From the NCBI GenBank assembly GCA_035461765.1, contig DATHUY010000145.1, positions 11,964-75,963 on the forward strand: DNA of 64,000 nucleotides, read 5' to 3'. Position 1 is the first letter of the stretch. Every line of letters begins with the position of its first letter. The stretch is from Longimicrobiales bacterium. Lineage in GTDB: Bacteria; Gemmatimonadota; Gemmatimonadetes; Longimicrobiales; RSA9. Shown here piece after piece: positions 1-64,000 of the stretch. The notes below the pieces were generated by a model, which worked only from the letters and a program-made list of their open reading frames with translations, did no database searches and had not been told where the DNA came from. Both the position numbers and the translations under genes were made by a program.

Positions 1-58
1 ACTTCTCGTATTCGCTGGGGGGCGGCGGCAGAATGCGAGGCGGGCCGCGCCGTTAATT

Positions 59-217
59 ACCCGGACCCGGCTTCACTTTACGTTTTTTCGCGTTCCAGAC
101 ATGGGATGTCCACCGGTTCTGCCGGTGAAGGGGTCAATTTCCACCGCAGGCGACTCGCCGCTGTAGCAAACCCATGGCCGGACGGGGCGTTTTCCTAAAG
201 TGAAGCCGGGTCCGGGT
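59..217. repeat. 22-bp perfect inverted repeat (59-80 / 196-217) enclosing a 115-bp non-coding core; MITE-like or structured-RNA-like element
   Basis: ACCCGGACCCGGCTTCACTTTA (59-80) is the exact reverse complement of TAAAGTGAAGCCGGGTCCGGGT (196-217). The interior has local hairpins (CACCGG-TTCTG-CCGGTG at 111-127; CATGGG 100-105 / CCCATG 171-176). Only an implausible antisense ORF covers it. Confidence 0.6.
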
Positions 218-243
218 GGTGTCCGGGTGGTGTCCGGGTGGTT
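211..243. repeat. 11-bp tandem repeat x3 (TCCGGGTGGTG), continuous with the right arm of the inverted repeat
   Basis: TCCGGGTGGTG TCCGGGTGGTG TCCGGGTGGTT read directly at 211-243, abutting a TTGACA hexamer. Confidence 0.8.
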
Positions 244-270
244 GACATCGACGGTGCGCGAGGGGAGTAT
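242..270 (+). promoter_or_regulatory. Possible sigma-70-like promoter for the beta-lactamase-like operon
   Basis: TTGACA at 242-247, then a 17-nt spacer and a weak -10-like GAGTAT at 265-270, about 60 nt upstream of the ATG at 331. The -10 match is poor. Confidence 0.2.
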
Positions 271-330
271 GACGACAGTGCCGGGCGTGACGGCAATGTG
301 GTTCGTACTCCCTTCTGCATCGTTGAATTC

Positions 331-1332
331 ATGCGCTCTCTCATGCGTGCCGCTGCCGCGATCATCCTGCCGTGGCTCACGGCCGGCTGGACGGTCGATG
401 TCCATGCCCTCGATCATCGCGCTCTGCATGGTGACGGGCATGGAGTCCTGACCGTCGCAGTCGCGTCCGCGGCTGCCGATACGGCCGACCTGCGGCGCGC
501 GCTCGAGCGGATCACGTCATCGTTCGCGGGGGTCGTGGGCGTCAGCGTGCGCAACCTCGCAACTGGTGAGCAGATGTCGATCCGGGGTGCTGAGAAGTAC
601 CCGTCCGCGTCGCTGATCAAGGTGCCGATCCTGGTTACACTCATGGACGAAGTCGCGCAGGGTCGCATGCAGCTGGGCGAGCGATCAATGATGATCGCGC
701 GGGACCGTGTCGGCGGGTCGGGCATCCTGAAGCACATGGATTCCGGCGCGTCCCTCAGTCTGGAGGACCTCGCCTGGCTGATGATCACGCTGTCGGACAA
801 TACCGCCACTAATCTGCTGCTGGACAAGCTCGACATCGCGACGGTCGGCGCGAAGATGGAGGCGCTCGGGCTGCCGGAAAGCAAGGTCCATTCGAAGACG
901 TTCCGCCGACAGACATCGATCGCGATGGATTCGTCGGCGCGGTACGGCCTGGGCGTGGCGACGCCGGACGAAATTGTGGAGCTGTTCACGATGCTGCACG
1001 AGGGCCGCGCCGTGTCGCCGGCGCTCGACTCACTCGCGCTGCGCATGCTGCTGGCCAACCAGGATGGCAACATGCTGGTACGCTGGCTGCCGGGCGGCAC
1101 TCGGGTCGCGCACAAGAGCGGGTCCGTGGACGAGGCACGCAATGACTGCGGCATCATGTACTCGCCGGCCGCGCCCGTGGCGCTGTGCGTGATGACCCGC
1201 GAGAACGTTGAGACATCGTACGCAGTGGACAGTCCCGCGCACCTGCTGATTGCGGGCATCGCGCGCGAAGTGTTTCGCCATTACAACCCGGCCGTGCCGC
1301 TGCCCGACCTGCCGGCGATTAGCGGGCACTAG
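331..1332 (+). CDS. Class A beta-lactamase-related serine hydrolase, exported
   Basis: SxxK (PSASLIKV), SDN (LSDNTATNLLL) and KSG (AHKSGSV) motifs in class A order. Hydrophobic N-terminus MRSLMRAAAAIILPWL. Start trimmed from 238 to the internal ATG at 331. Confidence 0.8.
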   Translation: MRSLMRAAAAIILPWLTAGWTVDVHALDHRALHGDGHGVLTVAVASAAADTADLRRALERITSSFAGVVGVSVRNLATGEQMSIRGAEKYPSASLIKVPILVTLMDEVAQGRMQLGERSMMIARDRVGGSGILKHMDSGASLSLEDLAWLMITLSDNTATNLLLDKLDIATVGAKMEALGLPESKVHSKTFRRQTSIAMDSSARYGLGVATPDEIVELFTMLHEGRAVSPALDSLALRMLLANQDGNMLVRWLPGGTRVAHKSGSVDEARNDCGIMYSPAAPVALCVMTRENVETSYAVDSPAHLLIAGIAREVFRHYNPAVPLPDLPAISGH

Positions 1333-1335
1333 GCG

Positions 1336-2766
1336 GTGCGAGAACGGATCCTCCAGCTCGAGCGGATCGCCCGCCCCCTCGATCCCGGTACCACGCGACG
1401 ACGTCACCTGCGCAGCGCAGCAGTGGCCTCCACTGAGCGGTTCCTGCGTCGGATCGAAACGGCGCGAGCGTACGAGGAGACCGGTGACGCCGGGCTGCGG
1501 TTGCTGGAGACGCCGATCTCCGAGCACGGAATTCCACTCCGCGACGCGATCGACATTCTGGAACACGATGTGGTGCGTCCCGGTGGCAACCCCGCTTCGG
1601 GCGGGTACCTCGCCTACATACCGGGCGGCGGCATCTATCACAGCGCGTTGGGCGACTTCATTGCGGCGGCAACCAACAAGTACGCGGGCGTATTCTTCGC
1701 CGGACCGGGTGCGGTGCGGATGGAGAATCTGCTCATCCGGTGGACGGCCGACCTGGTGGGGTATCCTGCGGGTGCGGGCGGTAACATTGCGTCGGGCGGG
1801 AGCATAGCGAACCTGACCGCGATCGCGACCGCGCGCGACGCGCACGGTCTCAAGGGTGCGGACTATGCGCGCGCCGTCGTTTACCTGACGACGCAGGCGC
1901 ACCACAGCATCGACAAGGCGCTGCGCATTGCCGGTATGGCGGAAGTGCAGGTTCGGCATATCGCAATGGATGAGCGGTATCGCATGCGTGCCGATGTCCT
2001 CGCGGATGCAGTCGCCCGGGACCGCGCCGACGGCCTCGTGCCGTGGCTCATCATTGCGGCGGCGGGTACGACTGACACGGGGGCGGTCGATCCGCTCGAC
2101 GCGATTGCCGACATTGCCGCGCGCGAGCGCTGCTGGTTTCACGTGGACGCGGCGTACGGCGGGTTCTTCCTGCTGACGGATCATGGTCGCGCGCTGATGC
2201 GCGGCATCGAGCGCTCGGACTCGGTGATCCTCGACCCGCACAAGGGCATGTTCCTGCCGTACGGATCGGGCATAGTCATCGTGCGTGTTGGCGCGGCCCT
2301 CGCGCACACGCACAGCTACACCGGGGCGTACATGCAGGATGCATTGCGCGCGCCGAGCGAGGTGTCGCCGGCGGACGTCTCGCCGGAGCTCACGAAGCAC
2401 TTCCGCGCGCTGCGCATGTGGCTGCCGCTGGTGCTGCTCGGCACGAAGCCGTTCCGCGCCGCGCTCGACGAGAAACTTCTGCTCGCGCGCTATTTCCGGC
2501 AGGAGATCGGACGGCACGGCTTCGAGGTGGGGCCGGAGCCGGACCTGTCGGTGGTCACGTACCGGTGGGCTCCCGAAGGCATGAGTCTCGCCGATGCGAA
2601 CCTGAAGAACGAGCAGATCGTCGATGGCGTGAGAAGGGATGGCCGGGTGTTCCTGTCATCGACCATGCTGGACGGCCGCTTCACGTTGCGGCTCGCGGTG
2701 CTGGCGTTCCGAACCCACCTGCGCACGATCGACCTGGCGATCCGGGTTCTTCTGGACCAGGTCTGA
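1336..2766 (+). CDS. Pyridoxal-phosphate-dependent group II (aromatic amino acid/glutamate-type) decarboxylase
   Basis: Motifs SGGSIANLTAIATAR, WFHVDAAYGG and the PLP-lysine motif ILDPHKGMFLPYGSG. GTG start 3 nt after the upstream stop. Confidence 0.8.
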   Translation: MRERILQLERIARPLDPGTTRRRHLRSAAVASTERFLRRIETARAYEETGDAGLRLLETPISEHGIPLRDAIDILEHDVVRPGGNPASGGYLAYIPGGGIYHSALGDFIAAATNKYAGVFFAGPGAVRMENLLIRWTADLVGYPAGAGGNIASGGSIANLTAIATARDAHGLKGADYARAVVYLTTQAHHSIDKALRIAGMAEVQVRHIAMDERYRMRADVLADAVARDRADGLVPWLIIAAAGTTDTGAVDPLDAIADIAARERCWFHVDAAYGGFFLLTDHGRALMRGIERSDSVILDPHKGMFLPYGSGIVIVRVGAALAHTHSYTGAYMQDALRAPSEVSPADVSPELTKHFRALRMWLPLVLLGTKPFRAALDEKLLLARYFRQEIGRHGFEVGPEPDLSVVTYRWAPEGMSLADANLKNEQIVDGVRRDGRVFLSSTMLDGRFTLRLAVLAFRTHLRTIDLAIRVLLDQV

Positions 2767-2768
2767 AC

Positions 2769-2817
2769 CGGGATTCGGGAGCCGGAACGGGAGCGTGTTC
2801 GATTTCGGGATCGGGAA
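2769..2817. repeat. Copy of the GGGAWCGGGA / GYGTGTYCG intergenic repeat family (locus 1)
   Basis: CGGGATTCGGGAGCCGGAACGGGAGCGTGTTCGATTTCGGGATCGGGAA lies just after the decarboxylase stop. The core CGGAACGGGAGCGTGTTCG (2783-2801) matches cores at 6839-6857, 6918-6936 (minus strand) and 56677-56695. Confidence 0.65.
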
Positions 2818-2907
2818 TGCTCGTGAGCCGCATGAGGCGGGTTGATCGGTAGTGGCCGACGACATTCTCAGCTGGCGAGCTCGCGTTCGACCAACAGAGG
2901 AGCACAC

Positions 2908-5556
2908 ATGATCGGTCATATCCGATGCAAAACGTCCGGGTATTCCCGCTACGGAGCCGCCATTGCGGCCGCGCTTCTCATCACGGCCTGCGCGTCGGTC
3001 GCACGCGCGCCGGTGCCATCCGGTGATGTTCCTCCCGCCATCGAGCGGGAGTTTCGCGGCGTCTGGATAGCCGCGGTTTCCAACCTGGACTGGCCGTCAC
3101 GGCCCGGTCTGCCGACCGACTCGCAGAAGGCGGAGCTGATCCGGATGCTGGATCGCGCGCGCGAGCTGCGACTCAACGCCGTGATCTTCCATATTCGTCC
3201 GGCGGGCGACGCTCTGTACGCGTCGGACCTGGAGCCGTGGTCGGAGTACCTGACGGGTCAGCAGGGCAGGGCGCCGGATCCGTACTACGATCCGCTCGAG
3301 TTTGCGGTCGCGGAGGCGCATGCACGCGGGCTCGAGCTGCACGCATGGTTCAATCCGTATCGCGCGCGCCATCCGTCCGCACGCGGCGAGCTGGCCGCGA
3401 CGCACATCGCGAACACCAGCCCGGACCTGGTAAAGAACTACGGCAGCTACCTGTGGATGGATCCGGGCGAGCCCGCAGTCCGGCAGAGGAGTGTGGACGT
3501 AGTGGTGGACGTCGTTCGTCGCTACGACATCGATGGGGTCCACATCGACGACTATTTCTATCCCTACCGGGAAGTCGGGCCGGACGGGCGTGAAATCGAC
3601 TTCCCGGATTCCGCCAGCTACGCACGCTATCGCGCCGGCGGTGGATCGCTAGGCCGGAGTGACTGGCGTCGCGCGAATGTCGACCTGTACGTCGCGGAGC
3701 TGTATGCGGCGGTCAAACGCGTCAAGCCGCTGGTGAAGGTCGGCATCAGTCCGATCGGCACCTGGCGGCCGAACGTGCGGCCGCAGCTCGGCGGGTTCGA
3801 CGCCTACGAGTCGATCTTCGCGGACGCGCGGAAGTGGGTGATGGATGGAGACCTCGACTACCTCGTGCCGCAGCTGTACTGGCCAATCGCGCGCACGGAC
3901 GTGAGCTTCCCCGTGCTGCTCGACTGGTGGGTGCAGCAGAACCCGCGCGGACGTGGCATGTACGCGGGGCTGATCCCCGGCAACGTCAATCTGGATACCG
4001 GCGGACGTGCCGGCTGGGCGCCGGATGAGATCATTGGTCAGATCTACATCACGCGTGGACGTCCCGGCGCGGAGGGCCACGTGCACTTCAGAATGGGCAG
4101 CCTGATGCCCGATGGCGCATTCGGTCCCATCGCGGGTGCGGACACGCTGCCGCCCGCGCGGCTGGATTCCATTCGCGCAATGCAGGCCCGTGCGCAGGCG
4201 CGCCGCGACACGATGACGGCCAAAATGATGCGCGAGACCTATGCACGGCCGGCCCTCACGCCGGCGATGACCTGGCTAGATGATGACGCGCCGCCGACAC
4301 CGCGTTCGGCACTGCGCGCGAGTGGTGACAGCACGGTCGTGATGATCGAGCCGGGTCGTGGAGAGACCGCGTTCCTCTGGGTCGTGCAGTCGCGCTGGCC
4401 GGACGGTTGGCGCACGGAGGTCATCCCGGCGTCGACGCGCCTGTGGACTGCAGGCCGCTCTTCCGGCGGGAGCGGCAGGCCGGTCGCGGTATGGGTGTCG
4501 GCCGTGGACCGCAGCGGCAACCAGAGCCCGCCGTCGCAGTCGCTGGCGATGACGTCGGGGAACACGGAGGCTGCCGCCGCACCGGAGCGTCCGGCCGTCA
4601 CACCGGAACGCGCGGCCGTCGCACCGGAGCGCACGGCGGTCGCACCTTCACGGCCGCAGGCTGCCGCCGCAGCACAGAGGCCGGAGCTGCCACCCGGTGT
4701 GATTCCGCACTCGCAATGGGAAGCGTCGCCGCCGCTCGGGCATGCCGCGGACGCAACGCGCCGCAACCTCCGGCCGGGCGATCGTCTCGCGTTCCGTGAC
4801 ATGAGCGTAACAGTGCTCGGGACGGACTCCGACACCACCACCGACAGGAGCACGGCCGACATCGCACGGTTGCGGCTCGCGCGCGGCGAAGTACAGGAAG
4901 AGCGGGAGGTCACCGAAGGTCAGGCCTTCAACTGGCAGGGTTATCACATCGCCATCGTCGCGGTGTACGGGCCGGGCGAGCTCGGCGCCGGACTGACAGC
5001 GGTGGAAGTGGCGACCGCGGAATCTCTGCCGCGGGAGGTCGCCACTGCCACGACCGCGGGTGGTGCGGATCTGCGGTTGCGCATTCCGCACGAGATCACG
5101 CACGTCACACTGCATCACACGGGCAGCGTGCAGCCGCTGCGGCCGGAGGATGATCCCGTGCAGAAGCTGCGCGGGCTGCAGTCGTGGGGGGCGAGTGACC
5201 GCAACTGGTGGGACGTGCCGTATCACTTCCTGATCGACCTCGACGGCCGCGTGTACGAGGGCCGCGACTGGCGCTACATGGGTGAGACGAACACGACGTA
5301 CGACCCTCGCGGGCATTTCCTCATCAGTGTCATCGGCAATTACGGCCTGCAGGAGGAGACGCCTGCGCAGGTGGAGGCGATAGCGGACCTGATGGCGTGG
5401 GCGATCGCGCGATTCGATCTGCCGCTCGATCGCATAGGTGGACACTACGACTACGCCGATACGACCTGCCCCGGTGAGCACCTGAAGCAGTATCTCGAGG
5501 ATGGCACCCTGCGACGGATGGTGGAGCGGCGCCTCGCCGAGCGGGGGATGCAGTGA
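2908..5556 (+). CDS. Fusion protein: N-terminal GHL10-type glycoside-hydrolase-like domain (YngK/DUF4015-like) plus C-terminal N-acetylmuramoyl-L-alanine amidase (Amidase_2/PGRP) domain
   Basis: N-terminal part: EFRGVWIAAVSNLDWPS, LNAVIFHIRPAGDALY, LHAWFNPYR, GVHIDDYFYP. C-terminal part: VTLHHTG, WWDVPYHFLIDLDGRVYEGR, ISVIGNY, DTTCPG. Lipoprotein-like N-terminus (ALLITACAS). GGAG lies 9 nt before the ATG at 2908. Confidence 0.75.
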   Translation: MIGHIRCKTSGYSRYGAAIAAALLITACASVARAPVPSGDVPPAIEREFRGVWIAAVSNLDWPSRPGLPTDSQKAELIRMLDRARELRLNAVIFHIRPAGDALYASDLEPWSEYLTGQQGRAPDPYYDPLEFAVAEAHARGLELHAWFNPYRARHPSARGELAATHIANTSPDLVKNYGSYLWMDPGEPAVRQRSVDVVVDVVRRYDIDGVHIDDYFYPYREVGPDGREIDFPDSASYARYRAGGGSLGRSDWRRANVDLYVAELYAAVKRVKPLVKVGISPIGTWRPNVRPQLGGFDAYESIFADARKWVMDGDLDYLVPQLYWPIARTDVSFPVLLDWWVQQNPRGRGMYAGLIPGNVNLDTGGRAGWAPDEIIGQIYITRGRPGAEGHVHFRMGSLMPDGAFGPIAGADTLPPARLDSIRAMQARAQARRDTMTAKMMRETYARPALTPAMTWLDDDAPPTPRSALRASGDSTVVMIEPGRGETAFLWVVQSRWPDGWRTEVIPASTRLWTAGRSSGGSGRPVAVWVSAVDRSGNQSPPSQSLAMTSGNTEAAAAPERPAVTPERAAVAPERTAVAPSRPQAAAAAQRPELPPGVIPHSQWEASPPLGHAADATRRNLRPGDRLAFRDMSVTVLGTDSDTTTDRSTADIARLRLARGEVQEEREVTEGQAFNWQGYHIAIVAVYGPGELGAGLTAVEVATAESLPREVATATTAGGADLRLRIPHEITHVTLHHTGSVQPLRPEDDPVQKLRGLQSWGASDRNWWDVPYHFLIDLDGRVYEGRDWRYMGETNTTYDPRGHFLISVIGNYGLQEETPAQVEAIADLMAWAIARFDLPLDRIGGHYDYADTTCPGEHLKQYLEDGTLRRMVERRLAERGMQ
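4582..4644 (+). repeat. 21-bp in-frame tandem repeat x3 inside the fusion protein linker (PER-x-AV-x heptads)
   Basis: CCGGAGCGTCCGGCCGTCACA / CCGGAACGCGCGGCCGTCGCA / CCGGAGCGCACGGCGGTCGCA encode PERPAVT PERAAVA PERTAVA. Confidence 0.85.
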
Positions 5557-6800
5557 AACTGATGCCTCTCGACCAGGGCAGGCGCGTGCGGACTGCTGCG
5601 TTCTCGCTGCTGCCGGCACTCTTCATTGCCTGCGGCACCGACTCTCCGAGTCAGCCGCGGGACCGCTCGCCGGCCGCGCTCGCGATCGAGGGCGGCAGCG
5701 GCCAGACTGCCGTGGTCGCCACCAGCACCGGGGCGCGGCCGACCGTACGGATAACCGACGAATCGGGTGCGGGCGTGGCCAATATCCGGGTGACGTTCAC
5801 GGTCACGGCAGGAAATGGCTGGGTGACCGATGCGACGGTCACGTCGGACGCGGCGGGTCACGCCGCAACCACGTGGTACCTGGGGCCGGCTCCCGCAACC
5901 ACTCAGACGCTGCGCGCGAGCGCGGCCGGCTTCTCCGCGGATTTCTCCGCCACGGCCACACCGCTGGTCGCAGGAGTCAGGTACACCGGGGTCAACTCAT
6001 ACGTCGAGTTCATCGCCGGTGACATGGCGGTCATCATCAGCGCGCCTCATGGCGGCACGCTCCAGCCGTCCTCCATTCCCGATCGCAGCGCCGCCGGAGC
6101 AACGGTCATCCGCGATGCGAATACCGATGATCTTGCGTTGGCCATGAGGTCAGCCTTCGAATCAAGTACGGGGGGAACACCGCACATTGCGGTCATGCAC
6201 CTGCACCGCTCAAAGGTGGATGCCAACCGCGACATCGGCGAGGCCGCGGAGGGGAACCGTGCCGCTGAGCACGCATGGCGCGAGTACCATGGCTTCATCG
6301 AGGCTGCGCGGCACCATGTGGCGACGCAATACGACCGCGGCTTGAATATCGATCTGCACGGTCATGGCCATGATGTGCAGCGGCTGGAGCTCGGCTACCT
6401 GCTCACCGCTGCGCAGCTCGCGGGCGATGATGCGTCACTGAACGACGCGTCAATCGTGCAGCGCAGCTCCATCCGAGCGCTCGCGGAGTCGTCCACCGCG
6501 ACACATGCGCAGCTGCTGCGCGGGCCTGGCAGCCTGGGCTCCATGCTGGAGGCGCAGGGATATCCCGCAGTGCCGAGCTCGACGCAGCCGCATCCGGGTG
6601 TCGATCCCTATTTCACCGGCGGCTACAGCACGGCCCGGCACGGCTCGCGCGATGGCGGTACGATCGACGCCGTTCAGATCGAGGCGCATCGTGTGGGCGT
6701 GCGCGATACGGACGCCAACCGCCAGGCGTTCGCGGCTGCGCTCGCGCTGGTGGTGGAGTCTTGGTTAGATGTGCATTACGGGGCGGCGCTGGCCCGCTGA
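5553..6800 (+). CDS. Lipoprotein with an Ig-like N-terminal domain and an N-formylglutamate amidohydrolase (FGase, PF05013-like) domain
   Basis: Lipobox LFIACG. FGase-like motifs ISAPHGG, RSKVDANRD, IDLHGHGH. The GTG start overlaps the upstream stop (GTGA); the ATG at 5562 is an alternative start. Confidence 0.6.
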   Translation: MKLMPLDQGRRVRTAAFSLLPALFIACGTDSPSQPRDRSPAALAIEGGSGQTAVVATSTGARPTVRITDESGAGVANIRVTFTVTAGNGWVTDATVTSDAAGHAATTWYLGPAPATTQTLRASAAGFSADFSATATPLVAGVRYTGVNSYVEFIAGDMAVIISAPHGGTLQPSSIPDRSAAGATVIRDANTDDLALAMRSAFESSTGGTPHIAVMHLHRSKVDANRDIGEAAEGNRAAEHAWREYHGFIEAARHHVATQYDRGLNIDLHGHGHDVQRLELGYLLTAAQLAGDDASLNDASIVQRSSIRALAESSTATHAQLLRGPGSLGSMLEAQGYPAVPSSTQPHPGVDPYFTGGYSTARHGSRDGGTIDAVQIEAHRVGVRDTDANRQAFAAALALVVESWLDVHYGAALAR

Positions 6801-6837
6801 AACATCATCCGGATCGATGTTCGCTGGTCAACGAACC

Positions 6838-6937
6838 CGGGATCGGGATCGTGTCCGGTCATCGGGATCGGGACCGCGGCCCACAGCGTCATCCCTCGCC
6901 GGTCCCGATCCCGACCACGGACACGCTCCCGATCCCG
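6838..6937. repeat. Long imperfect palindrome built from two inverted copies of the GGGATCGGGA...GTGTCCG repeat (locus 2); probable bidirectional terminator between convergent genes
   Basis: Arms 6838-6876 and 6900-6937 pair over 15+8+11 bp with one small internal loop. The apical loop is 23 nt. It sits between the stop at 6800 (+) and the stop at 6950 (-). Confidence 0.75.
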
Positions 6938-6949
6938 CTCCCGAATTCG

Positions 6950-8518
6950 TTACCGACGCGACAGCACTCGCCCGTACAGCATTTCACTGAATGCGCCGTC
7001 AGCGATCGCGAGGCGGCCGTTCACGAGCACGTGCACCATGCCTTCGGCGAGCTGGTGCGGATCCTGGTAGGTAGCCGCGTCCCGGACGCGGGCGAGGTCG
7101 AACACGACGATGTCGGCATACGCGCCCTCCCGCAGCATCCCGCGGTCGCGGACGTTCATGACAGTCGCGGGCAGGGATGTCATCGAGCGGACCGCCTGCT
7201 CCAGCTCGATCACGTTCCGCTCGAGCACGTACGTCCGTAGCTTGCGCGGGAACGTGCCATAGGCACGGGGATGCGGCACGCCGCTGCCCATCTCGACGAG
7301 TCCGCCATCGGATGCGGTCATGGTCCACGGCTGGCGCATGAGCAGCTCGATGTCGTCATCGTCCATGTTGAAGGATACGATGCTCGGGCTGCTGCGTTCG
7401 ATCATGGCGATCGCGGCATCGACAGGCTCGAGGCCCTGCTGTTCCGCGTATGCGGCCAGTGTCGAGCCCTCGACGGAATGGTCGGTCCACGACGCGAACT
7501 GGATGCGGCCGGCGCCGCCACGGCGGTCGAGGTTGTCGAGCATCTCGATACGGATACGTGCCCGCGTATCGGCGTGGGCGAGGCGCGCGCGCAGCGAGTC
7601 ATCGCCGCCGGCCTGCGCCCAGCGCGGCAGGAGGGCCGCGGCGAGGCTAGTCGAGGATGCGTCGTAGGGGTACTGATCGGCGTATACCTCCACACCCGCA
7701 TCGCGCGCGCGCTCGATACGCTTGACCAGTGCGCCGGCATAGCCCCAGACACGCGGTCCCAGTGCCTTGATGTGCGTGACAATGCCGGTGAGGCCGGCCT
7801 CGCGCGCGACGGTGATCACCTCATCGACGGCGGCCACCACCCCAATGCTGTAGTCCGCCTCGTCGCGGATATGGCTGGAATAGACGCCGCCGTGCTCGGC
7901 GGCGATGCGGGCGAGCTCGATCAGCTCGTCCGTCTTCGCGAAACTGCCAGGCGCGTAGTACGGTCCGCTCGACAGCCCGAACGCACCGGCCGCCATGCCG
8001 TCGCGCACGAGTGTCTGCATGCGCGCCATCTCGGCAGTGGTCGGAGCGCGGTCATCAGAGCCTAGCACGGCGCCCCGCACGGAACCATGGGGAACCATCT
8101 GAGCCACGTTGACACCGAGACCGTGGCGCAGCAGCGCGGCTCGCTGTTCGACCATGTCCACCGGCCCGCCGCCGTCCGGATTCACGAACACGGTCGTCAC
8201 GCCCTGCGCGAGCAGCGGCCGGGCGGCACTGAGTGTTTCACGCGCCAGGCCGCCGCCGGCGTGCGAGTGCGCGTCAATGAACCCGGGCGTCACGTACAAC
8301 CCGGCAGCATCGATGACGCGTGTCGCCGTGGCGCCGGTCAGGTCGCCAAACGCGACGATGCGGTCGCCACTGACGCCGATGTCGGCGTAGTACCACGGGT
8401 TGCCAGTCCCGTCGATGACACGGCCGCCACGAATCAGAACGTCGTATTGCGCAGACAGGGGCGCTGCCGCGGCAAGCAGCATGGCGAGCACCAGCAGGGA
8501 GGCGCGTCTACGTCGCAT
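6950..8518 (-). CDS. N-acyl-D-amino-acid deacylase (D-aminoacylase) family amidohydrolase, exported
   Basis: Motifs GFIDAHSHAGGG, VYSSHIRDE and THIKALG are typical of D-aminoacylases. Signal peptide MRRRRASLLVLAMLLAAAAPLSAQ. AGGAG lies 7 nt before the ATG at 8518; the ORF could also start at 8533 or 8587. Confidence 0.8.
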   Translation of the reverse strand: MRRRRASLLVLAMLLAAAAPLSAQYDVLIRGGRVIDGTGNPWYYADIGVSGDRIVAFGDLTGATATRVIDAAGLYVTPGFIDAHSHAGGGLARETLSAARPLLAQGVTTVFVNPDGGGPVDMVEQRAALLRHGLGVNVAQMVPHGSVRGAVLGSDDRAPTTAEMARMQTLVRDGMAAGAFGLSSGPYYAPGSFAKTDELIELARIAAEHGGVYSSHIRDEADYSIGVVAAVDEVITVAREAGLTGIVTHIKALGPRVWGYAGALVKRIERARDAGVEVYADQYPYDASSTSLAAALLPRWAQAGGDDSLRARLAHADTRARIRIEMLDNLDRRGGAGRIQFASWTDHSVEGSTLAAYAEQQGLEPVDAAIAMIERSSPSIVSFNMDDDDIELLMRQPWTMTASDGGLVEMGSGVPHPRAYGTFPRKLRTYVLERNVIELEQAVRSMTSLPATVMNVRDRGMLREGAYADIVVFDLARVRDAATYQDPHQLAEGMVHVLVNGRLAIADGAFSEMLYGRVLSRR

Positions 8519-8603
8519 TCCAGAACTCCTCATGTCAGAAGAAACGAGGGCCCCTCCCGGCGTGCTGCCGTGAGGGGCCCCGCTCACAACCCCTGTCGCC
8601 CGC

Positions 8604-10202
8604 TCAGCAGCGGGGCAGGTTCACCGGGCAGCGGTGATACTGTGGGGCAGGCGCGGCTCCCTGTCCACCCACACCGCCAAACGTATAGAGTGGCAGCCCG
8701 AGGTTCTCGATCTCGATGCCGCTCACCGGGAAGTGCAGCAGCGTGCCCTCCATGAGCCGGTTGAGGCCGCGTGCATCCCACCACATGATGGTCCCTTCGA
8801 TGCCCATGTTCTCCAGGTTGCGCTCGTGCATCAGCGCATCCCACAGGCTTCCGCACTCTCCCGTCACTTTGCGCGGCACACACGCAGCATCGTCGGGCGG
8901 GCCGTCCAGCGTGACCGGTGGCAGCTGACCGTTGGCCACGCGGGTGGCGTTGATGAGCGGCACGGCTTCCGCCGCGCGGTTGAGACGGATCAGCGCTTCC
9001 GCCTTGAGCAGGTCCATCTCGGTACGGCTGATCGTGACCTGTGGTCCGGTGAAATAGCTGTCACCGAGACCGTCGCGGTGCCAGTAGTAGTGCGACCAGC
9101 GGTACGTGCCACGGGATGCAGGCCAGATGTTGTCAGTTGCATACCCGAAATACAGTCCTTCATCGGCCGGACCCGCAGCGCCATGGATGCGGCGGTCGGG
9201 AGTCGCGATCCGGAACGGCATCCGGTCCTCCGATGTCGTCTGGAACCAGGCCTGGAACGCCCCGGACGTATCGGCCGGCCCGATAGCCATGTAATCCGGC
9301 CTGATGTGGTCGGACGCCCGTGCGCGGACACGTGAGTACAGGCGCCGCATGTTGCTCTCCCACACGTCCAGCAGCCCTTCGGGTGCGAAGTCCGACGTGA
9401 TACCTGCATCAATGCGACGGAGTACCTCGTTCCAGTCCACGGCCGCACGTTCATCCCACGAGCGCGGCTCGTAGGCGAGCAGTCGTGCCGCGTAGGAATT
9501 GATGACCCGGATCAGGTCATCATCGGAGAGGGCAACACCGTTGACCCAGTCTGGGGTCGGCGGCGTCGTGAACGAGCTGGCCTCCGCGATGGCAATGGCC
9601 TCATCGAGCATGACGAGCGCAGAGTCCACGACCTCTGCATACGGCTGGAACGCCGTCGGATCCATCAGCTCGAGGTCCGTGTTCTCATCGACGATGAGTG
9701 CCTGGTCGTAGTACAGCCCCAGGTAGCCGAGCGTGATGCCCTGCACGAACTTCGCAAACGCACGAGCGCGCGGCGTCTCGTCCGCACCCTGGTTCCCCGT
9801 CGTGATCGCGAGCCCGTCATCGATTGCGCCGAGCGCATCGTTCACGTTGGACAGCACCGGATAGAGCCGGCTCCACGGTGCGCGCCCGACGAAGCCGCGC
9901 GTGTTGAGCGGACTGGCGTCAAAGATCGAACGCGGCTCCGTCGTAACATCGTGCACGCCGAAGTCGAAGAACCCACCGGTCAGGTTGTCCGCCATGGCGG
10001 CCGTCGGCAGGCCCGGGTTCGTCTGTTGCGCATTGTCGAAGTACTGCTGATACGACGTCGAGATCAGCGTCTGGACGTCCTGCGGGTTCGACAGCACGCG
10101 GACCCGGTCCGGCTCATTCGGGTTGGATACGTCGAGATCGGCGCACCCACCCAGCAGCACGGCAGTGACCGCGGTCGCTGTGAATGTTCGAATAGTCACC
10201 AT
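8604..10202 (-). CDS. RagB/SusD-family nutrient-binding outer-membrane lipoprotein
   Basis: Lipobox LLGGCAD. Size and position (6 nt downstream of the SusC-like gene) and overall SusD-like sequence character. No single diagnostic motif. Confidence 0.75.
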   Translation of the reverse strand: MVTIRTFTATAVTAVLLGGCADLDVSNPNEPDRVRVLSNPQDVQTLISTSYQQYFDNAQQTNPGLPTAAMADNLTGGFFDFGVHDVTTEPRSIFDASPLNTRGFVGRAPWSRLYPVLSNVNDALGAIDDGLAITTGNQGADETPRARAFAKFVQGITLGYLGLYYDQALIVDENTDLELMDPTAFQPYAEVVDSALVMLDEAIAIAEASSFTTPPTPDWVNGVALSDDDLIRVINSYAARLLAYEPRSWDERAAVDWNEVLRRIDAGITSDFAPEGLLDVWESNMRRLYSRVRARASDHIRPDYMAIGPADTSGAFQAWFQTTSEDRMPFRIATPDRRIHGAAGPADEGLYFGYATDNIWPASRGTYRWSHYYWHRDGLGDSYFTGPQVTISRTEMDLLKAEALIRLNRAAEAVPLINATRVANGQLPPVTLDGPPDDAACVPRKVTGECGSLWDALMHERNLENMGIEGTIMWWDARGLNRLMEGTLLHFPVSGIEIENLGLPLYTFGGVGGQGAAPAPQYHRCPVNLPRC

Positions 10203-10208
10203 ATCCTC

Positions 10209-13200
10209 CTAGAACCGGATCTCGAGACCGGCAGTCAACGTGCGGAACTGCGGATATACGAAGTCGTCCATGCGTGAGAGCGGCGTCCCGGCTTCGGGAT
10301 CGTAGCCCTTGTAATCGGACCAGGTGAATACGTTCCGGCCGATGGCGAAGACGGTGAGTCCGTCGATGCCCAGACTGCCGAGTCGGTCCAGCGCCGTCTG
10401 CGGTACGCGGTAGCGGAGTGACAGCTCGCGCAGCTTGATGAAGCTGGCGTCTTCCACGAACCACTCGTTCACCAGGTTGGACGCATACAGAACCGAGTAG
10501 TAATCGGTCGTCTTCTTGAGCTCATCCGGGCGGCCGGATTGATCGGTGTCGCCGCTGCGGAAGTACTGATACATGCGCTGGTTCGTGCGGTTGTAGATGT
10601 CGCCGCCCACCTGTGCATTGAGCAGGCCGTACAGTGTGAAGTCGCGCCACTGCAGGTTCGACGAGAAGCCCCAGTTGAAGTCGGGGTTCGTGTCGCCGAT
10701 GCGGGTGACGGCGGAACTGCCCGCATCGTCGAGCGCGAGGATCGGCATGCCCCAGCTGTACGTGGCGTCGGCATCCGCAGACGTCGTGCCCCACTGCTGA
10801 TTGCGATAGTCACCACCGGGACCGACCCAGACCAGCAGACCGTCATCATTGACCTGGAACTCGTCCGCAGGCACGGGTGCACCTGCCGGCAGTTCCGATG
10901 TGCCGCGGATGAAGCGTGTGCCGTACATGGTGCCGATCGTCTCACCGGCGCAGCGATAGAACGCGCTGGCCGTGCCCGTACGGAAGCAGCGGCGATCGAA
11001 CTCCGTGATCTCATGGCGCGACCGGTCGGCCACGAACCCGAGCGTCAGGCGCAGGCCGGGCCGCTCGATCGCCGTCGCCTCGATCGTGCCCTCCCAGGTG
11101 CGGCCCTCGACGGTACCCGCGTTCTGCCACTGGCTGGAGAAGCCGAAGCCGGCCGGCAGCGGGATCAGGATCAGCTGATCCTCGGTCGTGGTGCGTGCGT
11201 GGGTCAGCTGCACTGACACGCGGTTGCGGATGATGGCGTCGACACCGACCTCGTGTTCCGTGCTCCGCTCCGGCTTCAGGAATCGGTTGCCCAGCGTGCC
11301 CTTATCGAGACCGCCGCCCGCCGTGAAGTTGTACGTCTCGTAGCGGTCACCGAACGAGGGCCGGCCGCCTGCGGTGCCGACCGAGTACCGCAGCTTGAGC
11401 TCGTCGATCGCCTCGACCGTCCACCACGGCTCCTCCGCGACGCGCCATGCGCCGCTGCCGCGGTAGTACGTATGCCACTGCTCCTCGGGACCGAACAGCG
11501 AGCTGCCGTCGCGGCGCACGAGCGCGTCCACGATGTAGCGACCCTTGTAGTCCACATTGGCGGCTGCGAAATAACCCTGTGCGAGGATTTCCTCTGTCGA
11601 CCCGCCGACATTCGGGATCGTGCCGGCGTTCAGGTCGGGCACCCCCTCGACGCTCAGACCGGCCGCACTGGATGAGAAGAACTCGTAGTCCTCCTGCTCC
11701 GCGAGTGCGCGCAGCGTGAGACGTGTCGAGAAATCGTTCCAGCTGCGCCGCAGCTGCGCGCTGACGGATCCGTTCAGCGCGGTGGTGATGCCGTTGCCGC
11801 GCTCCACGATACCCTGCTGCCAGGACGAAACGTTCGTGTTGCGGCCGCGCGGGAAATAGAACCGCGTCAGGCGGTCGGACCGGTCGTAGCTCACGTTCGC
11901 ATCGATGCTCAGCCAGCCGCGCGGCGACCAGCGCAGATCGGAGCTGGCGAGAGTGCGGGCGCGCTGCTCATCGTTGTCCGCCGTCACCAGCTCGTAGAGC
12001 GGGTTCGGTGTGACGCCGAGCAGGTCCGGCTCGAAGATGTACTGTGTGCCATCCGGATCAGGCTGCAGCAGGTCCACGTCGGGCGCCTGCTGCACCAGCT
12101 GGAAGAACGTCTCGCCCGGCAGCTCCTCGCGGGTCGAGCGCATGTGGAAACCGCTGAAACTGAACTGCAGGTTCGCACCGATCCGGTGATCGAGATTGAG
12201 CCGCAGGTCATTGCGGTCGTAGCCGCCGTGGTCGAGCACCACGCCGTCCGCCTGGTGATTGCCGAACGACGCAAAGAAGTTCGTGTCGTCCGAGCTGCGC
12301 GCCAGCGTCACGGAGTTGACCATGAAGTTGCCCGGCTCGAAGAACTGCTCGATGTGATCGAATGTGGGATCAGCGTAGGCGACGTCGAGGTAGCGCTCGC
12401 TGACCGGACGCTCCACCCGATCGACGCGTGCAACGACGTTGCCACCTGCATCCACGTATTGTCCCTGCGCGTTCGTCAGGTACTGGTGATGCGTGGCCAG
12501 GTCGATCTCCCGGTTGAGCGAGCTCGAGCCGATCTCGCTGCGCACCGTGAACTGCGTCTGCCCCGATGCCAGACCCGCGCCGCGTCGGGTCCTGATCTGG
12601 ATGACGCCGGCCGCGGCCCGCGATCCGTAGAGCGACGCGGCTGCGGCGCCCTTCACGACCTCGATGCTCTCGATGTCGAGCGAGGAGAGGTCCGTGGTCG
12701 ACCGGCCGAACGTGCTGGCGAGGATCACACCATCAACGACGATGAGCGGTGAGTTGCTCTTGTTGATGCTGGTGGGCGTGCGCAGGATGATGTTGATGCC
12801 TGCGCCCGGCTGTGCCGGTGTGGTTGAAGAGACACCGGAGATGCGGCCCTGGAGGGAGCTGATGGCGTTCGCCGGCGGCACCTGCAGGTTCTCACCGCTC
12901 ACACGAGCCACGGTGAACGGCACACGGCGGGCCGATGTCGGATCGGCGACGCCCGTCGCCACGATCTCGTCGAGTGTGAGCGCGCTGGTTCGCATGACGA
13001 AATCGACGGTAACGGTGCCGTCATCCCGGACGCGCACATTCTCCTGCGTCACGTCAGCGTAACCGAGGCGGGAGGCGCGCAGCGTGTAAAGCCCTTCGGG
13101 CACGCCGCTGATCACGTAATCGCCCTGGGCATTCGTCACCGCATTGAACGTCGTGCCCGTAACGCTGACCTGCGCGACATCGACCGGCTCGCCGGACTCG

Positions 13201-13379
13201 GCGGTAGTGATACGACCACGGATAGTGCCGGCGCGGACGTCGACAGTGAGTTCGATTTTGGGCGGTGCGTTGAGCTCCGGCTTCCAGACATTTGAATTAC
13301 CGCCGACATCGGCAGCTGCGTCCGTAGCCTGAAGCCAGCATGCGGCGCACAATGCGACCGCGCAGGCTCGTGGGGTCAT
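10209..13379 (-). CDS. SusC/RagA-family TonB-dependent outer-membrane receptor with a CarboxypepD_reg N-terminal domain
   Basis: N-terminal carboxypeptidase-regulatory-like domain (TIRGRITTAESGEPV...YTLRASRLGYADV). Plug region (IESIEVVKGAAAASLYGSRAAAGVIQIRTRRG). C-terminal aromatic residue (...LEIRF). Confidence 0.9.
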   Translation of the reverse strand: MTPRACAVALCAACWLQATDAAADVGGNSNVWKPELNAPPKIELTVDVRAGTIRGRITTAESGEPVDVAQVSVTGTTFNAVTNAQGDYVISGVPEGLYTLRASRLGYADVTQENVRVRDDGTVTVDFVMRTSALTLDEIVATGVADPTSARRVPFTVARVSGENLQVPPANAISSLQGRISGVSSTTPAQPGAGINIILRTPTSINKSNSPLIVVDGVILASTFGRSTTDLSSLDIESIEVVKGAAAASLYGSRAAAGVIQIRTRRGAGLASGQTQFTVRSEIGSSSLNREIDLATHHQYLTNAQGQYVDAGGNVVARVDRVERPVSERYLDVAYADPTFDHIEQFFEPGNFMVNSVTLARSSDDTNFFASFGNHQADGVVLDHGGYDRNDLRLNLDHRIGANLQFSFSGFHMRSTREELPGETFFQLVQQAPDVDLLQPDPDGTQYIFEPDLLGVTPNPLYELVTADNDEQRARTLASSDLRWSPRGWLSIDANVSYDRSDRLTRFYFPRGRNTNVSSWQQGIVERGNGITTALNGSVSAQLRRSWNDFSTRLTLRALAEQEDYEFFSSSAAGLSVEGVPDLNAGTIPNVGGSTEEILAQGYFAAANVDYKGRYIVDALVRRDGSSLFGPEEQWHTYYRGSGAWRVAEEPWWTVEAIDELKLRYSVGTAGGRPSFGDRYETYNFTAGGGLDKGTLGNRFLKPERSTEHEVGVDAIIRNRVSVQLTHARTTTEDQLILIPLPAGFGFSSQWQNAGTVEGRTWEGTIEATAIERPGLRLTLGFVADRSRHEITEFDRRCFRTGTASAFYRCAGETIGTMYGTRFIRGTSELPAGAPVPADEFQVNDDGLLVWVGPGGDYRNQQWGTTSADADATYSWGMPILALDDAGSSAVTRIGDTNPDFNWGFSSNLQWRDFTLYGLLNAQVGGDIYNRTNQRMYQYFRSGDTDQSGRPDELKKTTDYYSVLYASNLVNEWFVEDASFIKLRELSLRYRVPQTALDRLGSLGIDGLTVFAIGRNVFTWSDYKGYDPEAGTPLSRMDDFVYPQFRTLTAGLEIRF

Positions 13380-13410
13380 CCGTCTGCCTCCTCCTCAAGG
13401 TCATTCTATT

Positions 13411-13438
13411 TTGCAACCCGATATGGCCCTGCTATAGT
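13411..13438 (+). promoter_or_regulatory. Candidate sigma-70-type promoter for the NhaC-like gene
   Basis: TTGCAA (13411-13416), 16-nt spacer, TATAGT (13433-13438), in an unusually AT-rich patch about 60 nt upstream of the ATG at 13499. Confidence 0.4.
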
Positions 13439-13498
13439 ATCGCCCAGCGCGCCCGGGCGATACGCTACGGGGCCGAGTTCCTGCCGCGGAGCGACGAA

Positions 13499-15076
13499 AT
13501 GCAAACGAAGCCTCCCGAGCTGCCCGACATCGATCCGATCGACGCCGAAGACGTTACATCGCAGCCCGGGCGCGTGCAGCGCTGGGTGACAGCGGGGGCG
13601 GTCGTGGCTGTCCTGCTGCTGCTGTGGGCCTTCGCCGCGGGCGAGCTGCCCGACGAGGGGCAGCACATCGGATTCTGGAGCCTGCTTCCTGCCGCGACCA
13701 CGCTCCTGCTCGTGTTCATCACCCGTGAGGTCGTGTCCTCCCTGTTCGCGGGTATCGCCGTTGCCGGCGTGGTCAGCGGAGAGCTCAACATCGTGAGCAA
13801 CTTTCTGCTGCCTGCCATCGGCAGCGAGCAGTACGCGCTCATTCTCCTCGTCTACCTGTGGGCGCTGGGCGGCCTCATCGGACTGTGGACGCGTACGGGC
13901 GGGGCGCTCGCGTTCGCGGAGTGGGCGGGCTCGCGCATCGTGCACGGGCCGCGCTCCGCTCGTTTCTTCGCGTGGCTCATGGGCATGGTCTTCCATCAGG
14001 GCGGCACAATCTCGACCGTGCTGGCGGGCACGACGGTGCGGCCGGTCACGGACCGACATCGAGTTTCGCATGAGGAACTCACTTATGTCGTCGACTCGAC
14101 GGCATCGCCGGCAGCCACGGTCGTACCGTTCAATGCGTGGCCGCTCTATGTCGGCGGCCTGGTCGTGGGCACGATTCCACTCTTCGCGACGACTCAGGAC
14201 GCCGTATCGTTCTTCTTCGCGGCCCTGCCGTACAATTTCTATGGGATTTTCGCGATCACATCGACACTTCTGTTCGCGCTGGGTCTGCTGCCGTGGACGG
14301 GCGGGAAGATGAAGCGGGCGATGGAACGTGCACGAACGACGGGCGAGCTGAATGCGCCGGGCGCGAAGCCGCTGGCCGCGGATGAGCTGACGCAGCTGCA
14401 GATACCGGACAACTACCGCACGGGTCTGATCGATTTCATGGCGCCGATGGGCGCACTGCTCGGTGTGGCGATCGTGCCCTATATCCTCTCGCGCCTGGCG
14501 GGCGAGCAGGGAAGCGTCTACATCGCGGAAGCGTTCGGCATCGCGGTGCTGGTCGCGTTCATTGTGGCGATTGCGAAGGGACTGCCGCTGCGCGAGGCCA
14601 TGGACGGGTTCATTGACGGCTGCAAGGGCGTAACCATCGGAGCGGTGATCCTGGGCCTGGCCGTGACTCTCGGTTATGTATCGGGCCAGCTCGGCACAGC
14701 GAACTTCATTGTCGAGGCCACGAGCGCGATCATCAATCCCGTGTTCCTGCCCGCGATCCTGATGGGGATCTGCATGGCAGTGGCGTTCTCGATCGGTTCA
14801 TCCTGGGGTACCTACGCCGTCGTGTTCCCGCTGGCGATGCCGCTTGCCTGGGCCGTGAATCCCGACCCGACATACATCTCCGTCTGCTTCGGTGCGGTGC
14901 TGGGCGGCGCTGTGTTCGGCGACCAGTGCTCGCCGATCTCGGACACCACCATTCTCTCATCGCTGGCGTGCGGCGGCGATCTCATGGATCACGTCACGAC
15001 GCAGCTGCCGCTCGCGCTCGCCGCCGCTACGCTGGCGGCGGTCACGGCCACTCTGGTGGCCATGACGATCGTGTGA
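13499..15076 (+). CDS. Na+/H+ antiporter NhaC-family membrane transporter
   Basis: Polytopic membrane protein with NhaC-like blocks (VLAGTTVRPVTDRHRVSHEELTYVVDSTASP, GDQCSPISDTTILSS). Start trimmed to the ATG at 13499 to remove overlap with the SusC start. Confidence 0.7.
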   Translation: MQTKPPELPDIDPIDAEDVTSQPGRVQRWVTAGAVVAVLLLLWAFAAGELPDEGQHIGFWSLLPAATTLLLVFITREVVSSLFAGIAVAGVVSGELNIVSNFLLPAIGSEQYALILLVYLWALGGLIGLWTRTGGALAFAEWAGSRIVHGPRSARFFAWLMGMVFHQGGTISTVLAGTTVRPVTDRHRVSHEELTYVVDSTASPAATVVPFNAWPLYVGGLVVGTIPLFATTQDAVSFFFAALPYNFYGIFAITSTLLFALGLLPWTGGKMKRAMERARTTGELNAPGAKPLAADELTQLQIPDNYRTGLIDFMAPMGALLGVAIVPYILSRLAGEQGSVYIAEAFGIAVLVAFIVAIAKGLPLREAMDGFIDGCKGVTIGAVILGLAVTLGYVSGQLGTANFIVEATSAIINPVFLPAILMGICMAVAFSIGSSWGTYAVVFPLAMPLAWAVNPDPTYISVCFGAVLGGAVFGDQCSPISDTTILSSLACGGDLMDHVTTQLPLALAAATLAAVTATLVAMTIV

Positions 15077-15119
15077 CACGAGCCACTGCCCAGCTGCCAC
15101 GCGGCGGCGTGTTCACACG

Positions 15120-16985
15120 CTAGTACCCCCGCGGCTGGCCGTCGTGGCGCGGGTCGGACACGGCGATCCAGCGGTCGCCGCTGCGTACGATCATGTACAG
15201 GCGTGCATAGCTGCCTGACTCCGACGCGGGGTCGTATCCCATGCGGCGGATGTCCGCGAGCAGGTCCGGCGGGAACCCGTGCTCGAGCTGCACACGCGGA
15301 TTGGCGGGCGACGGATAGATGCGCGGCATGCGGAGCGCGTCGATGGGGTCCATTCCGTAATCGAGCACATACACCATCGTCTGTGCGATCTCGGTCGGGA
15401 TGCGCCCCGATCCGGGCGCGCCGGTGACGAGTCGCACGCGTCCGTTCTCGACTACGATGGTCGGCGCGATCGTCGACGTGCGCGTCCGCCAGCTGGAGCT
15501 GCCTCCGGTCGTCGTCTCCTCCGTGCGGAAGCGGAATCCGGAATCGTTCAGGAAGAATCCCGCCACCCACGCCCCCGAGCCGAAGATGGTGCTGTTCGTC
15601 TGTGTGAGCGCGACTGCATTGCCATTCGCGTCCACGACGGACAGATGCGTCGTCTCGCCGGTCGCGGCTGCCGTCGTCTCGACATCCGCGGCAGACGTCG
15701 CAGGCATCTGCGTGTCCTCGTCGAACGACGGAACCGGCGGGGTCTCGCCTGCATCGCCGGACTGCGGCGGGCGCGGCGCATCGATGGGCCATGGCCTCAG
15801 TGCAGCGCATGCAGCGGCGGGCTGTGCACTCTCGTGGGCTCGGGCATCCATCGCCGTGATGGTGGCGGGCGCCGAGCCCGTGCCGACCAGCGCACGACGT
15901 TGCACGGCGAAAGCCTCCGACACGCGGCCGGCAGCGGGCACTGCGCTCCAGCGCGGGTCGTCGTTGCCGCGATTGTCCGCCTGCGCGACGCGCAGCGCCG
16001 ACACCATGACATCGAACGCCCGCGCCGACTGGGTGGGAAGGCCGAGCGCAGCCATGTCGAACGGCTCGAGCAGCTTCAGCGTATGCAGCAACTGTGCGCC
16101 GGTCTGCGGCGGCGGCGCTGACAGTACCACGCGGCCGTCGTATGTGGTGCACAACGGCCGCTTCCACTGCGGTTCGAACGAGCTCAGATCCTGCAGTGTC
16201 GCGGGGTGCCCGGCGGCGTTCAGCACCGCGACGATCCCGCGGCCGGCTTCGCCTTCATCGAATCCGGCGCGGCCGCGCGTCGCGATCGCTCGCAGTGTCG
16301 CTGCGAGCGCGGGGTTCCTGTAGATGTCGCCGGGGGAGAGCGCCTCACCGCCCGGCCACATCTGATCGCGGCCGTCAGCGAACCGGTGCAGCTTTGCGGA
16401 ATCGGAGCGGATGAACTGCGCCAGGATCTGACCGATGGGAAACCCGTTCTCGGCGATCCGTATGGCGGGTGCGAGCACCTGCGCGAGCGGCAGCGAGCCG
16501 AAGCGCCGGTGCGCCTCCAGCAGCCCGGGCACCTCGCCGGGTATGCCGACGATGCGCAGGTCGGGTCCCTCGATGTCACCCGTCCGCCCACGGAACGACG
16601 CCGCGTTCTGCATCGCGTAGAAGTCGAGGTAATACGGCTGCTGCTCACCCTGCTGCCAGATCAGCATCGAGCCGCTCCCGCCGAGGCCGGACATCTGCGG
16701 CTCGACGACACCGATCGCGAACGCGGTCGCGATGGCCGCATCTACGGCGTTACCCCCGCCTTGCAGGATCTCCACACCGGCCTCACTCGCGAGCGCGTTT
16801 GCGGATGCGACGGCGCCATGGCGCGCCTCGACACGCTTGAGCGCATCGGCCGGCGCCACGACATGCGTCGCGGTGGCAGCGGGAGAAGGGTTCTGGAGCG
16901 TGGCCGCAGGAGCACACGCTCCCACGCTCACGAGACAGACAGTCAGCAGAACGGGACGCAGGTCCAGCATGATTGTTCCTCTCAC
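15120..16985 (-). CDS. ggt: Gamma-glutamyltranspeptidase (Ntn hydrolase)
   Basis: Autoprocessing/nucleophile motif GETTHLSVVDANGNAVALTQTNS, plus GGGNAVDAAIA, MSGLGGSG and TGAPGSGRIPT. Signal peptide with VGACAP. Start overlaps the upstream acylase stop by 4 nt. Confidence 0.85.
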   Translation of the reverse strand: MRGTIMLDLRPVLLTVCLVSVGACAPAATLQNPSPAATATHVVAPADALKRVEARHGAVASANALASEAGVEILQGGGNAVDAAIATAFAIGVVEPQMSGLGGSGSMLIWQQGEQQPYYLDFYAMQNAASFRGRTGDIEGPDLRIVGIPGEVPGLLEAHRRFGSLPLAQVLAPAIRIAENGFPIGQILAQFIRSDSAKLHRFADGRDQMWPGGEALSPGDIYRNPALAATLRAIATRGRAGFDEGEAGRGIVAVLNAAGHPATLQDLSSFEPQWKRPLCTTYDGRVVLSAPPPQTGAQLLHTLKLLEPFDMAALGLPTQSARAFDVMVSALRVAQADNRGNDDPRWSAVPAAGRVSEAFAVQRRALVGTGSAPATITAMDARAHESAQPAAACAALRPWPIDAPRPPQSGDAGETPPVPSFDEDTQMPATSAADVETTAAATGETTHLSVVDANGNAVALTQTNSTIFGSGAWVAGFFLNDSGFRFRTEETTTGGSSSWRTRTSTIAPTIVVENGRVRLVTGAPGSGRIPTEIAQTMVYVLDYGMDPIDALRMPRIYPSPANPRVQLEHGFPPDLLADIRRMGYDPASESGSYARLYMIVRSGDRWIAVSDPRHDGQPRGY

Positions 16986-19192
16986 CGCAGTTCACCACCC
17001 GGTCGGTAACGCAGCACGGTGCCGCGCTCGATGTCCGCCTCGGACCACAATACACGCTTCATCCGGTTGGACGCGAACAGCGCTGCCTGGTCGTCGTGAT
17101 ACGGCGACGCCGGATCCGGGCTCTGGCCGTAGGCCAGGATGGAGTATGCGCGTGGCTCGTCGTCGAATTCCACCGCCAGCACCCAGCCATCGCCGCCGTT
17201 CACGACCCGACGCCCGTCATCGGCGGTCGTGAAGTTCAGCACGCGAAAGCAGCCCAGTGCACCCGCACAGCCGCCCACCGGCGCATCGACGTCGCCGCGC
17301 CGCACGCGATGCACGTCGCCCCATGCCACATCCCAGCTCCCGAAGCGGCGTGCCGTCTCCGGTACCGCCCAGGCGAATGCTTCGGCCGCACGTGTCGCGT
17401 CGGCGAGGCCGCGCGGCGTCGTCACCGGCTCGGCCTCATCCCACTCGACGGCATGGAGGTCCCGGCCCCGCATCAGCTCGACATAGCGGTCCCACCACGT
17501 TTCGAACAGTACGCTGCCGCGCGACGATGCCGAAGCCGTATTGTCCCATTGCTCGAGCAGCGCGGCGGCGTCGGCAACATCGCCCTGGGGTGTCGTCGAC
17601 CGTACGGCGCTGAGCAGGTCGTCCTTCACGCGGTCGGCCAGGAGCATCCGCATGCTGTGCTTCGCTTCGACGACATCCTCCAGCGTGAAGACGCGCTGAT
17701 TGTGCAACAGCTCGATGGCGTGCTGACTGCGCAGGCGGAGGCGCGGGTCCTCTACCGGGAAGCGGAACGAATGAGCCATGATCACGTTGAGATTCGCATA
17801 ATGAGGCGAATCATTCTCGTTATGGAGGTAGCCGCCCGGCGGATTGAGCAGCTGCGGCAGCGAGTCGAACGGCATGCGCTGCGACCACAGTCCATCACGT
17901 GTCGAGGCACGGACGGCGAGTGTATCACCACCCGGTTCGTGCGGCAGCACGGGCGCACCCGACATCCAGACGTACAGGATGTTTCCGGCGCGGTCCGCAT
18001 ACGTGAAGTTGGACGTGGTGCGTGCGCCCGTGCGCATTGCCGTCTTCCATTCGTCGAGGCTGGCCGCCTGCATCATCCGGAGCCATTGCTCGCCCGCACG
18101 GAAATCGCCGTCGGCGGCGGAACGGTAGATGTAGATACCTGTGGAATCGCGATGCACCACCGGCCCCAGGTCCGTTGTCCAGAACGTGTGTGTCGTGATG
18201 ATGTGGCGACCGGTGCTGTCGCGCGCTTCGACGGTGACGAGCTCGCGCTCAAGCGGCACTGACCTGCCATCGAGGATATAGTGATCCGGTTTTGCCCGGT
18301 CGCTCGGCAGGGCGTAGAATTCGTGACTGCGCGCTGCATTGTTCGTCGTCGCGAAGCCGAGATCGGGATTGAATCCCCCGATCACGGTGAACGGCCCGCC
18401 GATGCGGAAGTCGCCATAGAAATCCAGTCGGTCGGGCACGCGCACGTGCGCCTCGTAGTATCCGGCGGTCCACGACAGGTGCGGATTACGCAGCAGGATC
18501 GCATTGCCTGTGGCGGTGCGCGAAGGCGCGAGGGCCCAGGCGTTGGAGCCGACGTTCTCCTCCGCCTGACCGGCGTGGCCATCGTCGTCGGCGATGACGT
18601 AGCGTGTCGGGAGTGCCGCACCCACGCGGGTGCTCGCGGTATGCTCCAGCAGCCGCTGCCGGAACCTCCTCATTGCCGCGGCGCTCGGCCACACGATGTC
18701 GCGGGCGAGCACGTCGTGCGCGGAGTAATCCGGACGCACCCATGCCGGCATCTCTGCGGGATGCGTGCGAATATAGTGGTTCATGCCGGCGGCGAAGCCT
18801 TCGTATATCTCCTGCGTGTCGTGGTGCAGCGAATCGAACGCGGCGCGTGCCCGCGCGAGCCGCCGGTGGGCATCGGCATCTGCCTCGGCCCGGCCGGGGC
18901 CATCCACGAGTGCCGCGCGGCCGCGGGCAGCGTTCATGCCCTCGATGATGCCGGTGCCGTGATCCTCCAGCTGAACGTACGCCAGCGCGAACGCCGCAGC
19001 CCGGAGGTTCTCGGCCAGGATGTGCGGCACACCGTACTCCGTGCGCCGGATCTCGACCTGACCGGCGAGCGCGCTCAGCTGTTCGGCTGGCGCAGGACCG
19101 GCCGGCGGAGCCGGCACGCTCGCGCATGCGGCGAGAAGCAGGGACACGGCCAGGGTCGTAAGAACCCTCATGCGCGGGGCAGCCATCATCAT
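16982..19192 (-). CDS. Penicillin acylase / acyl-homoserine-lactone acylase family protein (Ntn hydrolase)
   Basis: Nucleophile region GSNAWALAPSRTATGNAILLRNPHLSW. Signal peptide MMMAAPRMRVLTTLAVSLLLAACAS. The ORF-track start at 19660 is rejected because it runs antisense into the CaCA gene. Confidence 0.8.
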   Translation of the reverse strand: MMMAAPRMRVLTTLAVSLLLAACASVPAPPAGPAPAEQLSALAGQVEIRRTEYGVPHILAENLRAAAFALAYVQLEDHGTGIIEGMNAARGRAALVDGPGRAEADADAHRRLARARAAFDSLHHDTQEIYEGFAAGMNHYIRTHPAEMPAWVRPDYSAHDVLARDIVWPSAAAMRRFRQRLLEHTASTRVGAALPTRYVIADDDGHAGQAEENVGSNAWALAPSRTATGNAILLRNPHLSWTAGYYEAHVRVPDRLDFYGDFRIGGPFTVIGGFNPDLGFATTNNAARSHEFYALPSDRAKPDHYILDGRSVPLERELVTVEARDSTGRHIITTHTFWTTDLGPVVHRDSTGIYIYRSAADGDFRAGEQWLRMMQAASLDEWKTAMRTGARTTSNFTYADRAGNILYVWMSGAPVLPHEPGGDTLAVRASTRDGLWSQRMPFDSLPQLLNPPGGYLHNENDSPHYANLNVIMAHSFRFPVEDPRLRLRSQHAIELLHNQRVFTLEDVVEAKHSMRMLLADRVKDDLLSAVRSTTPQGDVADAAALLEQWDNTASASSRGSVLFETWWDRYVELMRGRDLHAVEWDEAEPVTTPRGLADATRAAEAFAWAVPETARRFGSWDVAWGDVHRVRRGDVDAPVGGCAGALGCFRVLNFTTADDGRRVVNGGDGWVLAVEFDDEPRAYSILAYGQSPDPASPYHDDQAALFASNRMKRVLWSEADIERGTVLRYRPGGELR

Positions 19193-19340
19193 CTTGAGCT
19201 CCAGTGGTGATCGATGCGGTGCGCTCACTATAGGACGGCCGGGCCGCTGCTGCCATGGCCGACATGATGCGCTAAGATCCACTCTGCCCTCGCGCGGAGA
19301 AGCTCGTGGGCCGTAGGGTCGCAAGGGAAAGAGAAGAAAA

Positions 19341-20423
19341 TTGACCATCGCAATTCTGCTGCTGGCGGGCGCTGCACTGCTGGTGCTGGGTGCCGAGCTG
19401 CTCGTGCGCGGAGCCACGCTGATTGCCGCGGCCGCCGGAATACGACCGCTGATCATCGGCCTGACCGTCGTCGCCTTCGGCACGAGCGCCCCGGAGCTCG
19501 CGGTCAGCCTCGGCGCGACGTGGGGCGGCGAGCCCGATATCGCGGTCGGCAATGTCGTCGGGAGCAACATTTTCAACGTACTGTTCATCCTCGGCCTGTC
19601 GGCGCTGATCGTGCCGCTCGCCGTACAGCGGCAGGTGATCCGTTTCGAGCTGCCCATCATGCTCGGCGTATCTCTCCTGCTCCTGCTCGTTGCTTACGAC
19701 GGCGTGATCGGGCGTCTGGATGGACTCCTGCTGTTCAGTGGACTCCTGGCCTATCTGTTCTACCTCGCGCGCAGCGGCGGCGCGCCGGTGCCGGCGCCCG
19801 GCCTCGTCCCGGAGCCGGGAAGCACGGAGGTCATCGTGCTGGGCGGAGCACGCAGCATAGCCACGGCCGCACTGCTGGCTCTCCTGGGGCTGGTGCTGCT
19901 CGTAGCGGGCTCGCGGTTCTTCGTGAATGGCGCCGTCGGCCTGGCCGTGCTGCTTGGTGTGAGTCAGACAGTGATCGGTCTCACCATCATCGCGGCCGGC
20001 ACGTCGCTGCCGGAGCTCGCTACATCGGTTCTCGCCGGCCTGCGCGGCGAGCGCGACATCGCGGTCGGCAATGTGGTCGGGAGCAATATCTTCAACATTC
20101 TCGCGATCCTCGGGGTGTGCGGCCTGCTGGCACCCGATGGTATCGGCGTGGATCCCGCCATCCTGCGGTTCGACATACCCGTTATGATCGCGGTTGCTGT
20201 CGCCACGCTGCCCGTCTTCTTCACCGGGTTCCGCATCGGCCGCCTCGAAGGACTGCTGTTCCTCGCGTTCTACCTGGCGTACACCGCGTTCCTGGTGCTG
20301 CAGGCGACCGAGCACGATGCGCTGGAAGCGTTCAGTGGCGGGATGCTGATGTTCGTGCTGCCGCTGACCGCAATCGGGCTGGCGCTCAGCGTGCTCCAGG
20401 CGCGGCGTCGTCGCGAGGACTAG
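19341..20423 (+). CDS. CaCA-family cation/Ca2+ exchanger (YrbG-like)
   Basis: Two alpha-repeat motifs GTSAPELAVS and GTSLPELATS, each followed by GNVVGSNIFN. TTG start as given in the track. Confidence 0.85.
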   Translation: MTIAILLLAGAALLVLGAELLVRGATLIAAAAGIRPLIIGLTVVAFGTSAPELAVSLGATWGGEPDIAVGNVVGSNIFNVLFILGLSALIVPLAVQRQVIRFELPIMLGVSLLLLLVAYDGVIGRLDGLLLFSGLLAYLFYLARSGGAPVPAPGLVPEPGSTEVIVLGGARSIATAALLALLGLVLLVAGSRFFVNGAVGLAVLLGVSQTVIGLTIIAAGTSLPELATSVLAGLRGERDIAVGNVVGSNIFNILAILGVCGLLAPDGIGVDPAILRFDIPVMIAVAVATLPVFFTGFRIGRLEGLLFLAFYLAYTAFLVLQATEHDALEAFSGGMLMFVLPLTAIGLALSVLQARRRRED

Positions 20424-20508
20424 GGGACTGCCTCCGACATTCCGCAGCAGTCGACCGCGCCTGTGCGCCCGCTGCGAACCCACAGTCTCGCGGCGCGCAC
20501 ATCGCGCC

Positions 20509-20529
20509 GCCATCCACTGAATGGATGGC
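20509..20529. terminator. Hairpin between convergent genes (candidate bidirectional terminator)
   Basis: GCCATCCA-CTGAA-TGGATGGC: 8-bp stem, 5-nt loop, no U-tract. Confidence 0.3.
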
Positions 20530-20544
20530 GACGCATGCGGCGGG

Positions 20545-22140
20545 TCAGTTCCTCACGGTGGGGTACGTGATGCCGAGCTGCTCCAGGTAGGTGCCGAACC
20601 TGGTCTCATCATAATAGAACTCCGCGAGCCGCGGCTTGAAGTCCTGCATGATGCGGGTGTTGAGCCATACGGGCGGCGGATCGTCCGCCGTGATGAACGG
20701 GGTGTACTTCATGTCTTTCGTCTGCACGTCGCGGAAATAGGTCCAGGACTCCTCGACCAGCCGCGGTGTCAGGAAGAACTCGAGCGCGGTGCGCGCCATC
20801 ACCTTTGCGCCGGCCGTCGCGCCCTTGTGTGCGATCGGCGTTGCCATCGCGATCGCGTTCGACCAGTGGTGGCCCGGTAGTCCCGGGATGTTCGACGGGA
20901 AGCGCAGCGTCACTGTCGGCACCACCCACGAGATGTCGCCGATGTCGTCGGACCCGCCGCTGCTGCGCTGGCGCGGCGGTGCGCGCAGCGAGTCGGGCGG
21001 CTCGCTGTTCAGGCCGCGCTCGTTCGCTCCAACTTCCTTCTGCACTGCACGCGCCAGCGTCTGATCGGCCTCGCTCCATTCCGGCAGGCCGACGGCGCGG
21101 ATGTGCTCGTGCATCGTCTCGGCAATGACCCTGTTGAAGTGACGCGGCCACGCCGTGCCGAGGATACGGTGGCTCACCTCGGTGTCGGTCATCGTCGCGG
21201 CCCCATCCGCGATGCGCACCGCGATGTCGAAGTTACGCTTGATGTCAGGGTACTCGATCTCGCGGATGTAGTACCAGACCGAGGCGCGCGACGGTACCAC
21301 GTTCGGCTGGTCGCCGCCGTCGCTCACGATGTAGTGTGAGCGCTGATTCGGCTCCAGGTGCTCGCGCCGGAAGTTCCAGCCGATGTTCATCAGCTCCACC
21401 GCATCGAGCGCACTGCGGCCGCGCCAGGGTGCGCCCGCCGAGTGCGCCGCTTCGCCGGAGAACGTGAACTCCACCGACACGAGGCCGGTGCCATTCGCAT
21501 CGCCCCACGTCACGCCGAGGTCGTTGCCCACGTGCGTGAAGAACACGGCGTCCACGTCTGCGAACCGGCCGTCACGGACGAACCACGCCTTGCTCGCTAC
21601 CAGCTCCTCGGCCACTCCCGGCCACAGCACGATCGTGCCGGGGATCCGCTCGCGCTCCATGATCTTCTTGAGTGCGAGCGCGGCCGTGATGTTGACGGCC
21701 TGTCCCGAGTTGTGACCCTCGCCATGACCCGGAGCGCCCTCGACGAGTGGATCGTGATACGCGACGCCGGGCTTCTGGCTCGACTTCGGGATGCCGTCGA
21801 TATCACTCCCGAACGCAATGACCGGCTCGCCGGAGCCCCACGTCGCCCACCACGCCGTCGGTATGCCCGAGACGCCTTCCTCGACGCTGAAGCCGTTGTC
21901 ACGAAGCAGTGTGGTCAGATAGCGATTCGTTTCGACCTCGTGGAAGCCGAGCTCGGAAAAGCTGAACAGCTTGTCGACGATCACCTGCGTCAGTTTCCTG
22001 TTCGCCTCGACCTCCGCCGTGACTTCGTCAACGAGACGTGGCAGGTCGGGCGACTGCGCGGCGGCAGTCTGCGGCGCTGCATGCACGAGCAGCGCGGCAC
22101 AGGTCAGCATGCGTGCAAGATGCAGGGGCGGGGGCGTCAT
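20545..22140 (-). CDS. M20-family metallopeptidase/amidohydrolase (AbgB-like), exported
   Basis: Size and blocks typical of M20D/AbgB-type amidohydrolases (GSDIDGIP, APGHGEGHNSG, FTFSGEAAHSAGAPWRGRSALDA). Signal peptide ending AAAQ. Confidence 0.7.
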   Translation of the reverse strand: MTPPPLHLARMLTCAALLVHAAPQTAAAQSPDLPRLVDEVTAEVEANRKLTQVIVDKLFSFSELGFHEVETNRYLTTLLRDNGFSVEEGVSGIPTAWWATWGSGEPVIAFGSDIDGIPKSSQKPGVAYHDPLVEGAPGHGEGHNSGQAVNITAALALKKIMERERIPGTIVLWPGVAEELVASKAWFVRDGRFADVDAVFFTHVGNDLGVTWGDANGTGLVSVEFTFSGEAAHSAGAPWRGRSALDAVELMNIGWNFRREHLEPNQRSHYIVSDGGDQPNVVPSRASVWYYIREIEYPDIKRNFDIAVRIADGAATMTDTEVSHRILGTAWPRHFNRVIAETMHEHIRAVGLPEWSEADQTLARAVQKEVGANERGLNSEPPDSLRAPPRQRSSGGSDDIGDISWVVPTVTLRFPSNIPGLPGHHWSNAIAMATPIAHKGATAGAKVMARTALEFFLTPRLVEESWTYFRDVQTKDMKYTPFITADDPPPVWLNTRIMQDFKPRLAEFYYDETRFGTYLEQLGITYPTVRN

Positions 22141-22247
22141 GGCGCGCTCCGATCAGCAGGGATTGCGGGGGAATGCGGCGAATTGCGCGCCGCCTCGTGA
22201 CGGATAGCATCCCATCAGGGCGACCGCAAGCGGCTGACTGGTGCGGG

Positions 22248-23165
22248 CTACCTTTCCGGAACGCTGTGGACGATCGGGCGCACGGTGCGGAGGTAGCGAT
22301 AGATCGCGCGCAGGTCGTCGTCGGTCATGCGACCGTACTGCCGCCACGGCATGAACGGATGCAGCTCACGACCGTCCGGCGTCACTCCTGTGCGGAGCGT
22401 GCGCAGAAAGTCCTCCTCGTTCCACGCGCCGATGCCCGTCGAGTATTCCGGCGTGATGTTCGATGGATTGGCCGGGAATCCATCCGGCGGGTCCGCATTA
22501 CCCGCGAACAGCCATTCCATGTCGTGCTCGTTGCGCAGCCCGCGCCGGGGAGTATGGCAGTCGGCACAGAGCGCGACGTGCAGGGCGAGGTACTCGCCGT
22601 ATTCGGCACTGGCGGCGCGTGGCGGCGCGATCGGGCGCAGGGACCGCGCCGGGCCGAGGAACAGCACATCGCCGATGGCATAGATCAGATTGTGGTCCTG
22701 TCTTACGGCATTGCGAACGGGCCGCAGCGTCCTGAGATAGCGGGCTGCCGCCAGCGCGTCGCGTTCCGACATCCCGCTCAGCCACGCGTACGGCATGACG
22801 GGCGCGAGCACGCGGCCGTCGTCATCCACACCGTTACGCACGGCCCTGACGATCTCCGCGTCCGTCCAGCCGCCCAGGCCGGTCACCGGGTCAGGCGTCA
22901 GGTTGGCCGCCCGCACCGTGCCGAGTCGCCAGTTACGGAATGCGAGGCCGCCGCTCAGCGGACCGTCCGGATCTGCGGGATCGGCGGCATGGCAGTGGCC
23001 GCAGACCGCGACGCTCCGGATGATGTATTCACCGCGTTCCACGAGACCGGCCGTGTCGCCGGCCACGGCGGGCGTCAGCTCGGGGAGTGCGGCACCGCCG
23101 GCGCAGGCAGACAGACTCAGGATGGCGACAGCGCGGACGGCGGCGCGGTGGACAGGTGCATTCAC
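22248..23165 (-). CDS. Dihaem c-type cytochrome, lipoprotein
   Basis: Two CxxCH motifs (CGHCH, CADCH). Lipobox LSLSACAGG. Start set at the GTG at 23165 to remove overlap with the permease 3' end. Start uncertain. Confidence 0.65.
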   Translation of the reverse strand: MNAPVHRAAVRAVAILSLSACAGGAALPELTPAVAGDTAGLVERGEYIIRSVAVCGHCHAADPADPDGPLSGGLAFRNWRLGTVRAANLTPDPVTGLGGWTDAEIVRAVRNGVDDDGRVLAPVMPYAWLSGMSERDALAAARYLRTLRPVRNAVRQDHNLIYAIGDVLFLGPARSLRPIAPPRAASAEYGEYLALHVALCADCHTPRRGLRNEHDMEWLFAGNADPPDGFPANPSNITPEYSTGIGAWNEEDFLRTLRTGVTPDGRELHPFMPWRQYGRMTDDDLRAIYRYLRTVRPIVHSVPER

Positions 23166-23298
23166 GGTGTGGAATCGGCTGCAAGGAGCGGGCGCAGCGG
23201 GATCCGGCGGGCTGCCGGGGACGGGCGGGCTGGACCAGACGGCCGAGGCGATGGGATCTGGCAGTCCGTACGTCGGGCTGCCAGATCCCGCCCGGCCA

Positions 23299-25794
23299 TC
23301 ACTCGTAACGCAGCGCGTGCAGCGGATCGACGCGTGACGCGCGCAGCGCAGGGATGTAGCCGGCCGCAAGAGCGAACAGCGACAGGAGAATGGCCGCGCC
23401 GACGAAGATGACCGGGTCGCGGTCGTTCACGCCGTAGAGCAACGAGCCGGCCCCGCGTCCGAGCGCGAGGGCACCGGCAATGCCGATGACGCCGCCGACG
23501 AGCAGCATGACGCCGACCTGGCGCAACACCATCAGCTGGACGCTGCGGCGATCGGCGCCGAGCGCCATGCGCACGCCGATCTCGCGGGTGCGACGCGCCA
23601 CCGTGTAGGCCAGCACGCCGTACAGTCCGATCGCGGCGAGGAGCGTAGCCAGCGCGGCGAACGTGGCTGACATGGTTCCGATCATGCGGTCCATGAACAC
23701 GTTCTCCCGCACCTGCTGCGGCATCGACTTGAAGTCATGGATCGGCAGGTTCGGATCGAGGCGCGCGATCACGCCCGGGATGGCGCGCATGATCTCGTCG
23801 GGATCGATGCCGGTACGTACGTAGAACGCCAGACCGCCGACCCGCTCCGTCTGCCGCCACGGCGTGAAGAACAACGGCGGCACGTCGTCCTTCACCTCGC
23901 TGTACTTCGCATCCCTGACGAGTCCGACGATCTCCATGTTCAGCTCCTCGTCACCGCCCGAGGCCATACGCTTGCCGACCACATCGCGGCCGAGATTGAA
24001 CTTCTTCGCGAAAGCCTCGTTCACGATCACCACGTCGGCACCGCTCTCGTTGTCGGACGCCGTGAACTCGCGGCCGGCCAGGATCGGCACGCCGAGCGTT
24101 GCGAAGTACTCCGGTCCGATCATGTTGAAGCGCGCGTTTGCATCGGTGTCAGGCCCGCGCTCGAAGCCCTCGACGTTGACGTCGCTGCCCCAGTTGTCGC
24201 CGGAGAGGATGGGCACGAGCGACGACGTGACGCCGGTCACGCCAGGAAGTGCGGCCAGCTCCTCCTCGACGCGCTGGAAGAGCTGCTTCGCGCGCTCGGG
24301 CTCGTAGCCGTTCAGCTGAGGTGCAATGCCGAACGTGATGACGTTCTCGACGGTGAGGCCCAGGTCGACCCGGGCGACGTTCGTGAGGCTGCGCAGGAAC
24401 AGGCCGGCCGTGATGAGCAATGCCATCGACAGCGCGATCTGCGTGGTCACGAGAGTCGCCCGGAAGCGTGCGGCGCCGCGCGTGACCGTGAGATTGCCGG
24501 CGTTCGCACGGATCGTCGTGACGAGGTCGGAGCGCGTGCTGTGCAGGGCGGGGAACAGCCCGAACAGGAGCCCTGTCGAGATGGCCAGTACAGCCGCGAA
24601 CAGTACGACCGTTCCATCGAGCCGCAGATCGAGCGAGTCGGCCGCCTCGGGCGGCAGCAGCGCGGCGATGCCTGCGAGAGTCCAGTGCGCCACGATGAGA
24701 CCCGCAATACCGCCAAGCACGCCCAGCACGACGGACTCGGTGAGCAGCTGTGTGAGCACCTGCCTGCGGTTGGCCCCGAGCGAGAGCCGCACGGCCATCT
24801 CCATACCGCGGTTCGCGCCACGCGCGAGCAGCAGGTTGGCAATGTTCGCGCACGCGATCAGCAGCACGATGGCCGCCGTCCCGAGCAGCATCAGCAGCGG
24901 CGTGCGCGCCTCGGTGTGCGTCGAGCTCTGTCCGCGACTGCCTTCCTCGAGACCTACCTCCTTGGCACGGAACTGCGCCATTGTGGCGTCGCTCATGCCC
25001 TCCTGGAGCGGCGCCTCCACGTCATTGATGATGGGTGCGTACACCGCGTTCACTGCGGCAGTCGCCCGCTCAATGGTCGCGCCGGGCTTCAGCCGCGCGA
25101 ACAGGTAGGCCCAGTAGTTCTGACGGTTGTCGAAGCCCGCCCACCCCGGATTCATCGCCGTCCGCATCGTGATCGGCACGAACACCATGGGCCGCGCGCC
25201 GAGCGTGGTGCCATCGAACCCGGCCGGCGCGACACCGATCACATTTAGCGACTGGCCGTTCACGACGATCGTCTGTCCCACGATCCCGGGGTCCCCGCCG
25301 AGCCTGCCCTGCCAGAACCGGTGCGACACGACGGCCACCGGGTGCGCGCCGATCGTTTCATCGTCCGCGGGCCCGATCAGCCGCCCCTGAGCCGGCCGCA
25401 GGCCAAGCACCGGGAAATAGGAGCCGGAGACCATCATGGCCTGGCCGTTGAGCGTGATCCCGTTATAGGCGACGTTCGCGCCGAACAGACGGTGTGCCGC
25501 GACCCCGCTGAACGCGGTTTCGCCCGCCTCCAGGTCCCGGAACATCGCATAGCTGAAGACCACGTCGCAGTCGCCGGCCTGATTGCAGGACTGCGAGCCT
25601 GGCTTCGGGCCCGGTGACGACAGGTTCACCAGCCGTTCGGGCTCCTGCACCGGCAGAGGGCTCAGCAGGATCTGGTCGAACAGCGAGAAGATGGCCGCGT
25701 TCGCGCCGATCCCCAAGGCGAGGGACAGGATCGCCACGGTCGTGACGAATGGCGATTTGAACAGCGTACGAAGTGTCAGTCGCAGGGTGCGCAT
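23299..25794 (-). CDS. Duplicated FtsX/MacB-type ABC transporter permease (ADOP family)
   Basis: N-terminus MRTLRLTLRTLFKSPFVTTVAILSLALGIGANAAIF. Two MacB-periplasmic-plus-FtsX modules. C-terminus ...ALRASRVDPLHALRYE. No cognate ATPase gene is adjacent. Confidence 0.85.
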   Translation of the reverse strand: MRTLRLTLRTLFKSPFVTTVAILSLALGIGANAAIFSLFDQILLSPLPVQEPERLVNLSSPGPKPGSQSCNQAGDCDVVFSYAMFRDLEAGETAFSGVAAHRLFGANVAYNGITLNGQAMMVSGSYFPVLGLRPAQGRLIGPADDETIGAHPVAVVSHRFWQGRLGGDPGIVGQTIVVNGQSLNVIGVAPAGFDGTTLGARPMVFVPITMRTAMNPGWAGFDNRQNYWAYLFARLKPGATIERATAAVNAVYAPIINDVEAPLQEGMSDATMAQFRAKEVGLEEGSRGQSSTHTEARTPLLMLLGTAAIVLLIACANIANLLLARGANRGMEMAVRLSLGANRRQVLTQLLTESVVLGVLGGIAGLIVAHWTLAGIAALLPPEAADSLDLRLDGTVVLFAAVLAISTGLLFGLFPALHSTRSDLVTTIRANAGNLTVTRGAARFRATLVTTQIALSMALLITAGLFLRSLTNVARVDLGLTVENVITFGIAPQLNGYEPERAKQLFQRVEEELAALPGVTGVTSSLVPILSGDNWGSDVNVEGFERGPDTDANARFNMIGPEYFATLGVPILAGREFTASDNESGADVVIVNEAFAKKFNLGRDVVGKRMASGGDEELNMEIVGLVRDAKYSEVKDDVPPLFFTPWRQTERVGGLAFYVRTGIDPDEIMRAIPGVIARLDPNLPIHDFKSMPQQVRENVFMDRMIGTMSATFAALATLLAAIGLYGVLAYTVARRTREIGVRMALGADRRSVQLMVLRQVGVMLLVGGVIGIAGALALGRGAGSLLYGVNDRDPVIFVGAAILLSLFALAAGYIPALRASRVDPLHALRYE

Positions 25795-26122
25795 TTGATT
25801 TCACGATGCGAGTTCATGGGGGCCGGCGGCTGATCGCCGGCCATTGACGGACGAGGTCCCTACGTATGGACAGTGAAATAGTGTCGGATGGTTGCAGCCG
25901 GGTCAGCTGGAGAGCTGATAAACCCCGCCAGCAGGTCCTGCGGGCGACGACGTGCGCCGGTCGCGAATCATTGCGGCGACCGTGTGATTCCGCCCGCTCC
26001 GGCCTCGGCGCCCGTCTTCGATCCGGGCGACCGAGCGCCTCCGGCGTGCCGATATGCCGGTTCGCAAGTGCCTCGTCGGGGGGTCGGTAGCTCGCCGGAG
26101 GCGCCGCGGCTCGATCAGGCGT

Positions 26123-26530
26123 TCACGTATTGACCCTGAACGCGTTGCTCGTCACGCTGCGATAGTCGCCCGTCGACATGATCTCGACATTCGTGCGGTA
26201 CCGGTACTGTCCCTCGGCGAGCTCTGCAGGCAGGTGCGTGCGGTACTCGACCTCGCTGCCGGCCTCCAGCGTGCGGAGCTCCATCGTGCATACGACATCC
26301 GACGGCACCACTTCCCAGCCCGACGCCGTCTGCTGCTCGAGCGAGCTGGCGCACAGGTTGTAGCCGATCTGGCCATCCGTACTGTTGTCGAGCGTCAGCG
26401 TGACGGAATCGCCGGCCATGGCAGGTGTCGGCGCCGCCGTCAGACTGATACCGGCGGCATCCGGACCGGACTGAATGGATGAGCTGCATGCGAGCATCAG
26501 GACGATCGTGGACGACAGCAGTGTACGCAT
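26123..26530 (-). CDS. Hypothetical small lipoprotein
   Basis: Lipobox MRTLLSSTIVLMLACSSS. Non-shadow amino-acid composition. No family recognised. Confidence 0.55.
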   Translation of the reverse strand: MRTLLSSTIVLMLACSSSIQSGPDAAGISLTAAPTPAMAGDSVTLTLDNSTDGQIGYNLCASSLEQQTASGWEVVPSDVVCTMELRTLEAGSEVEYRTHLPAELAEGQYRYRTNVEIMSTGDYRSVTSNAFRVNT

Positions 26531-26657
26531 GTCACGCTCCTTTCCGGGGTGCGTGACCTCGCCGCAGACTCCGTGCCCATGAACGACGGTTGTACCCCGC
26601 CGGGTCAGTCCACTGGACGCCCGGCGGTCGGCTGTCAGCTGGAGGAGCAGCGCACTG

Positions 26658-27029
26658 CTACGCGGGGAATGCCATTGTCGTCATCAGCGCGTTCTCCGAC
26701 TGTCGCGAATCGAGCCGCGTGTGCTGGACCACGATCGGCACGTCCGATTCGATGATGCTGGCGAACGGCGTCGCCCGCGGTACGGTCTCGGGCACCTCGA
26801 GGCTGTTGAAGCGCAGATGCAGCGTACGGCGCGCGGCGACAGTCACCTCATACGGCCCCACCGGGTCGCGATCCTCGAAATACAGCATCATGCGGATCCG
26901 CGCATCCTGGTCCGAGGCGTTCAGAATGCATGCCGTCTCATGGCTGGTCATCTCGGGCGCGGGCCCGGTGCTGCTGGCGGGGATGTACCCTTCCGCGATC
27001 GCCCACACCCGGTGTCCGATGTTCTTCAT
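26658..27029 (-). CDS. Sensory rhodopsin transducer (ASRT, PF07100-like) homologue
   Basis: WAIAEGYIP, SHETACILN and PIVVQHTRLDSRQSENAL match my recollection of Anabaena ASRT. GGAGG lies before the ATG at 27029, 13 nt downstream of the LLM gene stop. Confidence 0.7.
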   Translation of the reverse strand: MKNIGHRVWAIAEGYIPASSTGPAPEMTSHETACILNASDQDARIRMMLYFEDRDPVGPYEVTVAARRTLHLRFNSLEVPETVPRATPFASIIESDVPIVVQHTRLDSRQSENALMTTMAFPA

Positions 27030-27042
27030 CCCGAATCCTCCG

Positions 27043-28008
27043 TCAGACGCTGGTGAAGGCGGGCAGCACGTGCTCGCCGAAATCGTCAATGAAGCGCTGC
27101 TGATCGTCGTGCACGTTGTGCAGGTACAGTGCGTCGAATCCGAGATCCGCGTACTGGCGGATCCAGTCCGTGTGGCGTTCCAGATCACTCGACACGTGCA
27201 CGAAGGCATGCATCTCCTCCGGCTTCACGAGCCGGGAAGCCGCGTCGAACTCGGCGGGCATCCGCAGCTCGGCCAGAACGTCACTGTCGAATACGACCGT
27301 GCGCCACTGACGATGCGCACCCTCGAGGGCCGCCGCGTCCGTCTTTGCGTAGGAGAGCTTCACCTGGAGCAGGACCGGCTTGCCGTCACCGCCGCCGCGA
27401 CGGAACGCATCGATCACGCGTTGCAGCTTCTCGATCGGTGCGCTGGCCGTGATCAGTCCGTCCGCCCAGCCGCCGGCCCACTCGGCGGTTTCCTCGGAGA
27501 GTGCCGCACCAAGGACAGGCGGCGGCGCATCGGCGCGTGTGTACAGCCGGGCCTCCTCCACCTGTACGTGCCCGCGGTGCGTGACCAGCTCGCCGTCCCA
27601 GAGCGCGCGCATCACATCCACGCACTCACGCAGCCGCTCGTTCCGTTCCTGCTTGGGCGGCCAGGCCTCACCCGTAATGTGCTCGTTGAGTCGTTCGCCC
27701 GAGCCGGCAGCCATCCAGAAGCGCGCCGGGTACATCTCTACGAGTGTCGCCGCCGCCTGCGCGATGATGGCAGGGTGGTAGCGGTAACCCGGAGCGCACA
27801 CGACGCCGAACGGCAGCTCGGTCGACTGCAACGCCGCTGCGAGCCATGACCAGGCGAAACCGGACTCGCCCTGCGCCTCGCTCCACGGATGGAAATGGTC
27901 GGAGCACATGGCCGCCCCGAAGCCTGCGGCTTCGGCGCGTTGCACGAACTCCAGCAGGAGCGACGGTGCAAACTGTTCGTGGGACGAGTGGTAACCGAGA
28001 GTAATCAT
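27043..28008 (-). CDS. Luciferase-like monooxygenase (LLM) class flavin/F420-type oxidoreductase
   Basis: MITLGYHSSHEQFAPSLLLEFVQRAEAAGFGAAMCSDHFHPW is typical of the TIGR03885/F420-G6PD-like LLM clade. Confidence 0.75.
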   Translation of the reverse strand: MITLGYHSSHEQFAPSLLLEFVQRAEAAGFGAAMCSDHFHPWSEAQGESGFAWSWLAAALQSTELPFGVVCAPGYRYHPAIIAQAAATLVEMYPARFWMAAGSGERLNEHITGEAWPPKQERNERLRECVDVMRALWDGELVTHRGHVQVEEARLYTRADAPPPVLGAALSEETAEWAGGWADGLITASAPIEKLQRVIDAFRRGGGDGKPVLLQVKLSYAKTDAAALEGAHRQWRTVVFDSDVLAELRMPAEFDAASRLVKPEEMHAFVHVSSDLERHTDWIRQYADLGFDALYLHNVHDDQQRFIDDFGEHVLPAFTSV

Positions 28009-28078
28009 TGGCTACCGCGGGTGAGCAAGTCGCGTTCCCGCGCGATCCGGCTATTCGCGGGTCAGCGATCCGGGACGC

Positions 28079-29404
28079 TCAACGGTACAGTTCGTACCTG
28101 CGTCGCACCGCCGCCCACTGCTCCAGCTCGCTCTCCCAGCGGCTCCAGATCTCGCGCGGGTCGCTGCCGTTGTCGATCGCGTTGCGTGCCCACTGCGAGC
28201 CCAGCATCTGGGTCATGCCGTCGTTCGTGATACGGAACTGGTCGGGATGGAGCCGACGGATCTCGCTCATGAGCACGAGCGTCAGCCAGACCGGCCGGTA
28301 TGCATCGCGATCCGTGATGTCGATGTGAATGGCGCGCACGCGCTCGCCGCGGAACGGGACCCAGCCTTCGCCTTCGGGCACGTAGCTCGTCGTGTCGAGT
28401 GAAACACCGGGAATGTCGTAGCGAGCGACATTGCGCAGAACCGTGGCATGATCGAGCCATGGCGCACCTACGAAAGAGAACGGCGTCGCGGTGCCGCGAC
28501 CGACGGACAGGATCGTCGCCTCGAACAGCACCAGGCCGGAATAGGTGAGTGCAGCCTCGAGCGAGCGGATGTTCGGCGACGGATCGATCCAGGGCAGACC
28601 CGTCTCGTCGAACCACATGTCGCGCCGCCAGCCGGCGACGGGGATGACGGTGAGGTCGGCGCCGATGGCGTACTCGCCGTTGATGTAGCGCGCCACCTCA
28701 CCCACGGTCATCCCGTGGCGCAGCGGCACGGGGAAATATCCGGTGATCGGCTGCCCGACATTGCGCATCTCCATCTGCATGAGCGGACCTTCCATCCGCC
28801 CCGTGATCGGGTTCGGTCGGTCGAGCACGATGAACGGGATCCCCTGCGCGGCCGCGGCCTCCATCGCCATCGCCATCGTCCAGACGAACGTGTACGGCCG
28901 TGCGCCGATGTCCTGCATGTCGAACAGGAGCACGTCCACGCCGCGGAGCATCTCCGGTGTCGGCCGCTGCGTGCTGCCGTAGAGTGAGTGCACGGGGACC
29001 CCGGTCCGCTCGTCCACACCCCCCTCGATCTTCACACCGCCCTCGACACCGCCGCGCAGGCCGTGCTCGGGTCCGTACAGCGCGACGAGCCGGACGTCGG
29101 GCGCCGCGTGCAGCAGGTCGATCCCGCTCTCGCCCCTCGACGTGACGGCCGTCTGGTTGGTCAGGAAGCCGACCCGCCTGCCGCGTACGAGATGCACGGA
29201 ATCAGTGAGCAGCACTTCCAGGCCGGGCGCGACCGACGGGAAATACGGTATCCGGGATGCGCTGTCGGCGGCCGGGGCGGGATCCGCCTCCGCGGCAACG
29301 GAATCGGCCGCGGCCGTCGTGACGGGCTGCGCCACCGGTGCGCACGCGCCGAAGGTAAATACCGCGGCGGCGGTGAGGCCGGTGTGGATTGCGAGTGGTG
29401 TCAT
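28079..29404 (-). CDS. DUF1343 / NamZ-like exo-beta-N-acetylmuramidase, lipoprotein
   Basis: VGFLTNQTAV, LYGPEHGLRG, VPVHSLYGS and DIGARPYTFVWT match DUF1343 (YbbC/NamZ) blocks. Lipobox FTFGACAP. Confidence 0.8.
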   Translation of the reverse strand: MTPLAIHTGLTAAAVFTFGACAPVAQPVTTAAADSVAAEADPAPAADSASRIPYFPSVAPGLEVLLTDSVHLVRGRRVGFLTNQTAVTSRGESGIDLLHAAPDVRLVALYGPEHGLRGGVEGGVKIEGGVDERTGVPVHSLYGSTQRPTPEMLRGVDVLLFDMQDIGARPYTFVWTMAMAMEAAAAQGIPFIVLDRPNPITGRMEGPLMQMEMRNVGQPITGYFPVPLRHGMTVGEVARYINGEYAIGADLTVIPVAGWRRDMWFDETGLPWIDPSPNIRSLEAALTYSGLVLFEATILSVGRGTATPFSFVGAPWLDHATVLRNVARYDIPGVSLDTTSYVPEGEGWVPFRGERVRAIHIDITDRDAYRPVWLTLVLMSEIRRLHPDQFRITNDGMTQMLGSQWARNAIDNGSDPREIWSRWESELEQWAAVRRRYELYR

Positions 29405-29431
29405 CTGCCCTCGTTCGCTGGCTGGCGCGTG

Positions 29432-30526
29432 TCAGCGCGCCGAGAAATTGATCGGGATCTCCACCCAGACCATGAGCGGTTTGTCGTCGATCGTGGCCGG
29501 GTCGAATCGCATAACGCGTGCGACCTCGATCGCGGCCATGTCCAGCTCGCAGTATCCGCTGCTCGCCGAGACCGTCTTGTATGCGACGCGTCCATCCTCG
29601 CGCACCTGGAAGTGGACGACGGCTGATCCGCCGATGCCCTTGTCGCGCAGCAGCCTGGGATAACGGCTCACGAGCGCCCGCGACACGGTCGGCCGGTTGT
29701 TCAGGCGCGGCGCCCGGCTGACGGGGCGCGGCCGGTCGGGGTCGCGCGGCGCCTTCGAAGTGGTGTCGCGCGCCATGGTGTCGCCGAACAGCTTCAGGCG
29801 CACCGAGTCCGTGTTGAACGTGACCGTCGCAAAGGTCCAGCGGCCGGAAGTCGTGGAGTCGGGCTCGAACGGCATCGACCTCGTGAGCTCTGCCGCTGCC
29901 TGGTTCGCGGCGTCGAAGCAGCTCGGGTCCACGATGTCGTGGTCGATGACGGATCCCGCAGCATCCACGATGAGCGACAATCCCACACTGGTGCCGATCT
30001 GTGCACCCTTGAGGTCGGGCGGATAGAAGGCGTGCAACGAGCTCTTCAATGTCGAGCGTTCCGGCACGGAGATCACCGAGGGTGACGAGCGCGCATGGTC
30101 CTTACCCTCGAACCGGACGTTGAAGTCCACCCATGCGCCGGTCGGCTGGCCGCCGATCGTGGCCGGCCTGAATCTGGCCTGCCGCGCGGTCCTGTGCGCG
30201 GCGGCGTCGAGACTGGTGAGTCCCGTGCTCGCGCGCAGCGACACCGTGTCGGGTGCGCCCTCCTCGTTGATGAACAGCCGCATGCGTGCCACGCCGCCGA
30301 TGCCGCGCCGCTGGAGCGATATCGGATAGGCCTCATCGAGCGTGCGCGATACCTCGCGCATGTTGGTGAGTCGCGGCGGGATCACAGTGTCCTGCGGCAT
30401 GGCCAGTGAGTCCGGGCTCTGCGCTCCGGTAGCGCCCTGCTGCTGCGCATCGAGCGCTGCGGGCGCAACAACGCACAGCACCCATGAGACGAGTGCGGAC
30501 AGGACCGTTCGAGTGACACAGGTCAT
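29432..30526 (-). CDS. Secreted protein with three tandem TonB C-terminal-like domains
   Basis: Three segments carry the TonB_C pattern (YP..L...GI.G.V.. F.I...G), e.g. YPISLQRRGIGGVARMRLFINEEG, YPPDLKGAQIGTSVGLSLIVDAAG and YPRLLRDKGIGGSAVVHFQVREDG. Signal peptide from the ATG at 30526. Confidence 0.65.
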   Translation of the reverse strand: MTCVTRTVLSALVSWVLCVVAPAALDAQQQGATGAQSPDSLAMPQDTVIPPRLTNMREVSRTLDEAYPISLQRRGIGGVARMRLFINEEGAPDTVSLRASTGLTSLDAAAHRTARQARFRPATIGGQPTGAWVDFNVRFEGKDHARSSPSVISVPERSTLKSSLHAFYPPDLKGAQIGTSVGLSLIVDAAGSVIDHDIVDPSCFDAANQAAAELTRSMPFEPDSTTSGRWTFATVTFNTDSVRLKLFGDTMARDTTSKAPRDPDRPRPVSRAPRLNNRPTVSRALVSRYPRLLRDKGIGGSAVVHFQVREDGRVAYKTVSASSGYCELDMAAIEVARVMRFDPATIDDKPLMVWVEIPINFSAR

Positions 30527-30727
30527 GCGGATATCCGGCAGAAGGTGTATCGGTTGCCGGCGGGCGAGTGGCGCCGGCGCGGCGGCGGGGCAGCGCAGTG
30601 CCCGCAAGATGTCCGTGCTCGACCGCTGGGGGCAAGCCCGGCATCTTTGCGCTGAGTGCCGGCCCGTCTATCTTGCGCGCGATGGCGGCACCGCCGTGCC
30701 TGTCCGTAATCGCCCGCGAGAGATCCC

Positions 30728-31963
30728 ATGGAATACCGGCTGGCCGTTCCCGATGACATCCCCGAAGCCGGCCGTCTTGCAGCGCACAGCTTCCCCGCGC
30801 CGGAGCGTGTGGCGTCGTGGTGGGAGGATCGACTGGGCGCGCCTGTGTACGGTGGTGGCGCGGATACGCTGATGATCGGGCGCGACGAACGACGCATCGC
30901 CGCAGCGTGTCAGATCCATCCGCTGCGGCAGTGGATCGCCGGCGAGGCGATGCCGATGACGGGGGTCGGCACAGTTGCGATCTCGCCAGTCCATCGCAGG
31001 CAGGGCATGGCCGCGGAGCTGGTTTCCGCCGCGTTGCGTGCCGGGCGCGAGCGCGGCGACATCGTGTCGTCGCTGTTCCCCTTCCGCGTCTCGTTCTATC
31101 AGCGTCTTGGCTATGGACTGGCGGGTGAGGCGCATCAGTTCCAGGTGCCCGCGGCCATGCTGCCGGACTCCGCGGAGCGGCATCGGGTGGAGGTCCTGGA
31201 CAACGACGATCTGCGCGATGAGGCGTTCACGCTCTACAGCCGGTGGGCAGTGCAGCAGACGGGACAGCTCGATCGCACGCCGCGGGTATGGCTCCAGGCG
31301 ACGGCCGGCGCGAGCGCGCATCTGTTCGGATATCGGTCGCATCAGGGCGAGCTGGAAGGATACGCCGTGGTGCTGTTCCGCACGGACCTGCCGCCGGCGC
31401 AGCGCTACCTGGAGGTCGACGAGCTGGTGTGGACGACCGATACCGCACGCCGCGGCCTGTACGGCTGGCTGGCCTCGCTCGACGATCAGTGGCAGCAGAT
31501 CCTGCTGCGCGCACGACCGTCGGATCGGCTCGGCGACTGGCTCCGCGAGCCGCGTCTGCCGCACGGCGCGGCGCCGGCGTGGCGGCTCTGGGCTCCCATG
31601 GCGACGCTCATGTCAGGACCGATGTTCCGGCTGCTCGATGTGCGTGCCGCATTCGAGGGGCGGCGCATCGAGCCGGCACCGCCGATCGCGTTCGCGGTCG
31701 AGGTGCAGGACTCGCTGTTCGAGGAGAACCGCGGCAGCTGGCGCATCGTGCTCGATGCGGGGCGCGCGATCGTCGAGCGGACGGGCGCGCTGGACCTTTC
31801 GCTGCGTATGGACATATCCACACTGTCACGCATCTACATCGGCTCGCTGTCGCCGACCGACGCCCTGCGCGCGGGCCTCCTCGAGTGCGATCACACGGAA
31901 CTGCTCACCGTGCTCGATGCGGCAATGGCACTGCCCGAGCCCTGGACGTTCGACAGGTTCTGA
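30728..31963 (+). CDS. Eis-like GNAT N-acetyltransferase with an SCP2-like C-terminal domain
   Basis: Acetyl-CoA motif VAISPVHRRQGMAAELV. About 410 aa, three-domain Eis-like layout. Confidence 0.7.
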   Translation: MEYRLAVPDDIPEAGRLAAHSFPAPERVASWWEDRLGAPVYGGGADTLMIGRDERRIAAACQIHPLRQWIAGEAMPMTGVGTVAISPVHRRQGMAAELVSAALRAGRERGDIVSSLFPFRVSFYQRLGYGLAGEAHQFQVPAAMLPDSAERHRVEVLDNDDLRDEAFTLYSRWAVQQTGQLDRTPRVWLQATAGASAHLFGYRSHQGELEGYAVVLFRTDLPPAQRYLEVDELVWTTDTARRGLYGWLASLDDQWQQILLRARPSDRLGDWLREPRLPHGAAPAWRLWAPMATLMSGPMFRLLDVRAAFEGRRIEPAPPIAFAVEVQDSLFEENRGSWRIVLDAGRAIVERTGALDLSLRMDISTLSRIYIGSLSPTDALRAGLLECDHTELLTVLDAAMALPEPWTFDRF

Positions 31964-32009
31964 TGACGAAGCCGATTGTCCGCGCACACCGCGGAGAAGG
32001 GGATTCAGG

Positions 32010-33701
32010 GTGATTCACACAGGACATCCCGCAGCGGCGGCCAGGCTGCGCATCGCGGTGGCGCTCATCGCGGGCGTGCTCGTCAGCGCGTGCGGCGATG
32101 GTTCCGCACCGGCGGCGGATGGTGCCGTGAACGATCGCGAGACGCTCGGCGGCGGGCCGGCGGGCGGCGTGCTTGTCGTACTTGCGGACCGCGAGCCGGA
32201 CCAGCTGAACCCGGTCACGTTCAACAGCGTGCCCGCCTATCATGCCGTCCACCTCATGTTCCGCGCTCTGGCGGGACGCGACTCGACGTTGAGCGGATAC
32301 GCGCCTGACCTCGCGACGTCGTGGCGGCTGGAGGACGACTCGACGCTGGTGCTTGCGCTGCGCGACGACGTGTACTGGCACGACGGCGTGCGGGTCACTG
32401 CTGAGGACGTCGTGTTCACGATCGGTCTCCAGGGCGACCCGCTGACCGCGTCACCGCGACAGGCGGATGTCGCCGCCGTCACGTCAGCGGTGGCGCGCGA
32501 CAGCTTCACGGTCGCGGTGACACTGTCGCGTACGGGCATGTACACGGTGAACTCTCTGCTCGAGGTGGTGCCGGTCCCGAAGCATCTGCTCGGCGACGTC
32601 GCACCTGCGGAGATCCGCACGGCGGCGTTCAACCGTGCACCGGTCGGCAACGGCTTCTACCGGTTCGGCAGCTGGACGGCCGGTCAGAGCCTGCAGCTCG
32701 AGGTCCATGCGGACAAGCCGGACGGGAGTGCGGCGATCGCGCGGATCATCATGCGCTTCATTCCTGACGTGAGTGCGGCGATGACGGAGCTGCTCGCCGG
32801 CCAGGGTGACCTGCTCTCACGTCTGCCGCCCAGCCAGAAGGATCGGATGGAGGCCGCCGCGACGGTGGCGGTGCATACGGCGCCGCGCATCCGGCCCGCA
32901 TGGATAGCACTGAATACGCGGCGCCCGCCGTTCGAGGATGTGCGGGTGCGTCGCGCTTTCCTGCTGGCGACGGATCGGGACGAGATCGCGCGCGGACTGT
33001 TCGGTGACATCGGCGAGCCCGCGCTGTCGCCGATCCCGAAGATCCTGCGCGAGCACTCGCCGGATGTGCGGCCGATACCGTTCGATCCCGACAGTGCACG
33101 TCTGCTGCTGGCGCAGGCGGGGTGGCGCGACGGCAACGGCGACGGCGTGCTCGAGCGCAACGGTCGGCCGCTTCGCATCGAGGTGGACTTCGTGTCGACG
33201 GATCAGACGCGGCAGGATGTGCTCGTCGCCATGCAGAGCATGGTGCGCCGCGTCGGCATCGAGCTGGTCCCGCGCGCGTACGAGAGCACGACATGGGTGC
33301 AGCGTCTCCGCGACGGGTCCTTCACCGCATCGTTCTGGGGCTGGGGCTGGGGTCCGGGCGTCATGGGACCGAACGCCGAGATGGTGTTCCACTCCCGCTC
33401 GATTCCGCCGAACGGCCCGAACTTCGCCGCGTCCAGTCATCCGCGCATCGACGCTCTTATCGACAGCAGTCTCGTCACGACGGATACCGCTCGTGCACGC
33501 ACGATCTGGCGCGAGCTCGAGCAGTTGATGATCGACGACGTGGTCTATGCTCCCATCTACATGGACCCGGAGCTCTACGCGGTGCACGCGCGGCTGAAGA
33601 ACGTCGAGTTCCGCGGCCTCGAGTGGAACGAGGACGCGGTGTACTGGTGGATCGATCCGGACGATCGGCTCGGGCGGGACAGGGTGAGGCGTTCGCCGTG
33701 A
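32010..33701 (+). CDS. ABC transporter substrate-binding protein, family 5 (peptide/nickel type), lipoprotein; orphan
   Basis: Lipobox LVSACGDG. SBP_bac_5-like blocks (LATSWRLEDDSTLVLALRDDVYWHDG, GFYRFGSWTAGQSLQLE). GTG start at 32010 preceded by GGAGAAGGGG. No permease or ATPase genes nearby. Confidence 0.75.
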   Translation: MIHTGHPAAAARLRIAVALIAGVLVSACGDGSAPAADGAVNDRETLGGGPAGGVLVVLADREPDQLNPVTFNSVPAYHAVHLMFRALAGRDSTLSGYAPDLATSWRLEDDSTLVLALRDDVYWHDGVRVTAEDVVFTIGLQGDPLTASPRQADVAAVTSAVARDSFTVAVTLSRTGMYTVNSLLEVVPVPKHLLGDVAPAEIRTAAFNRAPVGNGFYRFGSWTAGQSLQLEVHADKPDGSAAIARIIMRFIPDVSAAMTELLAGQGDLLSRLPPSQKDRMEAAATVAVHTAPRIRPAWIALNTRRPPFEDVRVRRAFLLATDRDEIARGLFGDIGEPALSPIPKILREHSPDVRPIPFDPDSARLLLAQAGWRDGNGDGVLERNGRPLRIEVDFVSTDQTRQDVLVAMQSMVRRVGIELVPRAYESTTWVQRLRDGSFTASFWGWGWGPGVMGPNAEMVFHSRSIPPNGPNFAASSHPRIDALIDSSLVTTDTARARTIWRELEQLMIDDVVYAPIYMDPELYAVHARLKNVEFRGLEWNEDAVYWWIDPDDRLGRDRVRRSP

Positions 33702-33705
33702 ACGA

Positions 33706-33737
33706 GACGGGCGGGCCGCTGAAGCGACCCGCCCGTC
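33706..33737. terminator. GC-rich hairpin terminator between convergent genes
   Basis: GACGGGCGGG - 12-nt loop - CCCGCCCGTC, a perfect 10-bp stem followed by TT, starting 5 nt after the SBP stop. Confidence 0.5.
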
Positions 33738-33773
33738 TTCCTGCCGGTGCAAGCGCCGGAGCGCAAGCTTCCG

Positions 33774-34757
33774 TTAGCGCGCAGCCGGCGGCAAGGCGTC
33801 CACGAACTCGGCCATGCGGCGGCGCATCGCTTCGTCCGGGAGACGGCCCATGCCGCCGCCCAGGTTGTCGGTCATGTGCCGCGCCTGGCTCGTGGCGGGC
33901 GTCACGACCGTGACGGCCGGGTGGCTGGCCGCGTACTTGATGAAGAACTGGGCCCAGCTGGTCGCATCGAACTCCGCGGCCCACGCGGGCAGCTCGCGAT
34001 CGGCGACGCGTGCCCAGAGGCGCGTGCGACCGAACGGCGCATAGACCAGCACGCCGATCTTCCGCTCGGCCGCGAGTGGCAGCACCTGCTCCTCTACCTC
34101 GCGGTTGTCCACGGCGTAGTCGATCCCGATGAAGTCGAGCGGCTCGTTGCGCATGATCTCCATCAGGTCAGGATAGCGTCCTTCGCTCGTTGTTGTCACT
34201 CCGATGTAGCGGACGCGCTCCTGCTGCTTCAGCTCCTTCAGGATGCCGAGCTGTGTGGGGACATCGCCGAGGTTGTGCACCTGGATCAGGTCGATCACGG
34301 GTGTCCGCAGCTTCTGGAACGACGCCTCGAGCTGCGCGCGGGCCGCCGCCGGATCCGCGCGGCCGTCGTCTCGTCCGGCGACGTTGACCTTCGTCGCCCA
34401 GAAGATGCGATCTGTGATGCCGAGCTCCGCCGCGATGGCGCCCGCCACCTCCTCCGATGCGCCGTAGCCCGGTGCGGTATCGAACACCGTGGCGCCGGCA
34501 TCCACCATGGTTCGCAGGACCTCGCGCAGGGCGTCGTGGTCTTCCGTCCGAGCGACTCGCGAAAAGGTCGCCGAGCTGCCGAGGCCTACGATCGGCAGCT
34601 GCTCTCCGGTGGAGGGGACCGCGCGGGTTATAAGCTTGCGCATCGCCGAGCTGCCCGCTGCGCTCGCGGGTGAAGGGGCTGCGCGGCAGCCGGGCGCGAG
34701 CGCCAGGGCGGCGCCCGCGCCGAGAGTGAGTCCGAGCCATTCGCGTCGAGTATACAT
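33774..34757 (-). CDS. Aldo/keto reductase with a twin-arginine (Tat) signal
   Basis: MYTRREWLGLTLGAGAALALAPG Tat-like leader. AKR blocks (FDTAPGYGASEE, IGVTT). Confidence 0.75.
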   Translation of the reverse strand: MYTRREWLGLTLGAGAALALAPGCRAAPSPASAAGSSAMRKLITRAVPSTGEQLPIVGLGSSATFSRVARTEDHDALREVLRTMVDAGATVFDTAPGYGASEEVAGAIAAELGITDRIFWATKVNVAGRDDGRADPAAARAQLEASFQKLRTPVIDLIQVHNLGDVPTQLGILKELKQQERVRYIGVTTTSEGRYPDLMEIMRNEPLDFIGIDYAVDNREVEEQVLPLAAERKIGVLVYAPFGRTRLWARVADRELPAWAAEFDATSWAQFFIKYAASHPAVTVVTPATSQARHMTDNLGGGMGRLPDEAMRRRMAEFVDALPPAAR

Positions 34758-34963
34758 GCGCGCACTCCGGTGAGGGTCGTCCGGTGCTGTCAGACGTGGA
34801 CCGGATAACATACACGCCGGCGGCGGCGGGAAAAGAGCAGGCGGCTCGCCGGCACCAGCGAGTCGACGCACCCGGCCCCGAGCACGTCACGTCGCAGGGT
34901 CATGGCGAGGTGGGATCAGACGGAGCGTCGCGGACTCCGGTCCCGGGTCGTACTTTGCACCGC

Positions 34964-36058
34964 ATGAGCGAGGAACGCCCCAACACACGCTGGCGCCCAC
35001 CGGGCGAGCCATGCCTCAACTGCGGGGACCCGACGCCCGGCCGGTACTGCCCGACGTGCGGGCAGCGCAAGGTCGAAGTCCTGGTCTCCATCCGCGGACT
35101 CCTCGCCGATGTGCTCGAAGACCAGCTCGTCCTGAACCGGGCGCTGCCGCGCACCCTGGGCGCACTGCTGTTCCGCCCGGGTTTCCTGACCGCGGAATAC
35201 GTACGCGGTCGCATCGTCCGCTACATCGCGCCGTTCCGTCTCTACCTGGTGTCCAGCGTCGTGTTCTTCCTGCTGATGTCGTTCATCGGCATCCGGGGCG
35301 TGGATGTGGATATCAACGCGACGGGGGACGACGTACCGGGCGCGGATGTCAACGTCGCGCTCGACAGCGCGATCGCCGCGCTCAGAGCGGAACAGCAGAC
35401 GCTGCAGGATCTGGACTCGGCATCCGCAGGGGATTCTGCGCGCGCGGCAGCGCTTCAGGCGCGCATGAGCCAGGTCGTGGCCTCCCTGGAAGCAATGTCG
35501 GATACGGCAGCGCTCCGGGACACGGCCGGCGCGCCCGATCTGGGCCTCGATGCGGACAGCGCATTGCCGCAGGGTGCACGCCAGCCGTGGGCGCGCAATA
35601 TCCGGTTCGACGGCTCATCGGGTCTCTTCCGCGCCGCGCTCGAGCGCAAGCTGGGCCAGGTCGGCCATCTGCCGTTGCGCGATGCAGTCCGGGAACTGCT
35701 CCGGGACCTGCTCGAGTACGCGCCCCACATGGTATTCCTGCTGCTGCCGCTGTTCGCGCTCATCCTGAAACTCCTCTACATCCGTCGCGGACGGTATTAC
35801 GCCGAGCACTTCGTTTTCGCCCTGCACGCGCACGCGTTCATCTTTGCGATGTTCACGCTGATGCTCATTCTGCCGTGGTCCCTCGAATTCCTGTTCGTCA
35901 TCTGGATCGAGGTCTACCTGTGGCTGGCACTTCGTCGGGTCTATCAGCAGGGCTGGGTGCGCACGACGCTGAAGTGGTGGGCGCTGGGCGCCGTCTACTC
36001 GCTGTTCCTGCTGCTCGGTGCGGTCGGCCTCGCCGTAGCCACGCTGCTGCTCACCTGA
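34964..36058 (+). CDS. DUF3667-like membrane protein with an N-terminal zinc ribbon
   Basis: CLNCGDPTPGRYCPTCGQR zinc ribbon followed by several TM helices. Start trimmed to the ATG at 34964. Confidence 0.6.
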   Translation: MSEERPNTRWRPPGEPCLNCGDPTPGRYCPTCGQRKVEVLVSIRGLLADVLEDQLVLNRALPRTLGALLFRPGFLTAEYVRGRIVRYIAPFRLYLVSSVVFFLLMSFIGIRGVDVDINATGDDVPGADVNVALDSAIAALRAEQQTLQDLDSASAGDSARAAALQARMSQVVASLEAMSDTAALRDTAGAPDLGLDADSALPQGARQPWARNIRFDGSSGLFRAALERKLGQVGHLPLRDAVRELLRDLLEYAPHMVFLLLPLFALILKLLYIRRGRYYAEHFVFALHAHAFIFAMFTLMLILPWSLEFLFVIWIEVYLWLALRRVYQQGWVRTTLKWWALGAVYSLFLLLGAVGLAVATLLLT

Positions 36059-36555
36059 TGGCCGCACGTACGCGCAGTATGGCGGTGCAGGCCTGGGCGG
36101 TGGGCGGCATCGTGTTTCTTTTCGCCGAAGCGGCATGGCGACTCGGCATGCGCGGCGTCGCGACGGTGCGGGGCGGCCTGAGCAGCCACGAATGGATCAT
36201 ACTGGTTCTGCTGACGGGCGTGTTCGTGTATGGCGAGGGATACCGTGCGCTGCAGCGCAGATGGGTGCCGTATGTGCTCGCGCGCGTTGCGCGGCTGCGC
36301 ACGGAGCGCTTCCTGACCTGGCGGATCGGGGCGCCGCTCTATGCGATGTCGCTCATCGGCCCGACGTGGAGGACGGCACTGCGCGCCTGGGCCGGCGTCG
36401 CCGCGATCATCACGGCCGTGCTGATCGTGAGCCGATTCCCCGAGCCGTGGCGCGGCATCGTGGACATTGCGGTCGCCGCGGCGCTCATATGGGGCGCCGT
36501 TGCGCTGATTTACGGCGCGCTCCGAATGCTGCGCGCCGGCAACGGAGAAGGATGA
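36058..36555 (+). CDS. Hypothetical 4-TM membrane protein
   Basis: ATGA start/stop overlap with the upstream gene and a 4-nt overlap with the UbiD start. Hydrophobic helices (AVGGIVFLFAEAAW, WIILVLLTGVFVYG, VAAIITAVLIV, AVAAALIWGAVALIYG). Confidence 0.55.
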   Translation: MAARTRSMAVQAWAVGGIVFLFAEAAWRLGMRGVATVRGGLSSHEWIILVLLTGVFVYGEGYRALQRRWVPYVLARVARLRTERFLTWRIGAPLYAMSLIGPTWRTALRAWAGVAAIITAVLIVSRFPEPWRGIVDIAVAAALIWGAVALIYGALRMLRAGNGEG

Positions 36556-38393
36556 TGGGGTACGAGAGCCTGGAATCGTGCGTGCTCGATCTCGAACGCC
36601 ATGGCCATCTGGTGCGGATCCGCGAGGAGGTCGATCCGTATCTGGAGATGTCAGCCATCCACATGCGCGTCCACGAGCGCGGCGGGCCCGCGCTCCTGTT
36701 CGAGAATGTGAAGGGCACGCGGTTCCGGGCTGTCTCCAACCTGTTCGGCACCATGGAGCGCTCGCGCTTCATCTTCCGCGACACTCTCGATCGAGTGAAG
36801 GCTCTCGTCGCGCTCAAGTACGATCCGCTCCGCGCCGCGAAGAGTCCGGTCCGCTATCTGCCCGTCCTCGGCACCGCCACGTCCGCACTGCCCCGGCGCA
36901 TGAGGCGGGCTGCACCGGTCAGCCATGGCACGGCGGTGGTCAGCGAGCTGCCGCAGATCGTGAACTGGCCGCGCGACGGCGGTGCGTTCATCACGCTGCC
37001 GCAGGTCTACTCCGAGGATGTGAATGCGCCCGGCGTCATGAACGCCAACCTGGGCATGTATCGCATCCAGATGGGCGGCAACGAGTACGTCCCCGATCGC
37101 GAGATCGGGCTGCACTACCAGATCCATCGCGGTATCGGGGTGCACCAGGCGCGCGCCAACGAGGCGGGCAGACCTCTCGATGTCAGCGTATTCGTCGGCG
37201 GCCCGCCCGCGCACACGCTCGCTGCGGTAATGCCTCTGCCCGAGGGACTGCCGGAGGTGACGTTTGCCGGCGCGCTCGGCAATCGCGCGTTCCGCTGGTT
37301 CCGCGATGATGCGGGATTCGTCGTCTCGGCGGATGCCGACTTCGTGATCACGGGGACCGTGCACCCGCACGACAACAAGCCGGAAGGTCCGTTCGGCGAC
37401 CATCTCGGCTACTACAGTCTCGCGCACCCGTTTCCCGTCATGCGCGTCGCCCACGTCTATCACCGCAGGAACGCGATCTGGCCGTTCACCGTGGTCGGCC
37501 GGCCGCCGCAGGAGGACACCAGCTTCGGTGCGCTGATCCATGAGCTGACCGGCACTGCCATACCGCAGGAGATCCCGGGCGTTCACGCAGTCCATGCCGT
37601 GGATGCCGCCGGTGTCCACCCGCTGCTGTTCGCGATCGGCAGTGAGCGCTACACGCCGTTCCTCGAGGAGCGTCATCCGCAGGAGCTGCTCACGATCGCC
37701 AATCACATCTTCGGCAAGAATCAGCTGAGTCTGGCCAAGTACCTGTGGATCTGCGCGCACGAGGATGACCCGGACCTCGACATCCACGACGTCGCGGCGT
37801 TCATGATGCACGTGCTCGAGCGTTTCGATCCGACGCGTGACCTGCATTTCCAGACCAGGACGACGATCGACACGCTCGACTACAGCGGCACCGGCCTGAA
37901 TGCGGGCTCGAAGCTGGCGATCGCAGCCGCGGGGACGAGGCGCCGCGAGCTGGCGCGCGGGCTGCCGCCGGATCTGGCGCTGCCGCTGCCATTCGCAGGT
38001 GTGCAGCTGGTGTTTCCCGGTGTGGCGACCCTCAAGGCGCCGCCGTTTACGACGTACGCGCGCGCGGCACAGGAGATCCGCCTGCTGGAAGGGGAGCTGC
38101 GGGACCAGCCGCTCGATGGCCTGCCACTGCTGGTGCTGTGCGATGACCCCGCGTTCACGGCGGCGTCGATCGACAATTTCGTCTGGGTCACGTTCACGCG
38201 CAGCAATCCGTCACACGATGTGCACGGCGTCGGCAGCTTCATCGAGCACAAGCACTGGGGCTGCCGCGGTCCGGTCATCATCGATGCGCGCATCAAGCCG
38301 CACCATGCGCCCGTTCTGGAGAAGGATCCCGGAGTCGAGCGCCGCGTCGACCGTCTGGGCGCACGCGGCGCGTCGCTCCATGGTATCATTTAG
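36552..38393 (+). CDS. UbiD-family (prenylated-FMN-dependent) decarboxylase
   Basis: MMGYESLESCVLDLERHGHLVRIREEVDP N-terminus. EGPFGDHLGYY motif. GGAGAAGG lies before the ATG at 36552. Confidence 0.85.
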   Translation: MMGYESLESCVLDLERHGHLVRIREEVDPYLEMSAIHMRVHERGGPALLFENVKGTRFRAVSNLFGTMERSRFIFRDTLDRVKALVALKYDPLRAAKSPVRYLPVLGTATSALPRRMRRAAPVSHGTAVVSELPQIVNWPRDGGAFITLPQVYSEDVNAPGVMNANLGMYRIQMGGNEYVPDREIGLHYQIHRGIGVHQARANEAGRPLDVSVFVGGPPAHTLAAVMPLPEGLPEVTFAGALGNRAFRWFRDDAGFVVSADADFVITGTVHPHDNKPEGPFGDHLGYYSLAHPFPVMRVAHVYHRRNAIWPFTVVGRPPQEDTSFGALIHELTGTAIPQEIPGVHAVHAVDAAGVHPLLFAIGSERYTPFLEERHPQELLTIANHIFGKNQLSLAKYLWICAHEDDPDLDIHDVAAFMMHVLERFDPTRDLHFQTRTTIDTLDYSGTGLNAGSKLAIAAAGTRRRELARGLPPDLALPLPFAGVQLVFPGVATLKAPPFTTYARAAQEIRLLEGELRDQPLDGLPLLVLCDDPAFTAASIDNFVWVTFTRSNPSHDVHGVGSFIEHKHWGCRGPVIIDARIKPHHAPVLEKDPGVERRVDRLGARGASLHGII

Positions 38394-38448
38394 TCGCGGC
38401 GTGAGCCGAGCGCTGGCGTGCGCCGGCCGGCGCGTGGCCGGACCGGCT

Positions 38449-38787
38449 TCAGTCGGCCCGTTCAGTCACGGGGAACACGCGCTCCTCCGTGCCACTCACA
38501 TCGATGTAGCCATCACGGATGAGCACATCCTCTATCGCGGCCAGAGCCATGTCACGCCGCGGCGAGTCGTCACCGGGCCGGGAGCCTTCGTCGCCGACGC
38601 CGCGCGGCATGAGCCGCCGCTCCTCGGGTGCCGTGCGCACCGTCTCATCGATCTCGAGTACGTGCCGCATCACATGCTCCACGGCCGCCTGCCTCTCCTC
38701 CGCCGTCCAGCTGCCGCCCACCGATTCGTACGCGCTCAGCACCTCGTCCACATCTTCCCTTCGTATCTCGTAGGGGACCGGGTCCAT
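38449..38787 (-). CDS. Hypothetical small acidic protein
   Basis: 112-aa ORF from an internal ATG (MDPVPYEIRREDVDEVL...) with a non-shadow composition. Divergent from egtB. No family recognised. Confidence 0.4.
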   Translation of the reverse strand: MDPVPYEIRREDVDEVLSAYESVGGSWTAEERQAAVEHVMRHVLEIDETVRTAPEERRLMPRGVGDEGSRPGDDSPRRDMALAAIEDVLIRDGYIDVSGTEERVFPVTERAD

Positions 38788-38974
38788 TTCATGCTCCTGT
38801 GCGGGTTTGCGTTCGCCTCCGGTACGCGCGAAGAACGTGCCTGTCCGCACGGACACCGCCCGAGGGCCGGGTGGGTACCCAGTACCGGAATGGAGCTTGC
38901 ACTTCCAGACGCCGGAGGCCCCGCCGACAGCACGGCGGCACGGCACAATCGGGTCCAACCCCTGCAGGAAACTT

Positions 38975-40261
38975 ATGGCTACAGTGATGAGAGAGGCGGC
39001 GGCGGCGCCGCCGGTTGCGCGGTACATCGAGGTGCGCGGCCAGACGGAGCGTCTGTGCGAGCCGCTCGCCACGGAGGACTTCGTGGTTCAGTCGATGGCG
39101 GACGTGAGCCCCACCAAGTGGCACCTCGCGCATACCAGCTGGTTCTTCGAGACGTTCATCCTGAAGCCGCATCTGCCGGCCTATCGGGAGATCGATCCGC
39201 GCTATGCGTTCCTGTTCAACTCGTACTACATGCAGGCGGGCGAGCGGCACTGCCGGGCGCAGCGCGGCTACATCTCGCGTCCGACCGTCGCCGAGGTGTA
39301 CGACTACCGGCATCACGTCGACGAAGCTATGCAGCGCCTGCTCCGGGAAAGGGAGGACGGTGCCATCGCCGGCCTGCTCGAGCTGGGTCTGAACCACGAG
39401 CAGCAGCACCAGGAGCTGATGCTGACTGACATCAAGCACGTATTCTCCGTTAATCCGCTGCGTCCCGTATACCGGCCGCGGACGGCAGACCCGTCCGGCG
39501 ACACCGGGTCGGCGGAGTGGGTGGCTTTCGAGGGCGGACTGCACGAGATCGGGCATACCGGCGACGGGTTCAGCTACGACAATGAATCGCCGCGGCACCG
39601 GGTGTACGTTGAGCCGTTCCAACTTGCTTCGCGCCTCGTCACGAACGGCGAATACCTCGAATTCATGGAAGATGGTGGATACGGCAGACCGGAGCTGTGG
39701 CTTTCGATGGGCTGGGCGGCCGTTCAGGAGAACGAGTGGAGCGAGCCGTTCTACTGGGAGCAGCGCGACGGCGAGTGGTGGCTGTTCACGTTGAACGGCA
39801 TGCGGCGGGTGGAGGCGCACGAGCCGGTGTGCCACCTGAGCTACTTCGAGGCCGACGCGTTCGCCCGCTGGCGCGGAGCGCGGCTGCCGACCGAAGCGGA
39901 ATGGGAGATCGCCGCTGCGTCGACCGCTGCGGGGGCAGCGGTCGACGGCACCGGTGCGGGTAACCTGGTCGAGGATGGCAACTACCATCCGCTGCCCGCG
40001 CGTGCTGACACGGCGGGTCTGCAACAGATGTTCGGTGACGTCTGGGAATGGACACAGAGTCAGTACTCGCCCTACCCGGGTTATCGTCCGGCTCCGGGAG
40101 CGATCGGCGAGTACAACGGGAAGTTCATGTGCAACCAGTTCGTGCTGCGCGGCGGCTCCTGCGCGACACCGCGCAGTCACATTCGTGCCACGTACCGTAA
40201 CTTCTTCCCCCCCGAGGCGACCTGGCAGTTCAGCGGCGTCCGGCTGGCGAGCGACGGATGA
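38975..40261 (+). CDS. egtB: Ergothioneine biosynthesis sulfoxide synthase EgtB (DinB_2 + FGE-sulfatase domains)
   Basis: WHLAHTSWFFE, LGLNHEQQHQELMLTD, GDVWEWTQS, RGGSCATP. Start trimmed to the ATG at 38975. Confidence 0.85.
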   Translation: MATVMREAAAAPPVARYIEVRGQTERLCEPLATEDFVVQSMADVSPTKWHLAHTSWFFETFILKPHLPAYREIDPRYAFLFNSYYMQAGERHCRAQRGYISRPTVAEVYDYRHHVDEAMQRLLREREDGAIAGLLELGLNHEQQHQELMLTDIKHVFSVNPLRPVYRPRTADPSGDTGSAEWVAFEGGLHEIGHTGDGFSYDNESPRHRVYVEPFQLASRLVTNGEYLEFMEDGGYGRPELWLSMGWAAVQENEWSEPFYWEQRDGEWWLFTLNGMRRVEAHEPVCHLSYFEADAFARWRGARLPTEAEWEIAAASTAAGAAVDGTGAGNLVEDGNYHPLPARADTAGLQQMFGDVWEWTQSQYSPYPGYRPAPGAIGEYNGKFMCNQFVLRGGSCATPRSHIRATYRNFFPPEATWQFSGVRLASDG

Positions 40262-41241
40262 GCAGCGGTTCGGTACGTCTGCATGATCTGCATCCGGCCG
40301 CCGACCGGATGCTCGATGACGTCGTGCGCGGCCTCTCGTCCGTGCCACGCTCGCTGCCGCCGAAGTACTTCTACGACGCCGCGGGCGCAGCACTGTTCGA
40401 GCAGATCACAACGTTGCCGGAATACTATCCGACGTGCACCGAGCTGGAGATCCTCGAGCGCTACGACAGCGACATCGCCGCCGCCATACCCGCCGCCGCG
40501 CATCTCATCGAGTTCGGCAGCGGCAGCGGTCTGAAGACGCGGTTGCTGCTGCGTGCGCTCGATACGGCCGTCGCGTATTCACCCATCGACATCTCACGTA
40601 GACAGCTGATCGATTTCTCCACTGACGTGGCGGCCGAGTTTCCCGCGCTGCAGGTGCTCCCCGTCTGCGCCGATTATACACAGACCGTCACACTGCCGGA
40701 GCCGGACACCCCACCGACGGCGCGCGTGGCATTCTTCCCCGGCTCGAGCATTGGCAACTTCCAGCCGCTCGAGGCGGCGGCGTTCCTGCGCAGGGTGCGC
40801 TCGCTGTGCGGCGACTCGGGCGGGCTGCTGATCGGTGTGGATCAGGAGAAGGACACGGCTGTTCTCGAGCGCGCCTACAATGACGAGGCCGGCGTCACCG
40901 CCGCGTTCAACCTCAACATGCTCGTGCGATTGAACCGCGAGCTGGGCGCAGACTTCGACCTCACTGCGTTCCGGCATCACGCCTTCTACGACGAAGGCGA
41001 CCATCGCATTGAGATGCGACTCTTGTGTACACGGCCGTGCACCGTGACTATACCGAACCCCACGGGCGGCCCCGCCTGGACATTCGGATTCGAGGCCGGG
41101 GACCACATCACCACGGAATACTCCTATAAGTACTCGCGCGATGGTTTCGAAGAGATGGTCGCAGGGGCGGGCTGGCGGGCGGCACGGTACTGGACGGACG
41201 ATCGTTCCTGGTTCGGCGTCTGGCTGCTCGAGGCCGGCTGA
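40258..41241 (+). CDS. egtD: L-histidine N-alpha-methyltransferase EgtD
   Basis: PKYFYDAAGAALFEQITTLPEYYPTCTELEIL, IEFGSGSGLKTRLLL. ATGA overlap with the egtB stop. Confidence 0.85.
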   Translation: MSSGSVRLHDLHPAADRMLDDVVRGLSSVPRSLPPKYFYDAAGAALFEQITTLPEYYPTCTELEILERYDSDIAAAIPAAAHLIEFGSGSGLKTRLLLRALDTAVAYSPIDISRRQLIDFSTDVAAEFPALQVLPVCADYTQTVTLPEPDTPPTARVAFFPGSSIGNFQPLEAAAFLRRVRSLCGDSGGLLIGVDQEKDTAVLERAYNDEAGVTAAFNLNMLVRLNRELGADFDLTAFRHHAFYDEGDHRIEMRLLCTRPCTVTIPNPTGGPAWTFGFEAGDHITTEYSYKYSRDGFEEMVAGAGWRAARYWTDDRSWFGVWLLEAG

Positions 41242-41306
41242 CTGTCGTCCGCACACCGTGAGCGGGGCATGACTCCGCGATCCGTGCACGGGCATAGCGC
41301 GCGGCC

Positions 41307-42551
41307 ATGACCACCCTCGTGCTGGTCATCGGCGTTTCGCTGTCGATCTCGTTCATGTGCTCCATCCTGGAAGCGGTACTGCTGTCGGTCTCGCATTCCT
41401 ACGTGGCCGTGCTCCAGGAAGAGGGCGATCCGGCGGGCGATCTGCTCGCGCGCATGCGCAGCAACATCGACGAGCCGATCGCGGCCATCCTGACGCTCAA
41501 CACGATCGCGCATACCATCGGTGCTGCCATGGGCGGCGCCATAGCGCTGGAGGTGTTCGGAAGCCGGTGGATCGCGGCGTTCTCGGCAGTGCTGACGCTG
41601 ATCATCCTGATTTTCTCCGAGATCCTGCCCAAGACCATCGGCGCGACATTCTGGCAGCAGCTCGCTCCCGCCGCAGCGCGTGTGCTCCGCGTCATGATCA
41701 TCCTGATGAAGCCGATTCTGATCCCGCTGGCCGTGTTCAACCGGCTCATCACGCCCAAGGGGGAACGTGGCTCGACGGTGAGCCGAGCGGAGCTCGAAGT
41801 GCTGGCGGAGATCGGTCGCCGCGAAGGGACGATCGACCAGGCCGAGTGGGAGGTGATGACGAATGTCATGAACCTCGATGAGGTCCGGGTCGGTCAGGTC
41901 ATGACGCCGCGCACGCAGATGGTGGCCATCGATATCTCCACATCCCTCGATGAGGCGCAGCGGGTAATGCTCGACGAGGGGCACCTGCGGTTGCCGGTCT
42001 ACAACGAGCGCGTGGACAGCATTGTCGGCGTGCTGATCGCACGCGATCTGTGGCGCGCGGCGCGCGAGGGGGTCAGAGACCTGAAGACCGTGCTGCGGCC
42101 GGCGACGTTCGTGCCCGAATCGAAGCCTGTCGAAGCGCTCATCCGCGAGATGCGCATGCAGCGGCTCAAGATGGCGATAGTCCTGGACGAGTACGGCGGT
42201 ACCGCCGGTCTCGTGACGCTCGAGGATCTGATCGAGGAGATCGTCGGCGAGATCCAGGACGAGCACGAACAGGACCCGCTCCCGTTCGAAGAGGAGCTCG
42301 AAGGCGAGGTCCGCATCAGCGGTTCGGTCCCGGTGACGGAGGTGAACGAGCGATTCGAGCTGGATCTGCCCGAGGACATGTACGAGACCGTAGGCGGATT
42401 CGTCTTCGGCACGCTCGGCCGGGTAGGGAAGGTCGGTGATGAGGTGACCGTGACAGGGGGCGTGCTGCGCGTCATTGCGATGGACGGTCGCCGCATCGAT
42501 CGCGTCGCGTTCGTGCCCGACCCCTACAGCGACGTGCACGCTTCGGAGTAG
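41307..42551 (+). CDS. CNNM/HlyC/CorC-family protein (DUF21 TM domain + CBS pair + CorC_HlyC)
   Basis: Domain order recognised from SEILPKTIG (DUF21), the CBS pair region (VMTPRTQMVAID...LPVYNERVDSIVGVL) and the C-terminal transporter-associated domain. Confidence 0.8.
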   Translation: MTTLVLVIGVSLSISFMCSILEAVLLSVSHSYVAVLQEEGDPAGDLLARMRSNIDEPIAAILTLNTIAHTIGAAMGGAIALEVFGSRWIAAFSAVLTLIILIFSEILPKTIGATFWQQLAPAAARVLRVMIILMKPILIPLAVFNRLITPKGERGSTVSRAELEVLAEIGRREGTIDQAEWEVMTNVMNLDEVRVGQVMTPRTQMVAIDISTSLDEAQRVMLDEGHLRLPVYNERVDSIVGVLIARDLWRAAREGVRDLKTVLRPATFVPESKPVEALIREMRMQRLKMAIVLDEYGGTAGLVTLEDLIEEIVGEIQDEHEQDPLPFEEELEGEVRISGSVPVTEVNERFELDLPEDMYETVGGFVFGTLGRVGKVGDEVTVTGGVLRVIAMDGRRIDRVAFVPDPYSDVHASE

Positions 42552-42557
42552 ACGAGC

Positions 42558-42602
42558 GGAACCGGACGACGGGCCCGGTAATGGAGCCGCCGTCCGGTTT
42601 CC
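42558..42602. terminator. Imperfect hairpin between convergent genes
   Basis: GGAACCGGACGACGG ... CCGCCGTCCGGTTTCC, about 14 paired bases with one bulge, 3' TTT. Confidence 0.35.
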
Positions 42603-42608
42603 AGTCCA

Positions 42609-43562
42609 CTAGCAGTCGTGCTGATCCTCGCCTGTCCAGGCGGCCACGTCCTCCACGAACTGCCGCGCGAATATCGACACGTCGATCGCGTCCATGGGTG
42701 ACATAAGGAGCCGCGCCTCCACGCGTTCCAGGCTCGCGGCCGCCTTGACGTACGTGCTGTCAGCGCCCAGTGCCGCGGCGAAAGCCGCACGTGCACTCTC
42801 CAGCTCACCCGTCCGCTCCAGCGCAACGCCCAGGTTGTTCTGGAACGTCGCGGACAGCGGCACCAGCTCCACGGCCCGCGACAGCGGGCGCAGCGCATCC
42901 TCGTAGCGGCCGATGCGGATCAGTGCGAGCCCATAGTTGTTCATCGTCCACGCATCGTGATCGTTCAGCATCAGCGCCTGGCGATACGCATCGATCGCAT
43001 CCACACTCCGGCCCATCCCGGCGTAGACGTTCCCGAGCACGCGCCACACCTCGTGCGATGTCGGCTCCAGCTCCACGGCCTGCTCCAGGTGCGGCAGCGC
43101 CTCCGCCGCCCGGCCGCGCTCGAGCAGTACGCGACCCAGATTCGTACGGATCTTCACGGTCTCCCCGCTCAGCTCGACGGCGCGCGTGAGCGCATCCTCC
43201 GCTGTCGCGTGATCGCCCGACTTCCACGCGGACAGCCCGTGCATGTAGTGACCGAATGCGTTCGTGGGGTTTTCCGACGTGTAAACCTCGAACATCTCGG
43301 CCGATTCGTCATACCTGCCCCTGCGGAAGACCGACTCCGCATCGGCGTAGGCGACGTTCGTGAACCGTGGGGCCGGCTCCAGCGTCGACGTGTCGATCGG
43401 CGTGACCGCAGGCGCGGGCGCCGGCGCTGCGTGTGCAACGACGACTCCGCCCTCGGCGGCCCGTGCCTGCGCATCGCGATCATCGCTGCACGCACCGAGC
43501 AGCACCACTGCTGCGACTGTTCCGGCCGTCGCGAGGCCGCGTACTGCATTCGTCTTCATCAT
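42609..43562 (-). CDS. TPR-repeat lipoprotein
   Basis: Lipobox VLLGACSDD. Repeated TPR-like 34-mers (A..Y...L...P....A...LG). GGAGG lies before the ATG at 43562. Confidence 0.75.
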   Translation of the reverse strand: MMKTNAVRGLATAGTVAAVVLLGACSDDRDAQARAAEGGVVVAHAAPAPAPAVTPIDTSTLEPAPRFTNVAYADAESVFRRGRYDESAEMFEVYTSENPTNAFGHYMHGLSAWKSGDHATAEDALTRAVELSGETVKIRTNLGRVLLERGRAAEALPHLEQAVELEPTSHEVWRVLGNVYAGMGRSVDAIDAYRQALMLNDHDAWTMNNYGLALIRIGRYEDALRPLSRAVELVPLSATFQNNLGVALERTGELESARAAFAAALGADSTYVKAAASLERVEARLLMSPMDAIDVSIFARQFVEDVAAWTGEDQHDC

Positions 43563-43871
43563 GGGATTCCTCCTCGTTCGTGCGCCGTTCGCGGCGCGGT
43601 TCGCGTTGCGTTGTGGCGATGCACAGGAGCAAGCGCGCAACCATGCCGGCACGACCGTACCGGAGCGGCGGAATGCCTTATGGCAAAACACGTTACGGCG
43701 AATACTCTGCGGTGGCGGGTCGGTCGCGACGTGGCTGGCGGGACACGAATGCAGGAGGCGCTGTGTCCGCGTGGACACATCGCACGGCGTCCGCAGTCCG
43801 ATTGCATGCAGGCGCCCGATTACGTATTTCTCCAGTCCGAATTCACCGCGCCCACCAGCATCGAGCCCATC

Positions 43872-46307
43872 ATGAGAATTGACGACGCCGCGTTCACGGG
43901 GCTGTGCGTCCTGCTGCTCGCCGCCGGCGGCTGCGGCACGCGCGCGGCCGCCGCACCTGCCCAGACACCGGACCGTCCAGCGGGGGCGGCCGCGCGCGAC
44001 ACGGGGATGAAGCCGTATGCGCAGGCGATCCCGCGCGACGCGACTGCAGACAGCGGGATGTTCGTGGTGCACAGCACCGCGGACCGGGTACTGTTCGAGA
44101 TTCCGGACTCACTGCTCGGCCGCGAGATGCTGATGATCAGCCGGTGGGCGAGTGTGCCGACGAATTTCGGCGGGTTCAATCCAGCGGGTTTCTCGGCGCA
44201 GGAGCAGATCATGACGTGGGAGCGCCGCGGCGACCGGATCCTGCTGCGCAAGCACTCCTACGACCAGGTTGCGGCCGACAGTGCGGCGATTGCGCTCAGC
44301 GTAATGGCAAACAACCTGGCGCCGATCGTCGCATCGTTCCCGATTGCGGCGATCACGCCGGACTCCGGCGGGGTCGTGGTCGATGTAACGGATTTCTACA
44401 AGGGCGATACGCCTGCGATCAGCGGACTGAGCCCCGCTCGGCGCCGCGAGTACGGGGTGCGGCGCCTCGATCCGGAACGCAGCTACATCAATTCGGCGCG
44501 TGCGTACCCGATGAACGTGGAGGTGCGGCACACACAGACGTTCGAGGCGACGACACCGCCCTCGGATGAGCACATCGGCGCCCTCACGATCGACATGAAC
44601 CAGTCGCTGGTGCTGCTGCCGCGCGACCCGATGCGGCCGCGCCATGCGGACGACCGGGTCGGCTACTTCAGCATCCGTCAGATCAACTTCGGCATTGCGG
44701 ATCAGAAGGCGCCGGAGCAGCGCTTCATCCGGCGGTGGCGGCTGGAGCCGAGCGACCGGGCCGCGTACGCGCGTGGCGAGCTGGTAGAGCCGGTCAAGCC
44801 GATCGTCTACTATCTCGATCCTGCGACACCGCCCGAGTATCGCTCGTGCGTGCGTCAAGGCATTGAGGACTGGCAGGCGGCATTCGAGACGGCCGGCTTC
44901 CGCAATGCCATTGTCGCGGCCGATCCGCCGTCGGCGGCCGAGGACCCGGACTGGAACCCGGAGGATGTGCGCTACTCGGTGGTGCGGTGGGCCGCGAGCG
45001 AGACCCGCAACGCACAGGGTCCGAGCACGAGCGATCCGCGCACGGGCGAGATCATTGAGAGCGACATCGTCTGGTACCACAACCATCTCCGTTCGTATCG
45101 CAACCGCCTGCTGATCGAGACGGGTGCGGCGAACCCGGCGGTGCGGAGCCTGCCGATCGATGAGGGACTGATGTGCGAGGCGATGCGGCAGGTGATCGCA
45201 CACGAGGTCGGTCACGCCCTCGGACTCCCGCACAACATGATCTCGAGCTCCGCGTATCCTGTCGATTCGCTGCGGTCACCGACCTTCGCCGCGCGCATGG
45301 GTGTGGCGCCGTCGATCATGGACTACGCGCGGCAGAACTACGTGGCGCAGCCAGGCGATGGTCTTACCGGCGCGGACTTCATCCGCCGCATCGGGCCGTA
45401 TGACCACCACTCGATCAACTGGGGATACCGCGTCCTGCCGGACGCGCCGACGCCCGACGCGGAGGTGGCCACACTCAACCGCTGGATCACGGACCGCGCG
45501 AACGACCCGGTTTACCGGTTCCTCCAGGGCCAGCCGTCAGCCGCGGACCCGCGGTCGCAGACGGAGGACATCGGCGATGATCCGGTGCGTGCGAGCACGT
45601 ACGGCATCGAGAACCTGAAGCGCGTGCTGCCGAACCTCATCCGGTGGACTACGCGGCCGGGCGAGGACTATTCCGATCTGGAGGAGATCTACGGTGAGTT
45701 CGTGGGGCAGTGGTATCGCTACGTGAACCACGTCGCGGCCGTGATTGGCGGCGTGCACGCCGATCTCAAGACGGCCGATCAGGCAGGCGCGGTCTACAGT
45801 CCCGTCCCGCGCGCGGAGCAGGAACGGGCCCTCGAGTTCATCGCTGAACAGGTACTGGAGGAGCCCGTCTGGATACTGGATCAGGCCGTTCTCGATCGCA
45901 TCGGCACGGGCGGGCCGCAGCAGCTGCAGCAGCGACAGGCGGCGATGGTGAGCAACCTGCTGTCGAGCAGCCGGCTCGGCAGGATGGCGGAGCTCGAGCT
46001 GACCCACCCCGGCCGGGCCTGGCCGGTCGGTGATTACCTCGACGACGTCCGTTCGGCCGTGTGGGGCAGTGCGGCCGCGACCGCGCGCAATGCCTATCGT
46101 CGTGCGCTGCACCGTGCGCACGTCGCGCGGCTGGCCGCGCTGCTGAACAGTGAGACGGACGCGTCGGATGTGCGGGCGCTGGCTCGTGCGCAGCTGGTGA
46201 GCGTGCGTGCCGCGGCGAACACCGCTGCAGGCCAGGCGACCGGCGTGGCGCGTGCGCACCTGCGCGACATTGTGGAGCGTATCGACGAGGCGCTGGACCC
46301 GAGCTGA
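43872..46307 (+). CDS. Zinc-dependent metalloprotease (DUF5117/DUF4953-type), lipoprotein
   Basis: HEVGHALGLPHN zincin motif. Lipobox LLAAGGCG. Start trimmed to the ATG at 43872. Confidence 0.8.
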   Translation: MRIDDAAFTGLCVLLLAAGGCGTRAAAAPAQTPDRPAGAAARDTGMKPYAQAIPRDATADSGMFVVHSTADRVLFEIPDSLLGREMLMISRWASVPTNFGGFNPAGFSAQEQIMTWERRGDRILLRKHSYDQVAADSAAIALSVMANNLAPIVASFPIAAITPDSGGVVVDVTDFYKGDTPAISGLSPARRREYGVRRLDPERSYINSARAYPMNVEVRHTQTFEATTPPSDEHIGALTIDMNQSLVLLPRDPMRPRHADDRVGYFSIRQINFGIADQKAPEQRFIRRWRLEPSDRAAYARGELVEPVKPIVYYLDPATPPEYRSCVRQGIEDWQAAFETAGFRNAIVAADPPSAAEDPDWNPEDVRYSVVRWAASETRNAQGPSTSDPRTGEIIESDIVWYHNHLRSYRNRLLIETGAANPAVRSLPIDEGLMCEAMRQVIAHEVGHALGLPHNMISSSAYPVDSLRSPTFAARMGVAPSIMDYARQNYVAQPGDGLTGADFIRRIGPYDHHSINWGYRVLPDAPTPDAEVATLNRWITDRANDPVYRFLQGQPSAADPRSQTEDIGDDPVRASTYGIENLKRVLPNLIRWTTRPGEDYSDLEEIYGEFVGQWYRYVNHVAAVIGGVHADLKTADQAGAVYSPVPRAEQERALEFIAEQVLEEPVWILDQAVLDRIGTGGPQQLQQRQAAMVSNLLSSSRLGRMAELELTHPGRAWPVGDYLDDVRSAVWGSAAATARNAYRRALHRAHVARLAALLNSETDASDVRALARAQLVSVRAAANTAAGQATGVARAHLRDIVERIDEALDPS

Positions 46308-46360
46308 ATGAACTGAAGTGGCGACGCGACCGAGCTGAAGGCACCGACGATGCGGCGCGC

Positions 46361-46386
46361 CGGAACGAGCGGCGTGCGTCGTTCCG
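46361..46386. terminator. Hairpin directly after the NtrC-like stop, between convergent genes
   Basis: CGGAACGA - 10-nt loop - TCGTTCCG, 8-bp stem. Confidence 0.3.
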
Positions 46387-47759
<1,373 letters not shown>

Positions 47760-47763
<4 letters not shown>

Positions 47764-49433
47764 TGGCCCTCTACCGGCAGGTCAACAGTGAACATCGTGC
47801 CGCGGCCGGGCTCGCTCTGCACGCGGATGCGTCCGCCCATGTCCGTCACCAGGCGCCGCACGATCGACAGGCCGAGACCGGTGCCGCGCTCCTTCGTCGT
47901 GTAGAAGTCATCGAATATCCGGTCCACCGCATCAGGCGGGATGCCGGCCCCCGTGTCCGCCACGATGATCGCGACGCCGCGGTCCGGCGCCGCTGCGGCT
48001 TCAGCCGTGCGGATGGTCACGCGGCCTTCACCAGCGGGGAGGCTCTCCAGCGCATTGATCATGAGGTTCTCGAGGACGCGCCGGAGTGCGACCGGATCGG
48101 CGGTCGCATGCGGCAGCGGACGTGTGAGCTCGAGTGTGAGACGATCGTCATCGGGTACTCCCGTATCCCGCAGCGCCTCGATGATGGCGTTCACATCGCA
48201 CGGCCTGCGTTCCGTGCGCGGAGTGAGCCGCGCGTAATTCGTCGCCAGGTTCTCCAGATACCCGATTCCGCCCCGCAGTGTGCCCGCCCGCTCGTTGAAC
48301 ACAGCGGCGAGCTCTCCAGGCGACTCCTCTGCAACCTCGCCGAGGTGATGTATGACATTGCGGATCGGCAGCAAACCGTTGCGTATGTCGTGGTTCACCT
48401 GGCGAGCCATGTCGCCCACCGTCGCGCGTCGCTCCGCTTCACGAAGCTGCTGTGCGCCAGCGCGCAGGCGCTGCACCATCCGGTCGAGCAGCCGCGACAG
48501 CGACCCGATCTCGTCGCGCCGGGGCGTTGACAGCCGGACGTCGTAGCGCGTCAGCTCGACGCGACTGGCATTGCGGGCGAGCCGCTCGAGCGGCCGCGTG
48601 ACGCGTGCGGCGAGGATCCGTGCGATCACGAAGGCCAGCAGAAGCGCCGTTCCGAGCGCAATGGCGAACCATCGATCCACGAGAGCGACGATCGCATGCA
48701 GCGGCGCGAGCGATTGCGATATCATCCATGTCGCAGTATCGCCATCAGCGGCATCGTCACCGGCGATGAACGGAACCCCGATCGTCTGTGTGACCGCGTC
48801 CCCGGGCAGCGGCATGGCACCCGTGATGATGCCGTCGGGGCGCTGCAGCGTCACCAAAACGTTTCCGACAGTGTCCGTCAGCCGGGACACGAACGTCGAA
48901 TCGATTTCCACTCCCGCCACCAGCGCGAAGCTGCGGTCGCCGAGCTCGAACGATCGGGCACGCACGAGTGCCGTGAACGAGCCTGCCGGCCGGTGCGCTT
49001 CTACCACTGCGGGGCCTGAGATCGTGGCGAGTCCTGTCAGCCATGGGAGGTCCCGTCCGTAATCGTTGCGGAAATGGCCGGAGCTGAGAACGCTGCCACG
49101 CTCGTCGAGCAGCAGCATGAAGTCGAGTCCGGCCAGCCGCATCGCGTCCGGTGCGTAGTCGACCAGCGCCGTACCCGGCTCCGAATCGAGCAGTGCTGCG
49201 CGGGTGTCGGGGCGGTCCGTGGTCCGCGCCACCAGCGTGCGGATGCGTTCGTCGAGCACAGCGGCAGTGCGCGCGAGCTCGGCCTGCACAGCCTGCGCCG
49301 ACTGCTCCACGCTTTCCTGGTACTGGAGCGTGAGACGTTCGCGCACAACGTGACGGGCGCCCGCGGCGAGGACGAGGAGCGGTACGGCCGCGACGGCGAG
49401 GCAGGCGAGGAGTATGCGCGTGCGGAACGTCAT
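47760..49433 (-). CDS. Sensor histidine kinase (periplasmic domain, HAMP, HisKA, HATPase_c)
   Basis: H-box ARQVNHDIRNGLLPI, DTGAGIPP, GTGLGLSIV. 4-nt overlaps with both the upstream and downstream genes. Confidence 0.85.
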
Positions 49434-50746
49434 GGGCCGCCGAACCGGAGCGTGCCATCCGCGTCCACAGTCACACGGCCAATGCCCGCCCGATAGACCA
49501 GGTCGTCGCGAACGTCGATCAAGGGCGTCAGCTGCCAGTGCAGCAGCGGCGCGTACTCCAGGGCGGAGTCCGGGTTGCAGCCTGCGTGTTCCACGCGCCT
49601 GACCCGGGTCACGACAGCGAGCGCACCGCCGTCTTCCAGCGCCCCGCGCAGCTCGGCAGCGTCTACACCCACTGCGGTCGGCGCGGCGTGGGATGCCAGA
49701 CGGCTCGCAAGCCACTGCGGTGCACGTCCGCGCGCCAGCGCAGCGATTCGCTCCGCGATCGCTCGCGCGACCGGGTCTTCACGCAGGAACAGAATCCGGC
49801 CGGTCTGCCCGACGGTGATGCCTGCCGGCTCAGGGGCGACATGGTCACCGGCTTCCAGGACCGCGGCGCAGCCGTCCCACCAGAACGGCGGCTGTGCCGG
49901 CCGCGCCGCGGCGCCGACTACGGCGGAGGGGAACGCGTCCGCAGGAACGTCCGCATGGCCGTCCGCATCGCCAGTCGCGGCGAGCACGTATGTGCTGCTC
50001 CACGTCAGCGGCTCAACGAGGTAGCCGGAACGAGCGCGCGCGTACGCGATGACAGCGGCATCGTGCGTCACGAGGAGGTCGACGCCCGCATCGATCGCCC
50101 TGCGCAGGTCGGTGCCGAACGCCCGCACGACGATGGTATCCGGTACCGAGGCGCGCGCGACGTCCGCGCTCGGCCTTGCGGGCGAGCTGCGGAGGGCGAG
50201 CACCAGCGCACGGTCGCGCGGGCCGGGCGACAGGGTGTAGGCTCCGGTCCCCATCGGCGTTCCGGCACCGTCCGAACGTCGCACCGCAACGTAACGCCGC
50301 GCGAACAGGCTCACATCCGTCGACTCGGCGAGCATCACGCGCAGGTCGTACTCTCCCAGCGCACTCACACCCGCAAAGACGGGCAGCGTCGAGAGAGCAG
50401 TGGCGACGCTCCGTGCGTTTACCGGCGTGCCGTCGGAGAACGACGCGCCGCTCCGGATCTCGAACTGCCAGTCCCGACCGTTCCCCGAGGACCAGCCGAC
50501 CGCCAGGCCGCTGCCGACCCGGCCCATGCAGTCGACCCGTACGAGCGTCTCGTACAGTTGCGGGCCTGTTACAGGGTCCTCGAACGTGCCCGGTGTCGGA
50601 GCATCGGCGAGCCCCAGCGTGATGCGCGAGCGAGCGCTGTCAGCGACGACCACGCAGTCGTTACCTCCCGGAGCAGCTGGAGTCGGGACCGCGGGCGTGC
50701 AGGCAGCGGCCGTGACCAGTACTGCGATGTCGACAGTCCTGCGCAA
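49430..50746 (-). CDS. SBP family-5-like periplasmic lipoprotein, first gene of the HK/RR operon
   Basis: Lipobox LVTAAAC. SBP_bac_5-like block (LAVGWSSGNGRDWQFEIRSGASFSDGTPVNA). TTG start at 50746 preceded by GGAGG. Start uncertain. Confidence 0.55.
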   Translation of the reverse strand: MRRTVDIAVLVTAAACTPAVPTPAAPGGNDCVVVADSARSRITLGLADAPTPGTFEDPVTGPQLYETLVRVDCMGRVGSGLAVGWSSGNGRDWQFEIRSGASFSDGTPVNARSVATALSTLPVFAGVSALGEYDLRVMLAESTDVSLFARRYVAVRRSDGAGTPMGTGAYTLSPGPRDRALVLALRSSPARPSADVARASVPDTIVVRAFGTDLRRAIDAGVDLLVTHDAAVIAYARARSGYLVEPLTWSSTYVLAATGDADGHADVPADAFPSAVVGAAARPAQPPFWWDGCAAVLEAGDHVAPEPAGITVGQTGRILFLREDPVARAIAERIAALARGRAPQWLASRLASHAAPTAVGVDAAELRGALEDGGALAVVTRVRRVEHAGCNPDSALEYAPLLHWQLTPLIDVRDDLVYRAGIGRVTVDADGTLRFGGP

Positions 50747-50932
50747 GGAACCTCCCCATCCGGGAATCGAACGACGCCAGGCACTGCCGGGACAAGGTAG
50801 GACACGCAGTCGGCTGACGGGAGGCCCGGCGAGAAACACGATCCGGGGCACGAATGAAGGTGAGATCGGCCAGATGACGCACTCCCATGAAGAGGCATCA
50901 TTGCACCGTTTCACCTTCGGAGGAGCCGATCC

Positions 50933-53392
50933 ATGCATGATCCACGACGTCATCCTGCCTGTACGACCTTCCTCGCGGTCTCCCTCACGTTCCTGCTGGC
51001 ATGCTCCGAGGACGCGAACGGGCCGACCGATCCGGGGAGCTCGACACCGCCGGCATCAGTCGATGCCTACATGAACACACTGCCGGACACCTGGGCCGAC
51101 TATGCGCCACTCGAGCCGACTTCCAACGCCGTCGCAGGCGCGGCGACCACGACCGAGCAGACGGTCCAGGAGCCCGGCCCCGGCGGGATCGTGCAGCCGG
51201 TGATCTACGCTTGCACCGAGACACCCTACTCTCTGACGGACACGCCCGCAGAGATCGCGATGTATCAGCCGAACGCCAACATCATGTGGCTCGGCAACCT
51301 GATCCAGGGTGCGAGCTACAAGGGTGGCAGCGGCTCGTTCGAGGAGCTGACGATCACCGAGCGCGACACTCTCACGATATCGATCGACCTCCTGACGCAG
51401 GACAACGTCGCGGTCATTCCGCGTCCCACACTCGGCAGCGTGCAATCGGCCGTTGGCGGCCTCATCGAGCGTGCGGCGGACCGCGGCCACAAGACGGGAT
51501 CGAGCATCTCGTGGGAAGAGAACATCACGTACTCCGTCGAACAGGCTGCGCTCCAGCTCGGGCTGTCCGCGCGCTACCTGGGCGGCAAGGCCAAGACCGA
51601 TCTGTCGACGTCACGTGTCGCCAACGAGAAGACGTACACTGCGCATTTCGTGCAGAGAATGTTCACGATCGCGATCGAGCTGCCGGCGAGCGCCGGCGAC
51701 TTTTTCACGGACGATTTCACGCAGGCGAAGCTCGAGAAGCTGATCAGCGACGGCTACATTGGTCCGAACAACCCGCCCGTCTACATCGCGAGTATCTCGT
51801 ATGGCCGGATCCTCACGTACTCGCTGACGTCCACGCACTCGGAGCACAGGATCAAGGCGGCGATATCCGCATCGTACAATGGCGTCGCCGGCGGGGCGAG
51901 CGGCTACACCGAGGCGGAGCTGCTCGAGACGCTCGATCAGCAGAATGTCCGCGTAGCGACGATCGGGGGCGATGCGCAGAACGTTTTGAACCTCATCGCC
52001 ACCGGCAATCTCAAGGCGTACTTCACCAGCGATGAGCCCGTCTCGCTCACGACGGCACGCCCCATTTCCTATCAGCTCAACTACCTCGGTGACAACAGGA
52101 CCGCAGAAGTCTCCGAGACGAGCAGCTACACGCTGACCGAGTGCAGCCCGAAGGCCGCGGCCGGCGGACGCTTCGACTTCCCTTCCATACAGGAAGGCTC
52201 ATCGCCCGTCCCCACACCCTACTCCGTCACGACCGGCGACTTCAACGGCGACGGCCGTGGCGATCTGCTGTGGAACCACCTGGTCTCCGGATCCAACCGC
52301 ATCGCCGTCGGGTTCGGAATGACCGACGGAACGTTCGACATCCGAACGGCAGTTACCCATGACATGACGCCGCCGGAAGGCTGGGGCAACGGCTACACGA
52401 TGCACGTCGGTGACTTCAATGCCGATGGTCTCGACGATCTAATGTGGAACCGCGTCCGGGGTGGCGGTGCGAACCGCGTCTACATCGCAATCTCGAACGG
52501 CGATGGCACGTTTGCCTTCCGCACACCCACAACCCATCCGAATGAGCCCGCATGGATCGACGGCTGGCGTACTCACGTCGGCGACCTGAACGGCGATGGC
52601 CGCAGCGACATCATCTGGAACCTGCTCGGCCAGTCCAACTACACGTTCACTGCCCGTGCCGTCACCGACAGTACATTCGCCTATAGCGGACGCATGACAC
52701 ATCCGTCACAGGGATTTCAGCCGTACGTCGCCTACATCGGCGATGTCGACGGCGACGGTGATGACGACATCACATGGAACAAGACACCGTCCGACAACTG
52801 GATCCACTTCGGCCGGTCGAACGGCAACGGCACGCTGACCCTGTCGATGTCCGCGCAGTCCATCGGCTCGGCCGCCGGCTGGCAGTCCTACGTGACGAAC
52901 ACGGGCGACGTCAATCGCGATGGCCGCATGGACATGGTCTGGACCGTGCACGACGCGGCGTTCATTCTGCACCGCGCGCTGGGCGAGACGAACGGCCGGT
53001 TCCGTCACCTCCAGTATTCGAGCCACGACCCGCTCGACCTGCAGGGCACGCTCGAGACGCTGATGGGCGATTTCAACGGGGACGGCGGCGACGACCTCCT
53101 GTTCATCGATATCGGTGTCGGCCGCAACCACATGACGATAGCGCAGGGCAACGTCGATGGCGGCTTCGACTTCACGCCGACGCCGCAGGAGCATCCGGCG
53201 AGCGCGGGCTCAGAGGACTGGACGGCGTTCCGCGGCGGGATCCTGGTGCTGGACGTGAACGGCGACTGTCGCGATGACGTCGTCTGGAACGAGCGGTCCG
53301 TGACGAACCGGATCTATGTCGCGCTGGCGCGCGGGCAGGGCTCGTGCGCGGCGCCCGGCATGATGAGCGGGCGTTCAGCTCTGCGCTGGTGA
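50933..53392 (+). CDS. Lipoprotein: CDC-like (thiol-activated cytolysin fold, D1-D3) pore-forming module fused to seven FG-GAP/VCBS repeats
   Basis: Lipobox TFLLACSED. CDC blocks NEKTYTAHFVQRMFTIAIELP and NPPVYIASISYGRILTYSLTSTHSEHRIKAA, with the FF (aa 257-258) ... YGR (aa 290-292, nt 51800-51808) signature. Seven repeats of the GDFNGDGxxDLLWN type fall between aa ~428 and 815. GGAGGA RBS. Confidence 0.8.
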   Translation: MHDPRRHPACTTFLAVSLTFLLACSEDANGPTDPGSSTPPASVDAYMNTLPDTWADYAPLEPTSNAVAGAATTTEQTVQEPGPGGIVQPVIYACTETPYSLTDTPAEIAMYQPNANIMWLGNLIQGASYKGGSGSFEELTITERDTLTISIDLLTQDNVAVIPRPTLGSVQSAVGGLIERAADRGHKTGSSISWEENITYSVEQAALQLGLSARYLGGKAKTDLSTSRVANEKTYTAHFVQRMFTIAIELPASAGDFFTDDFTQAKLEKLISDGYIGPNNPPVYIASISYGRILTYSLTSTHSEHRIKAAISASYNGVAGGASGYTEAELLETLDQQNVRVATIGGDAQNVLNLIATGNLKAYFTSDEPVSLTTARPISYQLNYLGDNRTAEVSETSSYTLTECSPKAAAGGRFDFPSIQEGSSPVPTPYSVTTGDFNGDGRGDLLWNHLVSGSNRIAVGFGMTDGTFDIRTAVTHDMTPPEGWGNGYTMHVGDFNADGLDDLMWNRVRGGGANRVYIAISNGDGTFAFRTPTTHPNEPAWIDGWRTHVGDLNGDGRSDIIWNLLGQSNYTFTARAVTDSTFAYSGRMTHPSQGFQPYVAYIGDVDGDGDDDITWNKTPSDNWIHFGRSNGNGTLTLSMSAQSIGSAAGWQSYVTNTGDVNRDGRMDMVWTVHDAAFILHRALGETNGRFRHLQYSSHDPLDLQGTLETLMGDFNGDGGDDLLFIDIGVGRNHMTIAQGNVDGGFDFTPTPQEHPASAGSEDWTAFRGGILVLDVNGDCRDDVVWNERSVTNRIYVALARGQGSCAAPGMMSGRSALRW

Positions 53393-56017
53393 TCCGGCGC
53401 TGCACGTGCCGCCGTCATCGATGCCGGCGGCACGTGCAGCGGCACACGCGGCGCGCGTGTCCGGATGCTCCTGGCCGATGCGCTCGCGCAGCGCGCGGAG
53501 GGCCGCTTCGAAAACCGGCGCTGCCTCTGCACTGCTGCCTGTTACGGCCAGTCCGAGGGAAAGCGCGATCGCCGCACGACTCCGGACCGGGTCGCCGGGC
53601 TCCAGCCGTTCGACGGCAATGGTGTGCGCTTCACGCAGCAGCGGCATCGCGGCTGCGGTATCGGATGGCAGCAGGAGTTGTCCGAGTGCCACGAGTGTGT
53701 GAATGGTGACGCGCGGCGAGTCACGGGTCGATCCACGCCGGATGTCGAGTGCCGTGCGGTACTTCTGTTCAGCGGCCGCACGGTCGCCCTGCGCCTCGGC
53801 AAGGACGCCCTGCGAATGGAGCACGTATGCTGTGCCCGGATGGTCTTCGCCGAGCGTCGTGTGATAGACGACGAGCGCTGCGCTGAGCAGCGAGTCGGAT
53901 TCCACATGATCGCCGGGCGCGCCGCGCAGGGCGAGCAGTGTGCCGAGCGAGAAGAGCGATTCGCCGGTGAAGCGGTGGTCGGGGCCGAACACCTGCCGGC
54001 GCACGGCCAGGCCGCGCCGGGCGAACGGCTCCGCTTCATCATAGCGGCCTGCTTCACGTAGCATCATGGCGAGGTTGTCGAGACCGAAGCTCGTGTTCGG
54101 GTGGTCCTCGCCGAACTCGGCCAGATAGAGACGGAGCGTTTCACGCATGAGCGGCTCAGCCTCGGCGTACTGGCCGTGGTGTGTCAGCTGGAGGCCGAGA
54201 TTGTTGTAGACCGGAGCGTTGTCAATGTGATCGGGGCCGAGCACGCGCTGCTGGAGCTCGAGCACCTGACGGTACATGTCCTGCGACTCCTCATCGAGTC
54301 CCTGGCGCGCGAGCGATGTCGCGAGGTTGTTCATCGCACCCATGACCGCGTCGTGCTGCTCGCCCAGGACGGGGCGCCCCAGTGCGATCGCTTCCCGGAA
54401 ATAATGCGCGGCGGTGTCCGGCTGCCCGAGCCTGTCGAATGCGCTACCCAGAACGTTCATGTCGGATACGAGCAGCGAGTCGACGCCCTGCGGCAGCGTG
54501 CGCCGGACGTCCACGGCACGTGCAGTGAGGTCGGCAGCGGAGCGGTACTCGCCCAGCTGCAGCTGCACGCGGGCAAGCACGCTGAGCAGCTCCGCCTGAA
54601 CGGCGGGCTGGTCCGCCAGTTCGTCCGCGCGCTCCACGCCGCGCTCGAGCAGCTCACGCGCAGTCACCTCGGAGCCGCGCGTAGCGCGCGGGTCGCTCGC
54701 CTGGAACAGACCCGTCAGGAAGTCCTTGACCACGTTCGCCTGGGCCAGCGCAGTGACGGCGTCGGCACGCGCGGATTCCGCGCGCCGTGCCTGCCACGTC
54801 GTCGCCCCGAGTCCACCGGCCAGCGCGAGCACGAGTGCGGCCGCGGCCGCGACGGCGCCGGCATGGCGTCGCACGAACTTGCGTGCGCGGTAGCTGATTG
54901 TGGCCGGGCGTGCCAGCACCGGCTGACCGGCAACGTACCTGCCGATGTCCTCGGCAAGTTCCCGCACCGACGGGTACCGCGCTTCGGGCTCCTTCCGGAT
55001 CGAGCGCGCCACGATGTTGTCCAGGTCACCCTGCAGCGCCCGCCCGCTGACCGACCACGCGCTTCCGGTGCGTTGCCGAACCGCCACGCTCGCTGCAGGT
55101 GGATCCATCTCCAGCACTCGCCTTTGCTGATCCGCCGTGGAAGCCTGCGCGCCGAACGGCTGCTCGCCTGTCAGCAGCTCGTACAGCAGAACACCGAGCG
55201 AGAACACATCCGTGCCGACCGTGACACGCTCGCCGCGGATCTGCTCCGGACTCGCGTAGGAGGGAGTGAGCCGCCGCTCCATCAGTGCCGTGGCATCGGC
55301 ATTCCCGGCGAGCGGCTTCGCAATGCCGAAGTCCACCAGCTTCGGCACGCCGTCCGCATCCACGAGGATGTTCGACGGCTTGATGTCGCGGTGCACGATC
55401 AGCGACGCATGCGCGTGCTGCACTGCATCGCAGACGCGCAGGAACAGCTCGAGCCGTGAGCGCAGATCCAGCTCGCGACGCTCGGAATACGCCGTGATCG
55501 CCTCCCCATCGACGTATTCCATGACCAGGTACGGCGTACCGTCCGGCGCATCGCCGCCGTCCAGCAGGCGCGCGATGTTCGGATGCGTGAGGTCGGCCAG
55601 CACCTGCCGCTCGGCGCGGAACCGGCGCGCCAGCTCGGCATCGGCGAACCCGCCGCGCACGATCTTGATCGCGACCTGCGCGTGATATGCATCGTCCGCG
55701 CGCTCCGCGAGCCAGACCGTGCCCATGCCGCCGCGGCCGAGCTCCCTCAGCAGCCGGTACGGACCCAGCAGCCGTCCGCTGCCTGCGCCGTCACTCCACT
55801 CGCGCGCCGCCGTCTGTATGGCGCCCGAGACGATGCCGAGCGTCGCCGCCTCTTCGTGCGCGTCGAGAAGTCGGCCGACCAGCGCGCGCAGCTCCTCATC
55901 AGCGCCGCACATGGTTTCCATGAAGTCGGTGCGGTCGGCCGCATCCAGTTCGAGCGCGGCGTCGAAGAGCGCCTGCGCACGGTCGAGCCTTTCGCGATCC
56001 ATGGTAATCTCGTTCAA
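53375..56017 (-). CDS. Ser/Thr protein kinase with a TM segment and a C-terminal TPR array
   Basis: HRDIKPSNILV, DFGIAK, SPEQ. TM segment AVAAAAALVLALAGGLGATTW. Multiple TPR_12-like repeats. 4-nt overlap with the ECF sigma stop. Confidence 0.9.
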   Translation of the reverse strand: MNEITMDRERLDRAQALFDAALELDAADRTDFMETMCGADEELRALVGRLLDAHEEAATLGIVSGAIQTAAREWSDGAGSGRLLGPYRLLRELGRGGMGTVWLAERADDAYHAQVAIKIVRGGFADAELARRFRAERQVLADLTHPNIARLLDGGDAPDGTPYLVMEYVDGEAITAYSERRELDLRSRLELFLRVCDAVQHAHASLIVHRDIKPSNILVDADGVPKLVDFGIAKPLAGNADATALMERRLTPSYASPEQIRGERVTVGTDVFSLGVLLYELLTGEQPFGAQASTADQQRRVLEMDPPAASVAVRQRTGSAWSVSGRALQGDLDNIVARSIRKEPEARYPSVRELAEDIGRYVAGQPVLARPATISYRARKFVRRHAGAVAAAAALVLALAGGLGATTWQARRAESARADAVTALAQANVVKDFLTGLFQASDPRATRGSEVTARELLERGVERADELADQPAVQAELLSVLARVQLQLGEYRSAADLTARAVDVRRTLPQGVDSLLVSDMNVLGSAFDRLGQPDTAAHYFREAIALGRPVLGEQHDAVMGAMNNLATSLARQGLDEESQDMYRQVLELQQRVLGPDHIDNAPVYNNLGLQLTHHGQYAEAEPLMRETLRLYLAEFGEDHPNTSFGLDNLAMMLREAGRYDEAEPFARRGLAVRRQVFGPDHRFTGESLFSLGTLLALRGAPGDHVESDSLLSAALVVYHTTLGEDHPGTAYVLHSQGVLAEAQGDRAAAEQKYRTALDIRRGSTRDSPRVTIHTLVALGQLLLPSDTAAAMPLLREAHTIAVERLEPGDPVRSRAAIALSLGLAVTGSSAEAAPVFEAALRALRERIGQEHPDTRAACAAARAAGIDDGGTCSAGSPAQS

Positions 56018-56580
56018 GCGGTTCTCAGACGATCGTACAGCCAGCTGCGGGCGAAGCGGAGATCCCGGTGGACGGTGACCGGCGACACGCCGAGCAGCTC
56101 GGCCGCATCCTCATAGCTCACACCGGCGAAGTAGTGCAGCTCGACCAGCCGGGCCTTTCGCTCATCCAGCGCCTCCAGCTCTTCGAGAGCGCGGTCGACT
56201 GCTATGATGTCGATCGGGTCAGGACCATCCTCACCGGCCGGATCGCCCAGCGTGACCGCGATCACGCCGCCGCCGCGTTTCAACCGCTGGCGAGCCCGTG
56301 CGTGGTCGACCAGCACCCTGCGCATCGTGCGCGCGGCCACGGCCAGGAAATGGCGCCGCCCCTCCCAGCCGACCTCCGCCCCCGCGAGCCGCAGATACGC
56401 TTCATGGATCAGAACGGTCGTCTGCAGCGTGACGGAGCCCCGCTCATCACGCAGCGAGCGGCTCGCGATGGCCCGCAGCTCATCGTACACGAGCGGAATG
56501 AGCCGGTCCAGCGCCGAGGCGTCGCCCGCGCTCCACGCGGACAGGAGTGCCGTTACGTCGGCGTTTTCGGGATTCGGCAT
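56014..56580 (-). CDS. ECF sigma factor of the TIGR02999 type (kinase-associated ECF group)
   Basis: VTALLSAWSAGDASALDRLIPLVYDELRAIA, HEAYLRL, VDHARARQRLKRGGG, VTVHRDLRFARSWL. Start placed at the ATG at 56580 (ORF-track start 56604 is possible). Confidence 0.85.
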   Translation of the reverse strand: MPNPENADVTALLSAWSAGDASALDRLIPLVYDELRAIASRSLRDERGSVTLQTTVLIHEAYLRLAGAEVGWEGRRHFLAVAARTMRRVLVDHARARQRLKRGGGVIAVTLGDPAGEDGPDPIDIIAVDRALEELEALDERKARLVELHYFAGVSYEDAAELLGVSPVTVHRDLRFARSWLYDRLRTA

Positions 56581-56656
56581 AGACCAGGGCGGCGAAGGGG
56601 TCACTGACGAAAGCTACAATGGGCGGGTGACGGAAGGAACAGCAACGAATCCGATT

Positions 56657-56785
56657 GCGGGAGCGGGAACGGGAACGGGAACGGGAGTGTGTTCGGGTGC
56701 GGCCGCCGCAGCAGGTTCCTGTGATCAGCGGTTCCGCGTGCTGTCCCGGTCCCGCGATCCGCCAGCGCTCCCGCTCCCGCTCCCG
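56657..56785. repeat. Hexamer microsatellite (NCGGGA)x5 plus inverted (CTCCCG)x3, containing a copy of the GGGAACGGGAGTGTGTTCG core (locus 3)
   Basis: GCGGGA GCGGGA ACGGGA ACGGGA ACGGGA at 56657-56686. CTCCCG x3 at 56768-56785. Core at 56677-56695. Lies in the divergent intergenic region between the ECF sigma and Fpg-like genes. Confidence 0.75.
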
Positions 56786-56804
56786 GTATCGTATAACTAT
56801 AGGA

Positions 56805-57689
56805 ATGCCCGAGCTTCCCGACGTCACCGTCTACATGGAACGACTGGCCGAGCTCATCGGCGGGCGCGTCATCCAGCGCGTGCGCATCACCAATCCGTTC
56901 GTGCTCCGCTCCGTCGAGCCGCCGATCCGCGCGGTGGAAGGCCGGCGCGTGGCAGGCGTCGACAGGATCGGCAAGCGGATCGTCGTGCCGCTCGATGGCG
57001 ATCTGTTCATTGTCGTGCACCTCATGATCGCCGGACGGCTTCGCTGGCGCGAGCCGGGGAAGAAGATCGGCGGTCGGATCGTGCTGGCGGAGTTCATGTT
57101 CGAGCATGGCACACTCTATCTGACGGAGGCGGGGACCACCCGCCGCGCGATGCTTCATGTGGTCGAGGGTGCGAAGTCGCTGCACGCGTTCGACCGGGGC
57201 GGTATCGATCCCGTCACCGCGGATCTGGCTGCATTCGCTCAGGTGCTGCGCTCGGAGAACCACACACTCAAGCGATCGCTCACCGACCCCCGGCTGTTCA
57301 GCGGCATTGGCAACGCGTATTCCGACGAGATCCTGCACCGCGCGCGGTTGTCACCGCTCGCACTGAGCGGGAGACTGAGCGAAGCTGACGTGGCGCGGCT
57401 GCATGCCGCGGTGCGCGATACGCTGGAGGAATGGACGGCTCGACTGCGTGCAGAGGCCGGCGCCACCCTGCCGGAGAAGGTGACGGCGTTCCACCCGGAG
57501 ATGGCGGTGCACGGCCGTTACGGAAAACCGTGTCCCGTCTGTGGCGCACCCGTCCAGCGCATCCGCTACGCGTCGAACGAAACGAACTACTGTGCGCGCT
57601 GCCAGACCGGTGGCCGGGTGCTGGCGGATCGCGCGATGTCGCGCCTGCTGAAGGACGACTGGCCGCGCTCGATCGACGACATCGAATGA
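56805..57689 (+). CDS. Fpg/Nei-family DNA glycosylase/AP lyase
   Basis: MPELPDV N-terminus (catalytic Pro2). C-terminal zinc finger CPVCGAPVQRIRYASNETNYCARCQ. The ORF-track start at 56655 (MRERERERE...) is rejected because it reads through the hexamer repeat. Confidence 0.85.
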   Translation: MPELPDVTVYMERLAELIGGRVIQRVRITNPFVLRSVEPPIRAVEGRRVAGVDRIGKRIVVPLDGDLFIVVHLMIAGRLRWREPGKKIGGRIVLAEFMFEHGTLYLTEAGTTRRAMLHVVEGAKSLHAFDRGGIDPVTADLAAFAQVLRSENHTLKRSLTDPRLFSGIGNAYSDEILHRARLSPLALSGRLSEADVARLHAAVRDTLEEWTARLRAEAGATLPEKVTAFHPEMAVHGRYGKPCPVCGAPVQRIRYASNETNYCARCQTGGRVLADRAMSRLLKDDWPRSIDDIE

Positions 57690-57833
57690 TCGGTGTCACC
57701 CACGTCGCTGCCCGCGCGACGTCCCGCCGGATGTCCTGTCCGGGCAGCATGTCGCCCTTGTGAGATGGAGGCCGGTGCGTATTCTTGAGGCGGCACTCGC
57801 CCGACCCATCCACCACTCGATCTGATCAGCGCC

Positions 57834-58322
57834 ATGCAGCCAGCTCCGCCGTTCCTCGATCCGGTGAACGCCGAGTTCTGGGTCCGTGTCGGCACCGCGT
57901 TCTTCTGTGGCGGCATCATCGGCCTCGAGCGGCAGGTCCGGGGCAAGCCGGCGGGCATCCGCACGAGCGTGCTGATCTGTCTCGGTACGTGCGTGTTCGT
58001 CATCCTGAGCAGCTCGTTTAATCAGCCGGGCGCCGACCCGACGCGTGTCCTGGGCCAGGTTGTGACGGGCATCGGGTTCCTGGGCGCCGGCGTCATCCTC
58101 ACGCGCGAGGGAGCGGTGCTTGGCGTGACGTCCGCGGCCACGATCTGGATGCTCGCTGCGATTGGCGCCGCAATCGGCTTCGGCTGGATCCAGGCGGCAC
58201 TGGCCCTGGCGGCGGTCACGGTCGGCATTCTCGTGGGCGTGGAGCTGCTCGAAGCATCGTTCGTCACGCTGCGCCGGGGCGTCCACGCCTGGCGCGGTAA
58301 CCGCACGGAATCCGGTGAGTGA
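57834..58322 (+). CDS. MgtC/SapB-family membrane protein
   Basis: GGIIGLERQVRGKPAGIRTSVLICLG is typical of the MgtC N-terminal domain. Confidence 0.8.
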   Translation: MQPAPPFLDPVNAEFWVRVGTAFFCGGIIGLERQVRGKPAGIRTSVLICLGTCVFVILSSSFNQPGADPTRVLGQVVTGIGFLGAGVILTREGAVLGVTSAATIWMLAAIGAAIGFGWIQAALALAAVTVGILVGVELLEASFVTLRRGVHAWRGNRTESGE

Positions 58323-58323
58323 C

Positions 58324-58821
58324 ATGCGCATTCGGGTGTTCGTGACGGGCGGTACGTTCGACAAGGAATACGACGAGCTGCACGGCACGCTCGATTTCCG
58401 CGAGACGCACGTCCCCGAGATGCTGCGGCTCGGGCGCTCGCGCGTCGATGTCGCCGTCACCACGCTCATGATGATGGACAGCCTGGACATCTCGAGCGCC
58501 GACCGCACGCGCATCGTCGACCAGTGCCTCACATGCGCGGAAAGTCAGATCGTCATCACGCACGGCACGGACACGATGGTGGAAACCGCGCGCGCGCTCG
58601 CGCAGCAGCATGCCGACAAGACCATTGTCCTCACCGGCGCCATGATTCCCTATGCGTTCGGCAGCTCCGATGGCCTCTTCAATCTCGGCAGCGCGCTTTC
58701 CTTCGTGCAGGTGCTGCCTGCCGGCGTCTACATTGCCATGAACGGGCGCTGGTTCCCCTGGAACGATGTGCGGAAGAACCGCGCGACCGGCACGTTCGAG
58801 CCGCTGCCCCCTTCCGGCTGA
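58324..58821 (+). CDS. Short asparaginase N-terminal-domain protein
   Basis: VFVTGGTFDK and ITHGTDTM motifs of L-asparaginase/GatD-type enzymes. Only about 165 aa. Starts 1 nt after the MgtC stop. Confidence 0.7.
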   Translation: MRIRVFVTGGTFDKEYDELHGTLDFRETHVPEMLRLGRSRVDVAVTTLMMMDSLDISSADRTRIVDQCLTCAESQIVITHGTDTMVETARALAQQHADKTIVLTGAMIPYAFGSSDGLFNLGSALSFVQVLPAGVYIAMNGRWFPWNDVRKNRATGTFEPLPPSG

Positions 58822-58828
58822 AGCCGGG

Positions 58829-59251
58829 TCGTTCCTCGTCGACGATCTCATCGTGCAGCGCTACATCGAGCTGGAAGACAGTATCCGCAGGGTCATGACC
58901 GTCGTAAAGATGCGGGGCAGCGAACACCCGACCGCATGGCGCGCCTACGACATCGGCCAGGGTGGCATCACCGTCGGTGAAGAGCTGAACGAGTACCGCG
59001 GTATCATTACCGGGGTACCGGTGCCTCGCGAGGACATCTCCATTGCCCGTCTCTCCGCTACGGAGATCGCAGTTCTGAACGTGATTTCCCAGGCCGGCGA
59101 ATCCGAGGTGGAACCAATTGTGCAAAGTACACGGATAGACGCCGCCAGAGTGCAATGGGCACTCGAGCGGCTGGTCCGGCTGGGCTATCTCGTCGCCAGA
59201 TCGCGCGGCGAAGGTCGTCTGTATCGACCTGCCGGGAGTGTGCTCGAATAG
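58829..59251 (+). pseudogene. KaiC/RecA-superfamily ATPase C-terminal remnant followed by a winged-helix domain; lacks Walker motifs
   Basis: FLVDDLIVQRYIELEDSIRRVMTVVKMRGSEHPTAWRAYDIGQGGITVGEEL..YRGIITGVP resembles the last ~70 aa of KaiC-like proteins. Homology begins abruptly next to the asparaginase stop. The only in-frame starts are the GTG at 58853, the ATG at 58895 and the overlapping ATG at 58766. Confidence 0.5.
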
Positions 59252-59263
59252 GCAGGAGGTAAT

Positions 59264-60460
59264 GTGCAGCACAGTGCCGGCGGAGCAGTCGGAGTCGAAG
59301 CATGGCTGACGCTCGCCGAGCGCGCCCCCGTCGGCATTGCCATCACTACCGGTGCGGACCACCGCCTCGAATATGCGAACCGCGCCTTCACGCGCATCGC
59401 CGGATCCCCCCACGCTGACCTCTGCGGGTGCCGTCCTGCCGATGTATTGAACAGCCCTGCCCTCACGCAGCGACTCGACACCGTGCTGCAGAGCGGTGTT
59501 CCCATTCATTCCGCGGAGCTGTACACCGCCGCCGGCAATGACTTCAGGCTTTCCGCCTGGCCGCGCGGTGACGAGATCGACGGTTCCGGCCTGGTCATCG
59601 AGCTCGACGAGGCCGTCGGTACCCACACGCGGCAACAGGAGACCGACGAGGTGCGCGAGGTCAATGCGCGGCTCGTACGGGCGGCGCTTCGCGAGGAGGA
59701 GCTAGCGGAACAGGCGAGGGCGGCCAGTCGTGCCAAATCGGAGTTCCTCGCCCTGATCAGTCACGAACTGCGCACGCCGCTGACCGCAGTGATCGGCTAC
59801 ACCGATATGCTGCAGACGGGCAAGGGCGGATTGAACGAGCAGGGCTCGCTGTGGACTGACCAAATTCGCTTCAGCGCCTGGCACCTGCGCCAGATCGTGG
59901 ACGATCTGCTCAGCACGGTGTCGGAGAACCGTGCTGCGGACGAGATCGTGCCGCAGTTTACCTGCGCGGATGCGATAGCGCGCGAGGCGATCGCGCTCGT
60001 GGAAACGAGGGCCGGCGAGAAGGGGCTCGAGGTGAGACTCGACGCGCCGCCCCTGAACATCCCGCTCCACACGGACCGGCGCAAGGTGCGCCGAGCCCTC
60101 GCCAACCTGCTGACGAACGCAGTGAAGTTCACGGACGAGGGGCTCGTCGAGCTGAAGGTCGAGCCGAATGGCGACGGCGTTGCCTTCCGCGTGCGTGACA
60201 CTGGTATCGGCATCAGCGAAGAGAACCTGGAGAGAATCTTCGAACCGTTCGTGCAGGTGGATCCGAGCACGACACGACGGTTCGGCGGGTGCGGCCTCGG
60301 CCTGGGCCTCAGCCGACGATTCGCGCGCGCGCTGGGAGGAGACCTGACGGTGACGAGCAGGCTCGGCGCCGGGAGCACGTTCAGCCTCATCATCCCCGGC
60401 ACGGCCACGGCGACTTCGGCCGACGGGGCCGGGTATCCAGACATTGCAGCGGAGGATTGA
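59264..60460 (+). CDS. PAS-domain sensor histidine kinase (cytoplasmic)
   Basis: PAS-like N-terminus. H-box FLALISHELRTPLTAV, N-box LTNAVKFT, DTGIGI, GCGLGLGLS. GGAGG lies before the GTG at 59264. Confidence 0.85.
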   Translation: MQHSAGGAVGVEAWLTLAERAPVGIAITTGADHRLEYANRAFTRIAGSPHADLCGCRPADVLNSPALTQRLDTVLQSGVPIHSAELYTAAGNDFRLSAWPRGDEIDGSGLVIELDEAVGTHTRQQETDEVREVNARLVRAALREEELAEQARAASRAKSEFLALISHELRTPLTAVIGYTDMLQTGKGGLNEQGSLWTDQIRFSAWHLRQIVDDLLSTVSENRAADEIVPQFTCADAIAREAIALVETRAGEKGLEVRLDAPPLNIPLHTDRRKVRRALANLLTNAVKFTDEGLVELKVEPNGDGVAFRVRDTGIGISEENLERIFEPFVQVDPSTTRRFGGCGLGLGLSRRFARALGGDLTVTSRLGAGSTFSLIIPGTATATSADGAGYPDIAAED

Positions 60461-60461
60461 C

Positions 60462-61334
60462 ATGGATCGGACCCGCCATGACCCGCCGACGAGAGCCGGC
60501 AGCACACCCCGGCACGGCATCGCGCCAGCTGCCAGTGCCGCTGAAATCGCGCACGGACAGACCAGCTCACAGCAGACCGTACAACGGCAGGACCGGCCTG
60601 ATCCCACCGAGCTCGACCGGAAGGGTGGGCACGGCAGCCTCCAGGACCAGTTCAGCGAGCTGCTGGCGGTCCGCAGCATATCCGATCTGCAGGATCGCGT
60701 GCGCGCGAATCCGCTGGGCGCGGTCGCGTTCGCGGCAGGAATCGGTTTCGCGCTGCAGCGGACTCATCTGCTGAGCGATATCGTGGGCGGAATGCTGTCC
60801 GGCGACGAGCCCGCCGAGCTGACGGCCGCGGAGGAACGGTTGCTCGCCTGGCTGAACGATGCGTACGCGCTCGAGAAGGCGCAGATCCCCATCCTCGAGA
60901 ATCACGCCGACGATGCGCGCAGGCAGCCGCACGTTCGCGATCGCGATCTGCAACATCTCGAGCGCACGAAGCAGCACGTGAAGATGGTGGAGAAGTGCAT
61001 CAGGCTGCTCGGCAGGAAGCCCTCGAAGGCGAAGTCGGCGGTGGGGCGGATCACGGGCGCCGTGAACAGCCTGTCGACGGAACCGTTCAATGACGAGGTC
61101 GTGCGCAACTTCCTCGCCGACTTCGCGTCGGAGAACCTCGAGGTCGCGTCGTATCAGGCGATCATCGTTGCCGCACGCGACGCCGGCCACGAAAAGATCG
61201 CGCGCATCTGCGAGGAGATCCTGGACGACGAGGAGGAGATGGCGGACTGGCTGCGCGCAAACCTGCCGCGCGCCGTGCGTGACACGCTCGGCGATCTCGA
61301 CATTGTGCGTGCCGACGAGCCGCCAGCGCGCTGA
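60462..61334 (+). CDS. DUF892 (YciE/YciF ferritin-like) protein with an N-terminal extension containing one hydrophobic segment
   Basis: LNDAYALEKAQIPILENH and ENLEVASYQAIIVAAR are ferritin-like DUF892 blocks. GGAGGA lies before the ATG at 60462. Confidence 0.7.
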   Translation: MDRTRHDPPTRAGSTPRHGIAPAASAAEIAHGQTSSQQTVQRQDRPDPTELDRKGGHGSLQDQFSELLAVRSISDLQDRVRANPLGAVAFAAGIGFALQRTHLLSDIVGGMLSGDEPAELTAAEERLLAWLNDAYALEKAQIPILENHADDARRQPHVRDRDLQHLERTKQHVKMVEKCIRLLGRKPSKAKSAVGRITGAVNSLSTEPFNDEVVRNFLADFASENLEVASYQAIIVAARDAGHEKIARICEEILDDEEEMADWLRANLPRAVRDTLGDLDIVRADEPPAR

Positions 61335-61358
61335 GTCAGGCCCGGTGTCCTCGCTGAC

Positions 61359-61379
61359 CAGCCGGAAATCATCCGGCTG
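61359..61379. terminator. Hairpin between convergent genes
   Basis: CAGCCGGA-AATCA-TCCGGCTG, 8-bp stem. Confidence 0.35.
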
Positions 61380-61407
61380 ATCAGCAGGCGCACCGCAACG
61401 CGGCCGA

Positions 61408-62046
61408 TCAGCGGAAGCGTACCAGCTCAGCCTGGTCGCCGCGTCCGCGCGAGCGGACCTCCACGCGAACCCGCTCGCCGCGGCGCAGCCGCTCGAAACG
61501 CCGCACGTCCTCGCGGCGCGCGTTGCGCGGCATGTAGACCAGCACACGCGACCGGGTCCCCGTCACTGTGAAGTAACCGCGCCGCACATCGACCGCCTGC
61601 ACCCGCCCTTCCAGACGCTGCACGCGGGTGCCCCATATATCGCCGCGGTCGCGATCATCCCGATCATCCCAGTCATCATCCCGGTCGCGGCGATCCGTAC
61701 GCCGTGCGCTCGAGCGCACCTCGATCCGGTCCGCCCACGCCGTATTGTTGCGATCGTACGCCAGCCGCATCTGCACCTGGTCGCCACGCTCCAGCGATGA
61801 CACCGGGTACTCACGGTTCTGATAGACCACACGCGTACGATTGTCATATCGGACCGTCTGGTCCCGGCCATACTGCTCGCGGACCTGAATCCGACCGCGC
61901 CTCGTGTCTACCGAGCGCACCTCGCCGTACAGCGACGTGCCGCCCCCGAAGACGTCTCCCATTCCGCCGAGACTCTCCAGTGGCGCGCACGCCGCCGCCG
62001 ATCCGGCCAGCAGCCCGATCGACATCATGATTTTCATCCGTCTCAT
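61408..62046 (-). CDS. Hypothetical lipoprotein with an internally duplicated domain and an Asp/Arg-rich linker
   Basis: Lipobox LLAGSAAACAP. Two similar halves (GEVRSVDTRRGRIQV... and GRVQAVDVRRGYFTV...) are separated by RRTDRRDRDDDWDDRDDRDRGD. GGAG lies before the ATG at 62046. Confidence 0.6.
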   Translation of the reverse strand: MRRMKIMMSIGLLAGSAAACAPLESLGGMGDVFGGGTSLYGEVRSVDTRRGRIQVREQYGRDQTVRYDNRTRVVYQNREYPVSSLERGDQVQMRLAYDRNNTAWADRIEVRSSARRTDRRDRDDDWDDRDDRDRGDIWGTRVQRLEGRVQAVDVRRGYFTVTGTRSRVLVYMPRNARREDVRRFERLRRGERVRVEVRSRGRGDQAELVRFR

Positions 62047-62231
62047 CGTGCTTCTCCTGCTTGACTCGCGACGAAAGCGACTGTCTCTTCGGAGGGGCAA
62101 CGGAGGGACCAGCGCGGAAAGCGCGCAACGGCGCCATTTGTGATTCGGGCCCGTCCCCCGGCGAGGACGGTGGCGCGGCCCCGCGTACGGACAACCGACC
62201 GACACCAGCAGGCAGGGCGGCCAACTTGAAC

Positions 62232-63503
62232 GTGGGAACCAGGTCCGGCGTTGCACGCGCGCTGAGACGGCTGCGCACCGTGATCTTCTGGCTCCACCTG
62301 ACCGCCGGACTCAGCGCTGCGGCCATCATCCTGACCATGTCGGTCACGGGCGTGCTGCTCACCTATCAGCGGCAGATCCAGGCCTGGGCGGATACGCGCG
62401 GGCTCGACGCCGGACCGCCGGCGGTGACCGACGCGACTGACGAAACGACGGGTGCGCCGACCCCGCTGTCACCGGAGGCGCTCCTGGAGCGGGTCGCCGC
62501 AACGCACCCCGGCACAGTGACGTCGGTACGCTGGAGCCGTGATCCCGCTGCGCCTGTCGAGGTCGCGCTCGGCCGCGACGTGACGTTGTTCGTGAACGGA
62601 TACACGGGCTCAGTGCTCGGCGACGGATCGGAACGAACGCGCGCGTTCTTCCGTACCGTGCTCGACTGGCACCGCTGGCTGGGACTGAAGGAGGACCTGC
62701 GGCCACGGGGCCGCGCTGTGACGGGTGCAGCGAACCTGCTGTTCCTCTTCATCGTGATCGCGGGCGTTTACCTCTGGTGGCCGCGCAACGTGACGCGCCG
62801 TTCATTCCGCAGTGTTCTCGTGTTCCGCACCGGGTTGCGGGGCAAGGCGCGCGATTTCAACTGGCACAATGTCATCGGTATCTGGTCCGTGGTGCCGCTG
62901 ATCATCGTCATCGCTTCGGGCGTCGTGATCTCTTATGCGATTGCGAGCGCAGCAGTCGCACGGCTTGCGGGATGGGACGCCCCGGCCGCCATGATGGCGC
63001 CAGCGCCGACCGCGGGTCCGTCGGCGGGCGTGACCGCACGTTCATCCCCCGATCGGGAACCCGTCCCGCCAGCCGACATGGCACCGGCGGACACGATGGC
63101 ACCGCAGGCATTTCTGCTCGGGCGCGCACGCGCGCAGATGCCGGACTGGCGCTGGGTGACCGTGCGCCTCCCCGTGAGGGACGGCCGGGTCGTGTACACG
63201 CTCGATGGCGGCTACCCCGGCCAGCCGCAGAAGCGCGCGCAGGTCACGCTGTCCGCCGCAACGGGCGACGTCGTCAGCTGGGACCCGTTCTCCAGCCAGG
63301 CGCGGGCGCAGCGGGTTCGCAGCATCCTGCGATACGCCCACACCGGTGAAGTGCTGGGGCTGGCGGGTCAGACCGTGGCGGGAATCGTGTCGGCGGCCGC
63401 GGTCGTCCTCGTATGGACAGGCGTCGCCCTCGCGCTGCGGCGGTTCGGTGCGTGGCGCCGCCGGCGGCGTCGTGGCGGGCGGGCGGCGCCGGCGGTACGT
63501 TAG
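62232..63503 (+). CDS. PepSY-associated TM helix (PiuB-like) membrane protein
   Basis: FWLHLTAGLSAAAIILTMSVTGVLLTYQRQI and RSILRYAHTGEVLGLAGQTVAGI are typical PepSY_TM blocks. Start uncertain (GTG 62232, TTG 62226 or the upstream ATG 62061). Confidence 0.7.
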   Translation: MGTRSGVARALRRLRTVIFWLHLTAGLSAAAIILTMSVTGVLLTYQRQIQAWADTRGLDAGPPAVTDATDETTGAPTPLSPEALLERVAATHPGTVTSVRWSRDPAAPVEVALGRDVTLFVNGYTGSVLGDGSERTRAFFRTVLDWHRWLGLKEDLRPRGRAVTGAANLLFLFIVIAGVYLWWPRNVTRRSFRSVLVFRTGLRGKARDFNWHNVIGIWSVVPLIIVIASGVVISYAIASAAVARLAGWDAPAAMMAPAPTAGPSAGVTARSSPDREPVPPADMAPADTMAPQAFLLGRARAQMPDWRWVTVRLPVRDGRVVYTLDGGYPGQPQKRAQVTLSAATGDVVSWDPFSSQARAQRVRSILRYAHTGEVLGLAGQTVAGIVSAAAVVLVWTGVALALRRFGAWRRRRRRGGRAAPAVR

Positions 63504-63533
63504 CGTCGAATACAGCTTCCTCCACGGGTCAAC

Positions 63534-64000
63534 ATGCCGATCACGTATTCGAGCTACCTGCGTCTGCCGGAGCTGCTGGCGCTGCAGACGCCCGCGTCGG
63601 AGCCGCCCGAGCACGATGAGACGCTGTTCATCGTGGTGCACCAGGTCTACGAGCTGTGGTTCAAGCAGATCCTGCACGAGCTCGACCGGATGCAGGTGCT
63701 GCTCGATGCCGATGACGATTCACGGGTACGGCACACGTTCAAGCGCGTGCTGACGATCCTCAAGGTGCTCGTCGCCCAGCTCGACATCCTCGAGACGATG
63801 ACGCCGCTCGAGTTCCTGACGTTCCGCGACCGCCTCGAGTCCGGCAGCGGGTTCCAGTCGTTTCAGTTCCGCGCGATCGAATTCGCCCTCGGCCTGAAGC
63901 GGCACAGTGCCGTATCACACTATCCGGAGGGCTCGCCGGCCCGGCTGTGGCTCGAGCAGCGCTTCGCGCGCGTCACGATCTGGGATTCCTTTCTGCACTA
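63534..64000 (+). CDS. kynA: Tryptophan 2,3-dioxygenase, 5' partial (runs off the window)
   Basis: My translation from the ATG at 63534 gives MPITYSSYLRLPELLALQTPASEPPEHDETLFIVVHQVYELWFKQILHELD..., the conserved TDO N-terminus. There is no stop before 64000, so it is absent from the ORF track. Confidence 0.85.
   Translation, partial: MPITYSSYLRLPELLALQTPASEPPEHDETLFIVVHQVYELWFKQILHELDRMQVLLDADDDSRVRHTFKRVLTILKVLVAQLDILETMTPLEFLTFRDRLESGSGFQSFQFRAIEFALGLKRHSAVSHYPEGSPARLWLEQRFARVTIWDSFLH

Follow-up and report, generated by a model that had tools for sequence, protein, structure and literature searches.

Analysis of a 64,000-nucleotide stretch of DNA (hereafter the window) revealed a gene whose product is, with a probability of roughly 0.65, a single-chain, exported and lipid-anchored pore-forming toxin of the CDC-like (CDCL) superfamily, targeted to glycans and induced through a kinase and a sigma factor. 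The gene starts with ATG and encodes 819 aa (Table 1); the open reading frame, its coordinates, its strand and the overall architecture are as described in the initial annotation, and two independent metagenome assemblies yielded an identical protein. On its sequence, the pore module is a member of the published CDCL superfamily. The window has a GC content of 67% and is syntenic with a Longimicrobiales (Gemmatimonadota) MAG at 74-83% identity, in agreement with the GC-rich, Gram-negative host lineage proposed earlier.

Table 1. Features of the toxin gene and of the neighbouring regulatory genes in the window.
Feature	Coordinates	Strand	Evidence
Whole gene: CDC-like (CDCL) pore-forming lipoprotein with C-terminal propeller	50933..53392	+	ORF; Pfam PF01289, PF13517, PF01839
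Signal peptide with lipobox L-L-A-C (Cys24 at 51002-51004)	50933..51004	+	Read from sequence
Ser/Thr/Pro/Gly-rich tether after the lipidated Cys, aa 25-40	51005..51052	+	Low-complexity composition; low pLDDT
CDC domains 1-3, aa 41-406, with N-terminal 'LPxW' segment (invariant W54)	51053..52150	+	phmmer, profile, model, Foldseek
Cys94, invariant, in long domain-2 strand 87-103	51212..51214	+	Alignments, model
Helical bundle 1, predicted transmembrane hairpin 1, aa 201-232	51533..51628	+	Model, alternation pattern
M243-F244, equivalent of CDC/CDCL F/Y-F/Y motif (PFO F230-Y231)	51659..51664	+	Anthrolysin alignment; Evans Fig. S2
Y290-G291-R292 (YGR motif)	51800..51808	+	Aligns with PFO Y273-R275
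Helical bundle 2, predicted transmembrane hairpin 2, aa 303-336	51839..51940	+	Model, alternation pattern
G345-G346, conserved glycine pair, alpha-beta loop start	51965..51970	+	Aligns with PFO G324-G325
Cys404, invariant, last residue of shared module	52142..52144	+	Alignments
Seven-bladed FG-GAP/VCBS (PVL/UmbA-type) beta-propeller, aa 413-805	52169..53347	+	Model, profile search, Foldseek, motifs
Transmembrane Hanks-type Ser/Thr kinase with extracytoplasmic TPR domain	53375..56002	-	Pkinase 1.2e-45, TPR_12 2.4e-46
ECF43-like sigma factor (PF07638) with 'LQTTV' phospho-threonine motif	56014..56604	-	Sigma70_ECF 4.8e-51; motif

The lipoprotein signal noted previously, LLAC with Cys24, was read from the sequence, and aa 1-38 have pLDDT below 50 in the structure model. 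An N-terminal hydrophobic stretch ending in Cys is found in nearly all propeller-class homologues, in several of which the automatic lipobox pattern misfired, and many CDCLs carry an SPII site (Evans et al., 2020). The lipid anchor is a point against the toxin reading, since the protein could stay on the producer cell.

The pore-forming module

The N-terminal part had been read as domains 1-3 of the cholesterol-dependent cytolysins (CDCs), with a Pfam search and a structure prediction followed by Foldseek proposed as checks, and both agree with that reading. The Pfam family PF01289 (Thiol_cytolysin) matches aa 100-402 at E = 1.3e-34 and 120 bits, where the cutoff is 25 bits; the match spans positions 48-348 of the 353-position profile. 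When the single sequence was searched against the PDB with phmmer, all matches were CDCs, at about 1e-22 (anthrolysin 1.4e-22), and the profile search placed CDCs at 8.7e-43 to 2e-30, compared with 4e-18 and 6e-11 for the two EaCDCL subunits. The AlphaFold (AF2) model of aa 41-407 (pLDDT 89.3, pTM 0.87) has a CDC-type fold, matched by Foldseek to 29 soluble CDC chains with TM-scores of 0.64-0.76 and a probability of 1.00, while the EaCDCL subunits reached 0.53-0.59. By these searches and the model, aa 41-406 correspond in sequence and in predicted fold to domains 1-3 of a CDC in its soluble state.

Both candidate hairpin regions display the amphipathic alternation that the initial annotation proposed to look for, and the pattern is kept in 27 homologues. 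The helices of the first bundle are modelled at 202-208 and 218-224, with hydrophobic and polar residues alternating over L207-L216 and A220-A230 around a GG turn. Those of the second bundle lie at 304-316 and 327-333, with alternation at M307-Y315 and T326-L334, a Gly-rich turn and a 4-residue insertion in the alignment with anthrolysin.

Alignment of the signature motifs led to one correction. The F/Y-F/Y motif had been assigned to F257-F258, which align with L244-F245 of perfringolysin O (PFO), outside the motif; instead, Q241-R242-M243-F244 aligns with PFO 'KQIFYTV', which holds the motif residues F230-Y231, so the motif here is M-F. The first position of this motif is aromatic in 62% and non-aromatic in 38% of CDCLs, while the rest is 92-99% conserved (Evans et al., 2020). 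The CDCL signature F/Y-F/Y-Xn-YGR is therefore present as M243-F244...Y290-G291-R292, with Met in the first position, and the YGR lies exactly where it had been placed. G291 and R292 do not vary in the homologue alignments, Y290 reaches at least 90% conservation, and the downstream glycine pair of CDCLs, G345-G346, is invariant. Of the two peptides formerly quoted as perfringolysin for comparison, the first is true PFO sequence and the second, NPPAYISSVAYGRQVYLKLSTNSHSTKVKAA, comes from listeriolysin O. Several residues of the PFO prepore-to-pore switch are not kept (F318 is V339 here and I/L/V in the family, K336 is T357, and Met occupies the first position of the motif), so the trigger may differ, or activity may be weak.

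Cys94 is invariant in every C-terminal architecture compared, and Cys94 and Cys404 probably form a disulfide pair. In the members of the clade, domains 1-3 all end at ...SETTxYxLxxC and divergence begins after it; judged from these alignments, C-terminal domains are exchanged at Cys404. Sister proteins carry other binding modules joined at the same Cys404, namely the Pfam domains Laminin B, He_PIG, Big_2 and Tectonin.

A propeller in place of domain 4

The absence of domain 4 and of its undecapeptide, reported earlier, was borne out. Besides PF01289, the FG-GAP repeats and a TcdB match below threshold, Pfam returned nothing across the whole protein at E <= 1, and so no domain 4 either, and a scan of the protein sequence detected no ECTG/WEWW-type undecapeptide. 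Compared with a classical CDC, domains 1-3 are present, whereas domain 4 with ECTGLAWEWWR and the Thr-Leu cholesterol pair is missing. As in CDCLs, there is no similarity to domain 4, another putative binding domain is found, and domains 1-3 are alike in three dimensions in the predicted model.

All seven repeats quoted in the initial annotation were recovered, with PF13517 (FG-GAP_3) matching in 7 stretches (E = 4.3e-32) and PF01839 (FG-GAP) at 9e-25. The model, with 28 strands making 7 blades, mostly at pLDDT 80-95, likewise agrees with a complete seven-bladed propeller standing in place of domain 4. Loops of the form D-x-[DN]-x-D-[GC]-x-x-D occur at aa 436, 494, 551, 604, 659, 713 and 774, giving Ca2+-type DxNxDGxxD loops in 7/7 blades; in blade 7, Cys replaces the Gly of the family (DVNGDCRDD). 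In the full-length model (pTM 0.55), the linker at 408-411 has pLDDT below 50, and the orientation of the two domains is accordingly uncertain.

The profile search of the propeller against the PDB ranked UmbA4 (1.7e-30), PAL (1.8e-23), AAL2 (2.9e-21) and PVL (6.6e-18) far ahead of integrins, which scored 12 to 24 orders of magnitude worse than these lectin propellers, and the best fold matches found by Foldseek were likewise carbohydrate-binding propellers (the same four). GW-type motifs precede 5/7 blades (GW at 483, 544 and 649, GF at 594 and DW at 762), and GW of the query aligned with GW of PAL and AAL2; in PVL and tachylectin-2 the sugar pocket is formed by the GW motif (PMC8023676). The nearest relatives of the propeller are thus carbohydrate-binding propellers, from which we infer a lectin function. 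A glycan or protein receptor other than cholesterol had been suggested for this protein, and the closeness of the propeller to lectin propellers adds weight to that suggestion.

A linked kinase and ECF43-type sigma factor

The toxin gene is convergent with the gene of a transmembrane Ser/Thr kinase (STK), and their 3' ends overlap. A hydrophobic helix at about aa 395-417 of the kinase separates the kinase domain from the TPR, and upstream of the kinase gene, in the same orientation, lies the sigma factor gene, whose region 2.2 motif in the window reads TLQTTVLIHEAY. The 26 linked ECFs carry HTL(Q/N)TTALVHEAY or a close variant, with a Thr kept in nearly all, and the 'QTTA' motif is a hallmark of ECF43 (PMC13147305).

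The survey of homologues suggested by the initial annotation found conserved ECF and STK neighbours as well as a domain order shared by at least 55 proteins. Among 17 well-flanked propeller-class loci (4 kb or more of flanking sequence on each side), an ECF was detected within 6 kb in 14 and an STK in 13, while 3 lack the ECF/STK pair. Furthermore, all ECF matches (26/26) fall within 4 kb of the toxin gene, and the 506 kb of flanking sequence lying 4-10.5 kb away contain 0. In the sister genome a non-orthologous ECF/STK pair lies on the opposite side of the orthologous toxin gene (identity to the sister genome is 79% for the toxin, 50% for the ECF and 32% for the STK). The toxin architecture is therefore tightly linked to a pair of ECF43-type sigma factor and transmembrane Ser/Thr kinase-TPR, which is a new finding. 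Two lineage-specific upstream motifs are concentrated ahead of CDCL genes; neither was found ahead of the window's own toxin gene, so that here the sigma-to-toxin link comes from gene linkage alone.

Similar pairs are known from EcfK-PknS of Xanthomonas citri and EcfP-PknT of Vibrio parahaemolyticus, which share with the window pair a PF07638-type ECF with Q-T-T-A/V, an adjoining transmembrane Ser/Thr kinase and no evident anti-sigma factor. They differ from it in that the linked output in the window is a CDCL pore-former and the window kinase has a large TPR ectodomain. In X. citri, PknS/EcfK, an ECF43 pair, switches on a T6SS weapon upon amoeba contact (PMC13147305).

Proposed mode of action and alternatives

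Combining these features, the outer TPR of the kinase would sense a signal, whereupon the sigma factor would be phosphorylated and the toxin gene transcribed. The toxin, once exported and lipidated, would either be displayed at the cell surface or leave the cell on vesicles. Its Ca2+-loaded propeller would dock on a glycan, rather than a sterol, at the surface of another cell, where domains 1-3 may assemble as a ring and both helical bundles may refold to give the hairpins of a large beta-barrel pore. Wall-less eukaryotic grazers are candidate targets, as is the outer membrane of competing Gram-negative bacteria.

Alternatively, the protein might be one half of a two-component, complement-like CDCL system, namely the long subunit, which docks on the membrane, is activated by a protease and is paired with a separately encoded short subunit that forms the barrel. 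The Bacteroidota proteins EaCDCL-L/S and BfCDCL-L/S (PDB 8G32, 8G33, 6XD4, 9CCP) belong to the same superfamily, are exported as lipoproteins, have been proposed to act in cell antagonism, and have in the long subunit a C-terminal domain that is a non-sterol receptor-binding module; the query, as a CDCL that has a lipoprotein signal and whose C-terminal domain is of the receptor type, resembles CDCL-L. Tandem CDCL genes at two loci (L013, L015) and an upstream Thiol_cytolysin fragment at a third (L011) also point this way, but the tandem copies are full-length propeller paralogues. A second CDC-type ORF occurs in only 3/35 propeller loci, none of them a short subunit, and neither tblastn nor HMM searches of the 64-kb window detected another CDC module. 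The Bacteroidota systems need a short partner and cleavage by a C11-type protease at TR/TK, neither of which was seen here: aa 7-129 contain zero Lys/Arg, which makes a trypsin-like (TR/TK-type) site impossible there, and the N-terminal domain-2 region, the analogue of the beta-tongue, is predicted to be ordered (pLDDT 84-97), although other proteases are possible. Domains 1-3 are much nearer in sequence and fold to self-oligomerising CDCs than to either EaCDCL subunit. No counterpart of the immunity lipoprotein adjacent to Bacteroides CDCLs was seen here, and no conserved immunity-type neighbour was found in the propeller loci, where besides ECF, STK and antisense shadow ORFs no cluster is present in more than 4 loci; E. 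anophelis also lacks a co-encoded immunity lipoprotein (Evans and Abrahamsen). We therefore regard a two-component system as unlikely. It is at least as doubtful that the propeller binds protein or is an integrin- or TcB-like scaffold or adhesin, in which case the product would serve mainly in surface adhesion or as a structural lipoprotein, and its CDC module would be vestigial. FG-GAP/VCBS propellers do include the protein-binding integrins and the TcB gate, Pfam gave a weak, sub-threshold match to TcdB_toxin_midN, and some CDC switch residues are not conserved; against this stand the GW pocket motif, still present in most blades, the wide lead of lectin propellers over integrins, and the strong constraint on the CDC module across phyla (YGR, GG, the Cys pair and the amphipathic hairpins).

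That the protein is a cytolysin dependent on sterols or hopanoids, working as classical CDCs do despite its different C-terminal domain, is very improbable. Classical CDCs are indeed the nearest relatives of domains 1-3, but domain 4 is the seat of sterol recognition in CDCs, and the protein has neither this domain nor the undecapeptide, nor any domain to house the Thr-Leu cholesterol motif. Pore-formers such as gasdermins can act as suicide effectors, and kinase, sigma factor and pore-former could by this token make up an anti-phage abortive-infection module, to which we give hardly any weight. The kinase domain matches PADLOC kinase models, for example PD-T4-6, but these matches are limited to the generic kinase domain, and the toxin and the sigma factor have none. 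The kinase is of the receptor type, with its TPR outside the membrane, and the toxin is exported by its lipoprotein signal and so cannot attack the inner membrane of its producer from the cytoplasm.

Distribution and relation to known proteins

The architecture is found in MAGs of Gemmatimonadota, Bacteroidota, Balneolaceae, Rhodothermales, Calditrichota and Myxococcota. Databases already contain dozens of MAG proteins with exactly this architecture, automatically named 'thiol-activated cytolysin family protein' or 'thiol-activated cytolysin/VCBS repeat protein'. The novelty claimed in the initial annotation thus stands in part: no characterised protein with the CDCL-propeller architecture was found in the searchable literature, whereas the superfamily is published and the architecture common in databases. 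The C-terminal binding domains of CDCLs were already known to be highly variable (Evans et al., 2020). A broader reading, which we put forward only tentatively, is that CDCL-propellers are widespread, unrecognised single-chain, lectin-targeted giant-pore toxins of environmental Gram-negatives in Gemmatimonadota, relatives of Bacteroidota and Rhodothermota, Calditrichota and Myxococcota, deployed on demand by a dedicated ECF43 and a receptor STK-TPR, for instance when a grazer or competitor is sensed. If so, they would provide the first link of sigma-factor phosphorylation signalling to a pore-forming toxin, and sterol-independent cytolysin bodies that exchange targeting domains would form a clade beside the classical CDCs.

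The classical CDCs (perfringolysin O, anthrolysin O, vaginolysin, listeriolysin O and pneumolysin) share with the query the PF01289 domains 1-3 and their predicted fold, the YGR and GG motifs, two bundles that read as amphipathic hairpins and an apparently single-component nature. Unlike them, the query lacks domain 4, the undecapeptide and the cholesterol-recognition motif, is a lipoprotein from a Gram-negative environmental host (CDCs are soluble and secreted), has the additional 'LPxW' segment and the invariant Cys94/Cys404, and does not conserve the equivalents of F318 and K336. Also close are the CDCL clades represented by Basidiobolus meristosporus, Streptomyces mobaraensis and Deinococcus deserti (Evans et al., 2020), which show x-F...YGR...GG with a non-aromatic first position (EKAF, ERGF and QNAF, compared with QRMF in the query), nearly the same flanks (…DFF…LGPDN…PxxVxSIxYGR…), no domain 4 similarity and a frequent SPII lipobox. 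In the main text of that study the word 'propeller' occurs 0 times, with no FG-GAP propeller given as a binding domain, and Gemmatimonadetes are absent from the main text and the searched supplements.

For aa 413-805, the best profile and fold matches are the fungal GlcNAc lectins PVL, PAL (Psathyrella) and AAL2 (Agrocybe) and UmbA4 (Streptomyces). The PVL/UmbA-type lectins have the same DxDxDG Ca2+ loops in loop AB and GW in the inter-blade (DA') loop, and in each case the likeness of the pocket was judged on GW only. The fungal lectins differ in being free-standing proteins. UmbA4 is the targeting lectin of an antibacterial toxin particle, with teichuronic acid bound in its structure; it is six-bladed and, within that multiprotein particle, forms a subunit of its own. 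The lectin chain of snail perivitellin-2 is tachylectin-like. This protein, although eukaryotic, built of two disulfide-linked chains, of the MACPF rather than the CDC branch and unrelated in origin, resembles the query as a MACPF/CDC-fold pore-former brought to membranes by a glycan-recognising lectin (PMC12031178).

Domain composition of the toxin

Search of the toxin ORF against Pfam identified Thiol_cytolysin (PF01289, E = 1.3e-34, aa 100-402, profile positions 48-348 of 353) together with FG-GAP_3 in seven stretches (4.3e-32) and FG-GAP (9e-25), and an NCBIfam search of the protein added nothing beyond the Pfam matches. When PDB sequences were searched with phmmer, the top matches were all cholesterol-dependent cytolysins (CDCs), led by anthrolysin (1.4e-22), listeriolysin (1.6e-20) and vaginolysin (1.9e-20) and followed by suilysin, pneumolysin, streptolysin, intermedilysin and perfringolysin, while the Elizabethkingia CDC-like proteins were far weaker (1e-8 and 5e-6). 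The same toxin protein was found in two independent assemblies.

The initial annotation was right in substance: the protein is a membrane-attack module of CDC type in which a complete integrin/PVL-type propeller stands in for the sterol-binding domain. All seven repeats that the annotation quoted are there, with the pattern D-x-[DN]-x-D-[GC]-x-x-D starting at aa 436, 494, 551, 604, 659, 713 and 774, no string resembling the CDC undecapeptide occurs in the protein, and YGR lies where the annotation placed it (aa 290-292). Its F/Y-F/Y motif was mispositioned: F257-F258 aligns with L244-F245 of perfringolysin O (PFO) according to Fig. S2 of Evans et al. and the anthrolysin alignment, and the motif proper (PFO F230-Y231 in KQIFYTV) aligns with M243-F244 in QRMF(T). 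In addition, the second peptide attributed to perfringolysin comes from listeriolysin O.

The N-terminus of the toxin reads MHDPRRHPACTTFLAVSLTFLLAC followed by SEDANG..., a lipobox and then a Ser/Thr/Pro/Gly-rich tether. Nearly all propeller-class homologues have at the N-terminus a hydrophobic segment that ends in Cys; in several of them the automatic lipobox pattern misfired.

Positions of the toxin gene, its neighbours and candidate upstream motifs (window nucleotides unless a locus from another genome is named)
Feature	Position	Strand	Remark
Toxin ORF	50933-53392	+	819 codons, ORF call
Cys94	51212-51214	+	in long domain-2 strand of model
YGR	51800-51808		aa 290-292
Cys404	52142-52144	+	in other long domain-2 strand; exact attachment point of variable C-terminal domains
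Blade 7 Ca2+ loop	53252-53278		DVNGDCRDD
Ser/Thr kinase (STK)	53375-56002	-	immediately downstream of toxin gene, convergent
ECF sigma factor, PF07638	56014-56604	-	upstream of kinase
GHL10-amidase fusion	2842-5556
SusC-like TonB-dependent receptor	10209-13379
Met-zincin	42957-46307	+	1116 aa, 4.6 kb upstream
Regulator, histidine kinase and SBP block	46387-50953	-	directly upstream of, and divergent from, toxin gene
GTGCAC-N16-[GC]CGCA[GT] sites	L007:9868, L043:5593, L058:9820, L061:9822, L062:130		upstream of CDCL genes
TGCGCGTrTAkG sites	L011:9892, L014:64, L018:9887, L024:1287, L025:9848, L077:9903		upstream of CDCL-propeller genes

Fold and motifs of the pore module

The full-length AlphaFold2 model, built on an alignment of 27 homologues (mean pLDDT 83, pTM 0.55), consists of a CDC-like N-terminal portion, a low-confidence linker (aa 408-411) and the propeller. 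A separate model of aa 41-407 (pLDDT 89.3, pTM 0.87) matched 29 CDC chains of the PDB in the soluble-monomer state (E from 5e-23 to 5e-18, TM-score 0.64-0.76, normalised to the query), with the short and long Elizabethkingia CDC-like subunits (EaCDCL-S and EaCDCL-L) at 0.53-0.59 and pore-state pneumolysin and MACPF proteins lower still. The same ranking was obtained with the pore-module profile (CDCs 9e-43 to 2e-30, EaCDCL-S 4e-18, EaCDCL-L 6e-11).

In the model, helix pairs 202-208/218-224 and 304-316/327-333 flank the core strands, at the places where CDCs have the bundles that become transmembrane hairpins. The amphipathic pattern anticipated for these hairpins was borne out across the 27 homologues, in which column hydrophobicity alternates at L207-L216, A220-A230, M307-Y315 and T326-L334, and both predicted hairpins have Gly-rich turns. 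Family alignments show G291, R292, G345 and G346 to be invariant. PFO Y181 stays aromatic (W194 in the toxin, Y or F in the family), and PFO E183 corresponds to E196, which is variable in the family. The CDC residues at PFO F318 (V339 in the toxin; I, L or V across the family) and PFO K336 (T357) are not conserved, so the details of the assembly trigger may not be the same as in CDCs. Every relative, regardless of its C-terminal domain, retains W54, C94 and C404, and the model makes a disulfide between C94 and C404 at the base of domain 2 probable.

CDC-like proteins (CDCLs) were defined by the motif and a GG pair, and were described as lacking domain 4, with highly variable binding domains and frequent SPII sites (Evans et al., 2020). 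The toxin closely resembles the CDCLs of Basidiobolus, Streptomyces mobaraensis and Deinococcus in Fig. S2 of that study (EKAF, ERGF, QNAF ... YGR); by that definition, the pore module is a CDCL.

The propeller

Residues 413-805 were predicted to form 28 strands in seven four-stranded blades, in which strand 420-423, the first, is likely to close the ring. A single-sequence phmmer search of the PDB with the propeller gave no match at E<=0.01, and a family profile of 10 sequences was needed to reach lectins. This profile matched Streptomyces UmbA4 (9OEE, 1.7e-30), the GlcNAc lectins PAL (1.8e-23), AAL2 (2.9e-21) and PVL (6.6e-18), and CRTAC1 (1e-12), with integrin alpha chains only at ~1e-6. 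Foldseek with the full model concurred (UmbA4 5e-16 at 26% identity; AAL2, PVL and PAL at ~1e-11). The propeller lectin of UmbA4 recognises teichuronic acid on target Streptomyces, which gives an antibacterial toxin particle its specificity (PMC13274773). Within the propeller supercluster, Ca2+ is bound by the DxDxDG loop, and in PVL and tachylectin-2 an inter-blade GW motif contributes to the sugar pocket (PMC8023676). The toxin propeller has the Ca loop in all seven blades, five of which are preceded by a GW, GF or DW motif. The evidence from sequence and model supports, but does not prove, a Ca2+-dependent carbohydrate-binding targeting domain. In the loop of blade 7, Cys takes the place of the Gly found in the family consensus and in the 76%-identical homologue family.

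Distribution and exchange of C-terminal domains

About 30 full-length proteins sharing this domain order were recovered in a word-indexed search, with identities from 79% down to 31%; two homologues (from Longimicrobiales and Gemmatimonadales MAGs) bear the NCBI name 'thiol-activated cytolysin family protein' and one the JGI name 'thiol-activated cytolysin/VCBS repeat protein'. With aa 90-410 as query, an exhaustive HMMER scan returned 2147 cluster representatives at E<=1e-3, of which 330 reached E<=1e-30. Domains 1-3 are joined to the propeller in 55 collected proteins, most of which match end to end (48 under a stricter criterion), while a few are partial. A relative is encoded in 344 GTDB species genomes, and the full-length matches, MAGs without exception, belong to Longimicrobiales, Gemmatimonadales, Balneolaceae, Rhodothermales, Calditrichota, Bacteroidota/Bacteroidia and Myxococcota (including Nannocystales). 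Environmental Gram-negative bacteria encode many such proteins besides this toxin. No paper in the searchable literature joins CDC, CDCL or thiol-activated cytolysin to propeller, FG-GAP or VCBS; the toxin belongs to the known CDCL superfamily, and its type of C-terminal domain had not been described before.

In other members of the clade, domains 1-3 stop at the same ...SETTxYxLxxC, after which the sequence diverges. Their Pfam domains are Laminin B, He_PIG, Big_2, Tectonin and CarboxypepD_reg, and the remaining members have unannotated C-termini, most often of ~150 aa. When a rough, unbootstrapped NJ tree was rooted with three CDC fragments, propeller forms fell mainly into two clades (31/45 and 23/30 tips) with other C-termini interleaved, and accounted for 0/135 in the largest clade. 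Because the internal branches are very short, the tree does not separate one fusion from several. The distances of domains 1-3 and of the propeller are moderately correlated (Spearman 0.43). These sequences suggest that one fusion, or a few, took place and that the C-terminal domain was swapped repeatedly afterwards.

The domain 1-3 module also occurs at 40-60% identity with other partner domains in the homologous proteins P0025-P0033, P0041/42/51, P0048/53, P0064, P0065, P0034-P0040, P0138 and P0166, with PF26770 lying N-terminal of the pore module in P0041/42/51. In the largest clade (Krumholzibacteria-type, ~550 aa), the C-terminal domain is unannotated, and it is not domain 4 of CDCs.

Number of components

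The characterised CDCLs of Bacteroidota need a short partner from an adjacent gene and must be cleaved at a TR/TK site within a disordered region that is the counterpart of the beta-tongue; those of Bacteroides also need an immunity lipoprotein (PMC11169675). Searches of the 64-kb window by tblastn and HMM found no second CDC module or short partner, and a second CDC-type ORF is present in just 3/35 propeller loci (L011, L013 and L015). The N-terminal region of the toxin is predicted to be ordered in the models, Lys and Arg are absent from residues 7-129, and no immunity or accessory gene recurs among the clustered neighbours, of which only the sigma factor, the kinase and their antisense shadow ORFs do so. 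A single-component toxin is favoured on these grounds. Two full CDCL-propeller paralogues stand in tandem at each of L013:7200-12364 and L015:2936-8236, and tandem CDCL paralogues also occur in L030 (three copies) and L051 (two copies). The upstream ORF at L011:8339-9670 covers only the C-terminal half of Thiol_cytolysin (PF01289 positions 159-345) and is possibly a frameshifted copy.

A sigma factor-kinase pair beside the toxin gene

The neighbouring kinase has a single hydrophobic helix (~aa 395-417) with a large TPR domain beyond it. When all ORFs within 6 kb were clustered at 81 non-duplicate CDCL loci, only the ECF and STK families recurred, antisense shadows aside. At propeller loci with at least 4 kb of flank on both sides, the ECF gene was present in 14/17 and the STK gene in 13/17 (18/26 and 17/26 with at least 4 kb on one side), and at both-side loci with other C-termini in 6/23 and 7/23. 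Propeller loci with the pair belong to Gemmatimonadota, Rhodothermales, Balneolaceae, Bacteroidota and Nannocystales. The pair is a conserved CDCL neighbour across at least five phyla, at L001, L003, L005, L007, L011, L013, L014, L018, L019, L024, L028, L033, L035, L042, L050, L064 and L077, among others.

A sigma factor HMM run over ~1 Mb of flank gave 26 hits, all at distances below 4 kb from the toxin gene (seven closer than 1 kb, sixteen at 2-3 kb, one kinase gene away), and zero hits in the 506 kb of flank at 4-10.5 kb; over the 64-kb window the neighbouring ECF was the sole hit. The ECF-STK-CDCL order is kept, with the toxin gene co-directional, convergent or divergent. All 26 sigma factors contain HTL(Q/N)TTALVHEAY or something very close to it; the window has TLQTTVLIHEAY. 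This corresponds to the uncharged Q-T-T-A motif of ECF43 sigma factors, in which the threonine is phosphorylated, and the X. citri ECF43 pair PknS/EcfK turns on a type VI secretion system upon amoeba contact (PMC13147305). From the linkage, we infer that the toxin is controlled by the adjacent sigma factor.

The closest genome, Longimicrobiales GCA_036374995 (L001), has the toxin gene in the orthologous slot between SBP and fpg, and is syntenic with the window over 46394-50098, 51081-53351 and 56805-61848. The sigma/kinase pair lies on opposite sides of the toxin gene in the two genomes; amino acid identity is 79% for the toxin, 50% for ECF and 32% for STK, and nucleotide identity of the flanks is 74-83%. 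Judged by sequence, the pair in GCA_036374995 is not orthologous to that in the window, so the pair has been replaced, moved or rebuilt while the linkage was kept, which argues for selection.

Gapped k-mer counts upstream of 25 sigma-linked CDCL genes revealed no universal ECF-type promoter above the reverse-complement control. Two lineage-restricted motifs were spotted by eye and rescanned in 2.6 Mb: GTGCAC-N16-[GC]CGCA[GT] occurred 7 times with both strands counted, 5 of them directly upstream of CDCL genes, and TGCGCGTrTAkG 9 times, 6 of them directly upstream of CDCL-propeller genes at Bacteroidota-type loci. These hint at possible dedicated, ECF-dependent promoters; neither motif is upstream of the toxin gene of the window. 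Extra motif copies lie near neighbouring genes in L011, L018 and L031.

A role in anti-phage defence was considered and rejected: PADLOC had no match for the toxin or the sigma factor, and STK matched the generic kinase domain only. L002/L008 (Myxococcota MAG) is one of the few loci without the pair; there the genes beside the CDCL-propeller gene, on its upstream side, encode a giant 3591-aa protein with an S8 peptidase domain and a 1760-aa MopE-repeat protein.

Proposed mechanism and significance

In the most likely mechanism, the adjacent receptor kinase and ECF43 sigma factor would gate expression, the propeller would dock the toxin in a glycan-directed fashion, and the docked toxin would then assemble into a CDC-like ring and insert a beta-barrel.

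Among the toxins of Gram-positive pathogens, CDCs are textbook examples. The CDCLs, their relatives in Gram-negative bacteria, were reportedly first recognised in 2020, and to our knowledge only the two-component Bacteroidota type has been characterised so far. The toxin locus exemplifies a large environmental branch (344 species genomes; 2147 cluster representatives at E<=1e-3) with a pore module closer to true CDCs than to the characterised CDCLs, in which interchangeable targeting domains are joined at one conserved cysteine and the lectin-type propeller is one recurrent choice. This branch offers a natural domain-swap series for the coupling of receptor binding to pore formation without sterols, and a collection of putative glycan-specific membrane-attack proteins with a possible influence on soil and sediment communities. 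The putative circuit from kinase through ECF43 sigma factor to toxin is testable and could reveal the signal that fires a bacterial pore-forming weapon.

Genomic surroundings

The GC content is 67% in the window and 64% in the toxin gene. A mobile-element or phage context was rejected, since the window has no tRNA and no Rfam match, its other large genes are ordinary chromosomal ones and it is syntenic with the Longimicrobiales MAG. The block upstream of the toxin gene, syntenic in the Longimicrobiales relative, encodes a sigma-54-dependent response regulator, a HAMP histidine kinase and an SBP_bac_5-like protein. The 507-aa SBP ORF is over-extended; gene callers give 407 aa, leaving ~280 bp of intergenic sequence before the toxin start. 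The large secreted Met-zincin (DUF4953 + DUF5117 + DUF5118), the GHL10-amidase fusion and the SusC-like receptor are ordinary for such genomes.
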